64,000 nt of DNA from NCBI GenBank assembly GCA_035708165.1, contig DASSSZ010000001.1:165814-229813 (forward strand). The letters run 5' to 3'. Under the pieces are notes generated by a model. It worked only from the letters and a program-made list of their open reading frames with translations. It had not been told where the DNA came from and did no database searches. The DNA is from Minisyncoccota bacterium. GTDB taxonomy: Bacteria > Patescibacteriota > Minisyncoccia > Phycocordibacterales > UBA2100. The position numbers and the translations under genes were made by a program. Positions 1-64,000 of the stretch are shown piece after piece (position 1 is the stretch's first letter; the number at the start of each line of letters is the position of its first letter).

Positions 1-772
1 GAACCGCCCTTGGTGCTGTGATCCTTGCCGGCGCCTTCCACGGCTACATTCAGCGTACGCCACTTCGCGGGCCACTCCACCTTCCATGGCAGCTTGGCGC
101 GGCCGTCGAATGGCGTCGTCCGGCCCGTGTGCCCGCACCCCTTCGCCCACGCGACCATCTCCGGCTCGCAGCGGTACGTGACGTACTGCCCGTCCCAGCC
201 TGTCGCGCGCGTGGTGCCGACCTTGCCGCACTGCTCGCAGATGACGTTGATCGGATACCAATCGTCCGGGCGCTCCGCACCCGAGACTTCCTTGTAGATC
301 TGCCGGATGAGCTCAGCCTTGTCGAGGGCCTGCGCGATGACGCCATTCAGCTTCCCCTGCACGTAGAGCTCGCTCGCGCGGTAGAAGGTCGGATCGTAGC
401 CGGTATCCCGGATCACCTGCTCGAATTCCTGCCCGAAGTATTCGGCATAGTTGTCGAATCCAGGCTCAGGCGACGGCACCGCATTGAGCGGCTTGCCCAT
501 GTACGGCTCGTACGCGGCCTGATCGAGGTACGCCGGGAGCCCATCCATCGGATCGAAATCGTTGATCTCGTACATGAAGAGGACGGGCACGCCCGCCTCG
601 GCGAGCGCTTCCGCGGCCGCTCCGTGGATCCCCACGCCGCGCATGGAGCCCACGTGCACCCGGCCGGATGCCGTCTTCTCGTCGCGCACGATCAGGAGCT
701 CATCCGTCTCGAGATCTGCTGCACGCGCCTTCTTGATCTCCTCTACCGCCTTATCTACCCAGAGCATATAGC
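1..772 (-). CDS. lysK: Class I (archaeal-type) lysyl-tRNA synthetase, N-terminal ~257 codons; gene continues past the window start
   Basis: My own minus-strand translation from ATG at 772 reads MLWVDKAVEEIKKARA...SGRVHVGSMRG...DDWYPINVICEQCGK...YRCE..CGH...PFDGRAKLPWKVEWPAKWRTLNVAVEGAGKDHSTKGG. It matches class I LysRS hallmarks (HIGH-like motif, Zn-ribbon insertion, PWxVxWPxxW, GKDH). It is absent from the ORF track because the frame runs off the edge. The 275-aa plus-strand ORF 18..845 is its antisense. Confidence 0.65.
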
Positions 773-823
773 CTTCATCCTAGCAGAAAAACGCTTCCCG
801 TGCCGTCCCGCTCCGAGGCGGGT

Positions 824-861
824 AAAAAAGAAATGTACATTATAATGTACATTTCTTTTTT
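824..861. promoter_or_regulatory. 38-nt perfect AT-rich palindrome AAAAAAGAAATGTACATTATAATGTACATTTCTTTTTT. Reads as a hairpin plus U-tract terminator for greA, and a TATAAT -10/operator upstream of lysK.
   Basis: The sequence is exactly self-complementary. It carries a central TATAAT hexamer and is flanked by A6 and T6 runs. It is the only AT-rich stretch in a GC-rich intergenic region between greA (3' end) and lysK (5' end). Confidence 0.5.
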
Positions 862-891
862 CCGGCCGGGATACGCCAGCGCAGGATGCTG

Positions 892-1362
892 CTACTCAAC
901 CGAGACGATCTTGTACTTCTGCATGCCCTTGGGCGTCTCGAACTCGAAGGACTCGCCCTTCTTCTTGTTCATCAGCGCAGCGCCCATCGGCGAGAGGTGC
1001 GAGATCTTGCGCTCCTGCATGTTCGCCTCCGCCGAGCCGACGATCTCGTACACATGCTCTTCCTTCTCGCCAGTCTTCTGGATCTTCACCTTGCTGCCGA
1101 GCGAGACGGTCCCGCCCTTCTTCGGCTCGATGATGCGCGCATGCGCGAGCAGGCCCTCGATGGCGCGGATGCGCTCTTCGGTCGCCGCCTGCAGGTCGCG
1201 CGCCTCCTGGTACTCCGCGTTCTCGGAGAGGTCGCCGAGGCTGCGTGCGTACTCGAGCTGCTCTGCAATCTCGCGACGACGGGTCGTCTTCAGGATGTCG
1301 AGCTCACTGCGCAGCTCATCGAACTTTTCCTGGGTGAGATAGTTGTTATTGTCTTCGCCCAT
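892..1362 (-). CDS. greA: Transcription elongation factor GreA
   Basis: 156 aa. N-terminal coiled-coil (YLTQEKFDELRSELDIL...) and C-terminal FKBP-like domain (GSKVKIQ...EYEIVG), canonical GreA length. Confidence 0.9.
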   Translation of the reverse strand: MGEDNNNYLTQEKFDELRSELDILKTTRRREIAEQLEYARSLGDLSENAEYQEARDLQAATEERIRAIEGLLAHARIIEPKKGGTVSLGSKVKIQKTGEKEEHVYEIVGSAEANMQERKISHLSPMGAALMNKKKGESFEFETPKGMQKYKIVSVE

Positions 1363-1465
1363 AAGTCACTCGGGTTATTGATTGCGCATAATTGTACAGG
1401 CTCCCTGCAAAAGCACAATGTACCGCGTTATCCCCGTTTCCGGCCGCCTCAGACGCCATGCAAGA

Positions 1466-1492
1466 CAGAAGAACCCCGCAGGCGCGGGGTTC
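1466..1492 (-). terminator. Intrinsic terminator downstream of the cohesin gene
   Basis: GAACCCCGC-aggc-GCGGGGTTC 9-bp GC stem, with a U-rich tract on the minus-strand transcript (..UUCUUCUGUCUU). Confidence 0.45.
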
Positions 1493-1508
1493 TTCGGGAA
1501 GGGAGCGG

Positions 1509-2243
1509 CTAGGCCTTGCGACGGGAGAGCCAGTACCACGCTGCGAGAGCGATGATCACCAGGAGCGCGATGAGCGCCCATACCCATGCCGGGATGCTGA
1601 TGCCGGCAGCAGCCGCCGCGGCAGCCTCAAGGCTGCTCGTGGCCGTGCTGGTCGCGACCGCCGTGGTCGCAGCGCTCGCCTGCGACGCGCCGGAGGAGAC
1701 GCTGCGTGCGGGGACGGTGACCGGGCCGGCGATATTGTTCGACTGCGGCGCCGCGCCGATCCCCTGCTCAGCAGGCGTCTGCTCCGCGATCACGATGCGC
1801 GCCGTTCCCTGCGTACCTGTGAGCGTATCAACGGTGTTGGTATCGTACGCGATGGAATCGACCCTATCGACGGCGATCGTCGCCACGCCTGCCGCCTTCG
1901 CGGTGAAGGTGATGGTGCCGAAGGTCGCCTCGGCGCTCGTGCCGCTCGGGTAGCCGGCGGTCTTGATGATCTCGCCGCCGCCCATCTGGTCGTAGCCCGC
2001 CTGCGTCATGCCGACCCAGTTCGGCCCGAACGAGAAGGAGGTCGGGGTCAGGAGATCCGCCGGGTAGTCGATCGCCGCCTTCACGGCCGTGAGCGTCTTC
2101 CCTGCCGGGTCGATCGCGACCGTCACCGTGATCGTCTGGCCAGGCGTGACCGAGGTGGCCTGCGGGGCAAGCCCGATCGAGGAAGCCTGCGCGACGACCG
2201 GAAGCGCGAACGCGAGGAGCGAGAGAATGAATGCCTGTTTCAT
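1509..2243 (-). CDS. Membrane-anchored cohesin-domain protein (signal peptide, ~120-aa cohesin-like beta-sandwich, Ser/Ala/Thr linker, C-terminal TM helix + RRKA)
   Basis: N-terminal MKQAFILSLLAFALPVVAQA signal peptide. Pattern TVTVAIDPAGKTLTAVKAAIDYPADLL...GMTQ...GGEIIKTAGY...ATFGTITFTAKAAGVATIAV resembles type I cohesins. C-terminal IPAWVWALIALLVIIALAAWYWLSRRKA is a TM anchor. It lies 26 nt downstream of the dockerin-bearing giant ORF. Confidence 0.55.
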   Translation of the reverse strand: MKQAFILSLLAFALPVVAQASSIGLAPQATSVTPGQTITVTVAIDPAGKTLTAVKAAIDYPADLLTPTSFSFGPNWVGMTQAGYDQMGGGEIIKTAGYPSGTSAEATFGTITFTAKAAGVATIAVDRVDSIAYDTNTVDTLTGTQGTARIVIAEQTPAEQGIGAAPQSNNIAGPVTVPARSVSSGASQASAATTAVATSTATSSLEAAAAAAAGISIPAWVWALIALLVIIALAAWYWLSRRKA

Positions 2244-2269
2244 ATCAGTCAGTCAGGAGTGCTGGTAAG

Positions 2270-5200
2270 CTAGTTGGTCCAGTGGGCCATGAGCAGGTTG
2301 AGATCATCGATGTTGACCACGCCGTCATGGTTGAGGTCCGCCGAGCCGCCGTTGCCGCCGATCGCTGCCATGAGAAGCGCGAAGTCGAGGAAGTTCACGT
2401 GCCCGTCGTGGTTGAGGTCGCCAAGGAGCGAGAGAAGCCCGAAGATGCCGCCCCCGCCGACGATGCTCACGCTCGGCGTAGACGCCGCATCGATCGGGTG
2501 CACGACCTGCGCCGAGGAGCTCTGGTCATAGCCGGCTGCCGGCTGGTATGTCGCTGCGATCGTGATGCTGCCCGCCGTGCTCGTGAGCGAAGATGGGATG
2601 TCGCACGCGCCATCCGCGACCGGTGCCGAGCACCCGGCGCCGCCGTTCACGGAGACGTCTACGGTGCCGCTCGTCACGGTTGCCCCGGCGTCATCCGTCA
2701 CCTTCCACTCAACAGTCACCGGATCGCCCGCGGTGCTGGCGTTCGCTGAAAGGTCGCTCGCGTTCGTAATGGTGGTGTTCGTGCTGCTATCCGGCTCGAA
2801 GTCGACCGTCGTCTCCGTCGGGTTCATGCCGGACGTCTCGAACGTGAGGTTATCGACATCGCCGATGTAGCTCGAGCCGATGCTATTGTCCACCTTGAAG
2901 CCGGCAAGGCCATTGATCGTGAGGCCCGGGTACGCGGCGATGATAGTGCTCCACGAGCAGGTGCTCGCGGCAGTACAGCCGGAATCGGTCTCAAGCGTCG
3001 CATCCGTGAACCACCAGCCAGCGGCACTCGTCAGCGGATTCCATGTCTGCCAGCTGCCGAGCGCGGCGCCGGACGGCGTGTAGACGAGGCGGCCCTGGCC
3101 GGTTGCCGTCGAGGTCGTTGCGATATCCATGACGAGCATCGGGGTCAGCGCTACGTCGCCCGACTCGCCGTACGTCGAGTACGAGAGGCTGGTCAGGTCT
3201 GCGAGCGAGTTCCCGACGAAGCCGTCCGTGCCGAGAATCTCGGACTTACCGGCCGACTGCCCGAAGTGGGCGCTGCCGTTCCCTGCCGGCGCGGCGCCCG
3301 GGCCGCTGATGAAGCCTTCGAGGTTGTTGTCGATGCCGCCCGCGACGCTTGCGTCATTGAAGTAGAACCACTTGGACGGATCGCTCACGGCCGTGGCGAC
3401 GAGGTCGCCCGGGCGCAGCACGATGTTCGCAGTGGTCGTTGCCGTCGGCGTCGTACCGCCGGTGCCTGAGTTATCGACAGTCACCTTGACCACCGGACTC
3501 CAATCGCTCTCGTTACCTGCCGCATCAATCGCTTTCACGTGCAGGTAATACGTACCTGCGGGCGTGCCCGGAGTCGCGAGAGTCGTGTTCGTGATGTCAT
3601 TAACGGTTGCGATAGTGCTTGCGAATGAGCCATCTGCATTCGTCACGCCATCAAGCGAGGCTTCGTAGTCGTACGTGACCGGCGTGCCCGAATCGCTCGA
3701 ATCCGTCCAGCTAATCTGCTGCCAGCCCGCAGTCGTGGTCGCGCTGCCATCTGCAGGCGATGTGATAGTCGGCATTGCAGGCGCATGCGTATCGATGGTC
3801 ATGCTCCAGATAGAGCTCCAATCGCTCTGGTTGCCATCCGCATCAGTGGCCCGGACCTGCCAGTACCATGTGCCGTCTGGAGCGCCCGTCGAATGGATCG
3901 AGGGAGTCGTAAGCGTGCCAGAAGTCCACAGACCGGTCGTGAGCACGCCACCCGTCTCTGCCGGATTCATCGAGGAATGGAATACGTAGCTGAGCGGTGC
4001 CTTGCCTATCGAATCTGCCCACGTGAAGTAGAAGTCGTTCGTCGAGGTCGCAGCGCCATCACTCGGCGTCAGAAGCAGCGGTGCAGTCGGAATAGCAGGA
4101 ATCACGACATTCTGCACTGTGATGGTCGGCGAGCTGCCAGCAAAGTGATTGTTACCCGCCTTGTCGAAGATGTCTGCCTTGATCGTGTACGTACCATCCG
4201 CAAGACCTGAGACATCATAGCTAAATGTGCCAGAAGCAGCGTCCCACGTGGCCGGCTGATTATTGACGACATAGCCGCCAAATGTGCCATTGTTGAGCTT
4301 CGTTACATAGACATTCACATGGTCAACGCCCGAGAGATTGTCGGTCGCGGTACCGGTAATCGTGAATGTGCCTGTTTGCGTGCTGCTATTTACAGGCGCA
4401 GTAATCGAGCCATTCGGACGAGTGCGGTCGATGATCAGATCCTGCTGCGCGCCGCCACCGTAACCTGCGTTGTCGCTAGCGTGGATGCGGAGCGTGTAGG
4501 TGTGACCTTCGGTGAGGCTCTTCGTGTTGATCATGCACGAGGTAGTCGCGTTCTTGCTATCGGCGCTCGTGACGGTGCTCAGGCTTCCGCTGGTGCAACC
4601 CGCAACCCATGAGTTGCCATGCGTGACCGAGGGGTCGCGGACATCGAAGAGCACGGCCTTGAGGGCGACATTGTCGCTTGCCTCGCCAGCAACGCTGAAG
4701 TCGCTGTTCACGTATTTCGCCGGGGCCGGATCGAAGTGCGCCGTCGGGCCGTGCGTGTCATACGAGAGCGTAAACGGCGCAGAAAGCGGCGAGACAACAT
4801 TATTGCGATTGACTGCTTCGACCTGGAACGTGTATTTGCCCTGCTGCGAACCGAATGCTTCACCTGAGGCGATCCAGCTCCAATTATTTGCCCCCTGATA
4901 CGACAGCTTTGTCGAACCGTCAGGATAGGTTGTCAGAATGCGATAACCGGCAACAGCTATTGTCGGGACCTTCCAACCGAGCAGGAGATTATTTCCCGTC
5001 GTTGAGGCGATCTTGTTCAGTGTCGTGCCGTCAGCAATGTTTTGAGCGTCATTCTGGAATTTCGCGTAGAGACCGGTCGGTGTGTCCGGTGTAGGCACCA
5101 CGAACGAGGTGGCGACACTCACATTGTCGAAGAGGAAGCCGTTGCCAGCGTCAGCCGGATTGGCAGTGCCACGCGCCTGGAAGATGAGCCGGTCGATCGA

Positions 5201-7771
5201 AGGGAGCGTGTTCCCGTTGCCAGCCTGCTCCGGGTCGTTGCGGTAGTAATCCTCCCAGCTGCCGCCGGTGTGGACGAGCGTACCATCAATGTCGATTTTG
5301 ACGACATCATTGCCCACACCATCGTTGAAGTCCATGACGAACTTGACGGTGTGGGCCGTCAAACGGCTGAGTGCTGGAATGATTCCGCTTCCACCAGCGA
5401 TTTCGGTTTCATTCCATACCGCTGCCTGGCCGCTCGTCGGGTCCGTCGCGTCGTCGAAGAAGACATGGATGCCGTCGGACTCATCAACGAAGCGCAGGTA
5501 GCTCATGCGGCTGCCATTCGCGTCCGTCGGAGAGACGGAAAGCTCCATGCCCGGCTGCTCATCGAGCATCGTCGAGGCGATGTCGAACTGCGCCTCGAAG
5601 TGATTCATCGTCGCGCCCGAAGCTGTCTCCCCTGCCGGCGCTGCAGCCGGTGCAGAGAAGACCCAGTCGCCGAAGCTGCCGCTCGTCTTCTGATCCGAGA
5701 TGCGGAGCGCATTGCAGCCGAAGCTGGTGAAGCCGTAGACATTCGCGACGATCGCCTGGTCGTACGGGCCGGTCGCGCTCCAGCCATCCTGGCCGTTCAC
5801 GCTGCCGAGCGTATCGCCATCGAAGGTGCTGCTATTGCAGGCCGCAGGCGAGAGCAGGCTCGCGTAGGTGGGCCAGCTCGGCGCGCCCTGGCTGAAGTTC
5901 GAGTTCGTCACGCTCTCGGTGCCGTTCGTGCCCGTGACCGTGATGGTGACACTCTTGGGAGTCGTGAAGGTACTCCAGGCCGCCGGGTCGCTGGTCCAGT
6001 ACGAATCCGTCGCAGGAACGTACGTGCCTGCCTCGATGACGAACGGAGCGGTGAACTGGTACGGAGCTGTATTTCCGTCAATAAGATTGAAGAGGTCCTG
6101 CGTGCCATGCTTGATCGCGTGCGTACCATCGGCGCGCATCATGTCTACCGTGACCGCGCTTACCGTGCCGAAGTCCTTGGCATCGAAGCCGACACTCACG
6201 CCCTTATAGGTCGAATCATTGACCGTGTTGAAGTTCTCAGCGTTGAGGACGGATTTCGGTGCATCCGGCTCAAAATCATACGTCGTTGCTCCTGTTGATG
6301 TCCCAATCGTGAAATTATCCACGTTGCCATCGAATGCCTGCCCGTCCGCGCCATTCGTCCGCAGAATGAGCCTCCCGGAGATAGCAGCGTGGGGATAATC
6401 GGTGAGCAGCTCTGACCAGGTGCACGGATTGCTTTGTGTGCACAGGCTAGTAGCACCACCGCTCAGCTTGCTATGTGAGAACCACCAATTCCCCGTACCA
6501 GAACCTGCTGTGTCATCAAGCGTATTCCAAGTCTGCCATGTGCCCGTATCCACTGTCTGAGTGAAATAAGGCTCGTACGTGAGACGGCCCTGATAGCTCG
6601 TATCACCATCTGTCGTATCACTATCGACATCGAATCCTAGAGATGCAGCCTGTGCGGGGTCGCCACTCGCACGATATGTCGAGTACGAGAGGCTTGTGAT
6701 GTCACTCAAAGCTGTGCCTGCGAACTGCGTTGTTGCAATTCCATATTTATCAGTCGTCGTCTTCGTCAGATGCACGCTTCCCGTCCCGGCGACTGGTGTC
6801 CCAGGCCCAGAGACGAAGCCGTGATCTGCCGTATCGCTTTGTACAGCATCAGCCTGATCGTCATACAGATTCCACTGATTCAAATCACTGGGTGTAACTG
6901 TCACAACCGTGGGGGTGGCAGACGGTGAGATGAAGCCATATGTAGATTCAAGCACCGGGCTTGCATTTCCCGCCGCGTCGTATGCAATCGCATATATGCT
7001 CTCGGCAGAACTTACGGAAATGGGACCGGTATACAGCGTACCGATAGTCTTTCCATTCGCCGCAGACAGTGCACCATTATTGATGGTGTAATAGATGGAT
7101 GGTTCTGCTCCGCTATTATCTCTGCTAGTAAGGGTTACGGTCTGTGCCACAGAATAGAATCCATGATTCGGAGTCGCCACGGGCTCGGTCGGAGCCGTTG
7201 TGTCCCGCGCAGCGACGACATTCGATGCGTCCTTGGTCGGCGTGTCGGTCAAGCCCCAGGTCGAGCCGCCATCGGTGGTTCGATAGGCGGACTGACTCGT
7301 TGCTGGCGTCGGAGCATAGTCATAATCAATCGTCGAAGTCGATGCGGAGCCATATGCGACGGCGTTGATGGTCGTTGCGGTCCCATCAGCAAGAATGATT
7401 TCATCTCCATCATCATTGAGCTTATTGCTTGCGTCTGCCGTAACAAATCCATGTGCAGGGATGGATGATGCCGAGAGCGTGAAGGAGTTCCCGGCAATAT
7501 CTTTGAGAGTCCATGAGCTCAGGTCAATGTCCGATGCGGTCGTGTTGTAGAGCTCGACCCAATCAGAAGAACCATTATCGGATGAGAACTCATTGATAAC
7601 GACATCGCCGGTCGTTGCGGCGATCGCCGAAGCCGGCACGACTGCGAGGGGTGCGAACGAGCTCGCGATCATCGCGGTGATCGTGATGACGCTCGCCGAC
7701 TTGCGTGCGAGGCGGCCGAGCGCGCGGCGCGTACGGAAATGGAAGAAACGCAGGAATGAAGATGTATTCAT
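2270..7771 (-). CDS. Giant (1833 aa) secreted surface protein: signal peptide, lamin-tail domain, Ig/FN3-like domains, two copies of a ~175-aa unknown module, C-terminal type I dockerin
   Basis: Start set at MNTSSFLRFF (ATG 7771, AAGGA 7 nt upstream). The track ORF starts 14 codons earlier at 7813 without an SD. LTD motif VVINEFSSDNGSSDWVELYN..WTLKD. The C-terminus GDLNHDGHVNFLDFALLMAAIGG..ADLNHDGVVNIDDLNLLMAHW is a duplicated Ca-binding dockerin repeat. Thr/Ser/Gly-rich throughout. Confidence 0.8.
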   Translation of the reverse strand: MNTSSFLRFFHFRTRRALGRLARKSASVITITAMIASSFAPLAVVPASAIAATTGDVVINEFSSDNGSSDWVELYNTTASDIDLSSWTLKDIAGNSFTLSASSIPAHGFVTADASNKLNDDGDEIILADGTATTINAVAYGSASTSTIDYDYAPTPATSQSAYRTTDGGSTWGLTDTPTKDASNVVAARDTTAPTEPVATPNHGFYSVAQTVTLTSRDNSGAEPSIYYTINNGALSAANGKTIGTLYTGPISVSSAESIYAIAYDAAGNASPVLESTYGFISPSATPTVVTVTPSDLNQWNLYDDQADAVQSDTADHGFVSGPGTPVAGTGSVHLTKTTTDKYGIATTQFAGTALSDITSLSYSTYRASGDPAQAASLGFDVDSDTTDGDTSYQGRLTYEPYFTQTVDTGTWQTWNTLDDTAGSGTGNWWFSHSKLSGGATSLCTQSNPCTWSELLTDYPHAAISGRLILRTNGADGQAFDGNVDNFTIGTSTGATTYDFEPDAPKSVLNAENFNTVNDSTYKGVSVGFDAKDFGTVSAVTVDMMRADGTHAIKHGTQDLFNLIDGNTAPYQFTAPFVIEAGTYVPATDSYWTSDPAAWSTFTTPKSVTITVTGTNGTESVTNSNFSQGAPSWPTYASLLSPAACNSSTFDGDTLGSVNGQDGWSATGPYDQAIVANVYGFTSFGCNALRISDQKTSGSFGDWVFSAPAAAPAGETASGATMNHFEAQFDIASTMLDEQPGMELSVSPTDANGSRMSYLRFVDESDGIHVFFDDATDPTSGQAAVWNETEIAGGSGIIPALSRLTAHTVKFVMDFNDGVGNDVVKIDIDGTLVHTGGSWEDYYRNDPEQAGNGNTLPSIDRLIFQARGTANPADAGNGFLFDNVSVATSFVVPTPDTPTGLYAKFQNDAQNIADGTTLNKIASTTGNNLLLGWKVPTIAVAGYRILTTYPDGSTKLSYQGANNWSWIASGEAFGSQQGKYTFQVEAVNRNNVVSPLSAPFTLSYDTHGPTAHFDPAPAKYVNSDFSVAGEASDNVALKAVLFDVRDPSVTHGNSWVAGCTSGSLSTVTSADSKNATTSCMINTKSLTEGHTYTLRIHASDNAGYGGGAQQDLIIDRTRPNGSITAPVNSSTQTGTFTITGTATDNLSGVDHVNVYVTKLNNGTFGGYVVNNQPATWDAASGTFSYDVSGLADGTYTIKADIFDKAGNNHFAGSSPTITVQNVVIPAIPTAPLLLTPSDGAATSTNDFYFTWADSIGKAPLSYVFHSSMNPAETGGVLTTGLWTSGTLTTPSIHSTGAPDGTWYWQVRATDADGNQSDWSSIWSMTIDTHAPAMPTITSPADGSATTTAGWQQISWTDSSDSGTPVTYDYEASLDGVTNADGSFASTIATVNDITNTTLATPGTPAGTYYLHVKAIDAAGNESDWSPVVKVTVDNSGTGGTTPTATTTANIVLRPGDLVATAVSDPSKWFYFNDASVAGGIDNNLEGFISGPGAAPAGNGSAHFGQSAGKSEILGTDGFVGNSLADLTSLSYSTYGESGDVALTPMLVMDIATTSTATGQGRLVYTPSGAALGSWQTWNPLTSAAGWWFTDATLETDSGCTAASTCSWSTIIAAYPGLTINGLAGFKVDNSIGSSYIGDVDNLTFETSGMNPTETTVDFEPDSSTNTTITNASDLSANASTAGDPVTVEWKVTDDAGATVTSGTVDVSVNGGAGCSAPVADGACDIPSSLTSTAGSITIAATYQPAAGYDQSSSAQVVHPIDAASTPSVSIVGGGGIFGLLSLLGDLNHDGHVNFLDFALLMAAIGGNGGSADLNHDGVVNIDDLNLLMAHWTN

Positions 7772-8044
7772 GATTGAATCCTTATAGATAAGATTTTCTG
7801 ATGATGCGCTCATCGCATCGCCAGGCTTGGACGCACCTTAGTAGGAATTACATGAGTCTTACATGAAGGCGGGACCCCATGTACGCTTCACGTAGCCTGG
7901 CCTAATACAACTACCGCCAGCTAGCTGCGTCAATGTTTCTAATCGGCTAGCGCACGGACCTATCGGACAGTAAAGAGGGGCCCGCCGAGGTGTCCGTTAC
8001 TGCACCTCGACGTATAGCCATATTATGTGCTGTACGAGGTATAG

Positions 8045-9859
8045 CTAGTCTGCCACCTCCTCGGTGCTGCTGGCCTCACCCACGTACTGCGGCTCCGTCG
8101 CCGCGAGCCACTGGAAGAACGGGTACATGGCAGGCGCTGCCCCGGAGAGCGTACCTGCGGGCGCATGCTCGAGCACTACCGCGAATGCGTAGCGCGGGTG
8201 ATCGTACGGCCAGAAGCCGACTGCCCATGCGTTCATCCACTCGTTATGCAAGCCGAGCTGCGCGGTACCCGTCTTCCCTGCCACTTGCACCCACGGATTG
8301 TTCATCGAGGCTGCAGCGCCGCGCGGGTCGGTCACCGAGAGCCGCATGCCTTCGCGCGCGATCTCCATGTTCTGAGGCGGGATATCGAGGTGCGAGCTCT
8401 GGATCGGCGCATCCTTGGTGATCTGCGGCGTGAGCAAGGTGCCGCCGTTGGCGAGCGCGGCGACCGCGCGTACCGCCTGCAGGGGCGTCACCTGCGTGCC
8501 GTATTGGCCGATCGAGGAGATGTAGGTGTCGCCGAGCCGCCACGGTTGCCCATCGAAATTCGCCGCCTTCCACGCCGGGCTCGAGAGCGTTCCGGCGAGC
8601 TCGTTCGGGAAGATGCTGCCGGTCGTCGAGCCGAATCCGAACATATGGAGGTACTTATTGATATTGTCGATGCCCATGCCCGGCTGATCCTTGTAGCCGC
8701 CGCCGATCTCATAGAAGAAGACGTCCGAGGAGTACGCGATGCCATGGCGGACGTCCATCCATCCCTGGTAGCGCCAGTCGTGATAGACATAGGGGTGCGT
8801 GGGATCGTACGGATTATCCACCGAGATGGAGCCATCAGAGTAGATCTGCGTCGTGGGCGTGATGACGCCTTCCGTGAGAGCGCCGGTCGCGATGAACGGC
8901 TTCACGATCGAACCCGGCGTGTAGGCGCCGGCGACCGCGCGGAAGAGGAAGGGGCTTTCCGGGTCCGCGTTATAGCTCGCGATCGCGGCTGCGTCGCCGT
9001 CGGTCATGGCCTGCGGTGCGTACTCGGGGAAGCTCGTGATCGCGACGATCTTGCCAGTGCGCACGTCCATGATGACCGCTGCCCCGCCTTCGAAGCCGTT
9101 ATCCTGCGCATGCTGGCTGAGGATCTGGAAGAGTTTGGATTGCATCTTGGCATCGATGCTGAGCGTGACATCGGCGCCATCCACCGGCGGCTCCACGATA
9201 TGCTGGCGCGTGACGTTCCCGAGCGCGTCCTTCTCGAGGATCTCGCTGCCGTTCGTTCCGGAGAGCGCGCCATCGAAGAGCTTCTCCGCGCCCGCGACGC
9301 CCGAGAGCGCCGTGCTCCACCAGTTGCCGCTCGCGTCCTGCTGCGGGTAGCGCACGTAGCCGAGCAGGAGCCCGAGGCCGGGCAGGCTCGTATACCGGCG
9401 GCTCGCGTACGGAGTGGACGTCCCCTGCGCCGGCTCGTTCCAGGCGAGCTCGACGCCGTTCGTATCGTAGATGACGCCGCGCTGCGCGAAGATGAGCGAG
9501 CGCGAGAGCGAATTGTTCGCCGCTGCCGCCGCGTACTGCGCGCCCTCCACGACCTCGAGGTCGTATGCGCGGAAACCGAAGATGCCCACGACGAGCACGA
9601 AGAGGACGCCTGCCGTGACGATGCCGAAGCGCGAGACCGGGCGCTCTACCCTGCCCTCGAGCTGCGCCGGATCGAGCGATGGAAGGTTCGAGGAATCGAG
9701 GAAGATCTCATCCGGTTCGATCTCGACCTCGGCCGTGCCGGTGCGCAGGACCGCCGAGCGTCCCCGCCTGTTCCGCCATTGCCGCGCGAACCAATTCATC
9801 AGGCGCATTCTACCATTTCGCCTTCCTGCCTGCCTGAGGCAAAAATAACGGCCGAGCAC
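8045..9859 (-). CDS. mrdA: Penicillin-binding protein 2 (class B transpeptidase); probable true start at MRLMNWFAR (9808)
   Basis: N-terminal TM, PBP dimerisation region, SIVKPF (SxxK), SSD, KTGTA motifs. Located downstream of mreBCD. Confidence 0.85.
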   Translation of the reverse strand: MLGRYFCLRQAGRRNGRMRLMNWFARQWRNRRGRSAVLRTGTAEVEIEPDEIFLDSSNLPSLDPAQLEGRVERPVSRFGIVTAGVLFVLVVGIFGFRAYDLEVVEGAQYAAAAANNSLSRSLIFAQRGVIYDTNGVELAWNEPAQGTSTPYASRRYTSLPGLGLLLGYVRYPQQDASGNWWSTALSGVAGAEKLFDGALSGTNGSEILEKDALGNVTRQHIVEPPVDGADVTLSIDAKMQSKLFQILSQHAQDNGFEGGAAVIMDVRTGKIVAITSFPEYAPQAMTDGDAAAIASYNADPESPFLFRAVAGAYTPGSIVKPFIATGALTEGVITPTTQIYSDGSISVDNPYDPTHPYVYHDWRYQGWMDVRHGIAYSSDVFFYEIGGGYKDQPGMGIDNINKYLHMFGFGSTTGSIFPNELAGTLSSPAWKAANFDGQPWRLGDTYISSIGQYGTQVTPLQAVRAVAALANGGTLLTPQITKDAPIQSSHLDIPPQNMEIAREGMRLSVTDPRGAAASMNNPWVQVAGKTGTAQLGLHNEWMNAWAVGFWPYDHPRYAFAVVLEHAPAGTLSGAAPAMYPFFQWLAATEPQYVGEASSTEEVAD

Positions 9860-10070
9860 TGCTGCCCGGCCGGGAATGGGATCACCTCCTTTCGTGTGAA
9901 TCGGAAGGTGTTCTCACTCGCTCTCTCCTGAACTGTTGCGGATAGCAGCTCACAGGCTGCACCCTCAGCATACTCTCGAGCGCATGCCCCGCAAGCGCGA
10001 GGGCGTGCATAAGTGAAGCCGGGCAGCAGCGCTGCCCGGCTTGATCGGATCTGGAATCGGAAAAGGATGC

Positions 10071-10430
10071 TCAGGCGACCTGCAGCTCCCGGATCCGCGC
10101 ATACCCCATGAGCAGTGCACGCCAGGCGGCCGTGAGCTGCTGGTACTCCGCCATGACAGCCGGATCCGTATTCTTCCGACGATCGCGTACGCGGGCGAAG
10201 GCCATGAAGCCATGCTCCGCGGAGCGCATGTGGGACCGATCGCCCCCGACGAAGAGGCTATGATGCCCCGTCTTGTAGGACCCGAACAGCAGGCCGAGCG
10301 TGCACGAATCGTCGTATGCGATATTGAGCGAGCGGACCCGCGCACAGAGCCTGTCCATCGATCCGGGGTACTGCTCCTCCAAGAGGTGCGCGCCGCGCGC
10401 GACACGCGACAGCACATCATTCGTTTGCAT
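10071..10430 (-). CDS. Hypothetical cytoplasmic protein (~120 aa) inserted between mreD-like gene and mrdA
   Basis: Protein-like composition: MQTNDVLSRVARGAHLLEEQYPGSMDRL...AEYQQLTAAWRALLMGYARIRELQVA. No family recognised. The overlapping 160-aa ORF 9965..10447 in another frame is Arg/Ser junk. Confidence 0.35.
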   Translation of the reverse strand: MQTNDVLSRVARGAHLLEEQYPGSMDRLCARVRSLNIAYDDSCTLGLLFGSYKTGHHSLFVGGDRSHMRSAEHGFMAFARVRDRRKNTDPAVMAEYQQLTAAWRALLMGYARIRELQVA

Positions 10431-10532
10431 CCTGCTCTCCTTGGCAAGCTCCGCGCGCCCTGCGCGCGCGGACTTCCTATACCATACGGCCTTTCGGGCC
10501 GCCGTCAACGCCCACCCTCGGAGCGCCGCGGA

Positions 10533-10790
10533 TCAGCGCCCTACGGCAAGACGATTCCTGATCGGGATCATGAGCCAGACGATCGCGATCGCAAGCAGCG
10601 TGGCCGGCATCGGGATATGCCAGAGCCCTTCGGGCGGCAGGTAAAGCATATCCACGAGCACCCCGAGGAAGATGACTTCCCATGCCTCCCAGCCGATCGC
10701 GAGCACGAGGGCGAGGATGGCCGTCAGCCATACCGAGGCGAAGAGCGCGCTCGCGAAAGCGGCGATGGCGAGCAGGACGCGAAGTATCAT
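10533..10790 (-). CDS. Small polytopic membrane protein in the MreD position (possible truncated MreD)
   Basis: 85 aa, 2-3 hydrophobic helices. Sits immediately downstream of mreC with a 4-nt overlap. Confidence 0.35.
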   Translation of the reverse strand: MILRVLLAIAAFASALFASVWLTAILALVLAIGWEAWEVIFLGVLVDMLYLPPEGLWHIPMPATLLAIAIVWLMIPIRNRLAVGR

Positions 10791-11578
10791 AGGCCGGACG
10801 GCACGACCGAGACGAACGGAAGGCTGCTCAGATTGAGCGGCACGCGCAGGTAGACGGTCTTCTCCGCATCAGACGGATCGGACTCGATATCGCCCACTGT
10901 GCCGATGATCGCCTGCTTGGCGCCGTAGTAGACCGGGTCGCCGACGGAAAGCGGCGTATCGCGCGGGATGCGCATGACGCCATTGCCGCCGCCGCGGCCG
11001 GTCACGCTCGCCGTCGTCGAGGTGCCGACGAGGCCGGTGGTCTGCCGCCCGGGCGAAAGGAAGATATCCACGAGCGCCGTATGCGCCTGCGCGTCCGAGA
11101 CGACGCCGAGGAGCACATCGCCCGGCGCCTCGACGAACGCGCCCTTGAAGACGCCGTCAGACGTGCCGCCGCCGATCACGAACGTGCCGTACGGCGATGC
11201 GCTCTCGTTCGAGAGCACGGGCACCGTGATGCGACCTGAGGATGAAGCAGTGGCGTCGGCGAGCGACCGCAGCGATGCGTTCTGCTCCGCGAGCAGGCGG
11301 TTCTCCGTCGCGAGCGACTGGAGATCCGCGACCTGCGCGCGCAGCGCGATATTCTCCTCCGCAAGGCGCGCCTTGCTGGCGAAGAGGCCCGACGCATCGA
11401 GCGCCGAGGCGGCGCTCGCGACGCCGCCCCAAGCCGCGCCTGCGCCGGCGCGCACGAGCGCTTTGCCCGGGCCGCCGAGGAGCGCATCGAGCGCGACCGC
11501 GGCGATCGCGATGATGCTCACGATGAGGAGGCCGCGCGGCGCCTGCCCGCGGCTATTGCGTCGGGACGAAATCATCAT
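10787..11578 (-). CDS. mreC: Rod shape-determining protein MreC
   Basis: N-terminal TM, coiled coil (LAEENIALRAQVADLQSLATENRLLAEQN), and beta-rich C-terminal domain. Overlaps the mreB stop. Confidence 0.8.
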   Translation of the reverse strand: MMISSRRNSRGQAPRGLLIVSIIAIAAVALDALLGGPGKALVRAGAGAAWGGVASAASALDASGLFASKARLAEENIALRAQVADLQSLATENRLLAEQNASLRSLADATASSSGRITVPVLSNESASPYGTFVIGGGTSDGVFKGAFVEAPGDVLLGVVSDAQAHTALVDIFLSPGRQTTGLVGTSTTASVTGRGGGNGVMRIPRDTPLSVGDPVYYGAKQAIIGTVGDIESDPSDAEKTVYLRVPLNLSSLPFVSVVPSGL

Positions 11579-12632
11579 CTGCCGTGAGGAGCGCTTCCTG
11601 GTAAAGCTCGATATCGTCGAGCACGAAGCCGGTGCCGCGCACCACGGCAGTCAGCGGGTCGGGCGCGACGCGCGCCGGGACGCCGAGGGATTGCGTGAGG
11701 AGCTCGGGAAGGCCGCGCAGCAGGGCGCCGCCGCCGGTGAGATGGATGCCATCGCGCATGACGTCGCCCAGCACTTCCGGCGGCGTGGTCTCCACGACCT
11801 CCTTCACCGCCTCGACGAGCTCGTCCACGGTGTGGCCGATCGCGTTCCGGATATCGGCATCCGTCACGAGGACTTCGCGCGGGAGCCCGGTCACCAGGTC
11901 GCGCCCGCGCACGAGCGTATCGAGCTGCTCCTCGACAGGCAGGACCGACCCTACGGCGAGCTTGAGATCCTCCGCCGTCCGTTCGCCGATGAGGATCTTG
12001 TGCTCGCTCCTGATGAACGAGCTGATGTCGGCGTTGAAGCGGTCGCCCGCGACCTTCACGTTGCGGGAATTCACGATGCCGCCGAGGCTGATGACGCCGA
12101 TGTTCGCCGTGCCGCCGCCGATATCGATGATCATGCTGCCGGACGGCTTCTGGACCGGGAGCCGGATGCCGATCGCGGCCGCCATCGGTTCCTCGATCAC
12201 GTGCACCTCGCGCGCACCGGCGTTCTTCGCCACGTCGCGCACCGCGCGCACCTCGACGGAGGTCACGCCGGACGGCACGCCGATCACGACGCGCGGGCCG
12301 AGGAAGCGGCGCTGCGCGCCCTGCGCCTTGTTGAGGAGGTATGCGAGCATCTCTTCCGTCACTTCGAAATCGGAGATGACGCCGTCCACGAGCGGCTGCA
12401 CCGCGGTGATGTGCGCTGGCGTGCGGCCGAGCATCTCCTTGGCCTGCATGCCGACGGCCACCACCTGGCCGGTCTTCTGGTTCACCGCGACGATGGACGG
12501 CTCGTTGATGACGATGCCGCGACCTTTGACGTACACGAGCGTATTCGCCGTCCCGAGATCGATGCCGATATCGTGCGAGACGAGGCCCGTCATGCGGCCG
12601 AACGATTGCGTGAGTGCGTCGGTGATAGCCAT
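11553..12632 (-). CDS. mreB: Rod shape-determining actin homolog MreB
   Basis: IGIDLGTANTLVYV, DIGGGTANIG, LTGGGALLRGL: canonical MreB motifs. 359 aa. Confidence 0.9.
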   Translation of the reverse strand: MAITDALTQSFGRMTGLVSHDIGIDLGTANTLVYVKGRGIVINEPSIVAVNQKTGQVVAVGMQAKEMLGRTPAHITAVQPLVDGVISDFEVTEEMLAYLLNKAQGAQRRFLGPRVVIGVPSGVTSVEVRAVRDVAKNAGAREVHVIEEPMAAAIGIRLPVQKPSGSMIIDIGGGTANIGVISLGGIVNSRNVKVAGDRFNADISSFIRSEHKILIGERTAEDLKLAVGSVLPVEEQLDTLVRGRDLVTGLPREVLVTDADIRNAIGHTVDELVEAVKEVVETTPPEVLGDVMRDGIHLTGGGALLRGLPELLTQSLGVPARVAPDPLTAVVRGTGFVLDDIELYQEALLTADDDFVPTQ

Positions 12633-12636
12633 GCGG

Positions 12637-13896
12637 TTATGCGTTCTGCTCGACGAACTCCAGGAGCTCGCTCTCCGGCACGATGCGGGTGCTGCCGCTT
12701 TGGCGCTCGGTCGCCTCGACCCCGCCCTGCTGCATCGACTTCTCGCTGATGACGAGGCGTAGCGGGATGCCGATCAGGTCCGCGTCGGCGAACTTCTCGC
12801 CCGGGCGCAGGTCGCGGTCATCGAAGAGGACCTCGATGCCGCGGTTCGAGAGCTCGTCATAGACATGCTCGGCCTCCTTCGTGACCTCCTCGTTCCCGTT
12901 CGCGAGCGCGAGGAGATGCACGGCATAGGGCGCGATGCCCTTCGGCCACACGATCCCCTTCTCGTCCGCAAGCGCCTCGACGATGGTCCCCATCACGCGC
13001 GAGGGCCCGATGCCGTAGCAGCCCATCACGACCGGCTGCATCTCTCCTGCTTCATCCTTGTACGTGAGACCCAAGGCCTCCGAGAAGCGCGTGCCGAGGT
13101 GGAAGATGTTGCCGACTTCGACCGCCTTCCTCTCCACGAGCTCATCCTTCGCGAGCCCGAGCTTCGCGAGGTTCTCGTCGTCATAGACCTCCTTGTTGAC
13201 CGCGACCTTCTTCCCTTCGTGCACGTAGATCACGTCTTCGCCCGCGTCGGTCAGGGTCTGGAATTCCTCGGAGAAGTCGCTGAAGATGCCGCCGGCAGCG
13301 AAGGTCGGGTATGTGAGGCTCCCGAGCCCCAGCCGATCGAAGACGCGCACGTACGCCGCACGCACCTTCGCGTAATCCTCCTCATGCTGCGCGACGTCCT
13401 TCGAGAAGGTGTACATGTCTTTCATCAGGAACTCCTTGCCCCGCATGATGCCGCTCTTGGCGCGCAGCTCGTTGCGGAACTTGGTCTGGAACTGGTACGC
13501 GAAGACCGGCAGGTCGCGATACGACGCGATGTGCTCGGTCATGATGCGCGTCAGCGGCTCCTCGTGCGTGATGCCGAGGCCCGTCTCGCCGCCTGACTTG
13601 AGCGTCGTCTTGAACCAGTTGTCCACCTTCTCGTCATCCCAGCGATCGGTGCGGCTCCAGAGCTCCTTGTCCTGCAGCGCGCTCATGGCGAGCTCCTGGC
13701 CGCCGATGCCGTCCATCTCCTCGCGGATGATCTGCACGATCTTCTGGAGCGTGCGCAGGCCGAGCGGCAGGAACGAGTACACGCCGGCCATCTCCTTGTG
13801 GATGAACCCTGCCCGCGTGAGGAGCTGCGCGTTCTTCGCCACCTCGTCTGCCGGGGCATCCCGGCGCGTCTTCGTGAAGAGGAGCGATTGCCGCAT
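12637..13896 (-). CDS. proS: Prolyl-tRNA synthetase, short form lacking the INS editing domain (start at MRQSLLFTKTRR)
   Basis: Class II motifs and anticodon-binding domain. ~419 aa. The track ORF extends 43 codons upstream to 14025. Confidence 0.8.
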   Translation of the reverse strand: MRQSLLFTKTRRDAPADEVAKNAQLLTRAGFIHKEMAGVYSFLPLGLRTLQKIVQIIREEMDGIGGQELAMSALQDKELWSRTDRWDDEKVDNWFKTTLKSGGETGLGITHEEPLTRIMTEHIASYRDLPVFAYQFQTKFRNELRAKSGIMRGKEFLMKDMYTFSKDVAQHEEDYAKVRAAYVRVFDRLGLGSLTYPTFAAGGIFSDFSEEFQTLTDAGEDVIYVHEGKKVAVNKEVYDDENLAKLGLAKDELVERKAVEVGNIFHLGTRFSEALGLTYKDEAGEMQPVVMGCYGIGPSRVMGTIVEALADEKGIVWPKGIAPYAVHLLALANGNEEVTKEAEHVYDELSNRGIEVLFDDRDLRPGEKFADADLIGIPLRLVISEKSMQQGGVEATERQSGSTRIVPESELLEFVEQNA

Positions 13897-14031
13897 AGTG
13901 CTGCAATAATACCCGACTGCCGGGTGCGCGGCAAAAAATCCCGGTACCGCAATGCATTCCTGCCGCTGTCGAGGGCAGCAAAAGCCCCGGCGCGTACGCC
14001 GGGGCTCGGATAAGGAGGGCTGCATGCGCAG

Positions 14032-14679
14032 CTATGGCCGCGAGAGCATCGAGACGCCGATCGCGCCGACGCGCGCATCGCGCGAGCCGCCGCAGGCGGA
14101 CAGGACGGGCCTGCCGACATACGACGATCGCGAGAACGCGATATGACAGGCATCGTTCATCGCATCTGCCGCACGGACGCTCATGCCGGTCTCGCTCGAT
14201 GGCAGGATGTCGATGCCGTAGAGCTGCTGGAATACCAGCACCGCAGCGAAGAGCTCGGACGGCGTTGCGATGCGTGCCGGCATCGGCCGCGCCGCGAACG
14301 ATTCCTGCTGCTCCGCGATCGTGCGCCCGAACGTATACGGATTGGCGCCGAGATCGATGACACCCCACCCCTTGCACGTGATCGGGAACTGCTCGCCGGG
14401 GACGAGCCCGCCGACGGATGCGTACTTCTGGTAATACGCTTTGGCGAAGACGAAACCTGCCGCATCGAAATCGATCAAGGCGTAGGTGCCGGTGCTGGCA
14501 CAGAGCTCGATCAGGTCGCGGTTTGCGTCGCTCTCAACTTCTCGGGGCAGGCGCCCTGAGGAATGGACAGCAACGCGGAAATCATCGCCTGCGTACGCGA
14601 CTGGCTGCGGTCGCGGGACCGAAAGCAGCTTCGCGAAAGTCTTGGCAAACGGGATGGACATGGCGAGTGGCCCTGACAT
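14032..14679 (-). CDS. Hypothetical protein (215 aa) immediately upstream of proS
   Basis: Uninterrupted protein-like ORF (..GTYALIDFDAAGFVFAKAYYQKYASVGGLVPGEQFPITCKGWGVIDLGANPYTFG..). No family recognised. Confidence 0.4.
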   Translation of the reverse strand: MSGPLAMSIPFAKTFAKLLSVPRPQPVAYAGDDFRVAVHSSGRLPREVESDANRDLIELCASTGTYALIDFDAAGFVFAKAYYQKYASVGGLVPGEQFPITCKGWGVIDLGANPYTFGRTIAEQQESFAARPMPARIATPSELFAAVLVFQQLYGIDILPSSETGMSVRAADAMNDACHIAFSRSSYVGRPVLSACGGSRDARVGAIGVSMLSRP

Positions 14680-14819
14680 GCCCCTTCTCCTCTTCTGGTG
14701 GTTAGTGGAACTGGCCTTCGCGGACTATACAACTGGTCTTTGGATTATGCAAATCCGCCGAAAACTGTGGATTACTGCCGAAATTCGGCCTTCCGGGGCC
14801 GTCCTCCCTCTCTGGGGGC

Positions 14820-15917
14820 CTACCCCAGCAGATGGACGATATCGTGGTACGTCACCACGACCATGAGGACGATGATGAGCGCGAAGCCGATCAGGTTGAG
14901 CGTCTGAGCCACGAGGCTCGGGATGCGGCGGCGCGTGAGCGCCTCGTACGCGACGAACAGGAGCCTGCCGCCGTCGAACGCCGGGATCGGGATCAGGTTC
15001 ACGATCGCGAGATTGAGCGAGATGAATGCCGCAAGCCCCAGGATCTGCCCTGCGCCGTAGCCTGCGGTCTGGTCCACGATCGAGATGAGCCCGACCGGCC
15101 CGACAACCTCCGAAAGGTCGGCATGCCAGAAGAGCGCGTCGTGCAGGAGCCCGAGGATGCCGCTCCCCACTTGCGAGAGGATGTCGCCCGTACGCAAGCT
15201 CGCCTCGCGCAGCGCGCCCCAGAAATCGATGTGCGTCTCGGACACCAGCGCGAGCGCGACCCCGAGCGCCGGCCTGCCGGACTGATCCGCGAGGACCGCA
15301 TGCGCCGGGATCACCGGGACCGTGCTCGTGGCATCCTTGCGGATGTACGTGATGTCTATCTTCTGGCCGCCATGATCTTCCACGTACGCGACCATCGCCG
15401 ACGGCGTGAGCGTAAGCAGCGACGACCCCGATGCGTCGGTGACGGCGATGATCTCATCCCCCGTCTCGAAGCCGGCCGCATCCGCCGGGCTTCCCGGCAG
15501 GACGCCATTGACGACGAGGTGCGCTCCCGGCGTCCCCTCCGCGACCGAGGTCGGCAGGCCGTTCATGAATCCGGCCACGTAGAGCCCCCACCCGATCGCG
15601 ACATTCATCGCGACGCCTGCGACGAGGATCGCTGCCTGCGCCCACAGCGGCGCGCTCATGATGCTATGCCAGCGCTGGCGCCCCTTCAGCTCCTCGTGCT
15701 CGTGCTCCTCGCCGTACAGCCGGACGAAGCCGCCGAACGGCAGCCAGTTGATGGTGTACTCGGTGCCGCCCCAGCGGCCGAGCTTGAACGCGCGCGGCGG
15801 ATAGCCGATCCCGAATTCGACGACGCGCACGCCGAGGAGCTTCGCTGCGACGAAGTGCCCGAGCTCATGCCCCACAATGAGGACCACGAGGATGAGGATG
15901 ACAAGGAGCGCAGTCAT
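14820..15917 (-). CDS. rseP: Site-2 protease RseP (M50 zinc metalloprotease with PDZ domain)
   Basis: HELGH zinc motif in the first TM, PDZ segment (VVNGVLPGSPADAAGFETGDEII), C-terminal LDGG-type motif. Confidence 0.85.
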   Translation of the reverse strand: MTALLVILILVVLIVGHELGHFVAAKLLGVRVVEFGIGYPPRAFKLGRWGGTEYTINWLPFGGFVRLYGEEHEHEELKGRQRWHSIMSAPLWAQAAILVAGVAMNVAIGWGLYVAGFMNGLPTSVAEGTPGAHLVVNGVLPGSPADAAGFETGDEIIAVTDASGSSLLTLTPSAMVAYVEDHGGQKIDITYIRKDATSTVPVIPAHAVLADQSGRPALGVALALVSETHIDFWGALREASLRTGDILSQVGSGILGLLHDALFWHADLSEVVGPVGLISIVDQTAGYGAGQILGLAAFISLNLAIVNLIPIPAFDGGRLLFVAYEALTRRRIPSLVAQTLNLIGFALIIVLMVVVTYHDIVHLLG

Positions 15918-15975
15918 GCGATAAGGATACCCGCTCCGGCCGGATTGCCGTACGCGAGCGCGTGGATAAGGCGCG

Positions 15976-16530
15976 TCACTTCTCGAGGATCTCGGCTTCC
16001 TTCGCCATGAACAGGCTCTCGAGCTCGCCGTGGATCGCGTCCACCTTCTTCTGCAATTCGTCCTTGAAGTAGTAGCGGTCGTCCTCGGTCATCTCCCCGG
16101 CCTTCTCCTGGTTCTGGATATCCTCCCAGACATCCTCGCGGGCCTGCTTCACTGCCGTGCGCGCTTCCTCCAGCTTCTGCTTGGCGAGCCTCACGAACTC
16201 CGTCCGGCGCTCGCTGGTGAGCTCAGGGAACGAGACGCGCACGCCAGTCGCGTCCGACGAGATGCCGACGCCGAGATCGGCGTTCGTCACCGCCTTCTCG
16301 ACTTCCTTCACGAGCGAGGCGTCCCACGGCGCGACGCGCAGCGTCCGCGCGTCCTCGACCGTGATGGAGCCGAGCTGGCGCAGCGGGGTCACGGAGCCGT
16401 ATGCGCTCACGGAGACGCCATCGAGAAGCGCCGGATTCGCGCGCCCGGTGCGCAGGCCCTGGTATTCGCGCGCGAGCCACTCGCGGGTCTCGCGCGCCTT
16501 GGTGTCGAACGGTGAGAAGTCGTATGCCAT
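15976..16530 (-). CDS. frr: Ribosome recycling factor (start at MAYDFSPFD)
   Basis: 185 aa. LRTGRANPALLDGVSVSAYGSVTPLRQLGSITVEDARTL is typical of Frr. Confidence 0.9.
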   Translation of the reverse strand: MAYDFSPFDTKARETREWLAREYQGLRTGRANPALLDGVSVSAYGSVTPLRQLGSITVEDARTLRVAPWDASLVKEVEKAVTNADLGVGISSDATGVRVSFPELTSERRTEFVRLAKQKLEEARTAVKQAREDVWEDIQNQEKAGEMTEDDRYYFKDELQKKVDAIHGELESLFMAKEAEILEK

Positions 16531-16604
16531 ATGCGGCCAGTGTAGCAGTCCTGTCGCGTTCATGCACACCGTACCTGCCGGCGCATGAGGCTTCTATGAG
16601 AAGC

Positions 16605-17276
16605 CTAGGCCGGAGGCGCGAGGAGCGCGACCTGCTCGAGCAGGGGCTTCAGGAGCGCCCCTTTGTCGAGCGCGTAGGACCGCGCGCGGTATACCGCCTC
16701 GAGACCTTCGCGCGCATCGCGCTTCGCGATCCTTGGCGCGAGCTCCTGCTCGAGCCCGATCAGGAATGCGATCACCTCGCCGATACGCCGTTCCTTCAGC
16801 AGAGGCTCGAGCAGCTTGAGGCGCGCCGCAGGCGACGCCTTGAGGAACGCTGCGGGCGCGAGCGGAAGATCGCTCGCTGCGCTCGCCGGAAGCGGCAGGA
16901 GCGCGAGGCGCGAGCGCAGGGTCGGCAGGAGCGCGTCGAAGGATGGCGTGATCAGGAAGAACGTCACCGGCGCGGCGGGCTCCTCGAAGGTCTTCAGGAG
17001 CGCATTCTGCGCCTCGGCTGTGAGCGACGGCGCGGTGAGCACGATGATGCCGCGCGGGGCGACGAGCGGCTTCACCGCGGCGCGCTGCGCGACTTCCCTG
17101 CTCTCACCGATGCCGAAGCTCTCGTAGGTGCGCACGTACGCGTCCGGGTGCCCTTCATGCGAGAACCCGATCGCGGCGAGGTGCGCGAGGAGGCTATCGC
17201 GCGCGTCCTGCGCCCCCTCGATCGCATAGGCATGCGAGAGCGTCTCGATGCTCGGCAAGAGGTCCGCAAGCGTCAT
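16605..17276 (-). CDS. holB: DNA polymerase III delta'-like clamp-loader subunit with degenerate P-loop (start at MTLADLLPSI)
   Basis: HAYAIEG, EAQNALLKTFEEP, TLRSR sensor motifs. No intact Walker A. Confidence 0.6.
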   Translation of the reverse strand: MTLADLLPSIETLSHAYAIEGAQDARDSLLAHLAAIGFSHEGHPDAYVRTYESFGIGESREVAQRAAVKPLVAPRGIIVLTAPSLTAEAQNALLKTFEEPAAPVTFFLITPSFDALLPTLRSRLALLPLPASAASDLPLAPAAFLKASPAARLKLLEPLLKERRIGEVIAFLIGLEQELAPRIAKRDAREGLEAVYRARSYALDKGALLKPLLEQVALLAPPA

Positions 17277-17350
17277 GCCGGCAGTATACCGCAGGCGCAT
17301 GGCCAAAGCGTGAGGCCCGCGACATGCGTCGCGGGCCTCGGTCGGGTCCC

Positions 17351-17686
17351 TTAGGGAAGGTTCCCGCATGCCGTGCTCTTCGTCTCATACCGGCTGCACA
17401 GGATCTCCTGCAGGAGCGCGAGCTTCGGGTGCGATCGGGTCGCTGCCGCGATCGCCTCGAACGAGTCGGGGATCAGGATCCCCGCCGCCGCGACGCTCGT
17501 CGCTTCCCCGGCTCCTGCCGATACGCCGAATATGCCGGAGCTGATGCAGGCGCCCGCGACAGAGCCGCTGACCGCGAGCGCGGCCGCCACCCCGATCGCG
17601 ATGAGCACAGGACGCCGGCGGCGCGGCAATCCAGGGTCTGGCTGCGGGGGCTGCCCTGAGCGGAACCCCGATTCGACGAACATCAT
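17351..17686 (-). CDS. Small hypothetical membrane/secreted protein
   Basis: One hydrophobic helix (PVLIAIGVAAALAVSGSVAGA). Fills the gap between holB and the mreB paralog. Weak support. Confidence 0.25.
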   Translation of the reverse strand: MMFVESGFRSGQPPQPDPGLPRRRRPVLIAIGVAAALAVSGSVAGACISSGIFGVSAGAGEATSVAAAGILIPDSFEAIAAATRSHPKLALLQEILCSRYETKSTACGNLP

Positions 17687-17782
17687 TGCCTCCTTCGTCC
17701 GTCTGACTGCACTCCACCATGCGGCACGGCGGCGAGTCCGTCAATATCGCTTTCCCAACGGACGACGGCGCGAGGAGCGCTG

Positions 17783-18799
17783 CTACCGCTTCGCTATGAT
17801 CGCCTTCTTGTAGACGTCGAGGTGCTTCAGCGCCTCGCCCGTGCCCTTGGCGACGCAGTACGGCGCGTCCTTGGCGACGCGCGCCTTGACGCCCGTGCGG
17901 CGGTAGACGAGCTCGGAGAGGTTGCGCAGCTGCGAGGAGCCGCCCGTCATCACGATGCCGTGATCGATGATGTCGCTCGCGAGCTCGGGCGGCGTCTCCT
18001 GGAGCACGTCCTTGATCGCGCCGATGATCTGGCGCAGCTCGCGGCTGATGGCGCGGACGATCTCGTTCGTGCCGATCTCGACCGAGCGCGGCAGCCCGGT
18101 CACGTAATCCCGGCCCTTCACCGTCATGGTGAGCTCCTCCTCGAGCGGGACCGCCGACCCGATCCCGATCTTGATATCCTCCGCCATCTTGTCGCCGATC
18201 GCGAGATTCGCGTTCTTCTTCACGTAATCCACGATGGCGTGGTCGATCTTCGTGCCGGCGCACTTCACCGATGTGGACGAGACGATCCCGCCCAGCGAGA
18301 TGACCGCGACGTCTGCCGTGCCGCCGCCGAGGTCCACCACCATGTGCCCGCGCGCTTCCTGGATCGGGATGCCAGCGCCGATCGCCGCGAGAATGGGCTC
18401 CTTCACGACATACGCGTTCTTGGCGCCAGCTTTCGTGGCAGCTTCCACCACAGCGCGCCGCTCGGTCGAGGTCACGCCGGCAGGGACGGAGACCATCACC
18501 TCCGGCCGGAAGAGGTTGAGCTTCCCCATCGCTTTGCGCATGAAATACCGGAGCATCGCTTCGGTGACGCGGTAATCCGCGATGACGCCATCCTTCATGG
18601 GGCGGTACGCGCGGATCGTATCCGGCGTGCGGCCGATCATCTCCTTCGCGCTATCGCCCACCGCGAGGATCTTATTATCCTGCTCCGAGACCGCGACCAC
18701 CGACGGCTCGTTGAGGACCACGCCCCTGCCCGGGACGAACACGAGGACGGTCGTGGTGCCGAGATCGATGCCGAGGCGCGGGGTGAACGAGAATGCCAT
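17783..18799 (-). CDS. Second actin-like MreB paralog, standalone (start at MAFSFTPRLGIDLG)
   Basis: LGIDLGTTTVLVFV, DLGGGTADVAV, MTGGSSQLRNL motifs. Not adjacent to mreCD. Confidence 0.8.
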   Translation of the reverse strand: MAFSFTPRLGIDLGTTTVLVFVPGRGVVLNEPSVVAVSEQDNKILAVGDSAKEMIGRTPDTIRAYRPMKDGVIADYRVTEAMLRYFMRKAMGKLNLFRPEVMVSVPAGVTSTERRAVVEAATKAGAKNAYVVKEPILAAIGAGIPIQEARGHMVVDLGGGTADVAVISLGGIVSSTSVKCAGTKIDHAIVDYVKKNANLAIGDKMAEDIKIGIGSAVPLEEELTMTVKGRDYVTGLPRSVEIGTNEIVRAISRELRQIIGAIKDVLQETPPELASDIIDHGIVMTGGSSQLRNLSELVYRRTGVKARVAKDAPYCVAKGTGEALKHLDVYKKAIIAKR

Positions 18800-18851
18800 A
18801 CGTGCGCGCATTGTACGCGGCGTACCGAGGGAAGACAAATCGGCCTCCGTC

Positions 18852-19094
18852 CTAGGACGGAGGCCGTTCGCGCCATGCCTCGATCGCCGCACGGAACCCC
18901 CGGCGACGCGCCAGTGCCGAGACGTACTCGCGCTCGTACGCCGAGCGCAGAAGGCTGCCTCGCGCGGGCGCCTCGCGCGCGTCTTGCGCCGCGAGCACCG
19001 ACTCGAGCCGGCGCGCGAGCGCGCACTCCGCGCACAGCATGACGACGAGCTCCGCCGGGCTGAGCGCCGGCGGCTGATAGGTCATTCCAGCCAT
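18852..19094 (-). CDS. Small hypothetical protein (80 aa)
   Basis: ORF directly upstream of the mreB paralog with a CAEC pair. No family recognised. Confidence 0.25.
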   Translation of the reverse strand: MAGMTYQPPALSPAELVVMLCAECALARRLESVLAAQDAREAPARGSLLRSAYEREYVSALARRRGFRAAIEAWRERPPS

Positions 19095-19148
19095 GATTCC
19101 CTCCTGCTGCCTCAGAGCGTAGCACGCCGCGGGCGCGCGGCACTGCGG

Positions 19149-19433
19149 CTAGAACGGCTCGCTCGTCTCCTCGTGCTTCTTCGGGTTGATCTCCCACCAG
19201 AACTTCTTGGCGAAGTGCTTCGCGTCGTCGCAGACGCGCTTGAGGTAGTAGAGGTCCTTTGTCGGGATCTTCTCGAGGAGCTTCCCCATGCGGCTCATGG
19301 TCATGGGGGGATAGCCGTCCGCGATGCGTTCCGGATTCAGGCGCTCGAGGAAGTAGCGCATCAGCTCGCCGCGCTCGGTGCGCGGATCCGGCTTCGCTGC
19401 AATCTTTTTCAGTCGTGAGCCGATGTGCTCCAT
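19149..19433 (-). CDS. Small Lys-rich hypothetical protein (94 aa, start at MEHIGSRLKK)
   Basis: Non-GC-biased protein-like composition (..KDLYYLKRVCDDAKHFAKKFWWEINPKKHEE..). AGGA lies ~10 nt upstream of the ATG. TATAGT-like box further upstream. Confidence 0.45.
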   Translation of the reverse strand: MEHIGSRLKKIAAKPDPRTERGELMRYFLERLNPERIADGYPPMTMSRMGKLLEKIPTKDLYYLKRVCDDAKHFAKKFWWEINPKKHEETSEPF

Positions 19434-19619
19434 AGCGGTATCCTGCTCTTCATCTTCGCAACAGGTTTCATGCTTACTATAGCAGACGGAAGGAGTTCCT
19501 CGGGCAGGCCGGTGTAGCCGCATTCACCCGCATACCCTACGCTGCGCAGGAGGCATCGGCATTGCCCCCAATTGCTGATGCTTCAGTTATGGATGCGTGC
19601 GCCTGCCGCGGGGCGGAGG

Positions 19620-19700
19620 CGGCAGCGGGCACCGAGTCCCCCTATGAACGCCCGCTGCCGTACTCAATACGAGCCGGCTTCCCTCATGGGAAGCCGGCTC
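19620..19700 (+). promoter_or_regulatory. Two consecutive strong GC hairpins in the divergent region upstream of def (possible attenuator/insulator or small structured RNA)
   Basis: CGGCAGCGGGC-19 nt loop-GCCCGCTGCCG (11 bp; 19620..19660), then GAGCCGGCTTCCC-tcat-GGGAAGCCGGCTC (perfect 13 bp; 19671..19700), then TTCGTCT. Confidence 0.4.
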
Positions 19701-19770
19701 TTCGTCTAGCGCAATGATGCGCCGAGCGCATGGCCTTCCTCGACGGTCGCGCGCACGCTATAGTGGCGTC

Positions 19771-20340
19771 ATGCGCACGCTCGTCCCGCCAGATCACCCC
19801 GCCCTGCACCAGAAAGCGCAGCCGATCCCCCGCGAGAAGATCGGCTCCGCGGAGATCCGGGGCCTCATTGCCGACATGAAGGCGATCCTTGCCGCGGAGC
19901 GCCTCGGCGTCGCGATCGCCGCGCCGCAGGTGGGCGAGCCGCTCGCGCTCTTCGTCGTGGCCGGCAAGGTGTTCGAAGCGCCCGCGGAGGAGGCGGACGA
20001 TGGAGGCAGCGATGCGGCGCCGGAGCCCGCCGAGCCGATGCGCCCCGATGCGGTATTCATAAACCCCGAGATCCTGAAGCTCTCCCGCCGCCGGCAGGAC
20101 ATGCATGAAGGGTGCCTCACGCTCCCCGGCCTCTGGGGCATGGTGCCCCGCGCCGAGCGGGTCCGCCTGCGCTACCTCGATGAGCATGGCGGCGAGCAGG
20201 TCCGCGGCGCAGGCGGCCTCCTCGCGCATGTCTTCCAGCACGAGACGGACCACCTCGAGGGGATCCTCTATGTCGAGAAAGCGCACGACCTCTACGAAGA
20301 GCACCCCGACGATACCGCCCATGACGATGCGCTCGCGTGA
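19771..20340 (+). CDS. def: Peptide deformylase
   Basis: GVAIAAPQVG, EGCLTLPG, QHETDHLEG motifs. Start at MRTLVPPDHPAL. TATAGT sits 6 nt upstream of the ATG, suggesting a leaderless mRNA. Confidence 0.9.
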   Translation: MRTLVPPDHPALHQKAQPIPREKIGSAEIRGLIADMKAILAAERLGVAIAAPQVGEPLALFVVAGKVFEAPAEEADDGGSDAAPEPAEPMRPDAVFINPEILKLSRRRQDMHEGCLTLPGLWGMVPRAERVRLRYLDEHGGEQVRGAGGLLAHVFQHETDHLEGILYVEKAHDLYEEHPDDTAHDDALA

Positions 20341-21211
20341 TATCCGCTTCGCGTTCTTCGGGACGCCCGCGATCGCCGTCGCGGCGCTCGACGCGCTTGA
20401 GGCGCAGGGGCTCATCCCGGCGCTCATCGTCACGCAGCCCGATCGGGCTGCCGGCCGCGGACACGCGCTCATTGCTCCACCGGTGAAGGAGTGGGCGCTC
20501 GCGCGCGGCATAGACGTCCTGCAGCCGGAGAAGCTCGATGATGCATTCATCGGCGAGCTCGCGAATACCGAATGGGACGCGTTCGCGCTCGTCGCATACG
20601 GCGCATTGCTGCCCGCTGCGCTCCTCAGCATCCCGCGGCACGGCACGCTCAATATGCACCCTTCCCTGCTGCCGAAGCTGCGCGGCCCCTCTCCCATCAC
20701 GAGCGCGATCCTTACGGATGAGCATCCGACCGGGGTCACCGTCATGCTCATCGACGAGAAGATGGATCACGGCCCGGTACTCGCGCAGGAAGTCATCGAG
20801 GTCACCGAGTGGCCGCCGAAGCGGCGCGAGCTCGAGGAGCTCCTCGCCGCCGAAGGCGGCGCGCTTCTCGCCGAGACCCTGCCGCTCTGGGTCGCCGGTA
20901 CGATCGAAGCGGCTCCGCAGGATGACGCGGCCGCGACGTACTGCGCGAAGGTGAAGAAAGAGGACGGCCTGCTCGATCTCGCGGGCGACCCTGCCCTCGC
21001 CTTGCGCAAGATCCGCGCGTTCGACGGCTGGCCCGGGACGTACGCGTTCTTCGAGCGCGCCGGCAAGACGCTGCGCGTCCAGATCCTCGAGGCGCATGCC
21101 GATCCGGACGGCTCGCTTGCGATCGATACGGTGAAGCCCGAAGGGAAAGGCGCGATGCCGTATGCGGACTTCCTCAGGAGCGGCGCGGTGCCGAGCGCGC
21201 GAGCGAAGTAG
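20321..21211 (+). CDS. fmt: Methionyl-tRNA formyltransferase
   Basis: IRFAFFGTPAIAV, HPSLLPKLRGPSPI motifs. Overlaps the def stop by ~20 nt (start MTMRSRDIRF). Confidence 0.9.
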   Translation: MTMRSRDIRFAFFGTPAIAVAALDALEAQGLIPALIVTQPDRAAGRGHALIAPPVKEWALARGIDVLQPEKLDDAFIGELANTEWDAFALVAYGALLPAALLSIPRHGTLNMHPSLLPKLRGPSPITSAILTDEHPTGVTVMLIDEKMDHGPVLAQEVIEVTEWPPKRRELEELLAAEGGALLAETLPLWVAGTIEAAPQDDAAATYCAKVKKEDGLLDLAGDPALALRKIRAFDGWPGTYAFFERAGKTLRVQILEAHADPDGSLAIDTVKPEGKGAMPYADFLRSGAVPSARAK

Positions 21212-21337
21212 CGTTCAGCTGCCGCATGCGATATACTGCAGGGCGAACGGGATTCCCTCGCGCGCCGCGTACCGCCGCAACTGCGGTGCGCAAGGGATAC
21301 GCTGCCTCGGGCTTGATAGACTGAGTGGCCGCAAGGC

Positions 21338-21375
21338 CGGGCAGCTGGCGCCGCTCCCTCTACGTGGGGCGGCGC
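21338..21375 (+). terminator. Probable intrinsic terminator after fmt
   Basis: GCGCCGCTCC..GGGGCGGCGC imperfect stem followed by TTTTTTCTT. Confidence 0.4.
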
Positions 21376-21393
21376 TTTTTTCTTGCCGCATCA

Positions 21394-21759
21394 TTATTCC
21401 CGACCGAAGCGGGACCAGCGCTTGAGCACGAGGCCGCCGCGCCGCAGGAACGAGACATGCTTCTGCTTGGATTTGCGGAGCTGCTGCTGGATCCCTTCCT
21501 TCAGCTGGTCGAGCGCGTCGCGCATCGTGCCGCCGCGCGCCTCGGCGCGGTATAGGCGGCCGTTCTCGGTGAGCGTCATCTCGGCGCGGAAGCGTGTCGC
21601 ATGCTGGTCGCGGATCGCGGAGAGCTCCACGTTGCACCGGACGGTCTCGCTCTCGGGATCGCGCAGCAGCTTCTCGATCGCGGCGATCTTCTCATCGAGG
21701 CATGCGGAAAGCTCGTCAGTCATCTGCCAATCGGTCGTCTTCACGGTCACGTTATTCAT
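21394..21759 (-). CDS. hpf: Ribosome hibernation-promoting factor / RaiA (short HPF)
   Basis: 121 aa. S30AE-family fold pattern (MNNVTVKTTDWQMTDELSACLDEKI..RFRAEMTL..). Confidence 0.75.
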   Translation of the reverse strand: MNNVTVKTTDWQMTDELSACLDEKIAAIEKLLRDPESETVRCNVELSAIRDQHATRFRAEMTLTENGRLYRAEARGGTMRDALDQLKEGIQQQLRKSKQKHVSFLRRGGLVLKRWSRFGRE

Positions 21760-21771
21760 ATATCGCTCTCG

Positions 21772-22044
21772 CTAGTGCTGATAGTGCTGCTGGTAGTCCT
21801 GCCACACTGCGCCCGCATGCGGGTGCCCCTCCAGGTACGCCACGATGTCGTCGGATTCGTACATTTCTACACCAGCGCCTGCATCCACGAGGTACGGCAC
21901 CTGCTGCTTGCCGCCGCGCGCGATGAGTGCCGCCGCATGCTCCGGTTCGCCGATGTCGTGGAGCGTGAGCGGGATGCCGAGCAGGTCGGCAGCCATCAGG
22001 ACTTTCTTGCAGTACGGACAGGTGGGGCGATAGTAGAGTTCCAT
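21772..22044 (-). CDS. Glutaredoxin (CPYC active site); start at MELYYRPTCPYC (track ORF is 18 codons longer)
   Basis: YYRPTCPYCKKV..QQVPYLVD..GG pattern, typical of Grx. Confidence 0.75.
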   Translation of the reverse strand: MELYYRPTCPYCKKVLMAADLLGIPLTLHDIGEPEHAAALIARGGKQQVPYLVDAGAGVEMYESDDIVAYLEGHPHAGAVWQDYQQHYQH

Positions 22045-22101
22045 CGTCTGCGGGGGTTGGTGTTCGTCAGTCGTATGCGTCATGTCATTCATCATCATGC
22101 A

Positions 22102-22707
22102 TCATTTGCGCGCGTACATGCCGACAAGCGATGTCGTCGCGATGATGTCTCCATCCATGCGCGCGAGCAGGTCCTGCTTCGTCGGCGGGATCTCGAAAGC
22201 AAGCGGGGCTGCGAGCGCGTAGAGCGTGAATACGTAGCGGTGCTCCTTCGGCTCGTACTGCGCAGGCGGGCACGGGGGCGCGTAGCCGATCGTGCCCGCG
22301 CTGTTCTGGCCTTCCCCGCCGTCTCCCGCTTCGATCGCCCCATCTTCCGGGGTGATGCCATAGCGTACCCAATGGTCATACACCGCGATTCCCTGCGCGT
22401 CTTTCACCGCTTCCGGGATATCCGGATCATCCATGATGAGCGCGAGCGACTGCGTGCCCTCGGGGATGCCGCTCACCGCAAGCGGCACCGACGCGCCCTC
22501 GCCGTCGCATGTATATGCCGCCGGGATCATGCCGCCATCCGGGAACGCGTCGCTCGTGAGGCTGAATCCTGCGGTCTCGTCCATACTCGATTGCAATGGT
22601 GATGCGATGCCGCTGCCCTCTCGCGAGGACCACGCGGACCAGGTGAGGACGCCTGCGATCGCGCCTGCCGCGAGGAGCAGCACGAGCGCCTTCGTGGCGG
22701 TCTCCAT
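22102..22707 (-). CDS. YbhB/YbcL-type PEBP (Raf-kinase-inhibitor-like) protein with N-terminal signal/TM (start METATKALVLLL)
   Basis: DPDIPEAV..HWVRYGI..GYAPPCPP..HRYVFTLYAL are PEBP signature segments. Confidence 0.7.
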   Translation of the reverse strand: METATKALVLLLAAGAIAGVLTWSAWSSREGSGIASPLQSSMDETAGFSLTSDAFPDGGMIPAAYTCDGEGASVPLAVSGIPEGTQSLALIMDDPDIPEAVKDAQGIAVYDHWVRYGITPEDGAIEAGDGGEGQNSAGTIGYAPPCPPAQYEPKEHRYVFTLYALAAPLAFEIPPTKQDLLARMDGDIIATTSLVGMYARK

Positions 22708-22855
22708 AGTCGGAAGTATAGCACTCGGCTGTCCGGTTCTTCCTGATTGCAAATCGAGCCGATGCCGGTACAATAGCTGCGAGTCCTATCCGCAGGACTC
22801 GTCGCATATCATCCTGGCATAGCGCGCTGAACCAGGAATGAATGCGGCCGTATAT

Positions 22856-22927
22856 TCCGCGATAGCTCAGCGGTAGAGCAAACGGCTGTTAACCGTTAGG
22901 TCGCTGGTTCGAATCCAGCTCGCGGAG
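22856..22927 (+). tRNA. tRNA-Asn (anticodon GTT)
   Basis: Manual cloverleaf: acceptor TCCGCGA/TCGCGGA, D-arm GCTC..GAGC, anticodon stem AACGG/CCGTT with loop CTGTTAA, T-arm GCTGG-TTCGAAT-CCAGC, discriminator G. No encoded CCA. Confidence 0.85.
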
Positions 22928-22934
22928 CAAAGAA

Positions 22935-22971
22935 GGGCAAGAGGCGGCGGAAGCCGCCTCTTGCCTTTTAT
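22935..22971 (+). terminator. Intrinsic terminator 1 after tRNA-Asn
   Basis: 13-bp stem GGCAAGAGGCGGC / GCCGCCTCTTGCC, loop GGAA, then TTTTATTATTT. Confidence 0.7.
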
Positions 22972-23023
22972 TATTTGCAATGATTTTCTCTGGTTCGAAA
23001 CCTTTGTTCAACGATTCTATCGA

Positions 23024-23050
23024 AGCCGTCGCAAAAGCGACGGCTTTTTC
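23024..23050 (+). terminator. Intrinsic terminator 2 (tandem)
   Basis: AAGCCGTCGC-aaaa-GCGACGGCTT then TTTTTC. Confidence 0.6.
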
Positions 23051-23080
23051 CTTTCTGCCCTGTGAAGGTATGCTTAGTCG

Positions 23081-23242
23081 ATGAACAAGCCGCTGCCGCT
23101 CGCCATCTGCCTCATCGTCATGATCGCCGTCATCATCGGCGCCGATGTCCTGCTCTTCCGCGATCACTTCTGGGCGCGGCTCCTCGCGAATGCGGGCATC
23201 GTCCTCATCTGCGCCGCGCTCTACATCCGGTTCCTGCAGTGA
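23081..23242 (+). CDS. Small (53 aa) single-pass membrane protein, below the ORF-track size cut-off
   Basis: My translation: MNKPLPLAICLIVMIAVIIGADVLLFRDHFWARLLANAGIVLICAALYIRFLQ*. Hydrophobic and uninterrupted, but no family support. Confidence 0.3.
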   Translation: MNKPLPLAICLIVMIAVIIGADVLLFRDHFWARLLANAGIVLICAALYIRFLQ

Positions 23243-23310
23243 ACGCGTGAGCCGGCTCGCGGAGCATAAGGAAGCCGCACCCTTTGGGCGCGGCTTTTCA
23301 TCGGTTTTCG

Positions 23311-24660
23311 CTATGCGCGATGCCGATTCTCGTTATTGGTGACGTAGTCCGCCGGCAGGATCCTTCCCAGCGACGCTGCATCCACGAGCGGGAGCTTCCC
23401 TTCCGCGCAGAGCGCGGAGAGCACCCGGTCGGCGCCGCCTTCGGCAAGGAGCCGGCCGAGCCGGCGCTGCTTGCGTTCGACAGAGATGATGCCGTACGAG
23501 AGCTGCAGGTCGTCATTCCAATCCGTGAGCAAGCCCCGGATCGTCTGCGTCCCGGGCGGCAAGTCGCCGAGGGTGTACCAGTAGACGCGCTCCACCTGCC
23601 GCGATCGCATGAGGTACGTCGCGTACGCGAAGAGCGCCGCCTGGATGTCCTCGAGCTCTTCGTCCGACCGCTCGGTCCCTGCTCCTGAGACCGGGAAGCC
23701 ATACTCAGTGAGCCAGATCGACGGCATGCGCAGGACCGGTTCCGTAACGCGGCTGCACCCGGCGAGAAGGATCTCGCGGACTGGCGCCGATGCGTGGTGC
23801 GCATCGCGTACGATCGCATCGCGAAGCAGCTCGGCGCGCGTTATCGGCACGAAGAGCGACCCGCGGACCGCGCGCAGCTGTGAGGGGATCGAAGGCGCCG
23901 GCTTCCGATCGCCCCAGGTGCCGCGCAAGCCATGGAACCCTACTACATCGAAGCAGCGCATGAGTCCGCGCCCTGCGAGGCGAGAGAGATTCGTGAGCGT
24001 CGGATCATCAGTGCCGGCACAGCCGCCGAACACCGTGCGCTTCCCGTAGTGCCGCGCGACGATCGCGCCTTCCGCGAGCATCCGCGAGAGGATCCAGTAA
24101 TCCGGATCGAGCAGCAGGTCCCAATCGGTGTCGAGATTCCATTCGTTCCAGAGCTCGACTTCCTCGAAGCAATGCCCGAGCGACCCGATCGCGTCCGCGA
24201 CGAACTCCGCGTAGCTGACCGGCTGCATCGGCGGCGCATTCGTCCGCCGGCACATGCCGAGGTTCGGCGGCGTGTACGTGAGGCATGGCAGCACGGAGAA
24301 GCGTTCGGCGTATCGCTTGATGCACCATGACGCCCAGCGCCGGCCTTGGTCCCACGACCAGTTCGCCCACGAGAGATCGGTGCGCACATGCGTGACCCCG
24401 ATCCTTGATAAGTGCTCGATCGCGTCTTCGACGGATCGCTTCGCCGCGAGAATCCCCTCCTCGTGCTCAGCCATCGGCGCTGCTGTCCCCGCAAGGAGCG
24501 CCGAGAGCCGTTCCGGCTCGCTTGCCGCAAGCCAGGCGTGCTCGGCCTTGTTCCATACCAGGAATCCCGGCGCCCCGCCCTGCTTCTTGCTGCGCAGCGC
24601 ACGCGGAGCGCGGCGTCGCATAATGCTCTCCCAATCCTCGTCGTCTCGTATATGCCGCAT
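23311..24660 (-). CDS. Clan GH-A (TIM-barrel) glycoside-hydrolase-like protein, paralog 1
   Basis: Acid/base-like ELWNEWN and nucleophile-like LTEYGFP motifs separated by ~150 aa, as in GH5/GH39. Shares SWANWS/ELWNEWN blocks with ORF 25612..26613. Confidence 0.5.
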   Translation of the reverse strand: MRHIRDDEDWESIMRRRAPRALRSKKQGGAPGFLVWNKAEHAWLAASEPERLSALLAGTAAPMAEHEEGILAAKRSVEDAIEHLSRIGVTHVRTDLSWANWSWDQGRRWASWCIKRYAERFSVLPCLTYTPPNLGMCRRTNAPPMQPVSYAEFVADAIGSLGHCFEEVELWNEWNLDTDWDLLLDPDYWILSRMLAEGAIVARHYGKRTVFGGCAGTDDPTLTNLSRLAGRGLMRCFDVVGFHGLRGTWGDRKPAPSIPSQLRAVRGSLFVPITRAELLRDAIVRDAHHASAPVREILLAGCSRVTEPVLRMPSIWLTEYGFPVSGAGTERSDEELEDIQAALFAYATYLMRSRQVERVYWYTLGDLPPGTQTIRGLLTDWNDDLQLSYGIISVERKQRRLGRLLAEGGADRVLSALCAEGKLPLVDAASLGRILPADYVTNNENRHRA

Positions 24661-24807
24661 TCGAGTATGCTCTCCTGTTTTTGAATGTGAGGCGTGATTG
24701 AGTTGCGAAGGGTAAAAGAACTGCAGAAGGGCTCATGCGCCCCTCATCCCTCCTCTCTATAGTTAACGCTAGTCAACTGAACCTTAGATGAGGGGAGATG
24801 AGGGGCC

Positions 24808-25527
24808 ATGAACGATCGATCGCGTGACTATTGGATAATCATGCGCCATTTGACGAAAGAGCCGCTTCCCCCCGTACTGCTCACGCCTGAGCGGCTCGAG
24901 GAGTCGGCGCACGATTGGTGCATGCTCGCGCTCTATGCCGCCGAGCTCGAGGAAGCGGATCGGGAGGTGCATCTCGCTCCATCATGCGAAGCGGAGGTGG
25001 CGAGCGTCGCCGTGCGATTGGCGCAGGACCTCGAAGCCCTGCCCGGGCAGCCGGCGCTTGCGCGCATCCTGCACTCGCCTGCGAGACGAGCGCGCGAGAG
25101 TGCACGCCTGCTGGCAGATCGCTTCCCGGATGCAGCGCCTCACCGAGCGGAAATCGCCGAACTCGGCGAGATCCGCCTCGGTGTGCAGCATACCGGCGTC
25201 GCATTCAAGACGCTTGCGCGGCTCTTCCCCGCATACGGCAGAGCGGTCGCGCAGCGCGGCTACTTCAATGTCGCGCCGCCGGGCGGCACATCGCTCGCAG
25301 AGCACCGCGATGAGACGATCGCGCTGCTTGCGCGTCTCACGCGGCTTCCGGGCACGCAGCTCATCATCACCCACGGCGGTCGGGCACGGCTCATGCTCGA
25401 GGAGATCGAGTGCACGCCGATCGCAGAGCGCGAGCGCCGGCTCTCGCGGGGCGAGAGCCTGCCGTACGGCGGCTATGCCATCGTGGCGTACGATCGGGGT
25501 GCGGACCGGCTTTCCATCGTCCGCTAG
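24808..25527 (+). CDS. Histidine phosphatase superfamily protein (PGAM/SixA-like)
   Basis: N-terminal IIMRH (RHG-like) and LIITHGG motifs. Confidence 0.5.
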   Translation: MNDRSRDYWIIMRHLTKEPLPPVLLTPERLEESAHDWCMLALYAAELEEADREVHLAPSCEAEVASVAVRLAQDLEALPGQPALARILHSPARRARESARLLADRFPDAAPHRAEIAELGEIRLGVQHTGVAFKTLARLFPAYGRAVAQRGYFNVAPPGGTSLAEHRDETIALLARLTRLPGTQLIITHGGRARLMLEEIECTPIAERERRLSRGESLPYGGYAIVAYDRGADRLSIVR

Positions 25528-25611
25528 GAATGCACGCACGGGATACGAAGAGGCGGGGCCGCAGGCCTCGCCTTCTTGTCCGCAGCTCTCGCTGCATGCA
25601 CCGCTGGGCGC

Positions 25612-26613
25612 TTATGGTGCGAGGCGCCGCTCTCCTGCGAGTGTGCGCCAGTGCCCGACGAGCGGCTTCGCGCGCCCGTCCTGCGTCAGGAGCCCGAAGT
25701 GGTATGCCGTCAGGTCGGCCGGCGTGCCCGCATTCAGCATGTCGTCCGTCTCGTGCTCCGGGTGCTGATCGATCGCGCAGAACCAGTAGCAGCGCTCGAC
25801 CGGCAGCCTCAGGAGCGAGTCGAAGAATGCGATCTGCCCGTCCTCGAGCTCCTGCTCGCTCTTGCCGTCCGCCGGCTGCGTCGAGAGGCCGCTCTCGTCC
25901 ATCCATACCTCGAGATCCCCGTGCCCGAGGCCTCTCAGCAGCGCGCGCAGCCCCGCGATCTCCGTCGGGAGCGCGAACCACCGCCGATGCTGGTTCGGCC
26001 AGCTCGGCGAATAGTGGAATGAGATGCCATCCACGCGATCGAGCACGCCGAGCTCGTGCATGCGCGTGAACCACGCGTATTCAAGCGGCGTCACGCCGCC
26101 GAGGAGGACGCGCTTCCCCGCTGCCCTTGCCGCATCCGCGGCTTCATTCGCCATCAGCGCGAAGAGCGAGCCGTCGGGGTCGATCCGCTGGTCCCAGTAC
26201 GGCTGCCAGTTCGGCTCGTTCCAGAGCTGTACCCATTCGAAGCGCTCGCCGTAGCGCCCGATCATCTCCCGCACGAACGCAGCGTATGCGGAGAGATCCT
26301 GAGGCGGCGCGGAGGTGCGCTGCTCGCCATCGGCAGCAGGCCGCGCGAGCGCGGGGGGCGTGTAGAAGAGCGCAGGAACGATATCGAGCTCGGGAACGCC
26401 AGCGAGCGCATCCATGCAGTCGTCGAGCCACGCCGGGCCGTCCGGCCTCGTCCAGTCCGCCCACGAGAAGAGCGTGCGGAAGCGTCTGATCGAAAGGTCG
26501 TGCAGCAGCGCTACCGTACGCGCTACCGTCTCGCGGTCCCCGAAGACGAACCATTGCGTCATGCCCGGGAGCTCGATCCCGCGCGCATCATCATCCGATG
26601 CCATTCGCGCCAT
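25612..26613 (-). CDS. Clan GH-A glycoside-hydrolase-like protein, paralog 2 (start at MARMASDDD)
   Basis: FSWADWT, QLWNEPNW (acid/base) and VWMDESG (nucleophile) blocks. Clear paralog of 23311..24660. Confidence 0.5.
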   Translation of the reverse strand: MARMASDDDARGIELPGMTQWFVFGDRETVARTVALLHDLSIRRFRTLFSWADWTRPDGPAWLDDCMDALAGVPELDIVPALFYTPPALARPAADGEQRTSAPPQDLSAYAAFVREMIGRYGERFEWVQLWNEPNWQPYWDQRIDPDGSLFALMANEAADAARAAGKRVLLGGVTPLEYAWFTRMHELGVLDRVDGISFHYSPSWPNQHRRWFALPTEIAGLRALLRGLGHGDLEVWMDESGLSTQPADGKSEQELEDGQIAFFDSLLRLPVERCYWFCAIDQHPEHETDDMLNAGTPADLTAYHFGLLTQDGRAKPLVGHWRTLAGERRLAP

Positions 26614-26715
26614 CGTACGCACGTTCCCTGTGCGCAGGGTGAATGAGGCAGCCGCACCCATGCAGCGCGAGCGCCCCGCAAGGGGCGCTCGTCGTGCATG
26701 ATGCATGCGGATCGC

Positions 26716-26940
26716 TTAGCGCCCGCTCCCGTGCTGCTGCATGTAGACCTTGGTGTGATGGTGAATCGTCCCATCCGCATCACGGTACTCGCGAGCCTTG
26801 AGATCCGCACCCTGCTCGGTGCGGCGGCCGCGCTGATCGCCCTTCATGCCCTCGTCGCGCCCCTGCGGGCGCTGCTCATTGCGATCGTCACGGTTCTCGC
26901 GGCGCGCGGCATCAGCGTTCCGTTCTCGTTCCTGTGCCAT
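26716..26940 (-). CDS. Small highly charged low-complexity protein (74 aa), questionable
   Basis: R/E/D/Q-rich (MAQERERNADAARRENRDDRNEQRPQGRDEG..). Could be a disordered stress protein or non-coding. Confidence 0.2.
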   Translation of the reverse strand: MAQERERNADAARRENRDDRNEQRPQGRDEGMKGDQRGRRTEQGADLKAREYRDADGTIHHHTKVYMQQHGSGR

Positions 26941-27171
26941 ACGTGTAGTGCGTTGAGCTTGTCTTAACCGCGCCTAGGGATGTCCATGTGTCCATGCCTC
27001 CCTGGCGCGCATCATCAGGATAGGCTTCTCCGGTGAATGACCGGTGAACCGGGACCGGACGAGCATCGGGGCAGCGTTCATGACGCTCCTCTGGGTGTAC
27101 CATGATGATTTCAGCAAGCGAGCGCAGAATATGGCTTCCTGCATGGCGTTCATGTCAGCTTCAGGCCTCGA

Positions 27172-29244
27172 GTGATGTACTGGATGCATCACACCCTCCC
27201 TATGGCAGTAGCAGCAACCGCAGCGCGTTTGAGGATAGCGGGGCCGACGGCACCCGACTGGATCCTGCTCGGGAGCATATTCATCGGCTACTTCGCGGCA
27301 GCATGGGCCTGCCTCGCGATCTACTTCGAATTCGCGACCGGACCGGCGCTCCTCTGGCTGCCGGCGGGCATTGGGTTCGCTGCCGTGCTGTTCCTCGGGT
27401 ATCGCATGGCGATCCCCATCTTCCTCGCCCAGCTCGCCTCGTTCTTCCTCCTCAACCCGTATCATCAGCCGCTGCTCGGGATCGCGCTTTCGCTCGGGTA
27501 TGCGCTCGAGGCGCTCCTCGGCGTATATGCGTTGCGCGCGCTGCACTTCGGCGGCTCGCTCGCGAGCTCGCAGGATGTGCTCATCCTCGTCCTCGTCGCG
27601 CTCGGCGCGACCATGATCGAGCCGGCGCTCTCGACCGCGACGCAAGTGTTCCTCGGCGTGATGACGATCGCCCCAGCCGTGTCCTTCGGGCGCGCATGGG
27701 AAGCCGGCATCTTCAGCGTCCTCCTTATCGTGCCGTTCATCCTCGGCTGGCAGCATGTGAGCGTGGCGGAAGCGCTGCCGGCGCGCCGGCGCGAGCAGCT
27801 CGAGCTCATCGCCGCGTTCGTGGTGCTCGCCGCTGTCGCCATCTTCCTGTTCTGGTCGCCGTACCTGCGCTTCTTCGGCATTTCCGTCATCTTCTTCCTG
27901 CCGGCCGTGCTGGTATGGATCGCGCTGCGAATGCATCCGCGCTGGATGACTGCCGCGATCATGCTCACCTCGATCATCGGGATCGCCGGCACGCTCGTTA
28001 CGCAAGCGCGCACGCAGCCGCTCTCGACGGACCTCCTGACCGACCAGGTCTACATCGGCCTCGTCGCGGCCATCTTCCTGCTCTTCGCCGCGATCGTCGA
28101 GGAACGCCGCGTTGCCTTCCAGCAGCTCGAGGAGAAGCTCCAGGTCACGAGCGCCTCGGACGAGGCGAAGAGCGAATTCATCGCGGTCCTCGCGCATGAG
28201 CTGCGCAATCCGCTGGCGCCGCTCGTGAGCTCGCTCGAGCTGCTCCGGCTCTCGCCGCAGACGCCCGAGGGGTACACCGCCATTGCCAACGCGCAGACGC
28301 AGACGGTCATGATGCGCCGCCTCCTCGACGACCTCCTCGACACTGCGCGCATCGCGCAAGCGAAGCTGCAGCTGCAGAAGGAACCCGTGGATGCGCGCGA
28401 GGCGCTCGAGCAATCCGTCACGAGCGTGCAGGATTACCTGCGCAGCCAAGGGCATACGCTCTCGACGCATATCCCCCAGCAATCGCTCCTCGTGGATGCC
28501 GACCCGGTGCGCCTCAAGCAGATCATCATCAACCTGCTCAATAACGCCTGCAAGTACACCGAGCCGGGCGGCACCATCACACTCTCGTGCGCTGTGGATG
28601 AGACCACGAATATGCTCACGATCACCGTCTCCGATACCGGCATCGGGATCCCCCCGGATGCGCTCGATAGCCTGTTCCAGCCGTTCCGGCAAGGCGCCAT
28701 GCCGCGCACCGACCGCCTCGGCACAGGCCTCGGGATCGGGCTCTACCTCACCCGCCAGCTGGTCGAGCTGCACGGCGGCACGATCGAAGCCTCGAGCGAC
28801 GGGCCGGGGCGCGGCAGCACGTTCACCGTGCACCTCCCCCTGCTCACGCAGGTCCCGATCCGCTACGTCCCCGCGGAAGAGACGCGCTCCGCGAGCGGGA
28901 GCGCCCGGCGCATCATGCTCGTGGACGATAACCAGGCATTCGTGCGCGCTATGCAGCAGCTGCTCTCGCATTACGGGCATGAGACGCATGCAGCGCACTC
29001 CGGCGAGGAGGCGCTGGCCGCGCTGCGCACGTTCAAGCCGGACGTCATCGTGCTCGATATCGGCATGCCTGGAATGAGCGGGCTCGAGGTGGCGTCGCGG
29101 ATCCGGGAATCCGGCTGGCGCGGGACTATCATCGGGCTCTCCGGCTATGGGCAGGAATCGGATCGCGAGCGATCCGCTGCCGCCGGGTTCGATCATCACC
29201 TCGTGAAGCCGGTCGCCGCGCAGGATATCCTCGCGCTCCTGTGA
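27172..29244 (+). CDS. Hybrid sensor histidine kinase: polytopic N-terminal membrane sensor (MASE1-like), HisKA, HATPase_c, C-terminal receiver domain
   Basis: H-box FIAVLAHELRNPL, N/G boxes (LLNNACKYT, DTGIGI, GTGLGIGL), receiver (RIMLVDDN..PDVIVLDIGMPGMSG..K). The 741-aa minus ORF 26974..29199 is its antisense artefact. Confidence 0.85.
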   Translation: MMYWMHHTLPMAVAATAARLRIAGPTAPDWILLGSIFIGYFAAAWACLAIYFEFATGPALLWLPAGIGFAAVLFLGYRMAIPIFLAQLASFFLLNPYHQPLLGIALSLGYALEALLGVYALRALHFGGSLASSQDVLILVLVALGATMIEPALSTATQVFLGVMTIAPAVSFGRAWEAGIFSVLLIVPFILGWQHVSVAEALPARRREQLELIAAFVVLAAVAIFLFWSPYLRFFGISVIFFLPAVLVWIALRMHPRWMTAAIMLTSIIGIAGTLVTQARTQPLSTDLLTDQVYIGLVAAIFLLFAAIVEERRVAFQQLEEKLQVTSASDEAKSEFIAVLAHELRNPLAPLVSSLELLRLSPQTPEGYTAIANAQTQTVMMRRLLDDLLDTARIAQAKLQLQKEPVDAREALEQSVTSVQDYLRSQGHTLSTHIPQQSLLVDADPVRLKQIIINLLNNACKYTEPGGTITLSCAVDETTNMLTITVSDTGIGIPPDALDSLFQPFRQGAMPRTDRLGTGLGIGLYLTRQLVELHGGTIEASSDGPGRGSTFTVHLPLLTQVPIRYVPAEETRSASGSARRIMLVDDNQAFVRAMQQLLSHYGHETHAAHSGEEALAALRTFKPDVIVLDIGMPGMSGLEVASRIRESGWRGTIIGLSGYGQESDRERSAAAGFDHHLVKPVAAQDILALL

Positions 29245-29305
29245 CTACACTTCCGCCTCACGTACCTGCGCTATACTGCCTGCATGCACGAGGTGCGCCT
29301 CGCAG

Positions 29306-29692
29306 TTGCCTTGTATGATCGCACATACCTCACTCCCCGTCACTGATTACGAGCGCGCGAAGGCCTTCTACGCCGCCGTGCTCGCGCCGCTCGGGTACAC
29401 GCTCGCGAAGGAGTACGGCGAGGCTGCGGGCTTCAACGACGGCACGAATACGGACCTCTGGATCGCCAAAGGCGAGCACGGCGTCGTGCCGCTCCATGTC
29501 GCGTTCGAAGCGAAATCCAAGGAGCAAGTGGATGCGTTCCATGCGGCGGCGCTCGCGGCGGGCGGCACGGATAATGGCGCGCCCGGCTACCGGCCGGATT
29601 ACTGGCCGGGCTACTACGCCGCTTTCGCGTACGACCCGGACGGCCACAATCTCGAGGCGGTCTGCTTCGACTATTCGAAGGGTGCCGCGTGA
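29306..29692 (+). CDS. VOC/glyoxalase-family protein
   Basis: 128 aa. beta-alpha-beta-beta-beta pattern with H/E metal ligands (HTSLPVTDYERAKAFY..HVAFEA..). Confidence 0.6.
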   Translation: MPCMIAHTSLPVTDYERAKAFYAAVLAPLGYTLAKEYGEAAGFNDGTNTDLWIAKGEHGVVPLHVAFEAKSKEQVDAFHAAALAAGGTDNGAPGYRPDYWPGYYAAFAYDPDGHNLEAVCFDYSKGAA

Positions 29693-29708
29693 ATGCCCTT
29701 TCGTTGCA

Positions 29709-29960
29709 TCACGACTCGCCGTGAGCTTCGCCCTCGCGCGTCTCGTCGGGGACTTCGCCGATCGTGAGGCCTGCTGCCCGGATCTCCTGGCCGATGCCCG
29801 CAGTGATGCCGGGTACGCGCGCCATGAGGTCCGTCCAGTCTTCGAACGCGCCGTTCATGTCGCGCTCGCGCGTGATCGCATCCGCCGTATCCGGCCCGAC
29901 ATCGGTGATGCCGAGGTCCGTGATCTAATCCGCCGAGACCTTGTTGAGATCGAGCGTCAT
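29709..29960 (-). pseudogene. ComEA-like helix-hairpin-helix DNA-binding protein gene interrupted by an in-frame TAG (codon 12) - candidate pseudogene
   Basis: My translation: MTLDLNKVSAD*ITDLGITDVGPDTADAITRERDMNGAFEDWTDLMARVPGITAGIGQEIRAAGLTIGEVPDETREGEAHGES. It matches the ComEA consensus DLNxASAEEL..LPGIGP..A..II.YRE.NG.F.S.EDL..V.GIG.K. The stop sits where E/Q normally occurs. Confidence 0.5.
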
Positions 29961-30075
29961 GCGCGTATCGTCGCATCCCTGGATGAGCGCTCGATGAATC
30001 GCGTCCTCTCCCACTCACGTGCCCTTCAGCCCGTTGCGTCATGCTGGAGGCAGTGCAGGACGCGAGGAGACCAGT

Positions 30076-30261
30076 ATGCCTGACTCTGAGGAACTGAAAC
30101 GGAAAGCCGAAGAAGCGAAAGCCGAAGGCGAGAAGGCGAACGAGAAAGCCGAGAAGCTCGACGATGCCGCGAAGAAGGCCGCGGAGGCCGAAGCGGAGGA
30201 GCGCGAAGCTGAGGGCGGCGAAGAGGAGGAAGGCGGGCTGCTAGGCGGCCTTCTCCCCTGA
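30076..30261 (+). CDS. Small acidic K/E/A-rich coiled-coil protein (61 aa)
   Basis: MPDSEELKRKAEEAKAEGEKANEKAEKLDDAAKKAAEAEAEEREAEGGEEEEGGLLGGLLP. GGAGGAG lies 6 nt upstream of the ATG at 30076. The track ORF starts earlier at 30019. Confidence 0.45.
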   Translation: MPDSEELKRKAEEAKAEGEKANEKAEKLDDAAKKAAEAEAEEREAEGGEEEEGGLLGGLLP

Positions 30262-30348
30262 CGCGCGCATGCGGCCGGCGATTCGCCGGCCGCGATCATG
30301 CGCGCCTTCCTCCTTGCTTCATGACGAGCAGGCTAGCATCGGTCGCAC

Positions 30349-31314
30349 ATGATCAGATGGGCTGAACGGCATCAGCTGCTCGCGCTCGGGGCCGTCGCGG
30401 GCGGGCTTTTCTTCCTGTGGATCCTGCGCGATATCTGGGCCATCCTGTTCGTCGGGTTCATCATCGCCGCGGCGCTCCGTCCGCTCATCGACATCCTCGA
30501 CCGTTTCCTGCCGCGCGCGGCCGCTATCCTCGCGACCTATCTCGCGCTGCTCGCACTCATCTTCGGGATGATCGTGCCCGCGGCGATCCCGTTCATCGGG
30601 CAGCTGGGGCAGCTCGGCTCCCGCCTGCAGCAGACCATGCAGCACCTCGCAGGGCCGGGCACGCCGCTCGCGAGCCTCGGCCTCTCGCTCGATACCGTGA
30701 CAGGCTACCTGCAGCAGAATTTCCTCGATCTCACCACCACGACCATCACCGCGATCGCGAGCGTCGTCTCGGCCATCATCATCAGCATCTATCTCCTGTA
30801 CGACTGGCATGAGCGGCAAGAGCGCCTCGCGGGCGGCGAGAGGCCGCGGCAGATGCTCGCCGAGGGGATCGCGGCATCCGAGCGGGCGCTCGGCAACTGG
30901 GTGCGCGGCGAGCTGGTGCTCGGCGCCGCGGTGGGCGTGCTTTCCCTGATCGCGCTCATCATCCTCGGGATCCCCTTCGCGCCCGTGCTCGCCATGCTCG
31001 CAGCGATCCTCGAGCTCATCCCGTACGCCGGGCCGATCCTCGCCGCCATTCCGGCCGTCATACTCGCTGCGAGCGATTCGACCACGGCCGCGCTCATCGT
31101 GGGGCTCGCCTACCTCATCATCCAGCAGATCGAGAATCACGTGCTCGTGCCGCTCGTGATGAAGCATGCGATCGAGCTGCATCCGGTCACGATCATCGTC
31201 GTGCTCTTCATCGGGTTCGAGCTCATGGGGATCGCGGGCGCGTTCCTGGCCGTCCCGGCGGCCCTGCTCATCCAGGCGGCGTACCGCACGCTCGCCCGTC
31301 ATGGCGCGCTGTAG
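30349..31314 (+). CDS. AI-2E family transporter (PerM/YdiK/TqsA-like, UPF0118)
   Basis: 8 predicted TM segments with typical AI-2E blocks (IFVGFIIAAALRP..; IPYAGPILAAIPAVILAA). Confidence 0.7.
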   Translation: MIRWAERHQLLALGAVAGGLFFLWILRDIWAILFVGFIIAAALRPLIDILDRFLPRAAAILATYLALLALIFGMIVPAAIPFIGQLGQLGSRLQQTMQHLAGPGTPLASLGLSLDTVTGYLQQNFLDLTTTTITAIASVVSAIIISIYLLYDWHERQERLAGGERPRQMLAEGIAASERALGNWVRGELVLGAAVGVLSLIALIILGIPFAPVLAMLAAILELIPYAGPILAAIPAVILAASDSTTAALIVGLAYLIIQQIENHVLVPLVMKHAIELHPVTIIVVLFIGFELMGIAGAFLAVPAALLIQAAYRTLARHGAL

Positions 31315-31433
31315 CGCCGCCGGTCGTGTTCATCTGACGTTCAGCGCGAACTGTCATGCTTACCTATGTCTGCGTGCGCAGTGGCGTTGCTGCAGGCAGG
31401 TCGAGTTACCAGACTCTCAGCAAGAAATTGCGT

Positions 31434-31631
31434 ATGTGGCAGCAATGGATCAATGTGCTCCTCGGGCTCTGGGTTATCGCCGTGCCCTTCCTCGGCATGA
31501 CCGCTGGCGCCCTGACCTGGTCGCTCGTCATCTCCGGCCTGGTCATCGCAGGCCTTGGCCTCTGGGGCGCCCAGGAAACGACGGAGGAACGTCGGAGTGG
31601 CGCCATGATGCAGCGTCGCGCGCAGCAATAG
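31434..31631 (+). CDS. Small two-TM membrane protein (possibly SPW-repeat-like)
   Basis: MWQQWINVLLGLWVIAVPFLG...LVISGLVIAGLGLWGAQETTEE. Confidence 0.35.
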   Translation: MWQQWINVLLGLWVIAVPFLGMTAGALTWSLVISGLVIAGLGLWGAQETTEERRSGAMMQRRAQQ

Positions 31632-31747
31632 GCGCCTGACGCCCCGCGAAGCGGCCCGCACTGCGGGCCGCTTCGCTTTTGCGCCGGGATCCTGTCCTGA
31701 GGGCGAGCAGAAAGAAGAGCGCCGCGGCAAGCCGCGGCGCTCAGGTA

Positions 31748-33175
31748 TCAGCGATTCTTTGCGATCACTTCGAATGCGTGCTCGCGCGCGAGGAAGCGCA
31801 CGAGCCCGGCCAGCGCCGCGTACCCCTCCACGAACGCGAAGCAGCACGACAGCGGGACGAGCAGGAGCGCGAGCGGAAGGTACGCGCCGCGCCGCGCCGA
31901 GACGAGGAGGTTGACCTTCAGCCCTTCGAGGTACTGGAACAGCGAGTACGCGAGGTTGAGGGCCCACGGCACGATCCACCACCATGCGACCGGCGATGTG
32001 CTGCCGTTGCCGAACATCCATGCGAGCATGAGCGCCACGGCGACCGATTGGAACGGCCCCATGACCCAGCAGAGCATCATCCAGGCGAGCGGGATACGCG
32101 CGCGCAGGGCGATGCCATCGCCTTTCAGCACGAGCCCGAAGAGGCCCGCCGCCCAGCGCCGCCGCTGGCACACCAGGTCCCTGATGCACGCCGGCGACGC
32201 CCCATAGGAGAAGGACGCGAGCGTGCAGGAGCGCCCGGGGTACCGGCACGCGAAGAGGAGCGCGAAGCGCGCATCTTCGACGAGCGTATCCGCATCCCAG
32301 CCGATAGCATCCTCGATATCGGCGCGCACCAGGAGGTGCTCGCCATGCAGCCCGCCGAGCGGCAGCCCGAGCTCGCCGGTGAAGAAGCCGCAGCGGGTGA
32401 TGTCGTCGCCTGGCCGGATCGAGTCTGCGAGCCGGCAGAAGAGCGACGGCGAGAGCTCGTGCGGGAACGTGAGGACGCCCTGCGCGAGGTAGTAGCGGTC
32501 CGCCTTGGTCCGTACGAACTCGGCGATCGAGCGCACGGTATCGGAGCCGACGTGCGTATCGTCATCGAGGTGGTAGACGAAGCAGCCAGCATGATCCTCC
32601 CCGGAACGCCGTCTCGCCTCGAGCGCGTACTGATTAGCGCGCGCCTTATGGCGCGCGCCGCTGAGCGGGCGATACCCGGCAGGAATAACGAGCAGGCGCA
32701 CGCGCCGCTTTAGCTGCCGGCGCGCGAGATGCGCGCGCAGCGCCGCTGCGGCAGGCGCGTCTTCCTCGATAAGGAGGTCGATGCGCCAGTCATCAAGCGC
32801 CGCCGGCGCATGCCGGATGATCGAATCGATCACCCGGCGGAGCGCAGGCAGCGTGTCTTCCCGGCAGACCGTGGGAATGACGAAGATCACGCGCGCGTCC
32901 GTGCGGCCTGCGTAGGCCGAGCGGGCCAGCGTGCCGTTCCCCCGGCGGATGAGCCGGTAGAGGCCGGTCAGCGCGAAGGGCAGGTAGAGCGACCACGCGA
33001 TCGTAAGATACCAATTGAGCACGCCGCCTTGCGGCGCCGCGATCAGCGCATACGCCGCGAGGATGCCGCCGAAGAGCACGGCGAACTTGGCGGGCGAGAG
33101 CGTGATGGCCGCTTGCCCCGGCGCCTCGGCCGGACGCACGCCCTCATCCGCACGCGAGCCTTCCGCATAGGCCAC
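31748..33175 (-). CDS. Processive family-2 glycosyltransferase (cellulose/chitin/hyaluronan-synthase-like membrane synthase)
   Basis: D..DxD (YHLDDDTHV), ED, and QRRRW (QxxRW) motifs in order, plus flanking TM helices. Confidence 0.65.
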   Translation of the reverse strand: MAYAEGSRADEGVRPAEAPGQAAITLSPAKFAVLFGGILAAYALIAAPQGGVLNWYLTIAWSLYLPFALTGLYRLIRRGNGTLARSAYAGRTDARVIFVIPTVCREDTLPALRRVIDSIIRHAPAALDDWRIDLLIEEDAPAAAALRAHLARRQLKRRVRLLVIPAGYRPLSGARHKARANQYALEARRRSGEDHAGCFVYHLDDDTHVGSDTVRSIAEFVRTKADRYYLAQGVLTFPHELSPSLFCRLADSIRPGDDITRCGFFTGELGLPLGGLHGEHLLVRADIEDAIGWDADTLVEDARFALLFACRYPGRSCTLASFSYGASPACIRDLVCQRRRWAAGLFGLVLKGDGIALRARIPLAWMMLCWVMGPFQSVAVALMLAWMFGNGSTSPVAWWWIVPWALNLAYSLFQYLEGLKVNLLVSARRGAYLPLALLLVPLSCCFAFVEGYAALAGLVRFLAREHAFEVIAKNR

Positions 33176-33347
33176 GGGAGCCTCCTTTCACTATTCAGAA
33201 ATGAATGAACAGCGTGCGATGCACGCCTATCGTATGAGGATACGCAGCATGCCTGAAGGGCTCATGATGGCGCGCAAAGGACGAGGCCGCTGCTCTCCGG
33301 CAGCGGTTCCGTCCTTTGCGCGGCACGCGCCCGGACGCAGTCCTCCC

Positions 33348-34664
33348 CTACTTCGCGGGGATGCAGGCGAAGACGCCGTCCGGCGTATCCGCGCAGGCGC
33401 CGGCGATCGTCGTCGAAGGCGTGGCGAAGGTGCATGCGGAGCCGGCGCTCTCGCCGACGCACGCGCCGATCGCTGCTGCAGGGGGTTCCTGCTTCGCGCC
33501 AGATCCGCCGGTGCTGTCCATTCCTGCCTCGGGCGTCGCGCTCCCCTGCTGCCCTGCCGCGCCGGGCTCCGGCTCGTATGACTTCCCGTGGAAGCACGCG
33601 ACCGAGTACGGGAAGTCCTGCGTGAGGACGTAGTGGTAGATGGTTGTCGTCGCGCCGTCGAGCATGACGGGGCTGGTGATGCCGTGGCATTCGTCGAGAT
33701 CGCTGCTGGCGAGATAGGTCCCGTCCGGCAGCCTGCCGCCCGTGATCGGGTAGCCGTCGAACGCGAAGCCGACGACCTGCGAGACCGGATCCGCCTGGTA
33801 GCTCCCTTCGAAGCCGTGATAGTGATAGACCCCGCCCTCGTCCGGGTGCGCCTGCCATTCATCCTGCGTCTCGTGCGCGACGGCATCGCGGTACTCCGCG
33901 TCGAAGCCGTCGAAGAGCGCGACGCCATCATTCATGATGCCGACCTCGCCGAAGATGCACCCGGGCGCGGCGAGCGCCGTCGGAGCCGCCGGCAGCGAGA
34001 AATCGTACGCCTGCGGGGTGATCGTGTTCGGATTCGCATCGAACTGGTGCGCCGGGTCGCTCGCGGCGATCGGGAAGACGCCGGTCGCATGATCGGTTGG
34101 CAGCCCGTTGGCGACGATCTCGCGCGTCGAGCCCTCGATCGTCATCGAGTAGCTCGCCGCGGGCCATGCGACCGCGCCGGCGACCGCGACCTTCTCGGAA
34201 GGCGAGCAGGTCGTGCCGTGGATCCAGGTCGGATCGCCCTTCGCGCCCTCGCCCCCTTTTGCGACATGGCAGACGAAGATGTATCCCTTCTTCGGCGCGT
34301 CAGTGACGTACTTGCCGTCGCCGAGCGGCAGCGTATCCTGCCACGCTGAGCCGCTCGCCGGAAGCGATGACGCCGCGGCCGCGGGAGCCGCGCTCGACGA
34401 TTGAGCCGGGGCGCTCGAGGCCTCCTGCGTCGCAACGGGCGCAGGCGCGTGCGGCTTCTGCGGCACAGGCGCGGATGCCACCGCTGCTGCCCCCTTCCCG
34501 CCGTCCTGATCGCTTTCTCCATGCGCCACGAGGGCCTGTGCGGGCGCCTGCGGCGCGCCGAGAGGCGCGACGGGCGCCGTTGGCAGCGGGTGCGATACGA
34601 ACGCCATGCTGAGCGCGCTGAAGAGTCCCGCGAAGAAACCGGCCAGTGATGAGAATGGGTTCAT
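33348..34664 (-). CDS. Secreted YHYH-motif protein with Ala/Pro/Ser-rich N-terminal linker
   Basis: N-terminal hydrophobic anchor, long low-complexity region, then GGVYHYHGFEGSY and multiple Cys. Confidence 0.55.
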   Translation of the reverse strand: MNPFSSLAGFFAGLFSALSMAFVSHPLPTAPVAPLGAPQAPAQALVAHGESDQDGGKGAAAVASAPVPQKPHAPAPVATQEASSAPAQSSSAAPAAAASSLPASGSAWQDTLPLGDGKYVTDAPKKGYIFVCHVAKGGEGAKGDPTWIHGTTCSPSEKVAVAGAVAWPAASYSMTIEGSTREIVANGLPTDHATGVFPIAASDPAHQFDANPNTITPQAYDFSLPAAPTALAAPGCIFGEVGIMNDGVALFDGFDAEYRDAVAHETQDEWQAHPDEGGVYHYHGFEGSYQADPVSQVVGFAFDGYPITGGRLPDGTYLASSDLDECHGITSPVMLDGATTTIYHYVLTQDFPYSVACFHGKSYEPEPGAAGQQGSATPEAGMDSTGGSGAKQEPPAAAIGACVGESAGSACTFATPSTTIAGACADTPDGVFACIPAK

Positions 34665-34794
34665 GATGCCCTCATGGTATCACGGGTATTCTTCGCGCCA
34701 GTGCAAACGCAGCGGCTCTGCGCGTAAGCAAGCGCGAGCCGGGGCGTCTGCTCAATGGGAGGTCGAACTACCAGCATTTAGCACTATTACTCTC

Positions 34795-35460
34795 ATGGTA
34801 CAGACTCGCACCATTATTCCCGCGGCGCTCATAGGTGCCGCGACCATCATCGCAGCGATGCCGCTTCTCGCGGATGCCGCGATCACGTCTACGCTCTCCG
34901 TCGGGAGCTCGGGCGGCCAGGTGACGGAGCTCCAGCAGTTCCTCGCGCAGGATCCATCCGTCTATCCTGAAGGCCTGGTGACCGGCTACTACGGCTCGCT
35001 TACGGAAGCAGCCGTGGAGAAGTACCAGTGCAAGGTCGGCATCGTCTGCTCCGGCTCGCCTTCGACCACCGGCTACGGCCAGGTCGGCCCGAGGACGGCT
35101 GCATCCGTCAACGCACGCACCGGTGGTGCCGGCACAGGCACGGGCGGCACGCCGACGACAGGCGACGTCTACGCGCCGATCATGTCCGGCGTGACGATCG
35201 CGACCTCGACGAGCAGCACGACCGCTACGTTCACTTGGACGACCAATGAGGCAGCGCGCAGCAGCGTCCTCTACGGCAGCGCGTGGCCGTTCCTCTACGC
35301 GAGCGCGCCGTCTGCATCCGACACGAACTACGACACGATGCAGACGGTCACCCTGACCGGGCTCTCGCCGCATACGACCTACTGGTTCGTCCGCCAGTCC
35401 ACGGATGCCAACGGCAACGTCATGCTGACGCTCGGGATGCCGTTCACGACCGGCTCCTGA
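34795..35460 (+). CDS. Secreted protein with peptidoglycan-binding domain (PG_binding_1) and FN3-like domain (start MVQTRTIIPAAL)
   Basis: VGSSGGQVTELQQFLAQDPSVYPEGLVTGYYGSLTEAAVEKYQ is PGB-1-like. C-terminal beta-sandwich (TATFTWTTNEAARSSVLYG..TTYWF). Confidence 0.55.
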   Translation: MVQTRTIIPAALIGAATIIAAMPLLADAAITSTLSVGSSGGQVTELQQFLAQDPSVYPEGLVTGYYGSLTEAAVEKYQCKVGIVCSGSPSTTGYGQVGPRTAASVNARTGGAGTGTGGTPTTGDVYAPIMSGVTIATSTSSTTATFTWTTNEAARSSVLYGSAWPFLYASAPSASDTNYDTMQTVTLTGLSPHTTYWFVRQSTDANGNVMLTLGMPFTTGS

Positions 35461-35543
35461 TCGCCGCACCCGTTCCTGCCTGGAAGCCCCGCGCATGCGG
35501 GGCTTCCGCATGCGCGGGACCGCATGCGGTATACTGGACCTCT

Positions 35544-36515
35544 ATGGCACACACCGAACATCATCACCATCATCATACGCACCATGCGCTCGCGCGGCTC
35601 TCGCCCGAGCAGTGGGCGCTCATCGCGATCGGCATCCTTCTCATCGCCTCGATCGGCCTCGGCGGCTGGTACGCATACGCGATGACCGAGCGCGTGGACG
35701 CGCTCACGCGGCAGACCTCCGACCTCGCTGGGACCGTCGCATCCACCACCGCCGTGCTGCAGCAATCGATCGCGCAGACGAATGCGACGCTCGCCGGGCA
35801 GCTTGAGGAGACGCAGAGCCACATCGCCACCGTGCAGAGCCAGCTCGGCAGCGTCCAGGGCCAGGTCGGCTCGCTCGATTCGAGCGTCACGACGCTCAAC
35901 AAGCTCGAGACGACCGACCCGGAGCTCCTCGCGAAGTACTCGAAGGTCTACTTCCTCAATGAGAACTATCAGCCAGCGCGCCTGACGGAGCTGCCGAATC
36001 AGTACAAGTATATCGACGACCGCGATGTCCAGCTGGTCTCGCAGATCGTGCCGGACGTCGAGAAGATGATCAACGACGCGAAGGCGCAGGGCGTGACCCT
36101 CTATGTGGATTCCGCGTATCGCTCGTTCGCGAGCCAGAAGAACCTGAAGGATGCCTATTCCGTCACCTACGGCGCGGGCACGGCGAACTCGTTCTCAGCC
36201 GAGCAGGGCTACTCCGAGCACCAGCTCGGGACCGCGGTCGATTTCATGACGACCGGCATCGGCGGCCAGCTCGATACGGACCTATTCAAGGGCACCGCCG
36301 CATACCAGTGGCTCCTCAACAATGCGTACAAGTACGGCTTCGAGCTCTCGTATCCTGAAGGGAACGGGGACTACATCTTCGAGCCGTGGCACTGGCGCTT
36401 CGTCGGCATCAAGCTCGCGACGTACCTGCACGACAACAATCTCCGCTTCTACGACCTCGACCAGCGCACGATCGACGGCTACCTGGCGGACCTCTTCGAT
36501 AATCTGCCCAGCTAG
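35544..36515 (+). CDS. VanY-type D-Ala-D-Ala carboxypeptidase (M15B) with natural poly-His N-terminus and one TM
   Basis: MAHTEHHHHHHTHHA, TM, coiled-coil linker, then SAYRS..SEHQLGTAVD..EPWHWRF catalytic motifs. Confidence 0.8.
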   Translation: MAHTEHHHHHHTHHALARLSPEQWALIAIGILLIASIGLGGWYAYAMTERVDALTRQTSDLAGTVASTTAVLQQSIAQTNATLAGQLEETQSHIATVQSQLGSVQGQVGSLDSSVTTLNKLETTDPELLAKYSKVYFLNENYQPARLTELPNQYKYIDDRDVQLVSQIVPDVEKMINDAKAQGVTLYVDSAYRSFASQKNLKDAYSVTYGAGTANSFSAEQGYSEHQLGTAVDFMTTGIGGQLDTDLFKGTAAYQWLLNNAYKYGFELSYPEGNGDYIFEPWHWRFVGIKLATYLHDNNLRFYDLDQRTIDGYLADLFDNLPS

Positions 36516-36536
36516 CGCGGCGAGAAGCGCGAACGG

Positions 36537-36572
36537 GAAACCGCGATTCCGAGAACTCGGAATCGCGGTTTC
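36537..36572. terminator. Bidirectional terminator hairpin between convergent vanY-like gene and 36600..37289
   Basis: Perfect 17-bp stem GAAACCGCGATTCCGAG-aa-CTCGGAATCGCGGTTTC. Confidence 0.6.
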
Positions 36573-36599
36573 TCGCTTCCCCTCCCGGGCGCCTGGCGG

Positions 36600-37289
36600 C
36601 TAGTCGGTATCCGGAATCACGTTCACGATGAGCGTGAAGGGCGATGTGACCGACGGATCGAGGGGCGGGACGGTGATCGTGGCGGTCCCGGGAGAGACCG
36701 TCTCGAACGTGCGCACCCAGTCCCCCGGCTGCGCATCCGCCCCGAACGTCTCGCCCATGGCGCCGGACGGCACGATCGAAAGCGACGAGCTCGCGTACTG
36801 CGCGCTCGGGAGCTCGACCGTGATGCGGGAGGTCACCTTCACGGTGGTCGAGGAGCCGGAATCGTGCACGGTGAACCAGGTCTGCGCGGGCGCGGCGCTC
36901 GAGGGCCACAGGAGCTCCGCGATCGCAGTCGCGCCCGTCTGCGGGAGGTATGCCCGCCCCACGACTGCCCCGTGATCGTCGTACCCTTCGGCGTACACCT
37001 GCGCGTAGAGCTGCGGCTCGTCCGGGATCGGCAGCGCCCACGTCTGCGGGGTGCCGCCCTTCACGAGCGACGCGTCGCCGAGGTCCTGGTACTGATCCGG
37101 CGAGACGCCCGTGCCCGTCGGGATGGCGACGATCGCGACGCGCGCGAGGTCCGTGCCATGCACGACGAACGCCGACTGCGCGACTGAGAGATCGATGATG
37201 GCAGGCAGTCCGGCCGGCCGGTGCAGGAACCACCAGAGACCGGCGCCGAGCGCGAGCACGAGGACGATGAAGCCGTAGACGAATCGCAT
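36600..37289 (-). CDS. Hypothetical membrane-anchored secreted protein
   Basis: N-terminal TM (FIVLVLALGAGLWWFL) then a beta-rich extracytoplasmic region. No family recognised. Confidence 0.45.
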   Translation of the reverse strand: MRFVYGFIVLVLALGAGLWWFLHRPAGLPAIIDLSVAQSAFVVHGTDLARVAIVAIPTGTGVSPDQYQDLGDASLVKGGTPQTWALPIPDEPQLYAQVYAEGYDDHGAVVGRAYLPQTGATAIAELLWPSSAAPAQTWFTVHDSGSSTTVKVTSRITVELPSAQYASSSLSIVPSGAMGETFGADAQPGDWVRTFETVSPGTATITVPPLDPSVTSPFTLIVNVIPDTD

Positions 37290-37327
37290 GCGCCTATCCT
37301 ACCAGAGCGCGCACCTGCGCGCACATC

Positions 37328-37960
37328 TCATGCCGCCGCGCCGCCGCTCTCCCCGTTCTCGCCGTTCTCCTTCGCCAGCGCATCAACGCGCTCGTTCACG
37401 TAGCGCAGCAGGTTGAAGACGAGGAATACGGCCACGACCGCGAGCACGGTGATCGCGAAGCGGCCGAAGAGATCGGAGACGCGCAGGTAGAGATCGCCCA
37501 GGAAATAGCCCACCGCGACGATGATGCCGGACCAGATCGCCTCGCCGATGACATTGAAGAGCATGTACCTGCCGAACGGGATCCGCACCATGCCCGCCGT
37601 GAACAGGGTCACGATCGCGAGCCCGAACCCATTGGTGACCTTCGAGACGATGAGGATGCGGCCGTAGTGGGAATGGAAGATGCGCCGCGCGAACCTGATA
37701 TGCGCGTCCGTGAGCCCGAAGAAGCGGCCGAACCGCATGACGAACCGCTCGCCGTACCGCCGGCCGATCCACCACCACATCGCATCGCCGGCCACGGCCG
37801 TCAGCGAGACGGTCGCGTAGACCGCGATCGCGTCCATGAGCCCGAGGCGCGCCAGGATGCCGCCGGTGATGCCCACCGCCGGCTGCATGAAGAAGACGAG
37901 CGGCACCATCACGATATAGCGGTACTGCAGGAGCAGCGCCGCGACGGTTCCTAAAGGCAT
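37328..37960 (-). CDS. DedA/VTT-domain membrane protein
   Basis: Typical DedA blocks (..RFGRFFG..; ..RILIVSKVTNGFG..; GEAIWSGIIVAVGYFLG). Confidence 0.8.
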   Translation of the reverse strand: MPLGTVAALLLQYRYIVMVPLVFFMQPAVGITGGILARLGLMDAIAVYATVSLTAVAGDAMWWWIGRRYGERFVMRFGRFFGLTDAHIRFARRIFHSHYGRILIVSKVTNGFGLAIVTLFTAGMVRIPFGRYMLFNVIGEAIWSGIIVAVGYFLGDLYLRVSDLFGRFAITVLAVVAVFLVFNLLRYVNERVDALAKENGENGESGGAAA

Positions 37961-38043
37961 ACCGGCAAGTATACGCTAGGCCAGCTAGCGGGGCGACGCG
38001 GCTATGCACACGACACGGCAGGCATTTTGACTATACTGGACGC

Positions 38044-39738
38044 ATGACTGATCTCTCTGATTTGCGCGACGACCTCGCCGGCGCGCTCGATGGCGACGTG
38101 ACGGATGACCCTGCCGTGCGGAAGGAATACAGCCGGGATACCTCGCTGTTCGAGGAGACCCCGGGACTCGTCGTCTTCCCTAAGAACGCGCAGGATGTCT
38201 CGCGCGCGGTGCGGCTCGTCGCCGACGCGAAGCGCGACGGGCTCGATATCTCGATCGCGGGGCGCTCCGCGGGCACCGACATGACCGGCGGCCCGCTCAC
38301 GTCCGGCGTCTCGCTCGTCTTCACGAAATACATGAACCGCTTCCTCGGCTGCGACGGGACGGTCGCTTCGACCGAGCCAGGCGTCTACTACCGCGATTTC
38401 GAGAAGGAGACGCTCAAGAAAGGCGTCATCCTCCCCTCTTATCCGGCAAGCCGCGAATTGTGCGCCATGGGCGGCATCGTCTCCAATAATTCAGGCGGCG
38501 AGAAGACTCTCCGCTACGGCAAGACCAACCGCTATATCGAATCGCTCGATGTCGTGCTCGCTGACGGCTCGATCATCACGACAGAGCCGCTGGATGGCGA
38601 CGGGCTCGCGCAGAAGGAAGCGCTCGAGACGTTCGAGGGCGAGATCTACCGCAAGCTCCACGCGCTGATCGAGGGCAATCGCGACGCGATCGAGGCCGCG
38701 CGCCCGCGCGTCTCGAAGAACTCGGCCGGCTACTACCTCTGGAACGTCATGGATCCGCCGGCGAAGCAGCGCGACCCATCGGTCGTCTTCGATCTCGGCC
38801 AGCTCATCTGCGGCAGCCAGGGCACGCTCGGGCTCGTCACGAAGGAGACGCTCACTATGGTGCACACGAAGGAGAAGCACGCGATGCTCGTCATCTTCCT
38901 GCGCGATATCGGGAAGCTCCCGGAGATCGTGAAGCGCGTCCTGCGGTACGAGCCGGAATCGTTCGAATCGTATGACGATAAGACCTTCAATCTCGCGGTG
39001 CGGTTCTTCCCGCAGATCGTGCAGCAGATCGGCATCTCGCGGCTCCTCTCGCTCGGCATCTCGTTCCTGCCGGAAGCCGGCATGGTGCTCCGAGGCGGGC
39101 TGCCGACGCTCGTCCTCATGGCGGACTTCGCCGAGGACACGCAGGAGGAAGCGGATCGCAAGGCGCGCGAGGCGCACCAGGCGCTCGCAGGGCTGCCCGT
39201 CACGGCGCGCACCGCCGGCCCGGGCATCCAGAGCGAGAAGTACTGGATCATCAGGCGCGAGAGCTTCTCGCTCCTGCGCAAGAACGCGCACGGCCTCTAC
39301 GCCGCCCCGTTCATAGACGACCTCATCATCCCGCCGGACCAGTACCCCGTCTTCCTGCCGAAGCTGACCGCGCTCCTGTCCGAGTACGACCTGCTCTACA
39401 CCATCGCCGGGCACATCGGCGACGGCAATTTCCATATCATCCCGCTCGTTGACCTCGGCAAGCCCGAGACCCGGAAGACCATCGAGGAGCTCACGCCGCG
39501 TGTCTACAAGCTCGTGCTCGCGCACGGCGGCTCGATCACTGCCGAGCATAACGATGGCATCATCCGCACGCCCTACCTGCCGCTGCAGTACGGCGAGACG
39601 GTGATGAACCTCTTCGCCGAGGTGAAGCGGATCATGGATCCGCTGGGGATCCTCAACCCGGGCAAGAAAGTCGGCGGCACCGTCGCCGATATCGACGCGC
39701 GCATGGTCCGCGCGACCCCGAAGGCGAAAACGAGCTAA
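38044..39738 (+). CDS. FAD-linked oxidase (GlcD / D-lactate dehydrogenase-like, FAD_binding_4 + FAD-oxidase C-terminal)
   Basis: 564 aa. N-terminal FAD-binding PCMH domain pattern (GRSAGTDMTGG..; GGIVSNNSGGEKTLRYG). Confidence 0.65.
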   Translation: MTDLSDLRDDLAGALDGDVTDDPAVRKEYSRDTSLFEETPGLVVFPKNAQDVSRAVRLVADAKRDGLDISIAGRSAGTDMTGGPLTSGVSLVFTKYMNRFLGCDGTVASTEPGVYYRDFEKETLKKGVILPSYPASRELCAMGGIVSNNSGGEKTLRYGKTNRYIESLDVVLADGSIITTEPLDGDGLAQKEALETFEGEIYRKLHALIEGNRDAIEAARPRVSKNSAGYYLWNVMDPPAKQRDPSVVFDLGQLICGSQGTLGLVTKETLTMVHTKEKHAMLVIFLRDIGKLPEIVKRVLRYEPESFESYDDKTFNLAVRFFPQIVQQIGISRLLSLGISFLPEAGMVLRGGLPTLVLMADFAEDTQEEADRKAREAHQALAGLPVTARTAGPGIQSEKYWIIRRESFSLLRKNAHGLYAAPFIDDLIIPPDQYPVFLPKLTALLSEYDLLYTIAGHIGDGNFHIIPLVDLGKPETRKTIEELTPRVYKLVLAHGGSITAEHNDGIIRTPYLPLQYGETVMNLFAEVKRIMDPLGILNPGKKVGGTVADIDARMVRATPKAKTS

Positions 39739-39823
39739 GGCGTGCCGCGTGCACGGCGTGCGTGCAGTTGTCCACTTGCTTTACTTTGTACAGCGGATAC
39801 GATGAGAACGTACTGAGCTAATC

Positions 39824-40432
39824 GTGCGCACCTATATGGAATCATCGAGCGTCCTCCTTATCAGCGGCAGCAACCGGACCGGGTCGTTCACGACGGCGAT
39901 CGCGCATGCCCTCGATGCGCTCGTGCCGGACGGTCTCACCCTGGTGCATGCCGATATCAGCGACCTCCCGCTTTTCGATCAGGATCTCGAGGCGGATCCG
40001 CCGGCGGCCGTCACGCGCCTCAAGGAAGCGATCCGCGCCGCGGACGGGATCATCATCGCGACGCCCGAGCATAACCGCTCGATCCCCGCGCTCCTCAAGA
40101 ACGCGCTCGACTGGGCATCGCGCCCGTACGGCGACAATGCCTGGAGCGGCAAGGTGATGCTCCCGATCGGGGTCACGACCGGCCGGATCGGCGCGGCGCT
40201 CGCAGTGGCGCACCTGCGCCAGATCGGGCTCTACCTCGGCATGCGCGTGCTCGGCCAGCCCGAGCTCTACCTCGCCGGCGTGCGGGAGCTCATCGCGGAG
40301 GACGGCTCGATCGCCGACTCGAGCACGCGCGAGCTGCTCGCAGGCGCCCTCGCGTCGTTCGGCGGGACCATCCGGGAGGCGCGTGCCGCAGCGCATGAAA
40401 CGGGCGGCCATGCGGCCGCCGCGCTCAGGTAG
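39824..40432 (+). CDS. NAD(P)H-dependent FMN reductase family protein
   Basis: LLISGSNRTGSFT..IIIATPEHNRSIPALLKNALDWAS is a flavodoxin-like FMN_red signature. Confidence 0.7.
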   Translation: MRTYMESSSVLLISGSNRTGSFTTAIAHALDALVPDGLTLVHADISDLPLFDQDLEADPPAAVTRLKEAIRAADGIIIATPEHNRSIPALLKNALDWASRPYGDNAWSGKVMLPIGVTTGRIGAALAVAHLRQIGLYLGMRVLGQPELYLAGVRELIAEDGSIADSSTRELLAGALASFGGTIREARAAAHETGGHAAAALR

Positions 40433-40443
40433 CGAGCAGGCTC

Positions 40444-40974
40444 TTACGCCCGGTCGTGGGCAGGGCACTTGCAGCCGTGCGGCTTGATGAACTCATCGAA
40501 GTACTCCTCGCCGTAGTCCACGAGGAGCTCTTCGCCTGGCTCGATCGCGCGCGCGGCGTAGTAGAAGATGTGCCTGCCGTCCACTTCGGCTTCGACATTC
40601 GTCGCGGGATTGCAGCCATGGTTCACGTACCGCGCGATGTTGCTCTTCGGCGAGCCGTCGATCGTCCAATCCTCATCGATCTCGAAGAGGTACTTCGTGC
40701 CGAGCGTGTCCGCCTTCCTGGTCGGGATGATCTTGCCCGTATACTCGATGATCATCTCGCCTTTCTTGAAGTAGTCGGTCGCGAAGAGCCCGAGCCCCAT
40801 CCCGGGCCGCGAGCGCTTCACGACAAGGCGCGCCGCGGGCTCTCCGCCGCGTGTCTTGCGCATCGGCTGCGCCGGCGCGCGCTTCGCCTTTGCGCGCTTC
40901 GGCTCCGCCGGCGCTGCGTCGCCCTTCCCCTTCCCCTTCCTAGTCCCTTTCGGTGCTGTAGTCCTCGGTGTCAT
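40444..40974 (-). CDS. SET-domain protein-lysine methyltransferase with Lys/Arg/Ala/Pro-rich N-terminal tail (176 aa; start MTPRTTAPKG)
   Basis: GMGLGLFA (GxG), YVNHGCNPATN (NHxCxPN), ELLVDYGEEYFD (ELxxDY), C-terminal HGCKCPAHD. The N-terminus is KGTRKGKGKGDAAPAEPKRAKAKRAPAQP. The upstream 525 codons of the 701-aa track ORF are antisense to real plus-strand genes. Confidence 0.75.
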   Translation of the reverse strand: MTPRTTAPKGTRKGKGKGDAAPAEPKRAKAKRAPAQPMRKTRGGEPAARLVVKRSRPGMGLGLFATDYFKKGEMIIEYTGKIIPTRKADTLGTKYLFEIDEDWTIDGSPKSNIARYVNHGCNPATNVEAEVDGRHIFYYAARAIEPGEELLVDYGEEYFDEFIKPHGCKCPAHDRA

Positions 40975-41058
40975 ACGCGCGCAGTATAGCAGACGCGCTT
41001 CCTGCGCACGCCTGTGGGCAACTCTGCGCCTTCCACGGTATACTGAAGCCGTCATCCC

Positions 41059-41244
41059 ATGCCGCTCCTCACTGCCATCATCATCGCGATCGCCGGCATA
41101 TACGCCCTCTACGGCGTCGTGCTCGCCTACCACTGGTTCCGCTTCAGCACGAGCACCGGGATCGCGGTCGCGAGCGCAGCGATCTACTACGCTGCCGGTC
41201 TCGCGCTCTCGCTCATGGCGCTCGCCGCCGCGGCCCTGCTCTAG
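41059..41244 (+). CDS. Small two-TM membrane protein (YdbS-like partner of the downstream PH-domain protein)
   Basis: 61 aa, two hydrophobic helices. Its stop lies 3 nt before the start of the next gene. Confidence 0.45.
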   Translation: MPLLTAIIIAIAGIYALYGVVLAYHWFRFSTSTGIAVASAAIYYAAGLALSLMALAAAALL

Positions 41245-41247
41245 CCT

Positions 41248-41784
41248 ATGCTGATCCCCGAACTCCGCTCCCACCCTGACGAACGCGTCCTCCTCGAGGT
41301 CCGCAAGCACTGGTTCGTCTTCCTTGTCGCTGCGGGCACCTCGTTCGCGCTCATCCTCCTGCCCTTCGTCGCCGCGATCCTGCTCTCCGCGTTCGGCCCT
41401 TCGGCGATCGCGCTCTTCGGCACGCCGTACTGGACGATCTTCGCCGCGCTCTGGCTCCTGCTCACCTTCATGCATCTCGCGACGGTCTGGACAGAGTACG
41501 TCCTCGATTCGATCATCGTCACCGAGAAGCGCGTCATCTTCATCGAGCAGAAGGCGCTCTTCAGCCGCGAGGTCGTCTCGCTGCGCCTCGAGCTGGTGCA
41601 GGACGTGACGGTGGATACCGAAGGCATCTTCGCCACGCTGCTCACGTACGGGACCGTGCACGCCGAGACGGCCGGCGCCGAGGCGAACCTCGCCGTGATG
41701 CACGGGATCCCGGACCCGGGGCACGTGAAGGATGTCATCCTGCAGCAGTCGGCTGTCTGCATCCGCGAGCGCGGCGGGCGCTAG
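41248..41784 (+). CDS. Bacterial PH-domain (bPH_2/YdbT-like) membrane protein
   Basis: Two N-terminal TM helices then a PH-like beta-sandwich (YVLDSIIVTEKRVIFIEQKALFSREVVSLRLELVQDV). Confidence 0.55.
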   Translation: MLIPELRSHPDERVLLEVRKHWFVFLVAAGTSFALILLPFVAAILLSAFGPSAIALFGTPYWTIFAALWLLLTFMHLATVWTEYVLDSIIVTEKRVIFIEQKALFSREVVSLRLELVQDVTVDTEGIFATLLTYGTVHAETAGAEANLAVMHGIPDPGHVKDVILQQSAVCIRERGGR

Positions 41785-41817
41785 CAATTCCGCACGGAAC
41801 CGGGTAGCATTACGGCA

Positions 41818-43080
41818 ATGGCGAAAGACGGCCTCTCCACCGACCCCTACAAAGGCGTCCGTGATTTCTACCCGCAGGACCAGTTCGTCCAGCGGTTCCT
41901 GTTCGAGGCCATGGCGCGCGCGTGCGAGTCGTTCGGCTACGAGGAGTATGCCGCGTCGATCCTCGAGCCGGCCGACCTCTACCGTGCGAAGGGCGCCGCG
42001 AACGAGGAGATCGCGAACGAGCAGACGTACACCTTCACCGACCGCGGCGACCGGCTGGTGACCCTGCGGCCTGAGATGACCCCGACTGCCGCGCGCATGG
42101 TGGCAGCGAAGCGGCGCGAGCTCGCGTTCCCGCTGCGCTGGTACTCGATCCCGAACGTCTTCCGGTACGAGCGCCCGCAGAAAGGCCGCCTGCGCGAGCA
42201 CTGGCAGCTCAATGCCGACCTCTTCGGCGTCGCGGGTATCGAGGCGGAAGCGGAAGCGATCGCGCTCGCGCACCGGGTAATGCTCGAGCTCGGCGCTTCG
42301 GAGCACGATTTCGAGATCCGCGTGAACGATCGCGCCCTCATCGAAGCGGGCCTCGCCGAAGCAGGCGTCGGGCCAGAGGAAGCGCACGCGGCGATGGCGC
42401 TCCTCGATAAGCGGGCGAAGCTCGCGGATTTCGACGAGAAGCTCGCGGTCCTGCTCGGCAGCGACCGTGCGAGCGCGCTCGCAGGCTATTTCGAGCGCGT
42501 GACCAGCACGACGCGGCTCGAGCAGCTCCAGGAGCTGCTGCTCGCGCAAGGCGTGCGCACGATGGTCATCGATACCGCCATCACCCGCGGCTTCGACTAC
42601 TACACCGGGATCGTCTTCGAGGTCTTCGATGCCGACCCGAGCAACGCGCGTTCCCTCTTCGGCGGCGGCCGCTATGACCGGCTCCTGGAGCTATTCGGCG
42701 AAGACCCCATCCCGGCGGTCGGCTTCGGCATGGGCGACGTGACGGCGCGCGACTTCCTCGAGAGCCATGAGCTGCTGCCCTCGTACGTCCCTGCGACCGA
42801 GCTCTCCTTGTGCGTGCTTGACCCGGAAGCGATGACCCACGCGATCCAGCTCGCCTCCGCCCTGCGCAGCCAGGACGTGACGGTGGCGATCAACTACTCG
42901 TGCAAGAAGCCGGCGGATCAGCTGAAGGCTGCCGACAAGCTCGGCATCCCGTTCGCCATCTTCGTCGGCGCACGCGAGGTGGAGAGCGGGCAGTACTCGA
43001 TCCGCCAGCTCGCGACCGGACGGGAGACCATCCTGCCGGCCAATCGCATCGCCGACCACCTCTTCTCCTCGGCCGGCTGA
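41818..43080 (+). CDS. hisS: Histidyl-tRNA synthetase
   Basis: GVRDFYP, LRPEMTP, FRYERPQKGRLREHWQ class II motifs, and a C-terminal anticodon-binding domain. Confidence 0.9.
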   Translation: MAKDGLSTDPYKGVRDFYPQDQFVQRFLFEAMARACESFGYEEYAASILEPADLYRAKGAANEEIANEQTYTFTDRGDRLVTLRPEMTPTAARMVAAKRRELAFPLRWYSIPNVFRYERPQKGRLREHWQLNADLFGVAGIEAEAEAIALAHRVMLELGASEHDFEIRVNDRALIEAGLAEAGVGPEEAHAAMALLDKRAKLADFDEKLAVLLGSDRASALAGYFERVTSTTRLEQLQELLLAQGVRTMVIDTAITRGFDYYTGIVFEVFDADPSNARSLFGGGRYDRLLELFGEDPIPAVGFGMGDVTARDFLESHELLPSYVPATELSLCVLDPEAMTHAIQLASALRSQDVTVAINYSCKKPADQLKAADKLGIPFAIFVGAREVESGQYSIRQLATGRETILPANRIADHLFSSAG

Positions 43081-43173
43081 GATCGCGCTCCGGAAGCCCG
43101 GGCAGCGATAGCTCTCTCTCGTGCATGGCCTATCCACGTTGCCGCCCCGCGCGCGCCGTGCGACTATGTCCCA

Positions 43174-43761
43174 ATGCCAGGACCCCGCATCATCACGTTC
43201 GATATCGAGACGCGCAATCAATTCTCCGATGTCGGATCATCCGACCCCGCTGCGCTCGATATCTCGCTCGTCGGCGTGCACGACTCGGGGACCGGCGAGT
43301 ACACGAGCTACCTGCTTGAGGAGCTGCCGCTCCTCTGGAAGCTGATCGAGGAGACCGATATCCTCGTCGGATACAATTCCGATCATTTCGATATCCCGCT
43401 GCTCAATAAGTACTATCCGGGCGACCTCACGAGGATCAAGAGCATCGATATCATGAAAGAGATCCAGGCCGTGCTCGGCCGCCGCTTGCGGCTCGATGCC
43501 GTGGCGGAAGGGACGCTCGGCGCCAATAAGAGCGGCAACGGCCTTGAGGCGCTGAAATGGTGGAAGGACGGCGAGATCGAGAAGATCCGCACCTACTGCC
43601 TCAAGGACGTGGAGCTGACGCGCAAGCTCTTCGATTACGCGATGGCGAATGGCAAGCTGAAGTACAAGGAGCTCGGCAAGACGAAAGAGGTCGCGCTCGA
43701 TACCTCGCGCTGGCTCGCCGTAACGGAGACCGGCGCGCTCACGCAGACCCTCGGATTCTAG
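43174..43761 (+). CDS. DEDD-type 3'-5' exonuclease (RNase H-like fold)
   Basis: ITFDIETRN..(D,E), YNSDHFDIPLL, and C-terminal Y..D block. Confidence 0.6.
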   Translation: MPGPRIITFDIETRNQFSDVGSSDPAALDISLVGVHDSGTGEYTSYLLEELPLLWKLIEETDILVGYNSDHFDIPLLNKYYPGDLTRIKSIDIMKEIQAVLGRRLRLDAVAEGTLGANKSGNGLEALKWWKDGEIEKIRTYCLKDVELTRKLFDYAMANGKLKYKELGKTKEVALDTSRWLAVTETGALTQTLGF

Positions 43762-43776
43762 CCCGCCTTCTTCGGG

Positions 43777-44748
43777 CTACTTCAGGTACGTCTCGATGTT
43801 CGCCTCTTGCGCGGCGTACGTATCCGCGCAGTGGATCTGCCCCGCGCTGTCGTGCAGGTAGTAGAGGCAGGTCGTCGTCGTGGGATCGAGCACGGCCTTG
43901 ATGGCATCGCTGCCCGGCTCGTCTATCGGCGTGGGCGGCAGGCCCGCATGCGCGTAGGTGTTGTAGGGAGAATCGAGCGACTTCATCGCCGGCGTGGCAG
44001 CCGGCCACCACTTCCCCGCCGTTCCCGCCGCGTACTGCAGCATCGCATCGATCTGCAGCGGCATGCCGGCCTCGAGCCGGTTCCAGATGATGCCGGCGAT
44101 GAGCGGCATGTCGCTCGTCCCGGCCGCCTCGCGCTGCACCAGGGAGGCGATCTTCAGCACCGTAGTCCACTTGATATCCTGCGCGAGCGCTTCCTTCGCG
44201 AACGGCGCGAACTCCTCCTCGAAATGCGCGCGCATCCGCGCAGCCGCTTCGTCCGGCGAAGCACCCTTCGGCATCAGGTAGGTATCAGGGAAATAGACGC
44301 CTTCGGCGTAGTCCGTCCCGGGCTCCGTGGATGATGCATCCCACGTCGCGATCTCCTGCGGCGACCAGCCGAGCGCGGCGGCGAGCCGCTCCCCTACCTC
44401 TTCTTTCCGCAGCCCTTCGGGGATCGTGACCCAGACCTGGTCGGGGCCCTGCGCGATCGCATGCGCGATCCCGAACGCATCCAGATCCTTCGGCAGGCGG
44501 TAGCCGCCCGGCGCGATCGAGCGCGCGCCGAGCGCCACTCGGAAGCCCCACGCATTGCGGATGAAGCCGCCAGCCAGGAGCGCCTCGACGGCTGCCCCGG
44601 TGCTCTCGCCGCGCGGCACGGTGAACTGCGCTTCGTTCGCGTCGCTCCCTGGCGCGCTCATGAGCGTGCCGTACGCGAGGATCGCGCCGATCGCGATCAC
44701 GAGCGCCAGGATGATTGCTGCCGCGATGCCGATCCGTCTCATGCTCAT
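43777..44748 (-). CDS. mltG: Endolytic murein transglycosylase MltG (YceG-like); start at MSMRRIGIAAAI
   Basis: N-terminal TM, then YceG-domain blocks (ASLVQREAAGTSDMPLIAGIIWNRL..LQIDAMLQYA). Confidence 0.7.
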   Translation of the reverse strand: MSMRRIGIAAAIILALVIAIGAILAYGTLMSAPGSDANEAQFTVPRGESTGAAVEALLAGGFIRNAWGFRVALGARSIAPGGYRLPKDLDAFGIAHAIAQGPDQVWVTIPEGLRKEEVGERLAAALGWSPQEIATWDASSTEPGTDYAEGVYFPDTYLMPKGASPDEAAARMRAHFEEEFAPFAKEALAQDIKWTTVLKIASLVQREAAGTSDMPLIAGIIWNRLEAGMPLQIDAMLQYAAGTAGKWWPAATPAMKSLDSPYNTYAHAGLPPTPIDEPGSDAIKAVLDPTTTTCLYYLHDSAGQIHCADTYAAQEANIETYLK

Positions 44749-44845
44749 GAGGGATAGTATACCGGGTAAAAGCCCCGCAGCACGCATCCGGCGTGCTGCG
44801 GGGCTTCTCTCATATTCCAGTTCCGTGCATCCGCCGCAGGTGCGT

Positions 44846-45961
44846 TTAGCGCGACATGTCGCGTACGACATCCGCCATGATGGTTCCGTCCGGCTGTATG
44901 GTGCCGTTCAGGCGGATCGTGTCGCCTTCGGCGATATTCGAGGCGGGCATGTCGGTGCGCGTGTTATCCCAGATCGCTGCGCCATCCGCGAACGAGACGG
45001 TGTATGTGGCGCCATCATCCCCTGCGAGGATGATGGATCCGCTGCCGAGCGTGGAAGCGTCGCTCACGGTCCCGGTGTAGAGCGTCTCAGCCGCCTGCTG
45101 CCCGGAGTGAGTGCTTGTCGCCGAGCTCGATGCCGGAGCACTCGAGACAGCGTCGCCGACTATGCCTGAGCCGTACGGCTGCGTCCCCGTGGCGCCGGAT
45201 GCGCTGCTCGTCGCGGCGGATGCGCCGATCGGCGTCGTCGTCCAGTCGCGCACGACCGTCGCATCGATGGTCCAGTCATCGGATGCCGAGATCGTGCCGA
45301 TCACGCCGACGAAGTCGCCAGGGCTGATGCTCGCGATACTATCGGCCGGGCCGGCAGCTACATCTGTCGCACTGCTGACCCTGACGGTCCAGAGTCCGCC
45401 CCAGCTCGAGATGAGGAGCGCTGTGCCCTGCGCTGTCGTCGTGCCCGTCATGACCTGCGCGGTGCCGCGCAGGAGGACGGAGCCGTCCGTGCCGATTTCG
45501 ACGACTTGCGGCGCGGCAGCTGGCGACGGAGCAGCAATGACCGGCTCAGCTGCGGGAGCCTGCGCGAGGATCGCTTCCGCTGCCGCCTGCGCAGCCGCTG
45601 CGCTCGTGGCCGTACTCGAAGCCGCTGTCGAAGATGTCGAAGACGCGGCACCTGTCATCACTGGCGTGCCGCTCGCGTTTCCCGTCGTGCTCGCAGCGCT
45701 CGTCGCGACCGACTGGGTCGTCGTGGCGCTGGATGAAGCGCTCACCGGCAGGATAACCGTTCCGTCACTCCCGATATACGGGCCGAGCGAGTTTCCTGTC
45801 ACCTGCGGCGGGGGTCCAAGCGAAGCGCCGGGAGTTACGGACCCGTACGGCACGACCTGCGCCGCGGCCACATTGGCGATGAGGGCAACCAGCGACGCAA
45901 GCGCGACCGATGCCGCTGCCGCTGTCATGAACTGCGAAGAAGGGAGTCGAAGGGATGTCAT
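44846..45961 (-). CDS. Secreted Ser/Thr/Ala-rich low-complexity surface protein
   Basis: Signal peptide, then long S/T/A tracts and beta-rich segments. Confidence 0.5.
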   Translation of the reverse strand: MTSLRLPSSQFMTAAAASVALASLVALIANVAAAQVVPYGSVTPGASLGPPPQVTGNSLGPYIGSDGTVILPVSASSSATTTQSVATSAASTTGNASGTPVMTGAASSTSSTAASSTATSAAAAQAAAEAILAQAPAAEPVIAAPSPAAAPQVVEIGTDGSVLLRGTAQVMTGTTTAQGTALLISSWGGLWTVRVSSATDVAAGPADSIASISPGDFVGVIGTISASDDWTIDATVVRDWTTTPIGASAATSSASGATGTQPYGSGIVGDAVSSAPASSSATSTHSGQQAAETLYTGTVSDASTLGSGSIILAGDDGATYTVSFADGAAIWDNTRTDMPASNIAEGDTIRLNGTIQPDGTIMADVVRDMSR

Positions 45962-46133
45962 AGGGAAATCCGCATGCGATGAAACCTAAGGCACGCATGG
46001 CATGCAGCATGCGCACAGCCACACCCTACGGCGCTGGGGCTGAACCGGCGGTGAACAGGCTCTTGCAATGGACACTCGTCGCGCTACGATAGATGCATAC
46101 CAGTTGATGTGTCGCATAGGCGACGATACCGCT

Positions 46134-46529
46134 ATGCAATTCTTCAATCAGTTCATCTCATTCCTCTTCGGCTGCGCGTTCGCGGCCGGAACATGCGCCG
46201 GCGCACCGGCAGGCAGCGTTCATGACGTCTCGGTCGTGCAGAGCGCGAGCGGCACCCCTTCTGTCACGGTCGTCACGAGCATTGACGGCAGCACCACGAA
46301 GCGCACGCTCGATGCGCCGTACGGCGTCGCCAGCGCGATCGACTCGGAAACCGTGAACGGGAAGACCGTGACGCACGCCACCACGACGGCCCTCAGCAAG
46401 GAGGATGCTGCGCGCATGCAGCAGGACCTGCTCGCGCAGCAGAAACGCATGGAAGAGCAATTCGCGCAGATGCAGCAGGAAATGAATGCGCAATTCGCGC
46501 AGATGCAGCAGCTGTTCGGAGGCTTCTAG
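46134..46529 (+). CDS. Secreted/lipoprotein-like hypothetical with Gln/Met-rich C-terminal repeats (start MQFFNQFISFLFGC)
   Basis: Signal peptide with LFGC lipobox-like motif. C-terminal QFAQMQQ-type repeats. Confidence 0.45.
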   Translation: MQFFNQFISFLFGCAFAAGTCAGAPAGSVHDVSVVQSASGTPSVTVVTSIDGSTTKRTLDAPYGVASAIDSETVNGKTVTHATTTALSKEDAARMQQDLLAQQKRMEEQFAQMQQEMNAQFAQMQQLFGGF

Positions 46530-46532
46530 GCC

Positions 46533-46868
46533 CTACTCCACGACGACTGCCGTGCCGTATGCGAGCACTTCGGTGACGCCCGAAGAGATTTCGGTCGCGT
46601 CATACCGGAAGCCGATGATCGCGTTCGCGCCCATCTCGGCGGCATGCTCGCACATGAGCGCATAGGCGTGGTCGCGGGCCTGCTCGCAGAGCCGCGTATA
46701 GAGCGTGATATTGCCGCCGAAGAGCGTCTGGATGCCGGCGCCGATATTCCCGACGATCGAGCGCGAGCGCACGATGATGCCGCGGCTCACGCCGAGGTTC
46801 TTCGCGATGCGCTTCCCCGGCAACTCGAATGCGGTCGTCACGTTCACGGGATCGATGCTGGATGCCAT
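46533..46868 (-). CDS. YbjQ/UPF0145 family protein (start [10 protein letters not shown])
   Basis: ~112 aa. Characteristic Gxx[11 protein letters not shown] block. Confidence 0.65.
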
Positions 46869-46976
46869 ATGCGGATAGTATAGCGCATGCATGGACCCTA
46901 TGCGCACGGCCACTGGACAGCCGCGCTACGGCTGCCATACTTCACCCTAGCCACACGATCAGCATAGGAGGGATAC

Positions 46977-47288
46977 GTGAGAGGAAGCATCATCGAGCGG
47001 GACGGGCGGCGCTACCTGCGCCTGCTGTGGGGGACGGAGCGGATCGAAGTGCATCTCGGCACTACAGGATTCGAGTGCCGGCTTGCCGGATCGCCGTGTG
47101 CGGCAGCAGAGATCAACCTTGCGGATGTGATCATCCCCGACGACGCTGCCCTGCTGTGCACGGCAGCCGCGCTCGCCCACGCTCCGGCCACAGCGGATGA
47201 GCCGATGCTGCGGGACGCGGCGGCGCTCATGGAAGCATGGGTGACGCTGCGGCTGAGCGTGCAGTTGCGCGCGCAGCTAGCCGCATGA
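46977..47288 (+). CDS. Hypothetical protein (103 aa), weak
   Basis: Fills the gap between convergent genes. No family recognised. Confidence 0.25.
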   Translation: MRGSIIERDGRRYLRLLWGTERIEVHLGTTGFECRLAGSPCAAAEINLADVIIPDDAALLCTAAALAHAPATADEPMLRDAAALMEAWVTLRLSVQLRAQLAA

Positions 47289-47347
47289 TCATGCGACACA
47301 CTGAGACGGCAGCCCTGATCGGCTGCCGTTTTTGCTTGCCTGCCGCG

Positions 47348-48865
47348 CTAGATGGACGCGACCGTATCGTAGAACTGGTTATCTTCCCGATACCCTCCCC
47401 GCCCCTTCCTGATGTCGCGGATATCGTCCGCGAGCTCGATCGCCTTGATGTACTTCACCATCTTGAATCCGAGCTTCGATTCCACGCGCAGGCGCAAGGG
47501 AGCGCCGTGCGGGATCGGGAGCGGGTTCCAATTCATCTCGTACGCGAGGATCGTCTGCGGGCGTCGCGCGTGCGAGAGCGGGAGCGATCCGTAGAACTGG
47601 TAGCCATCATCCTTGATGTCGTACGCGTAGAAGACGATGTATTTCGCCTCCGGCTTCACCTTCACGTGCTTCAGGAGCTCGGAAACCTGCACGCCGCCCC
47701 ACTCGGCCACGGCAGACCAGCCCTGGATGCAGTTGTGCTTCGCGATGTGCTCGGCCTTCGGGAGCTTCTGCAGGTCCTCGAGCGAGAAGAACGCCTCTTC
47801 CTCGACGAGGCCGCCGACCCGCAGCTTCCAGTCCTTGAAGCCGTTCTCCTTGAGCGCGAGCCACTCGGGCGTCGTCGGCGGGTAGCCGTTCACGCGATGG
47901 TACGGCGAGATGTCCTCGCGCGTATAGCGCTGCCGCGAGACGAGCCGCCCGAACAAGCCTTCCATGAGAGGCTCGAGCAGCCGATCGCCGAGGATCTGCC
48001 AGCGGCGCTGGTCGGCGAGCGTGTACCAGGTCGCCCAGATGTTGATGAGGATGAGGCCCGCGATGATCCCGAAGAAGATGAGGATCCCCGCGTTCATCGA
48101 AATGCCAGTCCCGGCGGTCATACTTCCGATGGAGCTCGGGAACCCGACCGCGAGGACGAGCGTCACGTGGACGACGATGAAGGCGACGAACAGCAGCATG
48201 ATGATGAAGTGGATGCTGCGGGCGGACTGTCTCCCGCCGAAGAGCTTCGCGTACCAAGGGAAGCGCCCGATGAATGCCGGCGACATGCACAGCCCGGTCG
48301 CGATCTGGAGCGGCGCCAGGACGAAGATGACGAGGAAGTACGTCAGCTGCTGGAGCGGATCGAAGGGCGTGAATGCCGACGCGGGCGGCGTGTGGAAGGT
48401 CGCGTACGTCACGAACGTATGCAGCGATTCAGGGATGATCGACCAGCTCGTGGGAACGATATCCTTCCACATGCCCGTCGCGAAGAGGAGAAAGACGTAG
48501 ACGACGCCGTTCACGACCCAGGTGAGCGCCGCGAGAAAGTGCCAGCGCCGCCCCGAGCCGAGATTGTGGCGGCCGCCGGGAAGCGCGATGAGCGAGCTCA
48601 CGTTCTCCGCCTCGTCCATCGAGGTCCAGAGCTTGTCCTTGGGCATTATCTTCTTCCCGAACTTGATCCATTCCGTCCCGTCCATGGCGTCGTCGTTCCA
48701 ATAGAGCTTCGGGTGGTCCGAGAGGATCTGGATGCCTGCACGGATGAGGAAGATCATGAGGACCGCATTGATCCAGTGCGTGACCTGTACCCACAGCGGG
48801 AAGGTGAACGTGAAGAAGGGCATCACAGGGTATGGTACCGCAGAGATCGCCGGTTCAAAGTGCAC
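47348..48865 (-). CDS. Membrane molybdopterin-dependent oxidoreductase: N-terminal cytochrome-b-like (MsrQ/YedZ-like) TM domain fused to C-terminal sulfite-oxidase-fold (MsrP/YedY-like) domain
   Basis: 5-6 TM helices with conserved His. The C-terminal region has the Oxidored_molyb pattern (..CIQGWS..; ..ILAYEMNWNPLPIPHGAPLRLRV..). Lys-rich composition, unlike the Arg-rich host genes. Confidence 0.5.
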   Translation of the reverse strand: MHFEPAISAVPYPVMPFFTFTFPLWVQVTHWINAVLMIFLIRAGIQILSDHPKLYWNDDAMDGTEWIKFGKKIMPKDKLWTSMDEAENVSSLIALPGGRHNLGSGRRWHFLAALTWVVNGVVYVFLLFATGMWKDIVPTSWSIIPESLHTFVTYATFHTPPASAFTPFDPLQQLTYFLVIFVLAPLQIATGLCMSPAFIGRFPWYAKLFGGRQSARSIHFIIMLLFVAFIVVHVTLVLAVGFPSSIGSMTAGTGISMNAGILIFFGIIAGLILINIWATWYTLADQRRWQILGDRLLEPLMEGLFGRLVSRQRYTREDISPYHRVNGYPPTTPEWLALKENGFKDWKLRVGGLVEEEAFFSLEDLQKLPKAEHIAKHNCIQGWSAVAEWGGVQVSELLKHVKVKPEAKYIVFYAYDIKDDGYQFYGSLPLSHARRPQTILAYEMNWNPLPIPHGAPLRLRVESKLGFKMVKYIKAIELADDIRDIRKGRGGYREDNQFYDTVASI

Positions 48866-48963
48866 AAGATAGCCCTTCCCTTGCCCTGGCGGGGAGCCCT
48901 GGCCGAGGCAGCATGCACCGCGAAAGCCCTTCGCACCGGGCGATTGCTATATACTCATTCTAT

Positions 48964-49512
48964 ATGCGCAAGATATTCCTTTTCATGATGGTGAGCCTCG
49001 ACGGCTACTTCGAGGGTACGGGGCACGACATCTCATGGCACAACGTCGATGCCGAATTCAATGCGTTCGCGCATGAGCAGAACAACCAACTCGACACTGT
49101 GCTTTTCGGACGCCGCACCTATGACCTTATGGCGAGCTTCTGGCCCACGCCCGAGGGCATGCGCGATGACGATGCCACGGCGCAGTGGATGATGCGGGCG
49201 AAGAAGGTCGTGGTGTCCGAGCCGTTCGAGCCGACGTGGGAGAATACGACAGTCGTGAGCGGCAACGTCGCGGATGAGATCAGGAAGCTCAAGGAGGAGC
49301 CGGGGACGGATATTGCGCTCCTCGGCAGCAACATGCTGTGCGTGAGCCTCATGGAAGCGGGGCTTGTCGACGAATTCAGGCTGATGGTGAATCCGATCGC
49401 CATCGGCAACGGCACGCCCCTGTTTTCCGGGCTCTCGAAGCCGCACGCGCTCACGCTCATCGATTCGCGCACGTTCGCGAACGGGAACGTACTCAACCGC
49501 TACGCGAACTGA
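48964..49512 (+). CDS. Dihydrofolate-reductase-family protein (RibD C-terminal domain / YwjB-like)
   Basis: MRKIFLFMMVSLDGYFEG..VLFGRRTYDLM..LMVNPIAIGNGTPLF is the RibD_C pattern. Confidence 0.65.
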   Translation: MRKIFLFMMVSLDGYFEGTGHDISWHNVDAEFNAFAHEQNNQLDTVLFGRRTYDLMASFWPTPEGMRDDDATAQWMMRAKKVVVSEPFEPTWENTTVVSGNVADEIRKLKEEPGTDIALLGSNMLCVSLMEAGLVDEFRLMVNPIAIGNGTPLFSGLSKPHALTLIDSRTFANGNVLNRYAN

Positions 49513-49520
49513 TCCGAGTC

Positions 49521-49976
49521 ATGGAATCGAATGCTGCGCAAACGCAGAATCCCGCTCTCGAACCGCTCGGCATCCTTGCCGGCGAATGGCGCACCGAGGG
49601 TACGCATCCCTACATCCCGGATACGACCCTCCACGGAAGCGCACAGATAGCGTGGATCGAAGGGGGCGCGTTCCTGATCATGCGCTCGCATATCGACGAC
49701 GAGCGCATCCCGGACGGCATCGAGATCTTCGGCAGCGACGACGCGCTGAAGGCATTCTTCATGCTCCATTTCGACGAACGAGGCGTCTCGCGGAAATACG
49801 AAGTCTCATTCGAGCGCAACGTGCTGACGTGGCAGCGGGACGATCCGCACTTCCTCCAGCGGATGGTGCTCACCATCTCGGACGACGGAAACACCATCGA
49901 GAGCAGGGGCGAGATGAATCGGGACAAAGCGGGATGGGAGCCGGACCTGCAGCTTACGTATACGCGCATCTCGTAA
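49521..49976 (+). CDS. Hypothetical protein (DUF1579/lipocalin-like?)
   Basis: 151 aa, beta-rich, starts MESNAAQTQNPALEPLGILAGEWRTEG. Confidence 0.4.
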   Translation: MESNAAQTQNPALEPLGILAGEWRTEGTHPYIPDTTLHGSAQIAWIEGGAFLIMRSHIDDERIPDGIEIFGSDDALKAFFMLHFDERGVSRKYEVSFERNVLTWQRDDPHFLQRMVLTISDDGNTIESRGEMNRDKAGWEPDLQLTYTRIS

Positions 49977-50036
49977 GGACGCAGCATGCAATGACGCCAC
50001 GCCTCCGCCTTGGCGTCAGGTATCTGCGGAGGCGGA

Positions 50037-50121
50037 GGGATTCGAACCCTCGAGAGCTTGCACCCTACACGCTTTCCAAGCGTGCGCACTAGACCACTAT
50101 GCGACGCCTCCGTATCGGTTT
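50037..50121 (-). tRNA. tRNA-Ser (anticodon GGA), class II with long variable arm
   Basis: Manual fold of the reverse complement: acceptor GGAGGCG/CGCCTCC, anticodon stem CACGC/GCGTG with loop TTGGAAA, 16-nt variable arm, T-arm GAGGG-TTCGAAT-CCCTC, discriminator G. Confidence 0.8.
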
Positions 50122-50206
50122 CCGGCCTAGTATACAGGAAGAACCTGCCCTCGAGAACCTCCTCGCCATGGTACACTGTGCGGCATAGCAGTTTCATTAG
50201 GAAAGC

Positions 50207-51002
50207 CATGTCTCCAACCCTGCAGAAGCTCCTTATCCCTATCGCGATCGTGATCGCCGGCCTCCTGGTCGCAGGATCGATCATCTTCGTCGAGCTGCAC
50301 CAGAGCGGCACCGCGGCGGCATCCGGGCAGACGCAGACGAAGCCCATCCCGCTGGTCTCGAAGGATGATCACATCCAGGGCAACCCGAACGCGAAGGTCG
50401 TGATCGTCGAGTACTCCGATCCGGAGTGCCCGTTCTGCAAGCAGTTCAATACGACGCTCGAGCAGATCATGGCGAAGTACGGCAGCACCGGGGATGTCGC
50501 GTGGGTGTACCGCCACTTCCCCATCCCGCAGCTGCACCCCAAGGCGCCGAAGGAAGCCGAGGCGCTCGAGTGCGTGAACGAGCTCGGCGGCGCAGACAAG
50601 TTCTGGCAATACGAGAAGCTGATCTACCAGACGACGAACTCGAACAACTCGCTCGATGATGGCGTCTATAACACGCCGGAACCCGTCCCGACGGATGCGA
50701 ACGGCACGCCGTACTACACGGAGAAGAAGCCGGCCAGCGCGACGGATGCTGGCGAGCTGAGCGCGATGGCCGTGCAAGTCGGCGTCGATAAGACGGCATT
50801 CGAGCAGTGCCTCGCGAGCGGCAAGTACGCGGGCCTGGTCTCGCAGGAGGCGAATGATGCCATGGCGGCCGGCGGCAATGGCACGCCGTTCTCAGTCATC
50901 CTCATCGGCAAGCAGCAGATCCCGATCGAGGGCGCCCAGCCGCTCTCCACGATCGAAGGCCTGATCGATCAGGTCCTCAACGGCACGAGCACGGGGCAGT
51001 AG
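50207..51002 (+). CDS. DsbA/BdbD-like thiol:disulfide oxidoreductase with N-terminal TM anchor
   Basis: YSDPECPFCKQF (CxxC) in a thioredoxin fold, downstream of a TM helix. Start at MSPTLQKLLIPIAIV. Confidence 0.7.
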
Positions 51003-51046
51003 CGTACCGAACCCCCCGACGAAGACGCCCCGCGCTGCGGGGCGTC

Positions 51047-54000
51047 TTAATTCTCGAGCGCGAGCGCCGGCACCTCGAAGGGCGCGCTGCCCGCGATGAC
51101 CTGCTCGTGCAAGGCGCAGTATTCGCACTCCGTGTCGTCGCAGTGCGTGTCCCAGAACGCGAGCGTGTAGATCTCGTTCGCGACGCGTGCGATCTCCTTC
51201 TTCAGCGCGGCGACCGCGTCTCCGTCGTATGCGAAATCGTGCGTGACGGTCTTGCCCGCCTTGTCGGGCTCGATGAACTCGAGCGTGAGCGTCCGTGGCG
51301 CCTCCATCTGCCCCTGCTCCATGAGGATGCAATAGAACGTGAGCTGGCGGACATAATCTCCGTCCGCGTTCTTCGTCTTCCCTTCGAGCTCATCGCGCGT
51401 CCGGTGCCTGCCGGTCTTGTAGTCGATCACGTGCAGGCTGCCGTCCTCCGGGAACTCGATCACGTCGAGGAGCCCCCGCAGCAGCACGCGCTCGAGCGCG
51501 CCTTCGATGGGCAGGTAGACGTCGAACTTCTTCTCGCACAGCGCGCGGAGCGGGAGCGCATGCGCATGCCGCTCATACCAGTCGGTGAGCGCGCGCTCGC
51601 CTTTCCTCTTCGCGTCCTCGTAGGAAGCGGGCGAGAACCCCTGCGTATCGATCGAGACGGAAAGGAACTCGAGGAGCGCCGGCAGCGCCGGCATTTCGCC
51701 GGTCGCATTCGCCGTCTCGCGGAAGAGGCGCAGGGCATTGTGCATCGCATTGCCGTAGAGCGAGCTCGCGTTCGACTTCTCCGGCAGGCGCACGAGATTG
51801 CGGTAGAAGTACTTCCAGGGGCACGAGAGATAGTTGTTGAGCGCCGTCGCTGAGAGCCCCTGCTCGAGGAACGCGTCCGCGATATAGGCATGATCGCTGA
51901 TGGCATGCACCGGCGGCGTCGGCCGCGCGAAGGCATCGTGCGGCTCCTGGGCCGCCTCGAACGATTCCGTCTCGCGCTCGATCATGAGCGCTGGGTCGAT
52001 CTCGAGCATGAACTGGGTGACGCCCGCTTCGCGCGTGCGCGCGCCGGAAGTGAGCCCGTACGAGACGGAGACGTACTGCTTGCCGCGCGTGAGCGCCACG
52101 TAGAAGAGCCGGCGCTCGTCCTCGAGATCGGAGGCATCGCCTGCGCCGGAGAGCGTCGCGAGCGGCAGCCGGTTCGGATCCGAGCGGTTCCCCCACTTCT
52201 TGTCGCGGGCCCGCACGATGTAGACGTGCTCGTACTCGAGTCCCTTGCTGCGGTGCGCCGTCGTGAGGTGCACGGCGGCGGCGCGCTCCTTGGGCTGCGT
52301 ATCCGGCTCGATCTCGATGCGATACTCCTCGTAAAGCCCGAGGTCGCGGACGAAGTCGGCGCCGGAGTAGAGTGTCGCCCCCTCGCTGCGCTCCTCAAGC
52401 GTCTTCGCGAGCCCGCGGACGGCGCTGAGGACCGAGACGGCGTCAGACCGCGTCAGCACGTAGGAAAGATAGCCGCTCTCGTGCAGGAGCCGGTCGAAGA
52501 AATCGCGCGCCGCATCCTCCGTCGCGCTCTTCGCGAGCGACTCCACGGTGCGGGCGAATGCGAGCACGGCCGCCGGATCGCGTACGCGCGCCGCCGTGAG
52601 GGCCGTCGCATCCCCCGCGGTCTCGAGGAATGGCTGCCGCCGCTTCCCTGCTTCGATCATGACCTTGAAGGCATCGCCGGGCGTGATGCCGGTCCACGGG
52701 AACTGGAGGGCGTACCCGGCATACTCGTCGCTGCCGATGTGCGTCACGAGCCGGAGATACGTCAGGAGCTGCGCGACGCAGTGATCATGGAAGATCGACC
52801 CCTTGGAATCGAGCGTATGCAAGATGCCGCGCTTCGCGAGTGCTCGGGCGAACGGCATCGCATCGGCGTTCGTGCGGTACATGATGGCGATCTCGCCGGG
52901 TGCGACGCCTTCCGCGATCTTGCGCTCGATATCCTGCACGACCCAGCTCATCTCGAGCTCCTCGGTGCTGAAGGCGCGCAGCTCGAGCTCGGCGAGATGG
53001 GGAGCGCTGACGCGGCTCTCGAGCTTCGGGTGCCGCTCGGCCGGGACGGACGCCTGCATGAGGGCATGGGCCGCATCGAGGAGCCGCGTGCCGGAGCGGT
53101 ACGAATCGGTGAGGCTGATGGCGCGGGCCTGCGGGAAGCGCTCGCGGAACCGATCGAAGCTCTCGAGCGAAGCGCCCTGGAAGCGGAAGATCGCCTGCTT
53201 CTCATCGCCCACGATGAAGAGGTTCGGGTTCTCATCGTAGGAGACCAGGAGATCGAGCAGCGTATTCTGCGCCCCGTTCGCATCCTGGTGCTCGTCGGCC
53301 AGGATGTAGAGGAACTGCTCCTGGACCATGAGCCGGAAGGATTCGTCCTCGGCGAGCGCCCGCACCACCTCGCTGATCATGTCCTCGAAATCGAACTTCC
53401 GCTTCGCGGCGAGCTCCAGCTCGTAGCGCTCGAACACGAGCCCGAGCTCGTGCTCGCGCGCAAGCTGCGTCATGCGCGTCTGCACCGCGCCCTTGACCTT
53501 TCCCGCGTACTTGCCTTTCTCATGCCGCGATGCCGGATCTGCGTCGAGCTCTTCGAGCAGCCGCGCCGAGGTCTCAAGCACGTCCTGCGGCGTCTTCCCC
53601 TCGCGCTTGAGGGTCCCGATCGCCCCTTTGATCGCCGTCACGTAGTAGTACGGATCGCCGAACGGCTTCAGCGTATCGAGCGGGAGCGATTCGATCGCCT
53701 CGCGCAGGAGCTTGATCGCCTCGATCTCGGTGATCGCCGTCGAGCTGATGATGCGCGGGAAGTATTCCGGATGCGCGTGGATGACCTCGTTGCAGAAGCC
53801 GTGGAACGTGTGGATGCGGACGGAGTACGCGGTCGGCCCGATCAGCGAGAGCAAGCGGCGCTTCATCGCGTCGACACCGGCCTCGGTGAACGTCAGGGCC
53901 AGGATGGCATCCGGCGGCGTATCGGTGGATTTGAGGATATTCGCGATCCTCAGCGTGAGGATCTGGGTCTTCCCTGTCCCCGGCCCGGCCACCACCATGA

Positions 54001-54088
54001 CCGGCCCCTCGAGCGTATCAACCGCCTCTCGCTGCGCGGCATTGAGCCTCTGGTACGCCGCGTCGAATTGCGGGGTTGTCTTCGCCAT
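51047..54088 (-). CDS. UvrD/PcrA-family SF1 helicase fused to a C-terminal Cas4/AddB-type PD-(D/E)xK nuclease with Cys4 cluster (AddA-like helicase-nuclease)
   Basis: Walker A AGPGTGKTQ, DExx ILADEHQD, VALTRGK motif VI. C-terminal LSCPWKYFYR, VIDYKTG, QLTFY and CDDTECEYC. Confidence 0.8.
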   Translation of the reverse strand: MAKTTPQFDAAYQRLNAAQREAVDTLEGPVMVVAGPGTGKTQILTLRIANILKSTDTPPDAILALTFTEAGVDAMKRRLLSLIGPTAYSVRIHTFHGFCNEVIHAHPEYFPRIISSTAITEIEAIKLLREAIESLPLDTLKPFGDPYYYVTAIKGAIGTLKREGKTPQDVLETSARLLEELDADPASRHEKGKYAGKVKGAVQTRMTQLAREHELGLVFERYELELAAKRKFDFEDMISEVVRALAEDESFRLMVQEQFLYILADEHQDANGAQNTLLDLLVSYDENPNLFIVGDEKQAIFRFQGASLESFDRFRERFPQARAISLTDSYRSGTRLLDAAHALMQASVPAERHPKLESRVSAPHLAELELRAFSTEELEMSWVVQDIERKIAEGVAPGEIAIMYRTNADAMPFARALAKRGILHTLDSKGSIFHDHCVAQLLTYLRLVTHIGSDEYAGYALQFPWTGITPGDAFKVMIEAGKRRQPFLETAGDATALTAARVRDPAAVLAFARTVESLAKSATEDAARDFFDRLLHESGYLSYVLTRSDAVSVLSAVRGLAKTLEERSEGATLYSGADFVRDLGLYEEYRIEIEPDTQPKERAAAVHLTTAHRSKGLEYEHVYIVRARDKKWGNRSDPNRLPLATLSGAGDASDLEDERRLFYVALTRGKQYVSVSYGLTSGARTREAGVTQFMLEIDPALMIERETESFEAAQEPHDAFARPTPPVHAISDHAYIADAFLEQGLSATALNNYLSCPWKYFYRNLVRLPEKSNASSLYGNAMHNALRLFRETANATGEMPALPALLEFLSVSIDTQGFSPASYEDAKRKGERALTDWYERHAHALPLRALCEKKFDVYLPIEGALERVLLRGLLDVIEFPEDGSLHVIDYKTGRHRTRDELEGKTKNADGDYVRQLTFYCILMEQGQMEAPRTLTLEFIEPDKAGKTVTHDFAYDGDAVAALKKEIARVANEIYTLAFWDTHCDDTECEYCALHEQVIAGSAPFEVPALALEN

Positions 54089-54133
54089 GGCGGCAGTATA
54101 GCATCAGACCCAGCCAGAAGAAGGAGAGAAGGT

Positions 54134-54622
54134 ATGCCCGGTGAGTTCCTGATCGTGCTCCCGATCGAGCCGATCATGCCGGATACCGCCTACGCGGCAG
54201 GCACCCCGCTGCCGATGCACTGCACGCTGATGCCATGGTTCCGATGGGCCGCGGACGGAGCCGAGACGAGCGCGCTCATGTTCCTCCTCGAGGGACTGGC
54301 CGGGGATCGCACGAAAGGCGCCTTGCAGCTGGTATCGGCAGGCCCCGACATGTTCGGGCCGAACGGCGACGTACCCGTGCACGTCCTTTCGCGCAACAGG
54401 GAGCTCGAGCTGCTGCACACGCGCCTCCTGATCAGCCTTGCGATGTACCGGGTCCGGTTCCGCGATCTCGCGTGGCTCGGCGCCGGGTACCGCCCGCATG
54501 TAGGCGACGTGCGCGTCACGGCGCATGATGCAGGCCGCACCTTCGCAGCGGACCGGATCGTGCTCATCAGCCGCAATGAGGCCGGCGCGAAGATCGTCAC
54601 CTCGGCACATCGCCTCGACTAG
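54134..54622 (+). CDS. Hypothetical protein (162 aa), possibly degenerate 2H-phosphoesterase/LigT-like
   Basis: GAAGGAGAGAAGG RBS. One clean HxTx motif (HCTL) and a degenerate second (PHVGD). Corresponds to the last 163 codons of the otherwise antisense 910-aa track ORF. Confidence 0.35.
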   Translation: MPGEFLIVLPIEPIMPDTAYAAGTPLPMHCTLMPWFRWAADGAETSALMFLLEGLAGDRTKGALQLVSAGPDMFGPNGDVPVHVLSRNRELELLHTRLLISLAMYRVRFRDLAWLGAGYRPHVGDVRVTAHDAGRTFAADRIVLISRNEAGAKIVTSAHRLD

Positions 54623-54639
54623 CGAGAGGCCCCTGCATG

Positions 54640-54676
54640 AAAAACGGCTCGCGGATTCCCGCGAGCCGTTCCTCTT
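54640..54676. terminator. Bidirectional intrinsic terminator between convergent 54134..54622 and rpoD
   Basis: 12-bp stem AACGGCTCGCGG-attc-CCGCGAGCCGTT, flanked by an A5 run (U-run for the rpoD transcript) and CCTCTTTTG. Confidence 0.65.
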
Positions 54677-54703
54677 TTGCCGCCCGCAGGGCGTGCTTCC
54701 GGC

Positions 54704-55999
54704 CTAGTAGTTCCGGAGCTGCTTCGCGCGCTCGTGATAACGGATCTTCTCGAGCGCCTTTGCCTCGATCTGGCGGATGCGCTCGCGGGTGACGCCGAAC
54801 TCGCGGCCGACTTCCTCGAGCGTGTAGCATACGCCATCGCCGGTGAGGCCGTTCCTCATCTCGAGGATCTTGCGCTCCTTCGGCGAGAGCTCGCCCAAGA
54901 CCTCCTGGATCTGCTCCTGGAGGATCCGGAGCGATGCATCCTGATCCGGCGAAGTCACCGAGTCGTCGGCGATGAAGCTGCCGAGCGTCGAGCCGGCCTC
55001 GTCTTCGGAGCCGACCGGCGTCTCGAGCGAGACAGTATCCTGGCTGATCTTCTGGATGGTGTAGATCTTATCGAGATCCACGCCCATCTCCGTGGCGATC
55101 TCCTCCGGCAGCGGATCGCGCCCGAGGTGCTGGGAGAGCTCGCGCACCTTCTGCTTGTACTTGGCGATCGTCTCCACCATATGGACCGGGATGCGGATGG
55201 TGCGGGACTGGTCGGCCAAAGCGCGCGTGATCGCCTGGCGGATCCACCAGGTCGCATACGTCGAGAACTTGAATCCCTTCGTGAAGTCGAACTTGTCGAC
55301 CGCCTTGAAGAGACCGATGTTCCCTTCCTGGATGAGATCGAGGAGCGTGAGATCCGCCGAGCGGCCCACGTACTTCTTCGCGATCGAAACCACGAGGCGC
55401 AGGTTCGAGCGCGCAAGGATGTTGCGCGCCTCCTCATCGCCGGCGAGGATGCGCTTCGCGAGTGTGCGCTCGTCTTCCGCGGAAAGGAGCGGGTACTGGC
55501 CGATCTCGCGCAGGTACATCTGGATGGAATCGTAGCCGGCGTCCGAGCGGCGATGGTGCTGGAGCTTCTTCTTCTCCAGGATCTCGTCGGCCGTATCGTC
55601 GAGCATGTTGCCGCTCTCGATCACGTCCACGCCAGCTGCGGCGAAGCGCTCATAGAGGTCCTCGAGCAGCGCGACATCCTGCTCGATCGTAGGGAACCGG
55701 CGCAGGATCTCATCGTACGTGATGTAGCCGCGGCCGCGGCCGAGCGTCAGGAGCTCCTCGGCCTTCGGATCTGCCTTCGCGGCACTTGCCTTCTTCGCTG
55801 CTTTCGGTGCAGCAGCCTTCTTGGGCGCGACCTTCTTTGCGATCGTCTTCTTCGGCGCGGCGGCCTTCGCGGCCGTCTTCGCGCTCGTCTTCTTCTTCGT
55901 GTTCGCCGTCGTACGGCGGACGGCCGTCGGAGCGGCCTTCTTCAGCGTCTTTTTCGCGCTTTTCTTTGTTGCGGTTTTCGTATTCTTTGCTGCTGTCAT
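54704..55999 (-). CDS. rpoD: RNA polymerase sigma-70 (RpoD) with ~80-aa histone-H1-like Lys/Ala-rich N-terminal tail replacing region 1.1
   Basis: Regions 1.2-4.2 are canonical ([27 protein letters not shown], helix-turn-helix 4.2). Start [17 protein letters not shown] (ATG 55999). The track ORF continues upstream into dnaG in another frame. Confidence 0.9.
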
Positions 56000-56048
56000 A
56001 TCAAAATTGCATACCGACCCACGCCGCAATGCGGCGTTTTGCCATACT

Positions 56049-57794
56049 CTACCGTATGGTGTCAATCTTTGCAATAGCAGTTGTGAGATGAGCGCAGCGT
56101 GAAAGAGCGTCAGCAGCGGCTGTTTCGTCATGCGCCGCTTCAGCGCGGCGCAGGTCGCTCGAGGCGATCGCGAGCTCGCGCTGCAGGCGCCCGCGATAGA
56201 CAGCGATCCGGAGCGCCTCAGCATCCGCCGCAAGCGAGACGCTGTCCCCGAAGAGGCCTTCCGCCGCGAACCGCAGGGACTCGCGTTCCTCTTCGGAGAG
56301 CGTCTCGGGGATCGCCGGCGTGATGCCTGTCGCGTCCTCGATCTCCTGCGCGAGCTTCGCAAGATCGAGCGCAGGCGCCGGGAGCGATGACTGCCAGAGA
56401 TAGATGCCGAGCAGCTGGCGCGTCTGCGCATGCGCGATCGCGGGGTCGGCCGCGCGCCGCACCGGCGCCGCAGCGGGCTCCTGCGCGCGCGGCGCCGGCC
56501 CCTGCTCGTGCGCGAGCTCAGCGAGCGCCCGCGCGAGTGCCTCGCGCACCGCAGCTTCGGGCATGCCGATCCGATCGGCGGTCTCGCGCAGGAAATGCTC
56601 GCGGTCGATCGGGCTCTTGATCGCCGCGACGAACGGCAGCACCCCCCGCTCGACCGCGCGCGCGAACGCGCGGCGCTCCGGCTGGGCGCGCTCGAGCGTA
56701 TCGATGAGGAACGTGATGATATGGCGCGCGCCCCGGATCGCCGCAGCGAACGCCTCCTTCCCTTCCCCATTGATGAGATCCGCCGGGTCCTTCGCGCCGA
56801 GCGCGGCGACCTTCACATCCATCCCTTGGGCAAGCGCGATGCGCGCGCTCTTGGCCGCTGCGCGGATGCCGGCCTCGTCGGCGTCGAGCGCGAGGATCAG
56901 GTTCTCGGAAAGGCGCCGGATGAGCGCGATATGCTCCTCAGTGAGCGCCGTGCCGGAAACCGCGACTGCATTCGTCCAGCCGGCCTGATGGCACATGACG
57001 AGATCCATCTGCCCTTCCACCAGCACGGTGCAATCGTACTTGCGGATGGAGAGCTTCGCTCGATCGTAGCCGTAGAGGATGCGCGACTTGTGGAAGAGCG
57101 GCGTCTCGGGTGAGTTGAGGTACTTCGGCGGCTCCTGCCCTTCAGGGTGCGCCGTTCCCGCCGGCTCGAAGATGCGCCCGCTGAACGCGATCACGCGTCC
57201 GGCCGAGTCGGCGATCGGGAACATGATCCGGCTGCGGAACCGGTCGTATGCGCCTTTCTCGGTGCGCTTCGCGAGACCTGCCCGCTCGATTGCGCGCTCG
57301 TCGAATCCTTTCTCCTTGAGGTGCGAGACGAGGCCGCGCCAGTCGGCGGGCGCCCAGCCGAGCCGGAAAGAGCGAATCGTAGCCTCCGCGATGCCGCGCC
57401 CGCGAAGGTAGTCCTTCGCCGGCTCGTTCCCGGCAAGCTGCCGCTCGTAGAACACCGTCGCGGCCTCGCAGGCGGCGAGCAGCTCCTCGCGCTCGTTGCG
57501 CTCGCCGGGCTTCTCTTCCGTGATCGTGACGCCCGCGCGATCCGCCAGGATCTTGAGTGCGCCCCTGAAATCGATCCCCTCGACCTCCTCGACGAACGAG
57601 AAGATATCGCCGCCAGCGCCGCAGCCGAAGCAGTGGTAGGTCCCGCGGCTGGGGCTGACGACGAACGAGGGCGTCCGTTCCGAATGGAACGGGCAGCGCG
57701 CCTTGTAGCTGGCGCCCGCGCGGATGAGCTTCACGTACTGGCCCGCTACGTCGACGATCGAGAGCCGGTCCTTGATCTGCTGCACCGTATCCAT
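56049..57794 (-). CDS. dnaG: DNA primase DnaG
   Basis: Zinc ribbon [25 protein letters not shown]-pol domain, TOPRIM (EGQMDL..DADEAG). Start [11 protein letters not shown], with a GGGGG tract just upstream. Confidence 0.9.
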
Positions 57795-57900
57795 AGGTGC
57801 CCCCATGGTAGCAAAAAGGAAGGCCGGCTGCCTGCTCCATGGCGCAGCAGGCAGCCGGGCGCGAGCGCGCCGCGCAGGCGCCCCGGATGCCGGAGGCAGG

Positions 57901-60900
57901 CTACTGCGCCGTGAGGGCCTGCAGGGTGGTGGCGTCGAGGGCGGTATTCCAGAACGTGACGCGGGTGATGTAGCCGTCATAGTACGGCCCGTTCGCGGAT
58001 TCCATGCCGACGTTGTAATACGTTTGCGACTTCGTGGCCGCGCCGATCGTCAGGACCGATCCGCCGTTCCCGACGAAGTGCGTCTCCGGCGTGCTGTCGC
58101 GCGAGAGGCCGACCGTAGTCGTGGACTGCGCCGTGCCGCTGCCGAGCGCGATACTGTGCGCCGATCCGTAGATGCAGCCGCCGCCTTCGCCTACCGTGGT
58201 CGGCGTGGGCAGGCCGAGGTAGCCACCGAACGTCGAGCACCCGATCAAAGGCGCGCCATTCCCGCTGACCCGCCCGGAACCCGTGCCCGTGACGAGGACG
58301 CTATAGTCCGACGAGTTCATGAGCGTGGTGATGGCCGGTATGAGCTTCGTGTGATCCTTGCCGCGGGAGGCGGCAGCGGATGTCGTCACCACCGGCGACG
58401 TAAGCGCATCGAACATGCTGCTGCCCGGGACCTCTTCCTGCGCGAAGTCCGCCGCGACCGAATCGCCGCTCGCGACGAGGCGGATGCCGATCGTCGGGTT
58501 CGCGCTCGTCGTATTGATCGAGACCCGGCGGTACGCGCCTGTCGTGACCCCCGCGGTGACATCGGTCCAGGTCGCGCCGCCGTCCATCGTAAGGTCGATC
58601 TCGCCGGTGCCCGAGAGGCGCTTCAAGTAGACGGAGAAGACGCGGGTGCGGCTGGTCGAATCGGTGACCGCTTGCATCAGGGTGGCATTCGCGGCGGTCG
58701 CCGTGAGCGAACCCGCGGCGTTAGCCGACCCGTCGGCGCCGGTCTGGTCCATCGCGACGCTCATGCCGCTCGCCGTCCACACGGCGTTCGTGAAGGTGCG
58801 CGACCAGAGCGCCTGGTTCGTGTTGTCAGCCTCCACGAGGATCCCCTTATCGGTGATGCGCGGCACATCCGTGGCGAACGCGTGCAGCGTGCCCGCGCCA
58901 TCGGCCGCGTACGCAGTGCCAGTGCGGGAGTAGCTATCGAAGAAGGCGTCCGGGGTCGTAACGCCGGTTGCTGCCGACCAGGCGCGGTCGTTCGCGAAAT
59001 CGATATCGATATACGCCCCCGATTCGACCCACCCGGGCAGCGAGGAAGCGGTGAACGTCTGATCCGTCGAGGTGGATGTGCGGCCGAAGTCGTCCGTCGA
59101 GATGACAGCGAAATGGTAGGTGGCGCCTGACGTAAGGCCCGAGAGCGTCACCTGGTGGGAGGTGGTCGTGGCGGTATCGAGCGCCGAGTACGTATCGTAC
59201 GAGGCGCTCGCGCCGTACGCGACGCGGGACGTCGCGCCGGTATTCGTGGTCCAGGTGATCGTCGCGCTCGTTTCGCCCGGCGTCCCCGACGAGATGGACG
59301 AGATGACCGGCGCCGCGTTGCTCACCATGACGGAAGCGCTCGTCGTCGCGTAGTTGCCGGACGTGTCCTCTGCCGTCACTGCGATGGTATGCGCGCCGTC
59401 CGTGACGCCGGTCGAGTCCCACGTGATCGAATACGGCGAGGCGGTCCCCGGCGTGCCGATCGGCGCGCCATCCACCGAGAATCGCAGGCTGGCGAGGCCG
59501 ACGTTATCGGACGCCGTCGCCGCGAGCGAGACGGATGCACCCGACACGACGCTGCCGGAAAGCGGCGCCGTGAGCGTTGCCGTCGGCTTGACGGTATCTA
59601 CGCCGCTCACGCCGCTCCCGCCGTCGAACCCCAGGTTATAGCCGGTACCGATCATCCCGTTCGGGATCGCCGTGCCGAAGTAGTCCTGCGTGCCGACCGA
59701 GATCGTCGAGGAACTCTGATGCAGGTCGAGGCCGGTACCGATCAAGGGCGAACCGCTCTGCAGCTTGAAGGAGGTGCCGCACGAGGATGAGTAGCCGCCG
59801 CAGATGGCATCCCACGTATCATCCACGAAGGCCGGGTCGCTCGTCGCCGCGCCCGTGTCGCCGCCGGGGATGAACGCCTGCCATGAGGCGAGCGACGTCT
59901 CGGCCGTGCCGCTCTTCGGGAGCCAGTACGGTGTGCCGCCACCGATCGAGAACCAGTCATTATCCTTGAAGAAGAGGCCCGACGGGAACGACGTGATGGG
60001 CGCGTACAGGTAGTGACTCACGCCGCTGCCATCCTTCTCAACGGCGAAGATGTTGTTCGCGATGAGGCCCGTCGTCGGCATGAAGTTCCCCGAGATCGCG
60101 TACGCGGTGCCCTTCGGGAGCGTATTCCCGTTCCAGATCGTATTGTTGTACATGTAGAAGGAGCCGCCGCTCGCCGTGCCGCCGAAGCCGATCGCGCCGT
60201 GCGAGCCGCTCTGCGCGGTGTTCGCGCCGTCGTTCACGGAGAGGTTGTAGCGCATCGTATTGTTGTACCAGGTCGAGGGCGACGTCATGAAGATGATCAT
60301 GCCCCCGAAGTTGTCGTGCGAGTAGTTGTACTGGATGGTGGAGTTCGTCACGCTGCCGTCGAGGTCGTACGAGATCCAGTCGCAGCCGCCGCTGTAGTTA
60401 ATAGGCTGCACGTGGTACACCTCGTTGTACTGGATGGTCACGTCGTTCGAGTTATAGGTCCAGATGCCGCCCGGGCCGCCGCAGACCGCGGAGTTCGCGC
60501 CGATGTCGTGCGCGACATTGTGCTGCAGGAGCCCGCCGTCTACGCCATTCGCCACGATGCCGCTCGCGATGCTGCTGGCGCGAGCGCCGATATCGTAGAT
60601 GGTGTTGTACTCGTACGTGACGTCATGGATGTTCTTGCCGTTACCGAAGCCGTAGATGCCGTTGAGGTCATCGCTCGTCGCGCCGTCCACGCCGTGGAGC
60701 GTGGAATGGCCGACGTAGATGTTCTCGAACCTGCCGCCCGGGTAGCCGGTGATGAAGACTTCCGCGCTGCCCGAGATGCTCGTATGGCCCGCGTCCGGAT
60801 AGAAGCCGCCGATATCCATGTTCTCGATCCTGATATCGGAGACATTCGTGCTGCTGTTCGGCGCGTGCACCCAGATGCCATCGGATGCGCCGCCGCTGTT

Positions 60901-63900
60901 GCCGCGCAGGATGCCGTCCGTGATGGTGACGCCGCTCACCCCATCGAGATCGATGTCGGCGACATCCCCCGTGCCCGTGCAGTTTGCATCAAGCGTGAAC
61001 GAGCCCGTGCCGTAGGAACCGATGGTCAAGGGCGAGCTCGAGCTCGTGCCGGTCACGTTCGAGCTGGTGAACGCGAGGCAGCCGGTGAACGTCTGGCCGC
61101 CCTCGAAGAGGATCGAATCGCCCGGCAGGTAGAAGCCGCTGTTCACCTTGCTAACCGTCTTCCACGGCGAGCTCGGGCTCGTGCCGGCGTTCGAATCGCT
61201 GCCGGTCGGCGAGACGTAATACGTCGTGCCGCCGACGAGCCCGTTATCAGTGGTCACCGTGACCGTGCTCGATGTCGCGACATTGCCGCCGACGTCGGTC
61301 GCGACCGCGACGATCGCGTGCGATCCATCGAGGACGGCGCCGGTGTTCCAGGTCATGGTGAACGGCGCGCTCTTGTCGGTACCTTTCGTCGTGCCGTCGA
61401 CGATGAACTTCACGCTCGCGACGCCGTGGTCATCCGAGGCGCTCGCCGTCACGGTCACCGAGCCGGAGACTGTCGCGCCATTCGCCGGCGACGTGATCGA
61501 GACCGACGGCGGCGTGACATCGAGATATGCCGTGTTGCCATTGCCCGAGAGGTCGGTCGCGCTCGCCGCACCCGTGCCGATCGTCGATGCGTTCATCGGC
61601 CAGTACGCGATGAGCCCGGCGTTGAGCGCGCTCCCGGTCGCAGGGACGGTGCCGAGCCCGCCATCCGCATAGAGCGTGCTGATATCGGCCTGCGTGAGCG
61701 CGCGGGAATAGATGCGGATGTCGGAGAGCGTGCCCGTCAGCCCGGCGCCGATGTAGAACGGCGACGTATTGTTCACGAATGAGGACGCGGCGGTGCGGGT
61801 GTCCTCAAGCGTCCCGTCGAGATAGATCTTCACGTCGCTGCCGCTATAGACGCCGACCACGTGGTGCCACGCGCCGTCATTGATGAGCGAGCGCGAGAAG
61901 CAGGCCATTGCATCGCCGCAGACGCCGCCGGAGGAATTCGGCTGCGTGGAGAAGACCTCGCCGCCGTTGAACGGACCGTTGTCACCGAACACGAAGCCGG
62001 TGTTCACGCCCGACGGCTTGTTCTTGAGGAACATGGATTGCGCGGTGCCGTTGAGGCTGCTCGTCTTGACCCAGAGCGAGACGCTGAACGCCGAGGAGAA
62101 CTGGAGCGACGACGAGGTCGGCACGATCAAGGTATTCGCGCCGTTGAACGAGAAGCCGCTCCCGAGCGTGCCGGGCGAGACGAGGGGCGCCAGGCCGATC
62201 GCACTATCGGCCAGCTTGCTCGTCGCTACCGTCAGGTGCCGGATGGTACCGCCGAAGAAGGAGGACGTGCCGCCGATCGAGCCGATGCTGTACGTCGTCG
62301 CGCTTGGCTTCGCCTGCGCATCCGTGATGACGGATCCGCCGTTGAGCGCGATGGAGCGCCCGGACGCGTCGAACGAGAGCGAGCTCGTCGCGACCGCGGT
62401 CCAGTCAGCGTTCGAGAGCGTCGCGACAGTGCTCCCGAGAGTGCTCTCGAGCAGGTCGCTCCCGGTCTTGCCGAGGAGCACGGAGCCATCGGCGCCGATG
62501 AGCGCGGCATCGCGCGCGGCGATGCCGCCGTCGGTCACGACTGTGACTGTGCCGGCCGTGCCGTTGAGGGCGGATGCCAGCGAGCCGGCGGCGACAACGG
62601 CGTCCGCGCCGCGCGACGCGCTCGCGTCGGTCGTGGGGATGTACGCAGTCGGCACGCTCCCCGGCTCCGCCTGGACGCCCCATGCGAGGAACTGCGTCTG
62701 CCCGTCCTGCGCATTCGCGGTCAGGCCCGAGTAGCCGACCGCGATCGATTCGCTGCTTGCGAACGTCGCGCCATTGATCGAGTAGCGCGTCCAGCCGCTC
62801 GTCAGCGTGAGATCGAGTTCCGTATAGCTCGCGCCATGCACGACGAGCGTGATCTTCTTGCCGACATCGGCCGGGGCGTACGCCTTGAGGTAGATGCTCG
62901 CGGTCGAGACGCCAGGGGTCGCGGTGAAGGTCGCGATCCACTGCGCGTTGGCACCGAAGCCGGAAGGCGGGGTGCTGGAGCGGCTGACTGTGACGAGCGT
63001 CGCGGTATCCGTTCCGTCGGGAGCGGTGCCCGCGTCGCCGGTCGCAGACGCGACGCCCGTGCTGGTCGTGAAGCTCGTCCAGGCGCCGGCGGAGAGGTCG
63101 CCCGAGTGCGTGAACTCGTTAGTGGATGCGGGCTCGACGGCAAGCCCGAGGTCGGTGACGCAGAGGTCATCCGGGCCGGCGACCGTCAGGTGCCCGTCCG
63201 CCCAGGAGCAGGTCTCGTCGCCCGTGCGCGAGCTATGTCCGATGAGGGAATCGAGCGAGACCGCCGTACCGTTCACCGTGTACGTCTTGTTCGCGAAATC
63301 GAGATCGATGGTCCCCGACGACGCGTTCCCGCTCCCTGAGCTTCTCGACGGGCTTTCTCCGCCGGATCCGACGAACGGGATGGGCATGGCGGACGGAAGC
63401 TGCCCCTGCGGCGGCGAGGGCGTGCCGGTGCCCTGCGATACTACGGCGCCGATGAGGGCGATCGCCGCCCTCGTCTGCGGGCCGACGATGCCGATGGGGT
63501 CGATCCCGTGGCCCCGCTGGAACGCGATGACGGCATCGGCAGTCACCTGCCCGAAGTAGCCGGTGATCGAGGGATACGCGAAGTAGCCGAGCGCCTTGAG
63601 GAAGCGCTGGAGCGCGGAGACATCATCGCCTTTGGAGCCGATCGAGAGCGAGCGCGTGAGGACAGGCGCAGCCGGCTCGCTCGCCCCAACAGCCGACTGC
63701 GAGCCGCCCTTGGCGCCATCAGCACCCAAGGCGCCGATGAATACCCAGGTCTGCGGATCGACGATGCCGGTCTGCGGCAGGCCGTGGTCCGCCTGGAAGG
63801 CGCGGACGGCTGCGGCCGTGACGGGGCCGTAGTAGTCGGTCGTCGCGGGGTATGAGAAGTAGCCGAGCGTCTTGAGGTAGCCCTGGAGCTCGGTCACATC

Positions 63901-64000
63901 GCTCCCCGAGAGTCCTTGGTAGAGGGTGCGCGTAAATGTCGGGACGCCCATCTGCGCATCGGCACCGGGAGCGCTCTCGGCATGCAAGGATGCGGGGATG
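57901..64000 (-). CDS. Giant (>2030 aa) surface protein, N-terminus beyond window: two PG_binding_1 domains, Ig-like domains, right-handed parallel beta-helix region, FN3-like domains, C-terminal LamG/concanavalin-like domain
   Basis: LQGYLKTLGYFSYP..YGPVTAAAVRAFQ appears twice (PGB-1). Asn/Gly-rich beta-helix repeats occur (NNIFAVEKDGSGVSHY..). C-terminal ..YLDGTLE..SDIRIYSRALTQADISTLY and ..YITRVTFWNTALDATTLQAL are LamG signatures. Confidence 0.75.
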   Translation of the reverse strand, partial: IPASLHAESAPGADAQMGVPTFTRTLYQGLSGSDVTELQGYLKTLGYFSYPATTDYYGPVTAAAVRAFQADHGLPQTGIVDPQTWVFIGALGADGAKGGSQSAVGASEPAAPVLTRSLSIGSKGDDVSALQRFLKALGYFAYPSITGYFGQVTADAVIAFQRGHGIDPIGIVGPQTRAAIALIGAVVSQGTGTPSPPQGQLPSAMPIPFVGSGGESPSRSSGSGNASSGTIDLDFANKTYTVNGTAVSLDSLIGHSSRTGDETCSWADGHLTVAGPDDLCVTDLGLAVEPASTNEFTHSGDLSAGAWTSFTTSTGVASATGDAGTAPDGTDTATLVTVSRSSTPPSGFGANAQWIATFTATPGVSTASIYLKAYAPADVGKKITLVVHGASYTELDLTLTSGWTRYSINGATFASSESIAVGYSGLTANAQDGQTQFLAWGVQAEPGSVPTAYIPTTDASASRGADAVVAAGSLASALNGTAGTVTVVTDGGIAARDAALIGADGSVLLGKTGSDLLESTLGSTVATLSNADWTAVATSSLSFDASGRSIALNGGSVITDAQAKPSATTYSIGSIGGTSSFFGGTIRHLTVATSKLADSAIGLAPLVSPGTLGSGFSFNGANTLIVPTSSSLQFSSAFSVSLWVKTSSLNGTAQSMFLKNKPSGVNTGFVFGDNGPFNGGEVFSTQPNSSGGVCGDAMACFSRSLINDGAWHHVVGVYSGSDVKIYLDGTLEDTRTAASSFVNNTSPFYIGAGLTGTLSDIRIYSRALTQADISTLYADGGLGTVPATGSALNAGLIAYWPMNASTIGTGAASATDLSGNGNTAYLDVTPPSVSITSPANGATVSGSVTVTASASDDHGVASVKFIVDGTTKGTDKSAPFTMTWNTGAVLDGSHAIVAVATDVGGNVATSSTVTVTTDNGLVGGTTYYVSPTGSDSNAGTSPSSPWKTVSKVNSGFYLPGDSILFEGGQTFTGCLAFTSSNVTGTSSSSPLTIGSYGTGSFTLDANCTGTGDVADIDLDGVSGVTITDGILRGNSGGASDGIWVHAPNSSTNVSDIRIENMDIGGFYPDAGHTSISGSAEVFITGYPGGRFENIYVGHSTLHGVDGATSDDLNGIYGFGNGKNIHDVTYEYNTIYDIGARASSIASGIVANGVDGGLLQHNVAHDIGANSAVCGGPGGIWTYNSNDVTIQYNEVYHVQPINYSGGCDWISYDLDGSVTNSTIQYNYSHDNFGGMIIFMTSPSTWYNNTMRYNLSVNDGANTAQSGSHGAIGFGGTASGGSFYMYNNTIWNGNTLPKGTAYAISGNFMPTTGLIANNIFAVEKDGSGVSHYLYAPITSFPSGLFFKDNDWFSIGGGTPYWLPKSGTAETSLASWQAFIPGGDTGAATSDPAFVDDTWDAICGGYSSSCGTSFKLQSGSPLIGTGLDLHQSSSTISVGTQDYFGTAIPNGMIGTGYNLGFDGGSGVSGVDTVKPTATLTAPLSGSVVSGASVSLAATASDNVGLASLRFSVDGAPIGTPGTASPYSITWDSTGVTDGAHTIAVTAEDTSGNYATTSASVMVSNAAPVISSISSGTPGETSATITWTTNTGATSRVAYGASASYDTYSALDTATTTSHQVTLSGLTSGATYHFAVISTDDFGRTSTSTDQTFTASSLPGWVESGAYIDIDFANDRAWSAATGVTTPDAFFDSYSRTGTAYAADGAGTLHAFATDVPRITDKGILVEADNTNQALWSRTFTNAVWTASGMSVAMDQTGADGSANAAGSLTATAANATLMQAVTDSTSRTRVFSVYLKRLSGTGEIDLTMDGGATWTDVTAGVTTGAYRRVSINTTSANPTIGIRLVASGDSVAADFAQEEVPGSSMFDALTSPVVTTSAAASRGKDHTKLIPAITTLMNSSDYSVLVTGTGSGRVSGNGAPLIGCSTFGGYLGLPTPTTVGEGGGCIYGSAHSIALGSGTAQSTTTVGLSRDSTPETHFVGNGGSVLTIGAATKSQTYYNVGMESANGPYYDGYITRVTFWNTALDATTLQALTAQ

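What the first reader, a model, noticed from the sequence alone, without database searches (positions are those of the whole stretch)
1509..7771. Dockerin-tipped giant adhesin immediately followed by a membrane-anchored cohesin protein: a self-contained two-gene surface-anchoring module
The 1833-aa secreted protein ends in a textbook duplicated dockerin segment (DLNHDGHVNFLDFALL...DLNHDGVVNIDDLNLL). Its N-terminus carries a lamin-tail domain (VVINEFSSDNGSSDWVELYN). The next gene, 26 nt downstream on the same strand, encodes signal peptide, a cohesin-like beta-sandwich, a Ser/Ala linker and a C-terminal TM helix with an RRKA stop-transfer. This is the logic of cellulosome scaffoldin anchoring, reused here for a non-enzymatic giant adhesin in a genome with no cellulase context. 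By inference, the cohesin protein tethers the adhesin to the cell membrane, which could matter for host or substrate attachment in a small-genome symbiont.
Basis: partly seen in the sequence, partly recalled or inferred. Interest (0 to 1): 0.6.

Follow-up and report, generated by a model that had tools for sequence, protein, structure and literature searches.

The report
Membrane-anchored cohesin with dockerin-tipped surface protein
Two neighbouring genes of an ultra-small (Patescibacteria) bacterium encode a giant secreted surface protein ending in a dockerin "plug" and a small membrane protein carrying the matching cohesin "socket". The same gene pair, with interchangeable cargo, recurs across this whole bacterial group.

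Summary
On the minus strand, a 1833-aa (or 1847-aa) secreted protein (2270..7771/7813) carries an LTD and ends in a duplicated F-hand dockerin. Both pass Pfam's gathering scores. A 244-aa protein (1509..2243) starts 26 nt downstream. It has a signal peptide, a cohesin domain (above Pfam's gathering score; in the AF2 model, the top 42 PDB matches are all cohesins), a disordered Ser/Thr/Ala stalk of about 65 aa, a C-terminal TM helix and an RRKA tail.

The small protein belongs to a large Patescibacteria family (569 clusters at E<=1e-30) with a fixed architecture. In 42 of 44 species-level loci with enough upstream DNA, a gene ending in this dockerin type lies directly upstream. The two exceptions have broken cohesin genes. 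Cargo varies from about 130 to about 1850 aa and includes CHB_HEX_C_1, LTD, Ig-like and subtilase domains, but no cellulases. Dockerin and cohesin subtypes change together while cargo is swapped.

Physical binding was not shown, and no multimer model could be run. I read this as a non-cellulosomal cohesin-dockerin surface-display cassette, a new variant of a known kind. I found no description of it for Patescibacteria in the searchable literature.

The parts
2270..7771 (-). Gene for the giant dockerin-tipped surface protein (1833 aa; an in-frame ATG at 7813 would give 1847 aa)
   Evidence: ORF. AAGGA lies 8 nt upstream of the 7771 ATG. The protein is identical to NCBI 'lamin tail domain-containing protein [Candidatus Paceibacterota bacterium]' (P0166).
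7625..7771 (-). Signal peptide (aa 1-49): basic n-region RTRRALGRLARK, hydrophobic core, PASA|IA cleavage-like site
   Evidence: Read from the sequence. All 40+ cargo proteins of the family start with a comparable signal peptide. The cleavage site is inferred.
7349..7621 (-). Lamin-tail domain (LTD), aa 51-141
   Evidence: Pfam PF00932, 61.5 bits against a gathering score of 34.3.
6953..7171 (-). CHB_HEX_C_1 / Fn3_assoc Ig-like domain, aa 201-273
   Evidence: Pfam PF13290, 33.7 bits against a gathering score of 22. It is the commonest cargo domain in the family (11 of 43).
6254..6919 (-). Unnamed beta-jelly-roll domain, copy 1 (aa 285-506), CBM/lectin-like
5087..6253 (-). Unassigned region (aa 507-895) that contains no recognisable catalytic domain
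   Evidence: No Pfam hit even at E<=10. Residues 640-895 are shared with P0167-P0171, P0180 and P0185.
3452..5086 (-). Array of Ig-like/fn3 domains (aa about 896-1440), including Big_7 at aa 1119-1199 (4175..4417)
   Evidence: Pfam Big_7, 31.4 bits against a gathering score of 24.1. Sub-threshold Big_13, Y_Y_Y, fn3 and Big_3_2 hits.
2792..3430 (-). Beta-jelly-roll domain, copy 2 (aa 1448-1660)
   Evidence: Aligns with copy 1 and its homologues.
2504..2749 (-). Big_3_5-like Ig domain (aa 1675-1756)
   Evidence: Pfam PF16640, 30.4 bits, below the gathering score of 35.5.
2273..2419 (-). Dockerin: two 22-residue F-hand repeats (aa 1785-1806 and 1812-1833) joined by NGGSA, at the extreme C-terminus and preceded by a GGGG linker
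   Evidence: Pfam Dockerin_1, 28.8 bits against a gathering score of 22.9. PDB sequence hits are only to dockerins (2y3n_B, E 2e-4). Calcium-ligand positions 1, 3, 5, 9 and 12 are D-N-D-N-D in both repeats. The family-specific HMM scores 81 bits.
2244..2269 (-). 26-nt intergenic spacer with no terminator, implying co-transcription
   Evidence: Sequence. Comparable spacing is seen across 40+ related loci: the dockerin match ends 7-222 nt before the cohesin match begins.
1509..2243 (-). Gene for the membrane-anchored single-cohesin protein (244 aa)
   Evidence: ORF. Identical to NCBI 'cohesin domain-containing protein [Candidatus Paceibacterota bacterium]' (P0001).
2184..2243 (-). Sec signal peptide (aa 1-20, AQA|SS)
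   Evidence: Read from the sequence. 151 of 161 family members have an N-terminal hydrophobic segment.
1788..2183 (-). Cohesin beta-sandwich (aa 21-152); family signature Q-x-G-Y-D ... K-T-A-G-Y-P-x-G
   Evidence: Pfam Cohesin, 29.9 bits against a gathering score of 24.1. AF2 pLDDT >90. The top 42 Foldseek PDB hits are all cohesins: 6kgf_C at E 4.5e-10 and TM 0.74, and the non-cellulosomal A. fulgidus cohesin 2xdh at TM 0.77. Invariant residues are listed.
1596..1787 (-). Disordered Ser/Thr/Ala/Pro-rich stalk (aa 153-216)
   Evidence: AF2 pLDDT <50 for 170-214. The family's median stalk is about 62 aa, range 36-96.
1512..1595 (-). C-terminal transmembrane helix (aa 217-239, IPAWVWALIALLVIIALAAWYWL) and cytoplasmic basic tail SRRKA
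   Evidence: AF2 helix at 219-243. 152 of 161 family members have a C-terminal TM segment and a mean of 3.7 K/R in the last 10 residues. No LPXTG motif is visible in the printed C-termini or the position table.
1468..1495 (-). Terminator-like hairpin (12-bp perfect stem GAAGAACCCCGC/GCGGGGUUCUUC, 4-nt loop), 13 nt after the stop codon and followed by UGUCUUG
   Evidence: Sequence. RNA fold gives -29.2 kcal/mol, z = -3.1. The consensus terminator scan did not report it because the U-tract is weak.

Best explanation
This is a two-gene, co-transcribed surface-display cassette built on a non-cellulosomal cohesin-dockerin pair.

Proposed mechanism:
1. Both proteins are exported by Sec (inferred from the signal peptides).
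2. The small protein stays in the cytoplasmic membrane as a type-I protein. Its C-terminal TM helix and basic RRKA tail hold it there.
3. Its disordered Ser/Thr/Ala stalk of about 65 residues holds a single type-I-like cohesin outside the membrane. The stalk is long enough to cross the cell wall (inferred).
4. The giant protein folds outside the cell. Its C-terminal calcium-loaded double F-hand dockerin plugs non-covalently into that cohesin, so the protein is tethered by its C-terminus.
5. The N-terminal LTD, the Ig-like/fn3 domains and the two CBM-like jelly-rolls then point outward, where they can bind a glycan or cell-surface ligand.

The cassette is one member of a Patescibacteria-wide family. 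The cohesin anchor and the dockerin handle are inherited and diverge together, while the cargo in front of the dockerin is exchanged.

Shown: domain identities, the cohesin fold, the architecture, invariant synteny and concordant subtype divergence. Inferred: physical binding, calcium dependence, topology and the adhesin role.
For: Domain identity:
- Dockerin_1 and Cohesin score above Pfam's gathering thresholds.
- The dockerin matches solved dockerins only.
- The AF2 model of the small protein is a cohesin beta-sandwich with no helices, followed by a disordered stalk and a TM helix. The top 42 PDB matches are all cohesins.

Operon structure:
- The gap between the genes is 26 nt with no terminator. 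A strong hairpin follows the second gene.

Synteny:
- A family-specific dockerin HMM finds a dockerin-ending ORF directly upstream on the same strand in 41 of 44 GTDB species loci that have at least 300 nt of upstream sequence.
- A 42nd locus is masked by Ns, but the dockerin tail is visible. The last two loci carry frameshifted or truncated cohesin genes.
- Only 3 other dockerin-bearing ORFs occur in about 685 kb of flanks, and one of them has its own cohesin gene downstream.
- Metagenome loci show the same arrangement.
- Reverse test: two LTD...dockerin homologues found with the giant protein as query are each followed by a cohesin-TM gene 21 and 33 nt downstream.

Family architecture:
- 569 clusters at E<=1e-30. 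The best 150 are nearly all 230-275 aa and match over their full length.
- 152 of 161 have a C-terminal TM segment and 151 of 161 an N-terminal signal. None has LPXTG.

Co-divergence:
- Dockerin and cohesin identities correlate (Spearman 0.41; 0 of 2000 Mantel permutations reach it).
- The dockerin 'DFV' subtype always occurs with the cohesin beta3 '(A/T)E(K/Q)' subtype: 9 of 9 against 0 of 31.
- 22 of 33 locus pairs with similar dockerin and cohesin have unrelated cargo.
- One locus, L053, has two tandem modules in which the dockerin (DDYDF in both repeats) and the cohesin (FTFGAGIPSG instead of IKTAGYPGG) have diverged together.

Calcium ligands:
- Conserved across the family and in the window protein.

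Precedent:
- An adjacent single-cohesin/single-dockerin gene pair (ClcC/ClcD) forms a heterodimer experimentally (PMC13487519).
Against: - No direct evidence of binding.
- The co-divergence statistics are confounded by shared ancestry. The DFV/AEK association may be a single evolutionary event.
- The window dockerin departs from the family consensus at near-invariant positions: W20 to I in repeat 1, and F13 to L and L/F11 to D in repeat 2. Its binding mode may therefore differ, or be weaker.
- There is no clear Shine-Dalgarno sequence before the small gene.
- The promoter and terminator consensus scans are not above the shuffled background.
- The ligand of the giant protein is unknown, and 390 aa of it are unassigned.
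Confidence: 0.78

Rival explanations
1. The two proteins are co-expressed surface or secreted proteins that do not bind each other. The dockerin acts as a calcium-binding module that targets something else, such as a wall polymer, a host surface or another cohesin elsewhere in the genome. The cohesin-like protein is an independent Ig-like surface protein.
For: - Binding was not tested.
- Only 64 kb of the genome was available, so other cohesins or dockerins may exist outside the window.
- An essential dockerin protein in the Saccharibacterium Southlakia (SEML1_0315) has no adjacent cohesin gene, so dockerins in this phylum can work without a neighbouring cohesin.
Against: - The immediate adjacency holds in 42 of 44 diverse species while the cargo is swapped.
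- Dockerin and cohesin subtypes diverge concordantly, including two divergent modules side by side in one locus.
- Both reverse-direction synteny tests were positive.
- The only other dockerin-ending ORF in the flanks has its own cohesin gene downstream; the two remaining extra dockerin-like matches are internal to their ORFs.
Confidence: 0.1
2. The cohesin protein binds the dockerin only transiently. It would act as a membrane-tethered export, folding or hand-over factor, or as a release regulator. The cargo would end up elsewhere: on the S-layer, on the host cell or in the medium.
For: - A 1:1 gene pairing is also typical of chaperone-substrate pairs.
- The most common cargo in the family is a small protein of about 210 aa, often itself preceded by a large Ig-like protein with no dockerin. 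This hints at further assembly steps.
Against: - Solved cohesin-dockerin pairs are stable structural connectors (established knowledge; the fold matches are to such complexes).
- The long disordered stalk with a TM anchor, conserved in more than 150 representatives, suits a spacer and anchor better than a chaperone.
Confidence: 0.07
3. The C-terminal hydrophobic segment plus basic tail of the cohesin protein is a cleavable sorting signal of the sortase/exosortase kind. The cohesin would then be covalently attached to the wall or a lipid rather than held by a TM helix.
For: - Hydrophobic helix plus basic tail is also the layout of sortase signals.
- Many family members share a juxtamembrane motif, either W-x-W or LAAIGxxxTLGTGN.
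Against: - No LPXTG, PEP-CTERM or PGF-CTERM-like motif precedes the helix in the window protein. None stands out in the printed C-termini or in the position table built from 152 tails.
- The juxtamembrane motifs are not universal: W-x-W occurs in 41 of 161.
Confidence: 0.05

Closest known systems
Cellulosomal anchoring scaffoldins, e.g. Clostridium thermocellum SdbA/OlpB (SLH-anchored) and Ruminococcus flavefaciens ScaE (sortase-anchored; PDB 2zf9)
   Same: A cell-bound protein carries a cohesin that captures the C-terminal duplicated F-hand dockerin of a secreted protein. The cohesin fold is the same (including 2zf9 among the hits).
   Different: - The anchor is a C-terminal TM helix after a disordered stalk, not SLH repeats or LPXTG.
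- There is a single cohesin and no multi-cohesin scaffoldin.
- The cargo is not a carbohydrate-active enzyme.
- The pairing is one gene to one gene in cis.
- The dockerin lacks the Ser-Thr recognition pair, with F-L and I-D at positions 10-11.
ClcC/ClcD minimal cohesin-dockerin pair of Cellulosilyticum lentocellum (PMC13487519)
   Same: One cohesin gene and one dockerin gene lie about 40 bp apart in one operon, and the products form a heterodimer experimentally. This is the closest precedent for a two-gene system.
   Different: - ClcC is a free CBM3-X2-cohesin scaffoldin without a membrane anchor, and ClcD is a GH5 cellulase.
- It is a Firmicute cellulolytic system.
- In the window, the cohesin protein is only an anchor and the cargo is a non-enzymatic multi-domain surface protein.
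- The window arrangement is conserved across hundreds of Patescibacteria lineages.
Non-cellulosomal cohesin and dockerin modules (Peer et al. 2009, cited in PMC9012536 and PMC10066038; Archaeoglobus fulgidus cohesin 2xdh; Clostridium perfringens cohesins 2jh2, 2vo8 and 2w1n; ANME archaea)
   Same: Cohesin and dockerin are used outside cellulose degradation, typically as single copies with no large scaffoldin. The model matches 2xdh at TM 0.77 and 2jh2 at TM 0.74-0.79. A proposed role is attaching proteins to the cell exterior.
   Different: I found no description of a conserved operon of a dockerin cargo gene followed by a TM-anchored single-cohesin gene, and none for Patescibacteria.
Dockerin-domain envelope protein SEML1_0315 of Southlakia epibionticum (Saccharibacteria), essential in Tn-seq (PMC10633639)
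   Same: A large Ig-domain-rich dockerin-bearing envelope protein in a Patescibacterium, proposed to target host glycans or promote adhesion.
   Different: There is no adjacent cohesin gene. Its neighbours are a tRNA gene and a convergently oriented hydrolase. No partner was proposed.
PG_binding_1-anchored giant surface proteins of Patescibacteria, including window 57901..63987
   Same: The same kinds of passenger domains occur (Big_7, Ig-like, LamG/jelly-roll). P0167-P0174 share the jelly-roll domain at 50-74% identity.
   Different: These proteins attach directly through peptidoglycan-binding domains, not through a dockerin and a separate cohesin anchor.

Membership tests
Cohesin domain (Pfam PF00963) | Sequence match to the family HMM above the curated threshold | tested here: met
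   29.9 bits against a gathering score of 24.1, E 7.3e-7, covering profile positions 6-136 of 139.
Cohesin domain (Pfam PF00963) | Nine-stranded flattened beta-sandwich (jelly-roll) fold superposable on solved cohesins | tested here: met
   AF2 pLDDT >90 over aa 21-152, all-beta. The top 42 Foldseek PDB hits are cohesins of types I, II and III; best E 4.5e-10, target TM 0.74-0.79.
Cohesin domain (Pfam PF00963) | Binds a dockerin | not testable with these tools
The indirect support is invariant synteny with a dockerin gene and concordant subtype divergence.
Dockerin type I (Pfam PF00404) | Sequence match to the family HMM above the curated threshold | tested here: met
   28.8 bits against a gathering score of 22.9. 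31 of 43 cargo proteins of the family also match at E<=1e-3. phmmer against the PDB hits only dockerins.
Dockerin type I (Pfam PF00404) | Two tandem ~22-residue F-hand repeats with calcium ligands at positions 1, 3, 5, 9 and 12 | tested here: met
   Both repeats read D-x-N-x-D-G-x-V-N-x-x-D. These positions are 80-100% conserved in 40 family dockerins.
Dockerin type I (Pfam PF00404) | Ser/Thr recognition pair at positions 10-11 (C. thermocellum-type specificity) | tested here: not met
   The window protein has F-L and I-D; the family consensus is I/V-L/F. This defines a specificity subtype, not the domain family.
Dockerin type I (Pfam PF00404) | Calcium-dependent folding and binding | not testable with these tools
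   This needs biochemistry.
GC-type dockerin (NCBIfam NF041540) | HMM match above the cutoff | tested here: not met
   17.5 bits against a cutoff of 29.
Cellulosome (scaffoldin-based multi-enzyme complex) | Dockerin-bearing carbohydrate-active enzymes as cargo | tested here: not met
   No GH, PL or CE catalytic family appears among the listed families in the Pfam scan of 43 cargo proteins (25 of 34 families are shown). Cargo domains are CHB_HEX_C_1, LTD, Ig-like, Peptidase_S8 and BNR. None was found in 10 other window proteins.
Cellulosome (scaffoldin-based multi-enzyme complex) | Scaffoldin with multiple cohesins | tested here: not met
   One cohesin per protein. The best 150 family representatives are almost all 230-275 aa and match end to end.
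Cellulosome (scaffoldin-based multi-enzyme complex) | Cell anchoring through SLH modules or a sortase LPXTG signal | tested here: not met
   Pfam finds no SLH. No LPXTG is present; the anchor is a TM helix with a basic tail.
Lamin tail domain (Pfam PF00932) | HMM match above the curated threshold | tested here: met
   61.5 bits against a gathering score of 34.3, aa 51-141.
Patescibacteria 'dockerin cargo + cohesin-TM anchor' cassette (defined here) | A small protein of about 230-275 aa with signal peptide, single cohesin carrying QxGYD...KTAGYPxG, S/T/A/P stalk, C-terminal TM helix and basic tail; encoded directly downstream of a gene ending in the D-x-N-x-D-G-x-V-D-I-L-D-F-N-x-L-M-x-N-W dockerin | tested here: met
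   The window protein aligns end to end with the family and scores 175 bits on the family cohesin HMM. The upstream dockerin scores 81 bits on the family dockerin HMM.

The most novel reading that the evidence does not exclude
Patescibacteria (CPR) possess a phylum-wide, previously undescribed 'plug-and-display' system. A dedicated membrane stalk carries one cohesin and is always encoded next to its own dockerin-tipped cargo. The dockerin/cohesin unit co-evolves into orthogonal specificities, seen as two divergent modules side by side in one genome. The cargo module is exchanged laterally: within the window gene, GC3 is 0.50-0.61 in the N-terminal third against 0.85-0.88 at the dockerin end. 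If so, this cassette would be a general mechanism by which these wall-bearing, genome-reduced episymbionts renew and diversify the adhesins and enzymes they present to hosts.
Probability: 0.45. Interest if true: 0.7.

Novelty: new variant of a known kind. Interest (0 to 1): 0.58.

Why it matters
How ultra-small Patescibacteria attach to host cells is largely unknown beyond type IV pili. This cassette provides a concrete, testable mechanism for displaying surface proteins:

- It gives a defined protein-protein pair of about 135 aa plus about 55 aa to test in vitro.
- It gives a simple genomic rule for listing surface-displayed cargo in thousands of uncultivated genomes: any gene ending in this dockerin, directly upstream of a cohesin-TM gene.
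- It suggests that cargo is swapped on a constant handle.
- It extends cohesin-dockerin biology to a TM-anchored, one-to-one, non-enzymatic format.
- It supplies candidate orthogonal cohesin-dockerin pairs for protein engineering.

Tried and rejected
- **Complex model.** I built 31 paired cohesin-(GGGGS)6-dockerin chains to obtain an interface model. No complex model was obtained.
- **Apparent natural fusion in L038.** One ORF seemed to hold both a dockerin and a cohesin. This is an artefact of an N-masked run across the junction.
- **The three apparent synteny exceptions**:
  - L034 is masked by Ns, with the dockerin tail still visible.
  - L058 has a frameshifted cohesin gene.
  - L059 has a truncated cohesin gene.
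- **Natural cohesin+dockerin fusions among family representatives.** The longer members (P0099, P0138, P0151) have only longer stalks or Cys-rich repeats.
- **Southlakia SEML1_0315 (dockerin-bearing, essential).** I checked it for an adjacent cohesin gene and found none.
- **PDB search with the cohesin-family sequence profile.** It gave only weak 36-residue matches to phage tail Ig-like domains. I rejected these as local Ig-like similarity; the fold search gave cohesins.
- **Self-BLAST of the giant protein.** It did not detect the internal repeat. The repeat emerged only through shared homologues.
- **Promoter/terminator consensus scan.** Not above the shuffled background. The hairpin after the small gene was found by eye and by folding.
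- **Rfam on 1..10000.** No hits.
- **Pfam on the unassigned segments aa 507-900.** No hits.
- **Sortase-type sorting signal.** Considered and rejected: there is no LPXTG or similar motif.
- **P0191.** This beta-helix protein with internal dockerin-like repeats, from a non-Patescibacteria MAG, has no downstream cohesin gene and no C-terminal family dockerin. It is not a member.

Full report
**1. What is there**

Both genes lie on the minus strand.

The large ORF runs 2270..7813 (1847 aa). I use the 1833-aa numbering throughout.

The small ORF is 1509..2243 (244 aa). The gap between the genes is 26 nt, with no terminator. A perfect 12-bp hairpin (1468..1495) begins 13 nt after the small gene's stop codon. 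It folds at -29.2 kcal/mol, z = -3.1. The two genes therefore look like one transcription unit that ends after the small gene.

The cassette sits between the mreB-mreC-mreD-PBP2 cluster and greA, all on the same strand.

The identical proteins exist in NCBI as 'lamin tail domain-containing protein' and 'cohesin domain-containing protein' of a Candidatus Paceibacterota MAG on a 302-kb contig. Paceibacterota is a Patescibacteria/CPR phylum, listed as Minisyncoccota in the current NCBI taxonomy.

**2. Domain identities**

Pfam places three domains above their gathering thresholds:

| Domain | Residues | Bits | Gathering score |
|---|---|---|---|
| LTD | 51-141 (giant) | 61.5 | 34.3 |
| Dockerin_1 | 1783-1828 (giant) | 28.8 | 22.9 |
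| Cohesin | 28-147 (small) | 29.9 | 24.1 |

The giant protein also has CHB_HEX_C_1 (201-273) and Big_7 (1119-1199) above threshold, plus several sub-threshold Ig/fn3 matches.

The dockerin is the extreme C-terminus. It consists of two 22-residue F-hand repeats (1785-1806 and 1812-1833) joined by NGGSA and preceded by a GGGG linker. D-N-D-N-D occupies calcium-ligand positions 1, 3, 5, 9 and 12 in both repeats. By sequence, the giant protein matches solved structures only in this region, and only dockerins.

An AF2 model of the small protein, built on a 21-sequence alignment, has mean pLDDT 80.9. It shows:
- an all-beta sandwich at 21-152, with pLDDT above 90;
- a disordered segment at about 160-214;
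- a helix at 219-243.

In a Foldseek search of the PDB, the first 42 matches are all cohesins. The best is 6kgf_C (E 4.5e-10, TM 0.74). The hits include the non-cellulosomal Archaeoglobus cohesin 2xdh (TM 0.77).

The N-terminus is a Sec signal peptide (AQA|SS). The C-terminus is a TM helix (IPAWVWALIALLVIIALAAWYWL) followed by SRRKA.

**3. The pair belongs to a large, conserved cassette**

The small protein's relatives are all about 230-270 aa and share its architecture.

A profile search of 1.84 billion representative proteins finds 569 clusters at E<=1e-30 and 1276 at E<=1e-10. The best 150 are almost all 230-275 aa and match end to end. Of 161 members examined:
- 152 have a C-terminal TM segment.
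- 151 have an N-terminal hydrophobic signal.
- The last ten residues hold a mean of 3.7 K/R.
- The stalk is 36-96 aa, median about 62.
- No LPXTG-type motif stands out in the tails.

Scanning one genome per GTDB species gave 50 loci, nearly all labelled Patescibacteria. The labels include Paceibacterota, Jorgensen-, Azam-, Wolfe-, Nealson-, Vogel-, Taylor-, Kaiser- and Magasanikbacteria, and MAGs labelled Saccharibacteria.

I built an HMM from six dockerin C-termini and searched all six-frame ORFs of these loci:
- In 41 of the 44 loci with at least 300 nt of upstream sequence, a dockerin-ending ORF lies directly upstream on the same strand. The dockerin match ends 7-222 nt before the cohesin match begins.
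- Of the three exceptions, one is masked by Ns with the dockerin tail still visible, and two have a frameshifted or truncated cohesin gene.
- Only three other ORFs with dockerin matches occur in about 685 kb of flanking DNA. One of them (L053 13114-16077) has its own cohesin gene downstream.

Six metagenome loci looked up independently show the same arrangement.

The test also works in reverse. Two LTD...dockerin homologues (P0179, P0170), found using the giant protein as query, are followed 21 and 33 nt downstream by cohesin-TM genes.

**4. Cargo is variable; the dockerin/cohesin unit is not**

All cargo proteins have signal peptides and carry the dockerin within 0-7 residues of the C-terminus, 0-4 in all but one weak match. 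They range from about 130 aa to the 1833-1847 aa of the window protein, which is the largest seen. The 35-aa remnant in L031 looks truncated.

Pfam on 43 cargo proteins gives:
- Dockerin_1 in 31
- CHB_HEX_C_1 in 11
- LTD in 4
- Peptidase_S8 in 2
- various Ig-like, BNR and FG-GAP domains
- no glycoside hydrolase, lyase or esterase

Evidence that dockerin and cohesin diverge together (except where noted):
- Their pairwise identities across 38 loci correlate (Spearman 0.41; 0 of 2000 Mantel permutations reach this value).
- 22 of the 33 locus pairs with similar dockerin and cohesin have unrelated cargo bodies.
- The dockerin subtype with Val after the D-F of both helices always occurs with a Glu-containing cohesin beta3 motif, (A/T)E(K/Q): 9 of 9, against 0 of 31 for the Asn subtype.
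- In L053, two modules lie side by side, and both the dockerin and the cohesin signatures have changed together.

These patterns are what co-evolving binding partners would show. They are confounded by shared ancestry, so they support binding without proving it.

The most conserved cohesin block is QxGYD...KTAGYPxG. By strand counting in the model it forms the beta5-beta6 hairpin. Together with beta3, this lies in the 8-3-6-5 sheet that binds dockerins in solved type-I complexes. That placement is inference.

**5. The giant protein**

It is a mosaic. Relatives share only segments covering 6-37% of the query, at up to 74% identity.

The most widely shared segment is an unnamed domain of about 215 aa that is present twice (aa 285-506 and 1448-1660). 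Its AF2 model is confident (pLDDT 92.7). The fold is a beta-jelly-roll whose nearest solved structures are:

The similarity is distant, so glycan binding is plausible but not established.

Several close relatives (P0167-P0174) carry PG_binding_1 instead of a dockerin. The window itself encodes a second giant protein with PG_binding_1 (57901..63987). Dockerin-cohesin is therefore one of at least two ways this group anchors such proteins.

Third-position GC is 0.50-0.61 for aa 1-450. It is 0.85-0.88 for aa 1501-1833 and 0.87 for the cohesin gene. ORFs elsewhere in the window that pass a coding-composition filter mostly show about 0.8-0.9. This suggests that the N-terminal modules were imported and grafted onto a native dockerin end.

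No catalytic domain was detected. Residues 507-895 remain unassigned.

**6. Mechanism**

The best-supported reading is that both proteins are exported by Sec. The small protein remains in the membrane as a type-I protein and holds one cohesin on a disordered stalk of about 65 residues. The giant protein's calcium-loaded dockerin binds that cohesin, tethering the protein by its C-terminus. The LTD, Ig-like and jelly-roll domains point outward as a probable adhesin.

- Shown: domain identities, the cohesin fold, the architecture, operon-like spacing, near-invariant synteny and concordant divergence.
- Inferred: binding, calcium dependence, topology and ligand.

The window dockerin and its closest relatives (L001, L062, L063) deviate from the family consensus at a few otherwise near-invariant helix positions. 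In the same clade the cohesin has a two-residue loop deletion. This is consistent with a clade-specific interface.

**7. Comparison with what is known**

It works like a cellulosomal anchoring scaffoldin, but it is not a cellulosome. It has no CAZyme cargo, a single cohesin, and no SLH or sortase anchor. All three features were tested and not met.

The nearest precedents:
- **ClcC/ClcD of Cellulosilyticum lentocellum** (PMC13487519). This adjacent gene pair forms a heterodimer experimentally. There, however, the cohesin protein is a free CBM3 scaffoldin and the cargo is a cellulase.
- **Non-cellulosomal cohesin/dockerin modules in general** (Peer et al. 2009, as cited in PMC9012536 and PMC10066038; ANME archaea).

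In Patescibacteria, the literature I could search mentions only an essential dockerin protein in Southlakia, with no partner proposed (PMC10633639). Searches combining dockerin or cohesin with Patescibacteria, CPR, Parcubacteria or Saccharibacteria returned nothing that describes this cassette. Paywalled literature was not searched.

**8. Verdict**

- It is a new variant of a known kind: a TM-anchored, single-cohesin, one-to-one display cassette with swappable cargo, widespread in Patescibacteria.
- Interest is moderate to high. It gives a directly testable handle on how these episymbionts present surface proteins, but the underlying interaction module is well known.

Noticed in passing
window 2270-7771 (minus strand): The giant gene is compositionally mosaic. 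GC3 is 0.50-0.61 for aa 1-450 (6422-7771) and 0.85-0.88 for aa 1501-1833 (2270-3271). The adjacent cohesin gene is 0.87, and most other filtered ORFs in the window lie at about 0.8-0.9. This suggests that laterally acquired N-terminal modules were fused to a native dockerin-bearing 3' end.
   Followed up: partly
window 57901-63987 (minus strand): A second giant surface protein (2028-aa ORF) carries two PG_binding_1 domains, Laminin_G_3 and Big_7. It uses a different wall-anchoring strategy in the same genome. Relatives of the dockerin-tipped protein (P0167-P0174) also carry PG_binding_1 instead of a dockerin.
   Followed up: partly
window 6254-6919 and 2792-3430 (minus strand): An unnamed domain of about 215 aa with no Pfam model is present twice. 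Its AF2 model is confident (pLDDT 92.7) and shows a beta-jelly-roll distantly similar to CBMs, PL7 lyases and lectins. The domain is shared at up to 74% identity with more than 50 large surface proteins, including beta-helix and cohesin-containing ones. It is a candidate new domain family.
   Followed up: partly
L053 9307-10777 and 13114-16925: Two dockerin-cohesin modules lie in tandem in one Parcubacteria genome. The second has a divergent dockerin (DDYDF in both repeats) and a divergent cohesin (FTFGAGIPSG instead of IKTAGYPGG), which suggests orthogonal specificities. The complete Nealsonbacteria genome CP179889.1 also has two modules (L032, L035), but they are nearly identical.
   Followed up: partly
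L004 6801-10729; L009 1885-8735: When the dockerin cargo is the small CHB_HEX_C_1 protein of about 210 aa, the gene just upstream is a large Ig-like/HYR/MBG/YDG surface protein (about 810-1820 aa) without a dockerin. This may be a three-component assembly in which the small protein acts as an adaptor.
   Followed up: no
C-termini of family members P0001-P0165: Semi-conserved juxtamembrane motifs lie just before the TM helix. W-x-W occurs in 41 of 161 members, including the window protein (PAWVWAL). Others carry 'LAAIGxxxTLGTGN'. Their function is unknown, and they do not match any sorting signal I know of.
   Followed up: no
L044, L046, L061: Three loci come from MAGs labelled Gammaproteobacteria or Victivallales. 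Their contigs are short (4-8 kb). The L046 cargo N-terminus closely resembles that of a Patescibacteria locus (L041), so these are probably mis-binned Patescibacteria contigs.
   Followed up: no
L031 9760-9960; L027 7902-9986; L058; L059: Some cassettes are decaying. Examples are a truncated cargo with only a dockerin remnant (L031), a dockerin with a degenerate second repeat (L027), and frameshifted or truncated cohesin genes that lack an upstream dockerin gene (L058, L059).
   Followed up: partly
window 8045-12632 (minus strand): The cassette is inserted between a PBP2-mreD-mreC-mreB cell-shape cluster and greA (892-1362). In relatives the pair sits in unrelated contexts, so it moves as a unit.
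   Followed up: no

Follow-up and report, generated by a model that had tools for sequence, protein, structure and literature searches.

A minimal SET-domain protein with a disordered polybasic N-terminal tail in a Paceibacterota genome

The gene and its start codon

The window, i.e. the whole 64,000-nucleotide stretch of DNA analysed here, carries on its minus strand a gene for a 176-residue SET protein, set close to a divergent neighbour. The relevant features, in window coordinates, are as follows.

40444..40974, minus strand: coding sequence of the SET protein, 176 residues, from translation (stop codon at 40444-40446)
40983-40988, minus strand: TATACT, the -10 box of a leaderless-type promoter, ending 8 nt 5' of the ATG at 40974
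40975..41058, no strand: divergent intergenic region of 84 bp, flanked on one side by the SET gene and on the other by the 61-aa/178-aa membrane-protein and hisS genes
41039-41044, plus strand: second TATACT, serving the opposite strand within the same intergenic region

The first-pass annotation had called the function of this gene undescribed in its lineage. That stands as far as biochemistry is concerned but not for annotation: NCBI already lists an identical protein (P0001) under the title "SET domain-containing protein [Candidatus Paceibacterota]".

There are 16 copies of the hexamer TATACT in the window, where 4.06 would be expected, and at 10 long ORFs it lies 6-8 nt ahead of the ATG. 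The GC content at third codon positions (GC3) is 0.78 for codons 1-37, 0.89 for the SET domain and 0.55 for the same frame upstream of M1; since the first of these values is near the domain level, in contrast to that upstream, residues 1-37 are coding. Taken with the spacing of TATACT and the K-rich N-terminal tails borne by the closest clade of homologues (P0003, P0005-P0008), this shows that the N-terminal tail of the protein is translated, starting at M1.

The alternative, that the tail is an annotation artefact and that the true start is M38, would leave a 139-residue, tail-less and typical member of the family. It would agree with the lengths of most homologues (130-145 residues) and with the nearest of them, P0002, which lacks a tail; furthermore, in high-GC genomes frames stay open far 5' of the true start, and the minus-strand SET frame is here open for 701 codons. 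However, an artefact of that kind sits poorly with a GC3 that is at coding level over codons 1-37 and falls only upstream of M1, with a TATACT whose spacing, like that at some 10 further genes, suits leaderless initiation at M1, and with the tails of the homologues just named, while inspection by eye revealed neither a comparable box nor an obvious Shine-Dalgarno sequence 5' of M38. We regard a start at M38 as very improbable. Two plus-strand ORFs, 40456..40989 and 40565..40774, were dismissed, being shadow ORFs that have third-codon positions in common with the SET frame; among the frames overlapping the gene, only that on the minus strand contains a Pfam domain.

The SET and post-SET domain

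Residues 49-176 form a complete SET plus post-SET domain, composed of the following elements.

40510..40797, minus strand: SET domain proper, residues 60-155 (full Pfam profile, pLDDT above 90, Foldseek)
40783..40803, minus strand: motif I, the GxG AdoMet loop G58-M-G60-L-G62-L-F64, aligning with the H-G-R-G-L-F loop of MLL1
40597..40623, minus strand: motif III, N118-H-G-C121-N-P-(A-T)-N126, residues 118-126, read from the sequence
40501..40530, minus strand: motif IV, E149-L-L-V152-D-Y154-G-E-E-Y158, residues 149-158, read from the sequence and the MLL1 alignment
40456..40476, minus strand: post-SET motif G167-C168-K-C170-P-A-H173, with G167, C168 and C170 invariant in a 55-sequence alignment

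The full SET signature set claimed in the first-pass annotation, namely GMGLGLFA (residues 58-65), NHGCNPATN, ELLVDYGEEY and, near the C-terminus, C168-K-C170, is all present. The Pfam SET model PF00856 matches residues 60-155 over its entire length (profile positions 1-105 of 105) with E=1.7e-23 and 83.5 bits (cut-off 22.4). The AlphaFold (AF2) model has a core pLDDT above 90; among solved structures, the SET domains of MLL1 and SET1 come closest to it in fold. Searching the PDB by sequence placed MLL1 first (E=5e-15), with the SET domains of SET1, EZH2 and G9a also prominent; the best 60 of the 126 matches are all eukaryotic SET/PR-domain methyltransferases. The top Foldseek matches are the SET domains of MLL1, MLL3 and SET1, at a probability of 1.00 and 33-37% identity over about 120 residues, and the same probability was obtained for G9a, EZH2 and SETD8. 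As modelled, the core of the protein is a SET beta-fold.

The 55 aligned homologues show the expected positions to be strongly conserved. G60 and L63 of motif I are invariant, with G58 and G62 at least 90% conserved; N118, H119, C121 and P123 of motif III are invariant, as are E148, E149, D153, Y154 and Y158 at or beside motif IV. Y78 and Y95, again invariant, align with the tyrosines of the EY and Y-x-F motifs of MLL1, while Y154 and V152 align respectively with the second and first Tyr of its Y-D-Y motif. N118, H119 and C121 fall on the NHSC motif of MLL1, and C168 and C170 on its post-SET CxC. Carrying over the residue roles of MLL1, we take Y154 to be the putative catalytic Tyr and V152 to occupy the product-specificity (Phe/Tyr switch) position. 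The two-residue insertion (P-AT-N) within NHxCxPN is present, among the 55, only in the query and P0002. The post-SET motif appears in homologues as CxCxxC, CxCxxH or CxCxxxxH, its last residue being C or H, at +3 or +5, and C121, C168, C170 and H173 probably make up a Cys3His zinc site. The gene thus encodes a bona fide SET-domain protein with its catalytic and AdoMet motifs intact.

By both sequence and predicted fold the KMT2/SET1 enzymes (MLL1-4 and yeast Set1) are the closest group, with which the window protein has in common the motif order GxG, EY, YxF, NHxCxPN, ELxxDY and post-SET CxC, the last of these forming in KMT2/SET1 enzymes, and putatively in the window protein, a zinc site together with the Cys of NHxC. 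Differences are the insertion in NHxCxP-AT-N, Val in place of the switch Tyr of MLL1 and the polybasic tail; in addition, His at +3 takes the place of the Cys that KMT2/SET1 enzymes have at +5 as fourth zinc ligand. The latter are also large proteins with an N-SET region, a WIN motif and an interface for the WRAD complex, whereas the window protein is stand-alone, has none of these nor any other partner-binding region and consists, beyond its SET/post-SET module, of a disordered tail only, an architecture unlike that of the eukaryotic group. Its likeness to MLL does not imply specificity for histone H3K4. Of similar size is the chlorovirus vSET (119 aa), another minimal stand-alone SET protein. 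That enzyme, which works on H3K27 as a dimer, is not known to possess a post-SET zinc motif, and it is not among the top 50 structural matches from Foldseek.

The basic tail

Upstream of the domain lies the segment that distinguishes this protein from a typical family member.

40831..40974, minus strand: disordered polybasic tail rich in K/R/A/P/G, residues 1-48 (GC3, pLDDT, charge, tails in the closest clade)

The 48 residues carry a net charge of +11 and have a pI of 11.7 (29% K+R, 21% A, 15% P), residues 9-37 reading KGTRKGKGKGDAAPAEPKRAKAKRAPAQP, and precede an acidic core, residues 49-176, of pI 5.6. In the AlphaFold model the tail has a pLDDT of 55-69 and no secondary structure. The H1-like basic N-terminal tail described in the first-pass annotation is therefore real, polybasic and coding, and its likeness to H1 is one of composition. 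Indeed the SET tail, the C-terminal domain of linker histone H1, Hc1 and the tail of RpoD (see below) are alike in composition and predicted disorder only; the SET tail is far shorter than the roughly 100-residue H1 domain, with no detectable homology, and a Pfam scan of the SET protein returned no H1/H5 match and no winged-helix globular domain, which sets it apart from linker histones.

Counting as a basic tail any terminus with a net charge of at least +6, about one third of the 278 subfamily members scored have one (66 C-terminal, 21 N-terminal and 5 at both ends), and at least 33 gains or losses can be mapped on a similarity tree. K/A-rich C-terminal tails of 70-160 residues, with coding GC3, are found on the proteins of Bradyrhizobium, Rhodopseudomonas, Afipia and Xanthobacteraceae. 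P0002, at 78% identity, has no tail at the threshold used. As a loose control, 6 of 46 of the window's own proteins have a terminal stretch of net charge +6 or more, so that the enrichment, 33% in the family versus 13% in the window, is real if not overwhelming; among the window proteins only RpoD equals the SET tail in magnitude. A full-length, tail-included match to a complete Kaiserbacteria chromosome (L001) was discarded as spurious: the frame upstream is Arg-rich non-coding read-through, and the SET protein there is a tail-less one of 132 residues.

Polybasic tails are thus a recurrent add-on in this SET subfamily. Conservation extends to their charge but to neither their sequence nor their position, in keeping with a non-specific electrostatic role, and they are dispensable for the core function, given that about two thirds of members, P0002 included, are tail-less by the threshold. 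The tail might instead be the substrate, methylated within its own molecule or by another copy of the enzyme as a regulatory switch, and having no dealings with nucleic acid. Being lysine-rich, flexible and joined to an acidic core it would be able to enter the active site; tails work at either terminus, and the chlamydial NUE is described in the cited literature as automethylating. Yet the tail-less majority implies that the conserved substrate is something other than the tail, no conserved lysine-containing motif is common to the tails, and the C-terminal examples, up to about 160 residues long, resemble polyelectrolyte binders more than they do a defined target site. We think it unlikely that the tail serves as substrate rather than as anchor.

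Distribution and genomic context

Bacterial SET proteins had been considered uncommon in the first-pass annotation, a view that the distribution does not bear out. This subfamily alone is found in at least 570 of the 185,579 species-representative genomes scanned and gives 1556 matches at E<=1e-3 among protein clusters at 90% identity. Reviews already count more than 500 SET-bearing bacterial genomes, free-living species included. The subfamily occurs in CPR lineages, free-living Bradyrhizobium and Rhodopseudomonas, Acidobacteria and Gammaproteobacteria; the matches listed include relatives at 45-61% identity in free-living soil and water bacteria, namely Bradyrhizobium, Rhodopseudomonas and Acidobacteria.

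In about 15 CPR genomes the SET gene adjoins hisS at a fixed chromosomal position, and the syntenic neighbours further include an RNase-H-like exonuclease, an FAD oxidase and a bPH membrane protein. In the window the gene is transcribed divergently from hisS and does not form an operon with it. The genes around the alphaproteobacterial members are unrelated and, read by eye, encode TetR- and XRE-type regulators, a DsbA-like and a carotenoid-oxygenase-like protein. Neither set of neighbourhoods contains a nucleoid protein or points to a functional partner, and the gene was rightly said to stand away from chromatin-related genes, none being nearby. The phage collection yielded no match to the SET protein, nor was there any virus match, and the only plasmid matches are SET proteins of Burkholderiaceae megaplasmids (34-43% identity); an origin from a mobile element is rejected on these grounds. 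In the CPR lineage the gene for this minimal SET enzyme is stably maintained and passed on vertically.

These data also bear on whether the protein might be a secreted effector of an episymbiotic CPR cell, methylating chromatin or nucleoid proteins of a host, its tail providing a targeting or NLS-like signal. All the well-characterised bacterial SET lysine methyltransferases, NUE/cpnSET (Chlamydia), RomA/LegAS4 (Legionella), BtSET (Burkholderia) and BaSET (Bacillus anthracis), are secreted nucleomodulins delivered by T3SS or T4SS into eukaryotic cells, and RomA employs an N-terminal NLS; Burkholderiaceae SET proteins, moreover, are detectable relatives of the window protein, at the identity given above. 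The organism is a CPR bacterium of the Paceibacterota, and CPR bacteria are generally regarded as host-associated. Unlike the nucleomodulins, however, the window protein has no recognisable signal for secretion, neither a signal peptide nor a hydrophobic stretch having been found, at the N-terminus or elsewhere (maximum Kyte-Doolittle score 0.64 in a 9-residue window), a result that from sequence alone is compatible with T3SS or T4SS signals. Its score against NF043024, the NCBIfam equivalog model of the Legionella Dot/Icm effector AnkI/LegAS4/RomA, is 32.5 bits, from the SET region only, compared with a cut-off of 550, and the ankyrin/NLS architecture of that effector is likewise lacking. Again unlike the nucleomodulins, its subfamily extends to free-living bacteria as well as CPR, and the gene has a stable, syntenic housekeeping context with neither a genomic island nor an adjoining secretion system. 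The known hosts of CPR bacteria, moreover, are themselves bacteria or archaea. The targeting of host chromatin entertained in the first-pass annotation consequently finds no support, given the lack of a signal peptide, the free-living relatives and the stable hisS synteny, and we would give a secreted effector only a very slight probability.

The same distribution has been weighed with respect to ribosomal proteins or translation factors as substrates, the basic tail then binding rRNA in the manner of ribosomal-protein extensions. Conservation of the family across very different phyla, tiny CPR genomes included, would fit a substrate that is itself universally conserved, a ribosomal protein for example, the gene adjoins hisS in CPR, and the eukaryotic SET enzymes Rkm1-4 methylate ribosomal proteins. 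On the other hand the divergent orientation means that no operon is shared with hisS, the known bacterial lysine methyltransferase of the ribosome, PrmA, is not a SET enzyme, and a subfamily present in hundreds (at least 570) rather than tens of thousands of the species genomes is sparse for such a role. A translational substrate carries, in our judgement, a small probability.

Candidate substrates and mechanism

A second polybasic tail in the window is carried by the housekeeping sigma factor, whose long Lys/Ala tail, pointed out in the first-pass annotation, is confirmed as a K/A/T-rich N-terminal segment of 78 residues preceding region 1.1.

54704..55999, minus strand: coding sequence of RpoD
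55766..55999, minus strand: RpoD residues 1-78, polybasic K/A/T tail, net charge +24 (candidate substrate only)

Such a tail is present in 119 of the 120 nearest RpoD homologues. The relatives of the SET gene having been covered by 6-kb flanks, its co-occurrence with a tailed RpoD is known for two genomes, that of the window and CP066682.1 (L001, P0390). By analogy with known enzymes the RpoD tail is a plausible candidate substrate. Proteobacterial RpoD is not known to carry such a tail; since the SET family reaches well beyond the lineages with tailed sigma factors, the RpoD tail would not be a family-wide substrate.

The analogy is with bacterial SET enzymes whose targets are H1-like, lysine-rich proteins: cpnSET methylates the H1-like Hc1 and BaSET methylates H1, although reports on the chlamydial methylation of Hc1 are contradictory. 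The archaeal Go1-SET of Methanosarcina mazei methylates the chromatin protein MC1-alpha (Manzur and Zhou 2005). As a small, stand-alone prokaryotic SET protein with an endogenous, DNA-associated substrate it provides the closest functional analogy to the reading favoured below; no basic tail is reported for it. We searched the literature for papers joining "SET domain" with Patescibacteria and found none, and that on SET proteins with nucleoid-associated proteins or with Bradyrhizobium/Rhodopseudomonas describes neither basic tails nor any endogenous substrate beyond Hc1 and MC1-alpha. CPR bacteria are not known to have MC1.

The reading that we favour, at about even odds, is of a cytoplasmic, AdoMet-dependent lysine methyltransferase of minimal SET plus post-SET form, held on nucleic acid by its basic tail. 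An endogenous role is argued for by the stable hisS synteny, the free-living members and the want of phage copies. The acidic core would form the SET pseudoknot, with AdoMet held by the GxG loop together with N118 and H119 and the lysine channel lined by Y154 with Y78 and Y95; a structural zinc on C121, C168, C170 and H173 would probably close that channel. V152, at the switch position, leads to the prediction that more than one methyl group could be added. Lying outside the catalytic fold, the tail may act as an electrostatic tether to nucleic acid, i.e. the nucleoid or possibly RNA, and the enzyme so tethered would methylate lysines of the bacterium's own DNA-bound, lysine-rich proteins. Candidate targets are the polybasic tail conserved on RpoD, HU-like proteins and the tail of the enzyme itself. 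It counts against this reading that SET domains of the MLL type have little activity unless partner proteins are present, and no partner emerged here.

A bolder extension is that CPR bacteria of the Kaiserbacteria/Paceibacteria type possess a chromatin-like "writer plus tail", in which the tethered SET enzyme would methylate lysines in the lineage-wide polybasic N-terminal tail of the primary sigma factor, along with other H1-like tails, and so tune the binding of sigma and RNA polymerase to DNA; the SET core with a movable polybasic tail would then mark out a widespread bacterial class of lysine methyltransferases tethered to nucleic acid. We hold this to be decidedly unlikely as it stands.

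Implications

The window gene does not represent a new kind of protein, but rather a member of a large bacterial family already annotated as such, and should the "writer plus tail" hypothesis prove wrong the gene would be a matter of routine annotation. Nearly all knowledge of bacterial SET enzymes, however, comes from the secreted effectors of pathogens. A stable SET gene in CPR, recurrent tails in its subfamily and a tailed sigma factor in the lineage together make for a hypothesis that can be tested in cultured R. palustris and Bradyrhizobium. Were it true, bacteria with very few transcription factors would have a regulatory layer resembling that of histone tails, and the class of enzymes responsible would be within experimental reach in Rhodopseudomonas palustris and Bradyrhizobium.

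The SET domain and its catalytic residues

Translation of the window places an open reading frame of 176 codons plus stop at 40444..40974 (-). Residues 60-155 of its product form a complete SET domain (PF00856, E=1.7e-23, profile positions 1-105 of 105; 83.5 bits, the cut-off being 22.4), overlapped by a second, weaker Pfam match to the related PR domain. The sole NCBIfam match, to the Legionella LegAS4 model, was sub-threshold (32.5 bits against a 550-bit cut-off). All the sequence strings quoted in the first-pass annotation were found at their positions, the motif coordinates being verified base by base, and the Pfam scan and structural model it had proposed as checks both bear it out.

A PDB sequence search gave 126 matches, the best 60 of which are all eukaryotic SET/PR-domain methyltransferases; MLL1/KMT2A (E=5e-15) leads these 60, with yeast Set1, MLL3, EZH2 and G9a/GLP also at the top. 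The AlphaFold2 model, based on a 55-sequence alignment, has a mean pLDDT of 84.7 and is confident in its core (residues 50-176 mostly >90); residues 1-48 score 55-69 and lack secondary structure. When the model was compared with the PDB using Foldseek, the best matches, at probability 1.00 and 33-37% identity, were the SET domains of MLL1, MLL3, MLL4 and yeast COMPASS; G9a/GLP, EZH2 and SETD8 came next.

Invariant positions in the 55-sequence family alignment are G60, L63, Y78, G80, A88, Y95, L96, F97, G107, N112, N118, H119, C121, P123, E128, E148, E149, D153, Y154, Y158, P165, G167, C168 and C170. In SET enzymes, defined residue classes bind AdoMet, line the lysine channel and form the post-SET zinc site. 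All three classes are present here, since the following residues align with the MLL1 motifs.

Residues of the SET protein and their MLL1 counterparts by alignment
G60, G62: GxG loop (H-G-R-G-L-F)
Y78: Tyr of the E-Y-A-G segment
Y95: Tyr of the Y-M-F segment
N118, H119, C121: N-H-S-C
V152, D153, Y154: Y-D-Y
C168, C170: post-SET C-N-C

We take the MLL1 numbers of these residues to be, in order, G3840/G3842, Y3858, Y3883, N3906/H3907/C3909, Y3942/D3943/Y3944 and C3957/C3959, a numbering that fits the mutants N3861I, Q3867L and C3882SS named in PDB titles. The otherwise invariant NHxCxPN motif carries an Ala-Thr insertion (40597..40623 (-); NHxCxP-AT-N) common, within the 55-sequence alignment, only to this protein and its nearest homologue, P0002 (NHGCEPTTN). 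By analogy, the valine at the Phe/Tyr-switch position should allow multiple methylation. The fourth zinc ligand would be His173, homologues having CxCxxC, CxCxxH or CxCxxxxH at the putative site, and the protein probably binds metal. Since the invariant residues are kept across phyla, it is very likely an active lysine methyltransferase.

A translated, basic and disordered N-terminal tail

The first 48 residues have a pI of 11.7 and a net charge of +11 (14 Lys+Arg, 10 Ala, 7 Pro, 6 Gly) and offer no hydrophobic stretch for a signal peptide. The core of the protein, at pI 5.6 and net charge -4, is acidic. Three independent lines of evidence show that this basic tail, already claimed from first inspection, is translated from M1. 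Firstly, GC3 is 0.78 over codons 1-37, 0.86 over codons 38-58 and 0.89 in the domain, compared to 0.55 just upstream of M1 in the same frame. Secondly, a TATACT box at 40983-40988 ends 8 nt before the ATG at 40974. Thirdly, K-rich N-terminal tails of 18-51 residues also occur in the closest clade (P0003 and P0005-P0008, 67-75% identical). A mis-called start codon is among the two least supported of the rival explanations, and upstream of the internal M38 there is no box comparable to TATACT. Forward-strand ORFs overlapping the SET gene were rejected as shadow frames, having third-codon positions in common with the SET frame, a reading set against the window's average G+C of ~65%.

The box recurs throughout the window: TATACT was observed 16 times against 4.06 expected, a four-fold excess reached in none of the shuffles, and in 10 of the 16 cases the box is followed 6-8 nt later by the ATG of a long ORF. 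Further instances are as follows.

TATACT boxes and the start codons behind them
38032-38037, +, ATG 38044
37968-37973, -, ATG 37960
54095-54100, -, ATG 54088
44756-44761, -, ATG 44748
35530-35535, +, ATG 35544
48950-48955, +, ATG 48964

Most ATGs so placed coincide with gene starts supported by codon bias, and TAnnnT hexamers lie at equal spacing before further genes. Leaderless mRNAs use a 5'-terminal AUG. The spacing is the signature of such mRNAs and suggests that the leaderless layout prevails among the genes of this genome.

Basic tails across the family

From the sequences compared, the polybasic tail is a trait of the family and not of this gene alone. Among the best 120 matches, six have an N-terminal tail of net charge at least +6 and eight a C-terminal tail of at least +5. 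Basic extensions in the 119 motif-bearing 50%-identity representatives are C-terminal in 51, N-terminal in 14, at both ends in 5 and absent from 43; for 278 pooled members the corresponding figures are 66, 21, 5 and 186, with at least 33 changes of tail state on their similarity tree. Charge is thus conserved while sequence, length and terminus vary. A loose control on the window's 46 confident proteins gave 6 with some terminal stretch of net charge at least +6, and RpoD alone matches the SET tails in magnitude.

C-terminal tails of 70-160 residues, K/A-rich and H1-like, are found on SET homologues from Bradyrhizobium, Rhodopseudomonas palustris, Afipia, Xanthobacteraceae and other Proteobacteria (loci L079, L044, L047, L050, L058, L062, L063, L065, L069, L072, L074, L075, L077, L078 and L040, in most of which the SET gene begins near position 6001). 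A conserved 'CEKKRKKKRAEARAEKARLKAKAERKA'-type segment opens most of the Proteobacterial tails, and the tail of one R. palustris member reads '...KKRAKKAAEAKAERAADKAKSKTGKASSAKTKKAKG...KTKTKTKTKTK...'. These tails are coding, since their GC3 equals that of the core in five members. Bradyrhizobium, R. palustris and other carriers are culturable and genetically tractable.

Distribution and genomic context

The SET gene is of an already annotated kind: the identical NCBI protein (P0001), on a contig of 302,555 bp, is entitled 'MAG TPA: SET domain-containing protein [Candidatus Paceibacterota bacterium]'. The annotation as a SET methyltransferase with a basic tail holds. The accompanying view that bacterial SET proteins are uncommon was overstated, since reviews had counted SET-bearing bacteria in 83 species (2007) and then in >500 genomes, including free-living species (2014). 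Here, a pattern scan covering a single genome for each species found the subfamily in at least 570 genomes. A word-indexed search of 90%-identity protein clusters gave 1556 homologues at E<=1e-3, mostly of 130-150 aa, and an exhaustive search of 50%-identity representatives gave 8107 at E<=1e-3, of which 636 reach E<=1e-10 and 17 reach E<=1e-30.

Carriers at 45-61% identity, among the matches listed, include CPR bacteria (Kaiser-, Nomura-, Wolfe-, Vogel- and Yonath-bacteria, Paceibacter, Peribacteraceae), free-living Alphaproteobacteria (Bradyrhizobium, with one complete genome, Rhodopseudomonas palustris, Afipia, Xanthobacteraceae, Caulobacteraceae, Hyphomonadaceae), Gammaproteobacteria, Pyrinomonadaceae (Acidobacteria) and one Bathyarchaeia. 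The phage collection held no carrier, and the only plasmid matches were Burkholderiaceae megaplasmid SET proteins (34-43% identity). A literature search found no paper mentioning SET domains in Patescibacteria.

The gene is monocistronic and lies among the following neighbours.

Neighbours of the SET gene (Pfam assignments)
38044..39738, +, FAD-linked oxidase
39824..40432, +, NADPH-dependent FMN reductase, convergent with SET
41059..41244, +, 61-aa membrane peptide, beyond an 84-bp divergent promoter region
41248..41784, +, 178-aa bacterial-PH (bPH) membrane protein
41818..43080, +, histidyl-tRNA synthetase (hisS)
43174..43761, +, RNase-H-fold exonuclease
43777..44748, -, YceG/MltG

When the genes flanking SET at 80 related loci were clustered, SET lay next to hisS and the exonuclease gene, and divergent from them, in ~15 CPR genomes; 9 genomes also have the FAD oxidase downstream of SET, and several share this window's insertion of the bPH protein. 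The block of FAD-linked oxidase, SET, (bPH membrane protein), hisS and 191-195-aa exonuclease is conserved across Kaiserbacteria/Paceibacteria (window 38044..43761; L001, L005, L008, L009, L013, L014, L018, L022, L029 and others). Because the hisS-adjacent position is conserved in CPR genomes, the gene is an old resident of this clade, inherited vertically. Pfam searches of the neighbours found none related to chromatin, in line with the isolation noted at first pass, or to secretion. That the protein is a secreted effector is the other of the two least supported rivals, given the stable chromosomal position and lack of secretion signals. Alphaproteobacterial SET genes have unrelated neighbours that offer no functional clue.

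Elsewhere the window encodes two giant putative surface proteins, typical CPR candidates for the cell surface or host attachment: 2270..7813 (-), ~1847 aa, with one lamin-tail domain, Big/Ig domains and a C-terminal dockerin, and 57901..63951 (-), ~2016 aa, with two peptidoglycan-binding domains, one laminin-G domain and Big_7 repeats. Two ORFs 5 kb apart, 11553..12632 (-) and 17783..18799 (-), both opening with '...DLGT(A/T)N/T...', look by eye like actin-like members of the MreB family; a Pfam-confirmed PBP2-type transpeptidase (8045..9808) is nearby. In a single 492-aa protein (47348..48826 (-)), a cytochrome b561-type membrane domain is joined to one of the molybdopterin oxidoreductase type, an arrangement that resembles an MsrQ-MsrP/YedYZ fusion and is unusual for a reduced CPR genome.

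The sigma factor tail and possible substrates

The primary sigma factor RpoD (54704..55999 (-)), of the dnaG-rpoD pair at 54704..57794 (-), bears the long Lys/Ala tail first ascribed to it: regions 1.1-4 are preceded by 78 K/A/T-rich residues of net charge +24 (55766..55999). The tail is a conserved lineage trait, since 119 of the 120 nearest RpoD homologues (70-89% identical; labelled Kaiserbacteria, Paceibacterota or Parcubacteria where the source is named) carry one of ~70-115 residues and net charge at least +10 (median +25). The complete Kaiserbacteria chromosome CP066682.1 encodes one such homologue, P0390, as well as a tail-less SET adjoining hisS (L001), so that tailed RpoD and SET occur together in at least two genomes, this and the window's.

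The SET tail may tether the enzyme to DNA or RNA by non-specific electrostatic contacts, a role that would fit its movable position and conserved charge, yet two thirds of the family have no tail. Putative substrates would be endogenous lysine-rich, nucleic-acid-bound proteins, the candidates being the tail of RpoD, HU-like proteins and the tail of the enzyme itself. The last of these corresponds to a rival explanation, automethylation; another would make a ribosomal or translation-factor protein the substrate. Precedents are limited to cpnSET with Hc1 (disputed), BaSET with H1 and the archaeal Go1-SET with MC1-alpha. What the present analysis adds is the family-wide occurrence of SET plus a movable polybasic tail and the conserved H1-like tail of the CPR primary sigma factor, which together form an unproven, testable hypothesis.
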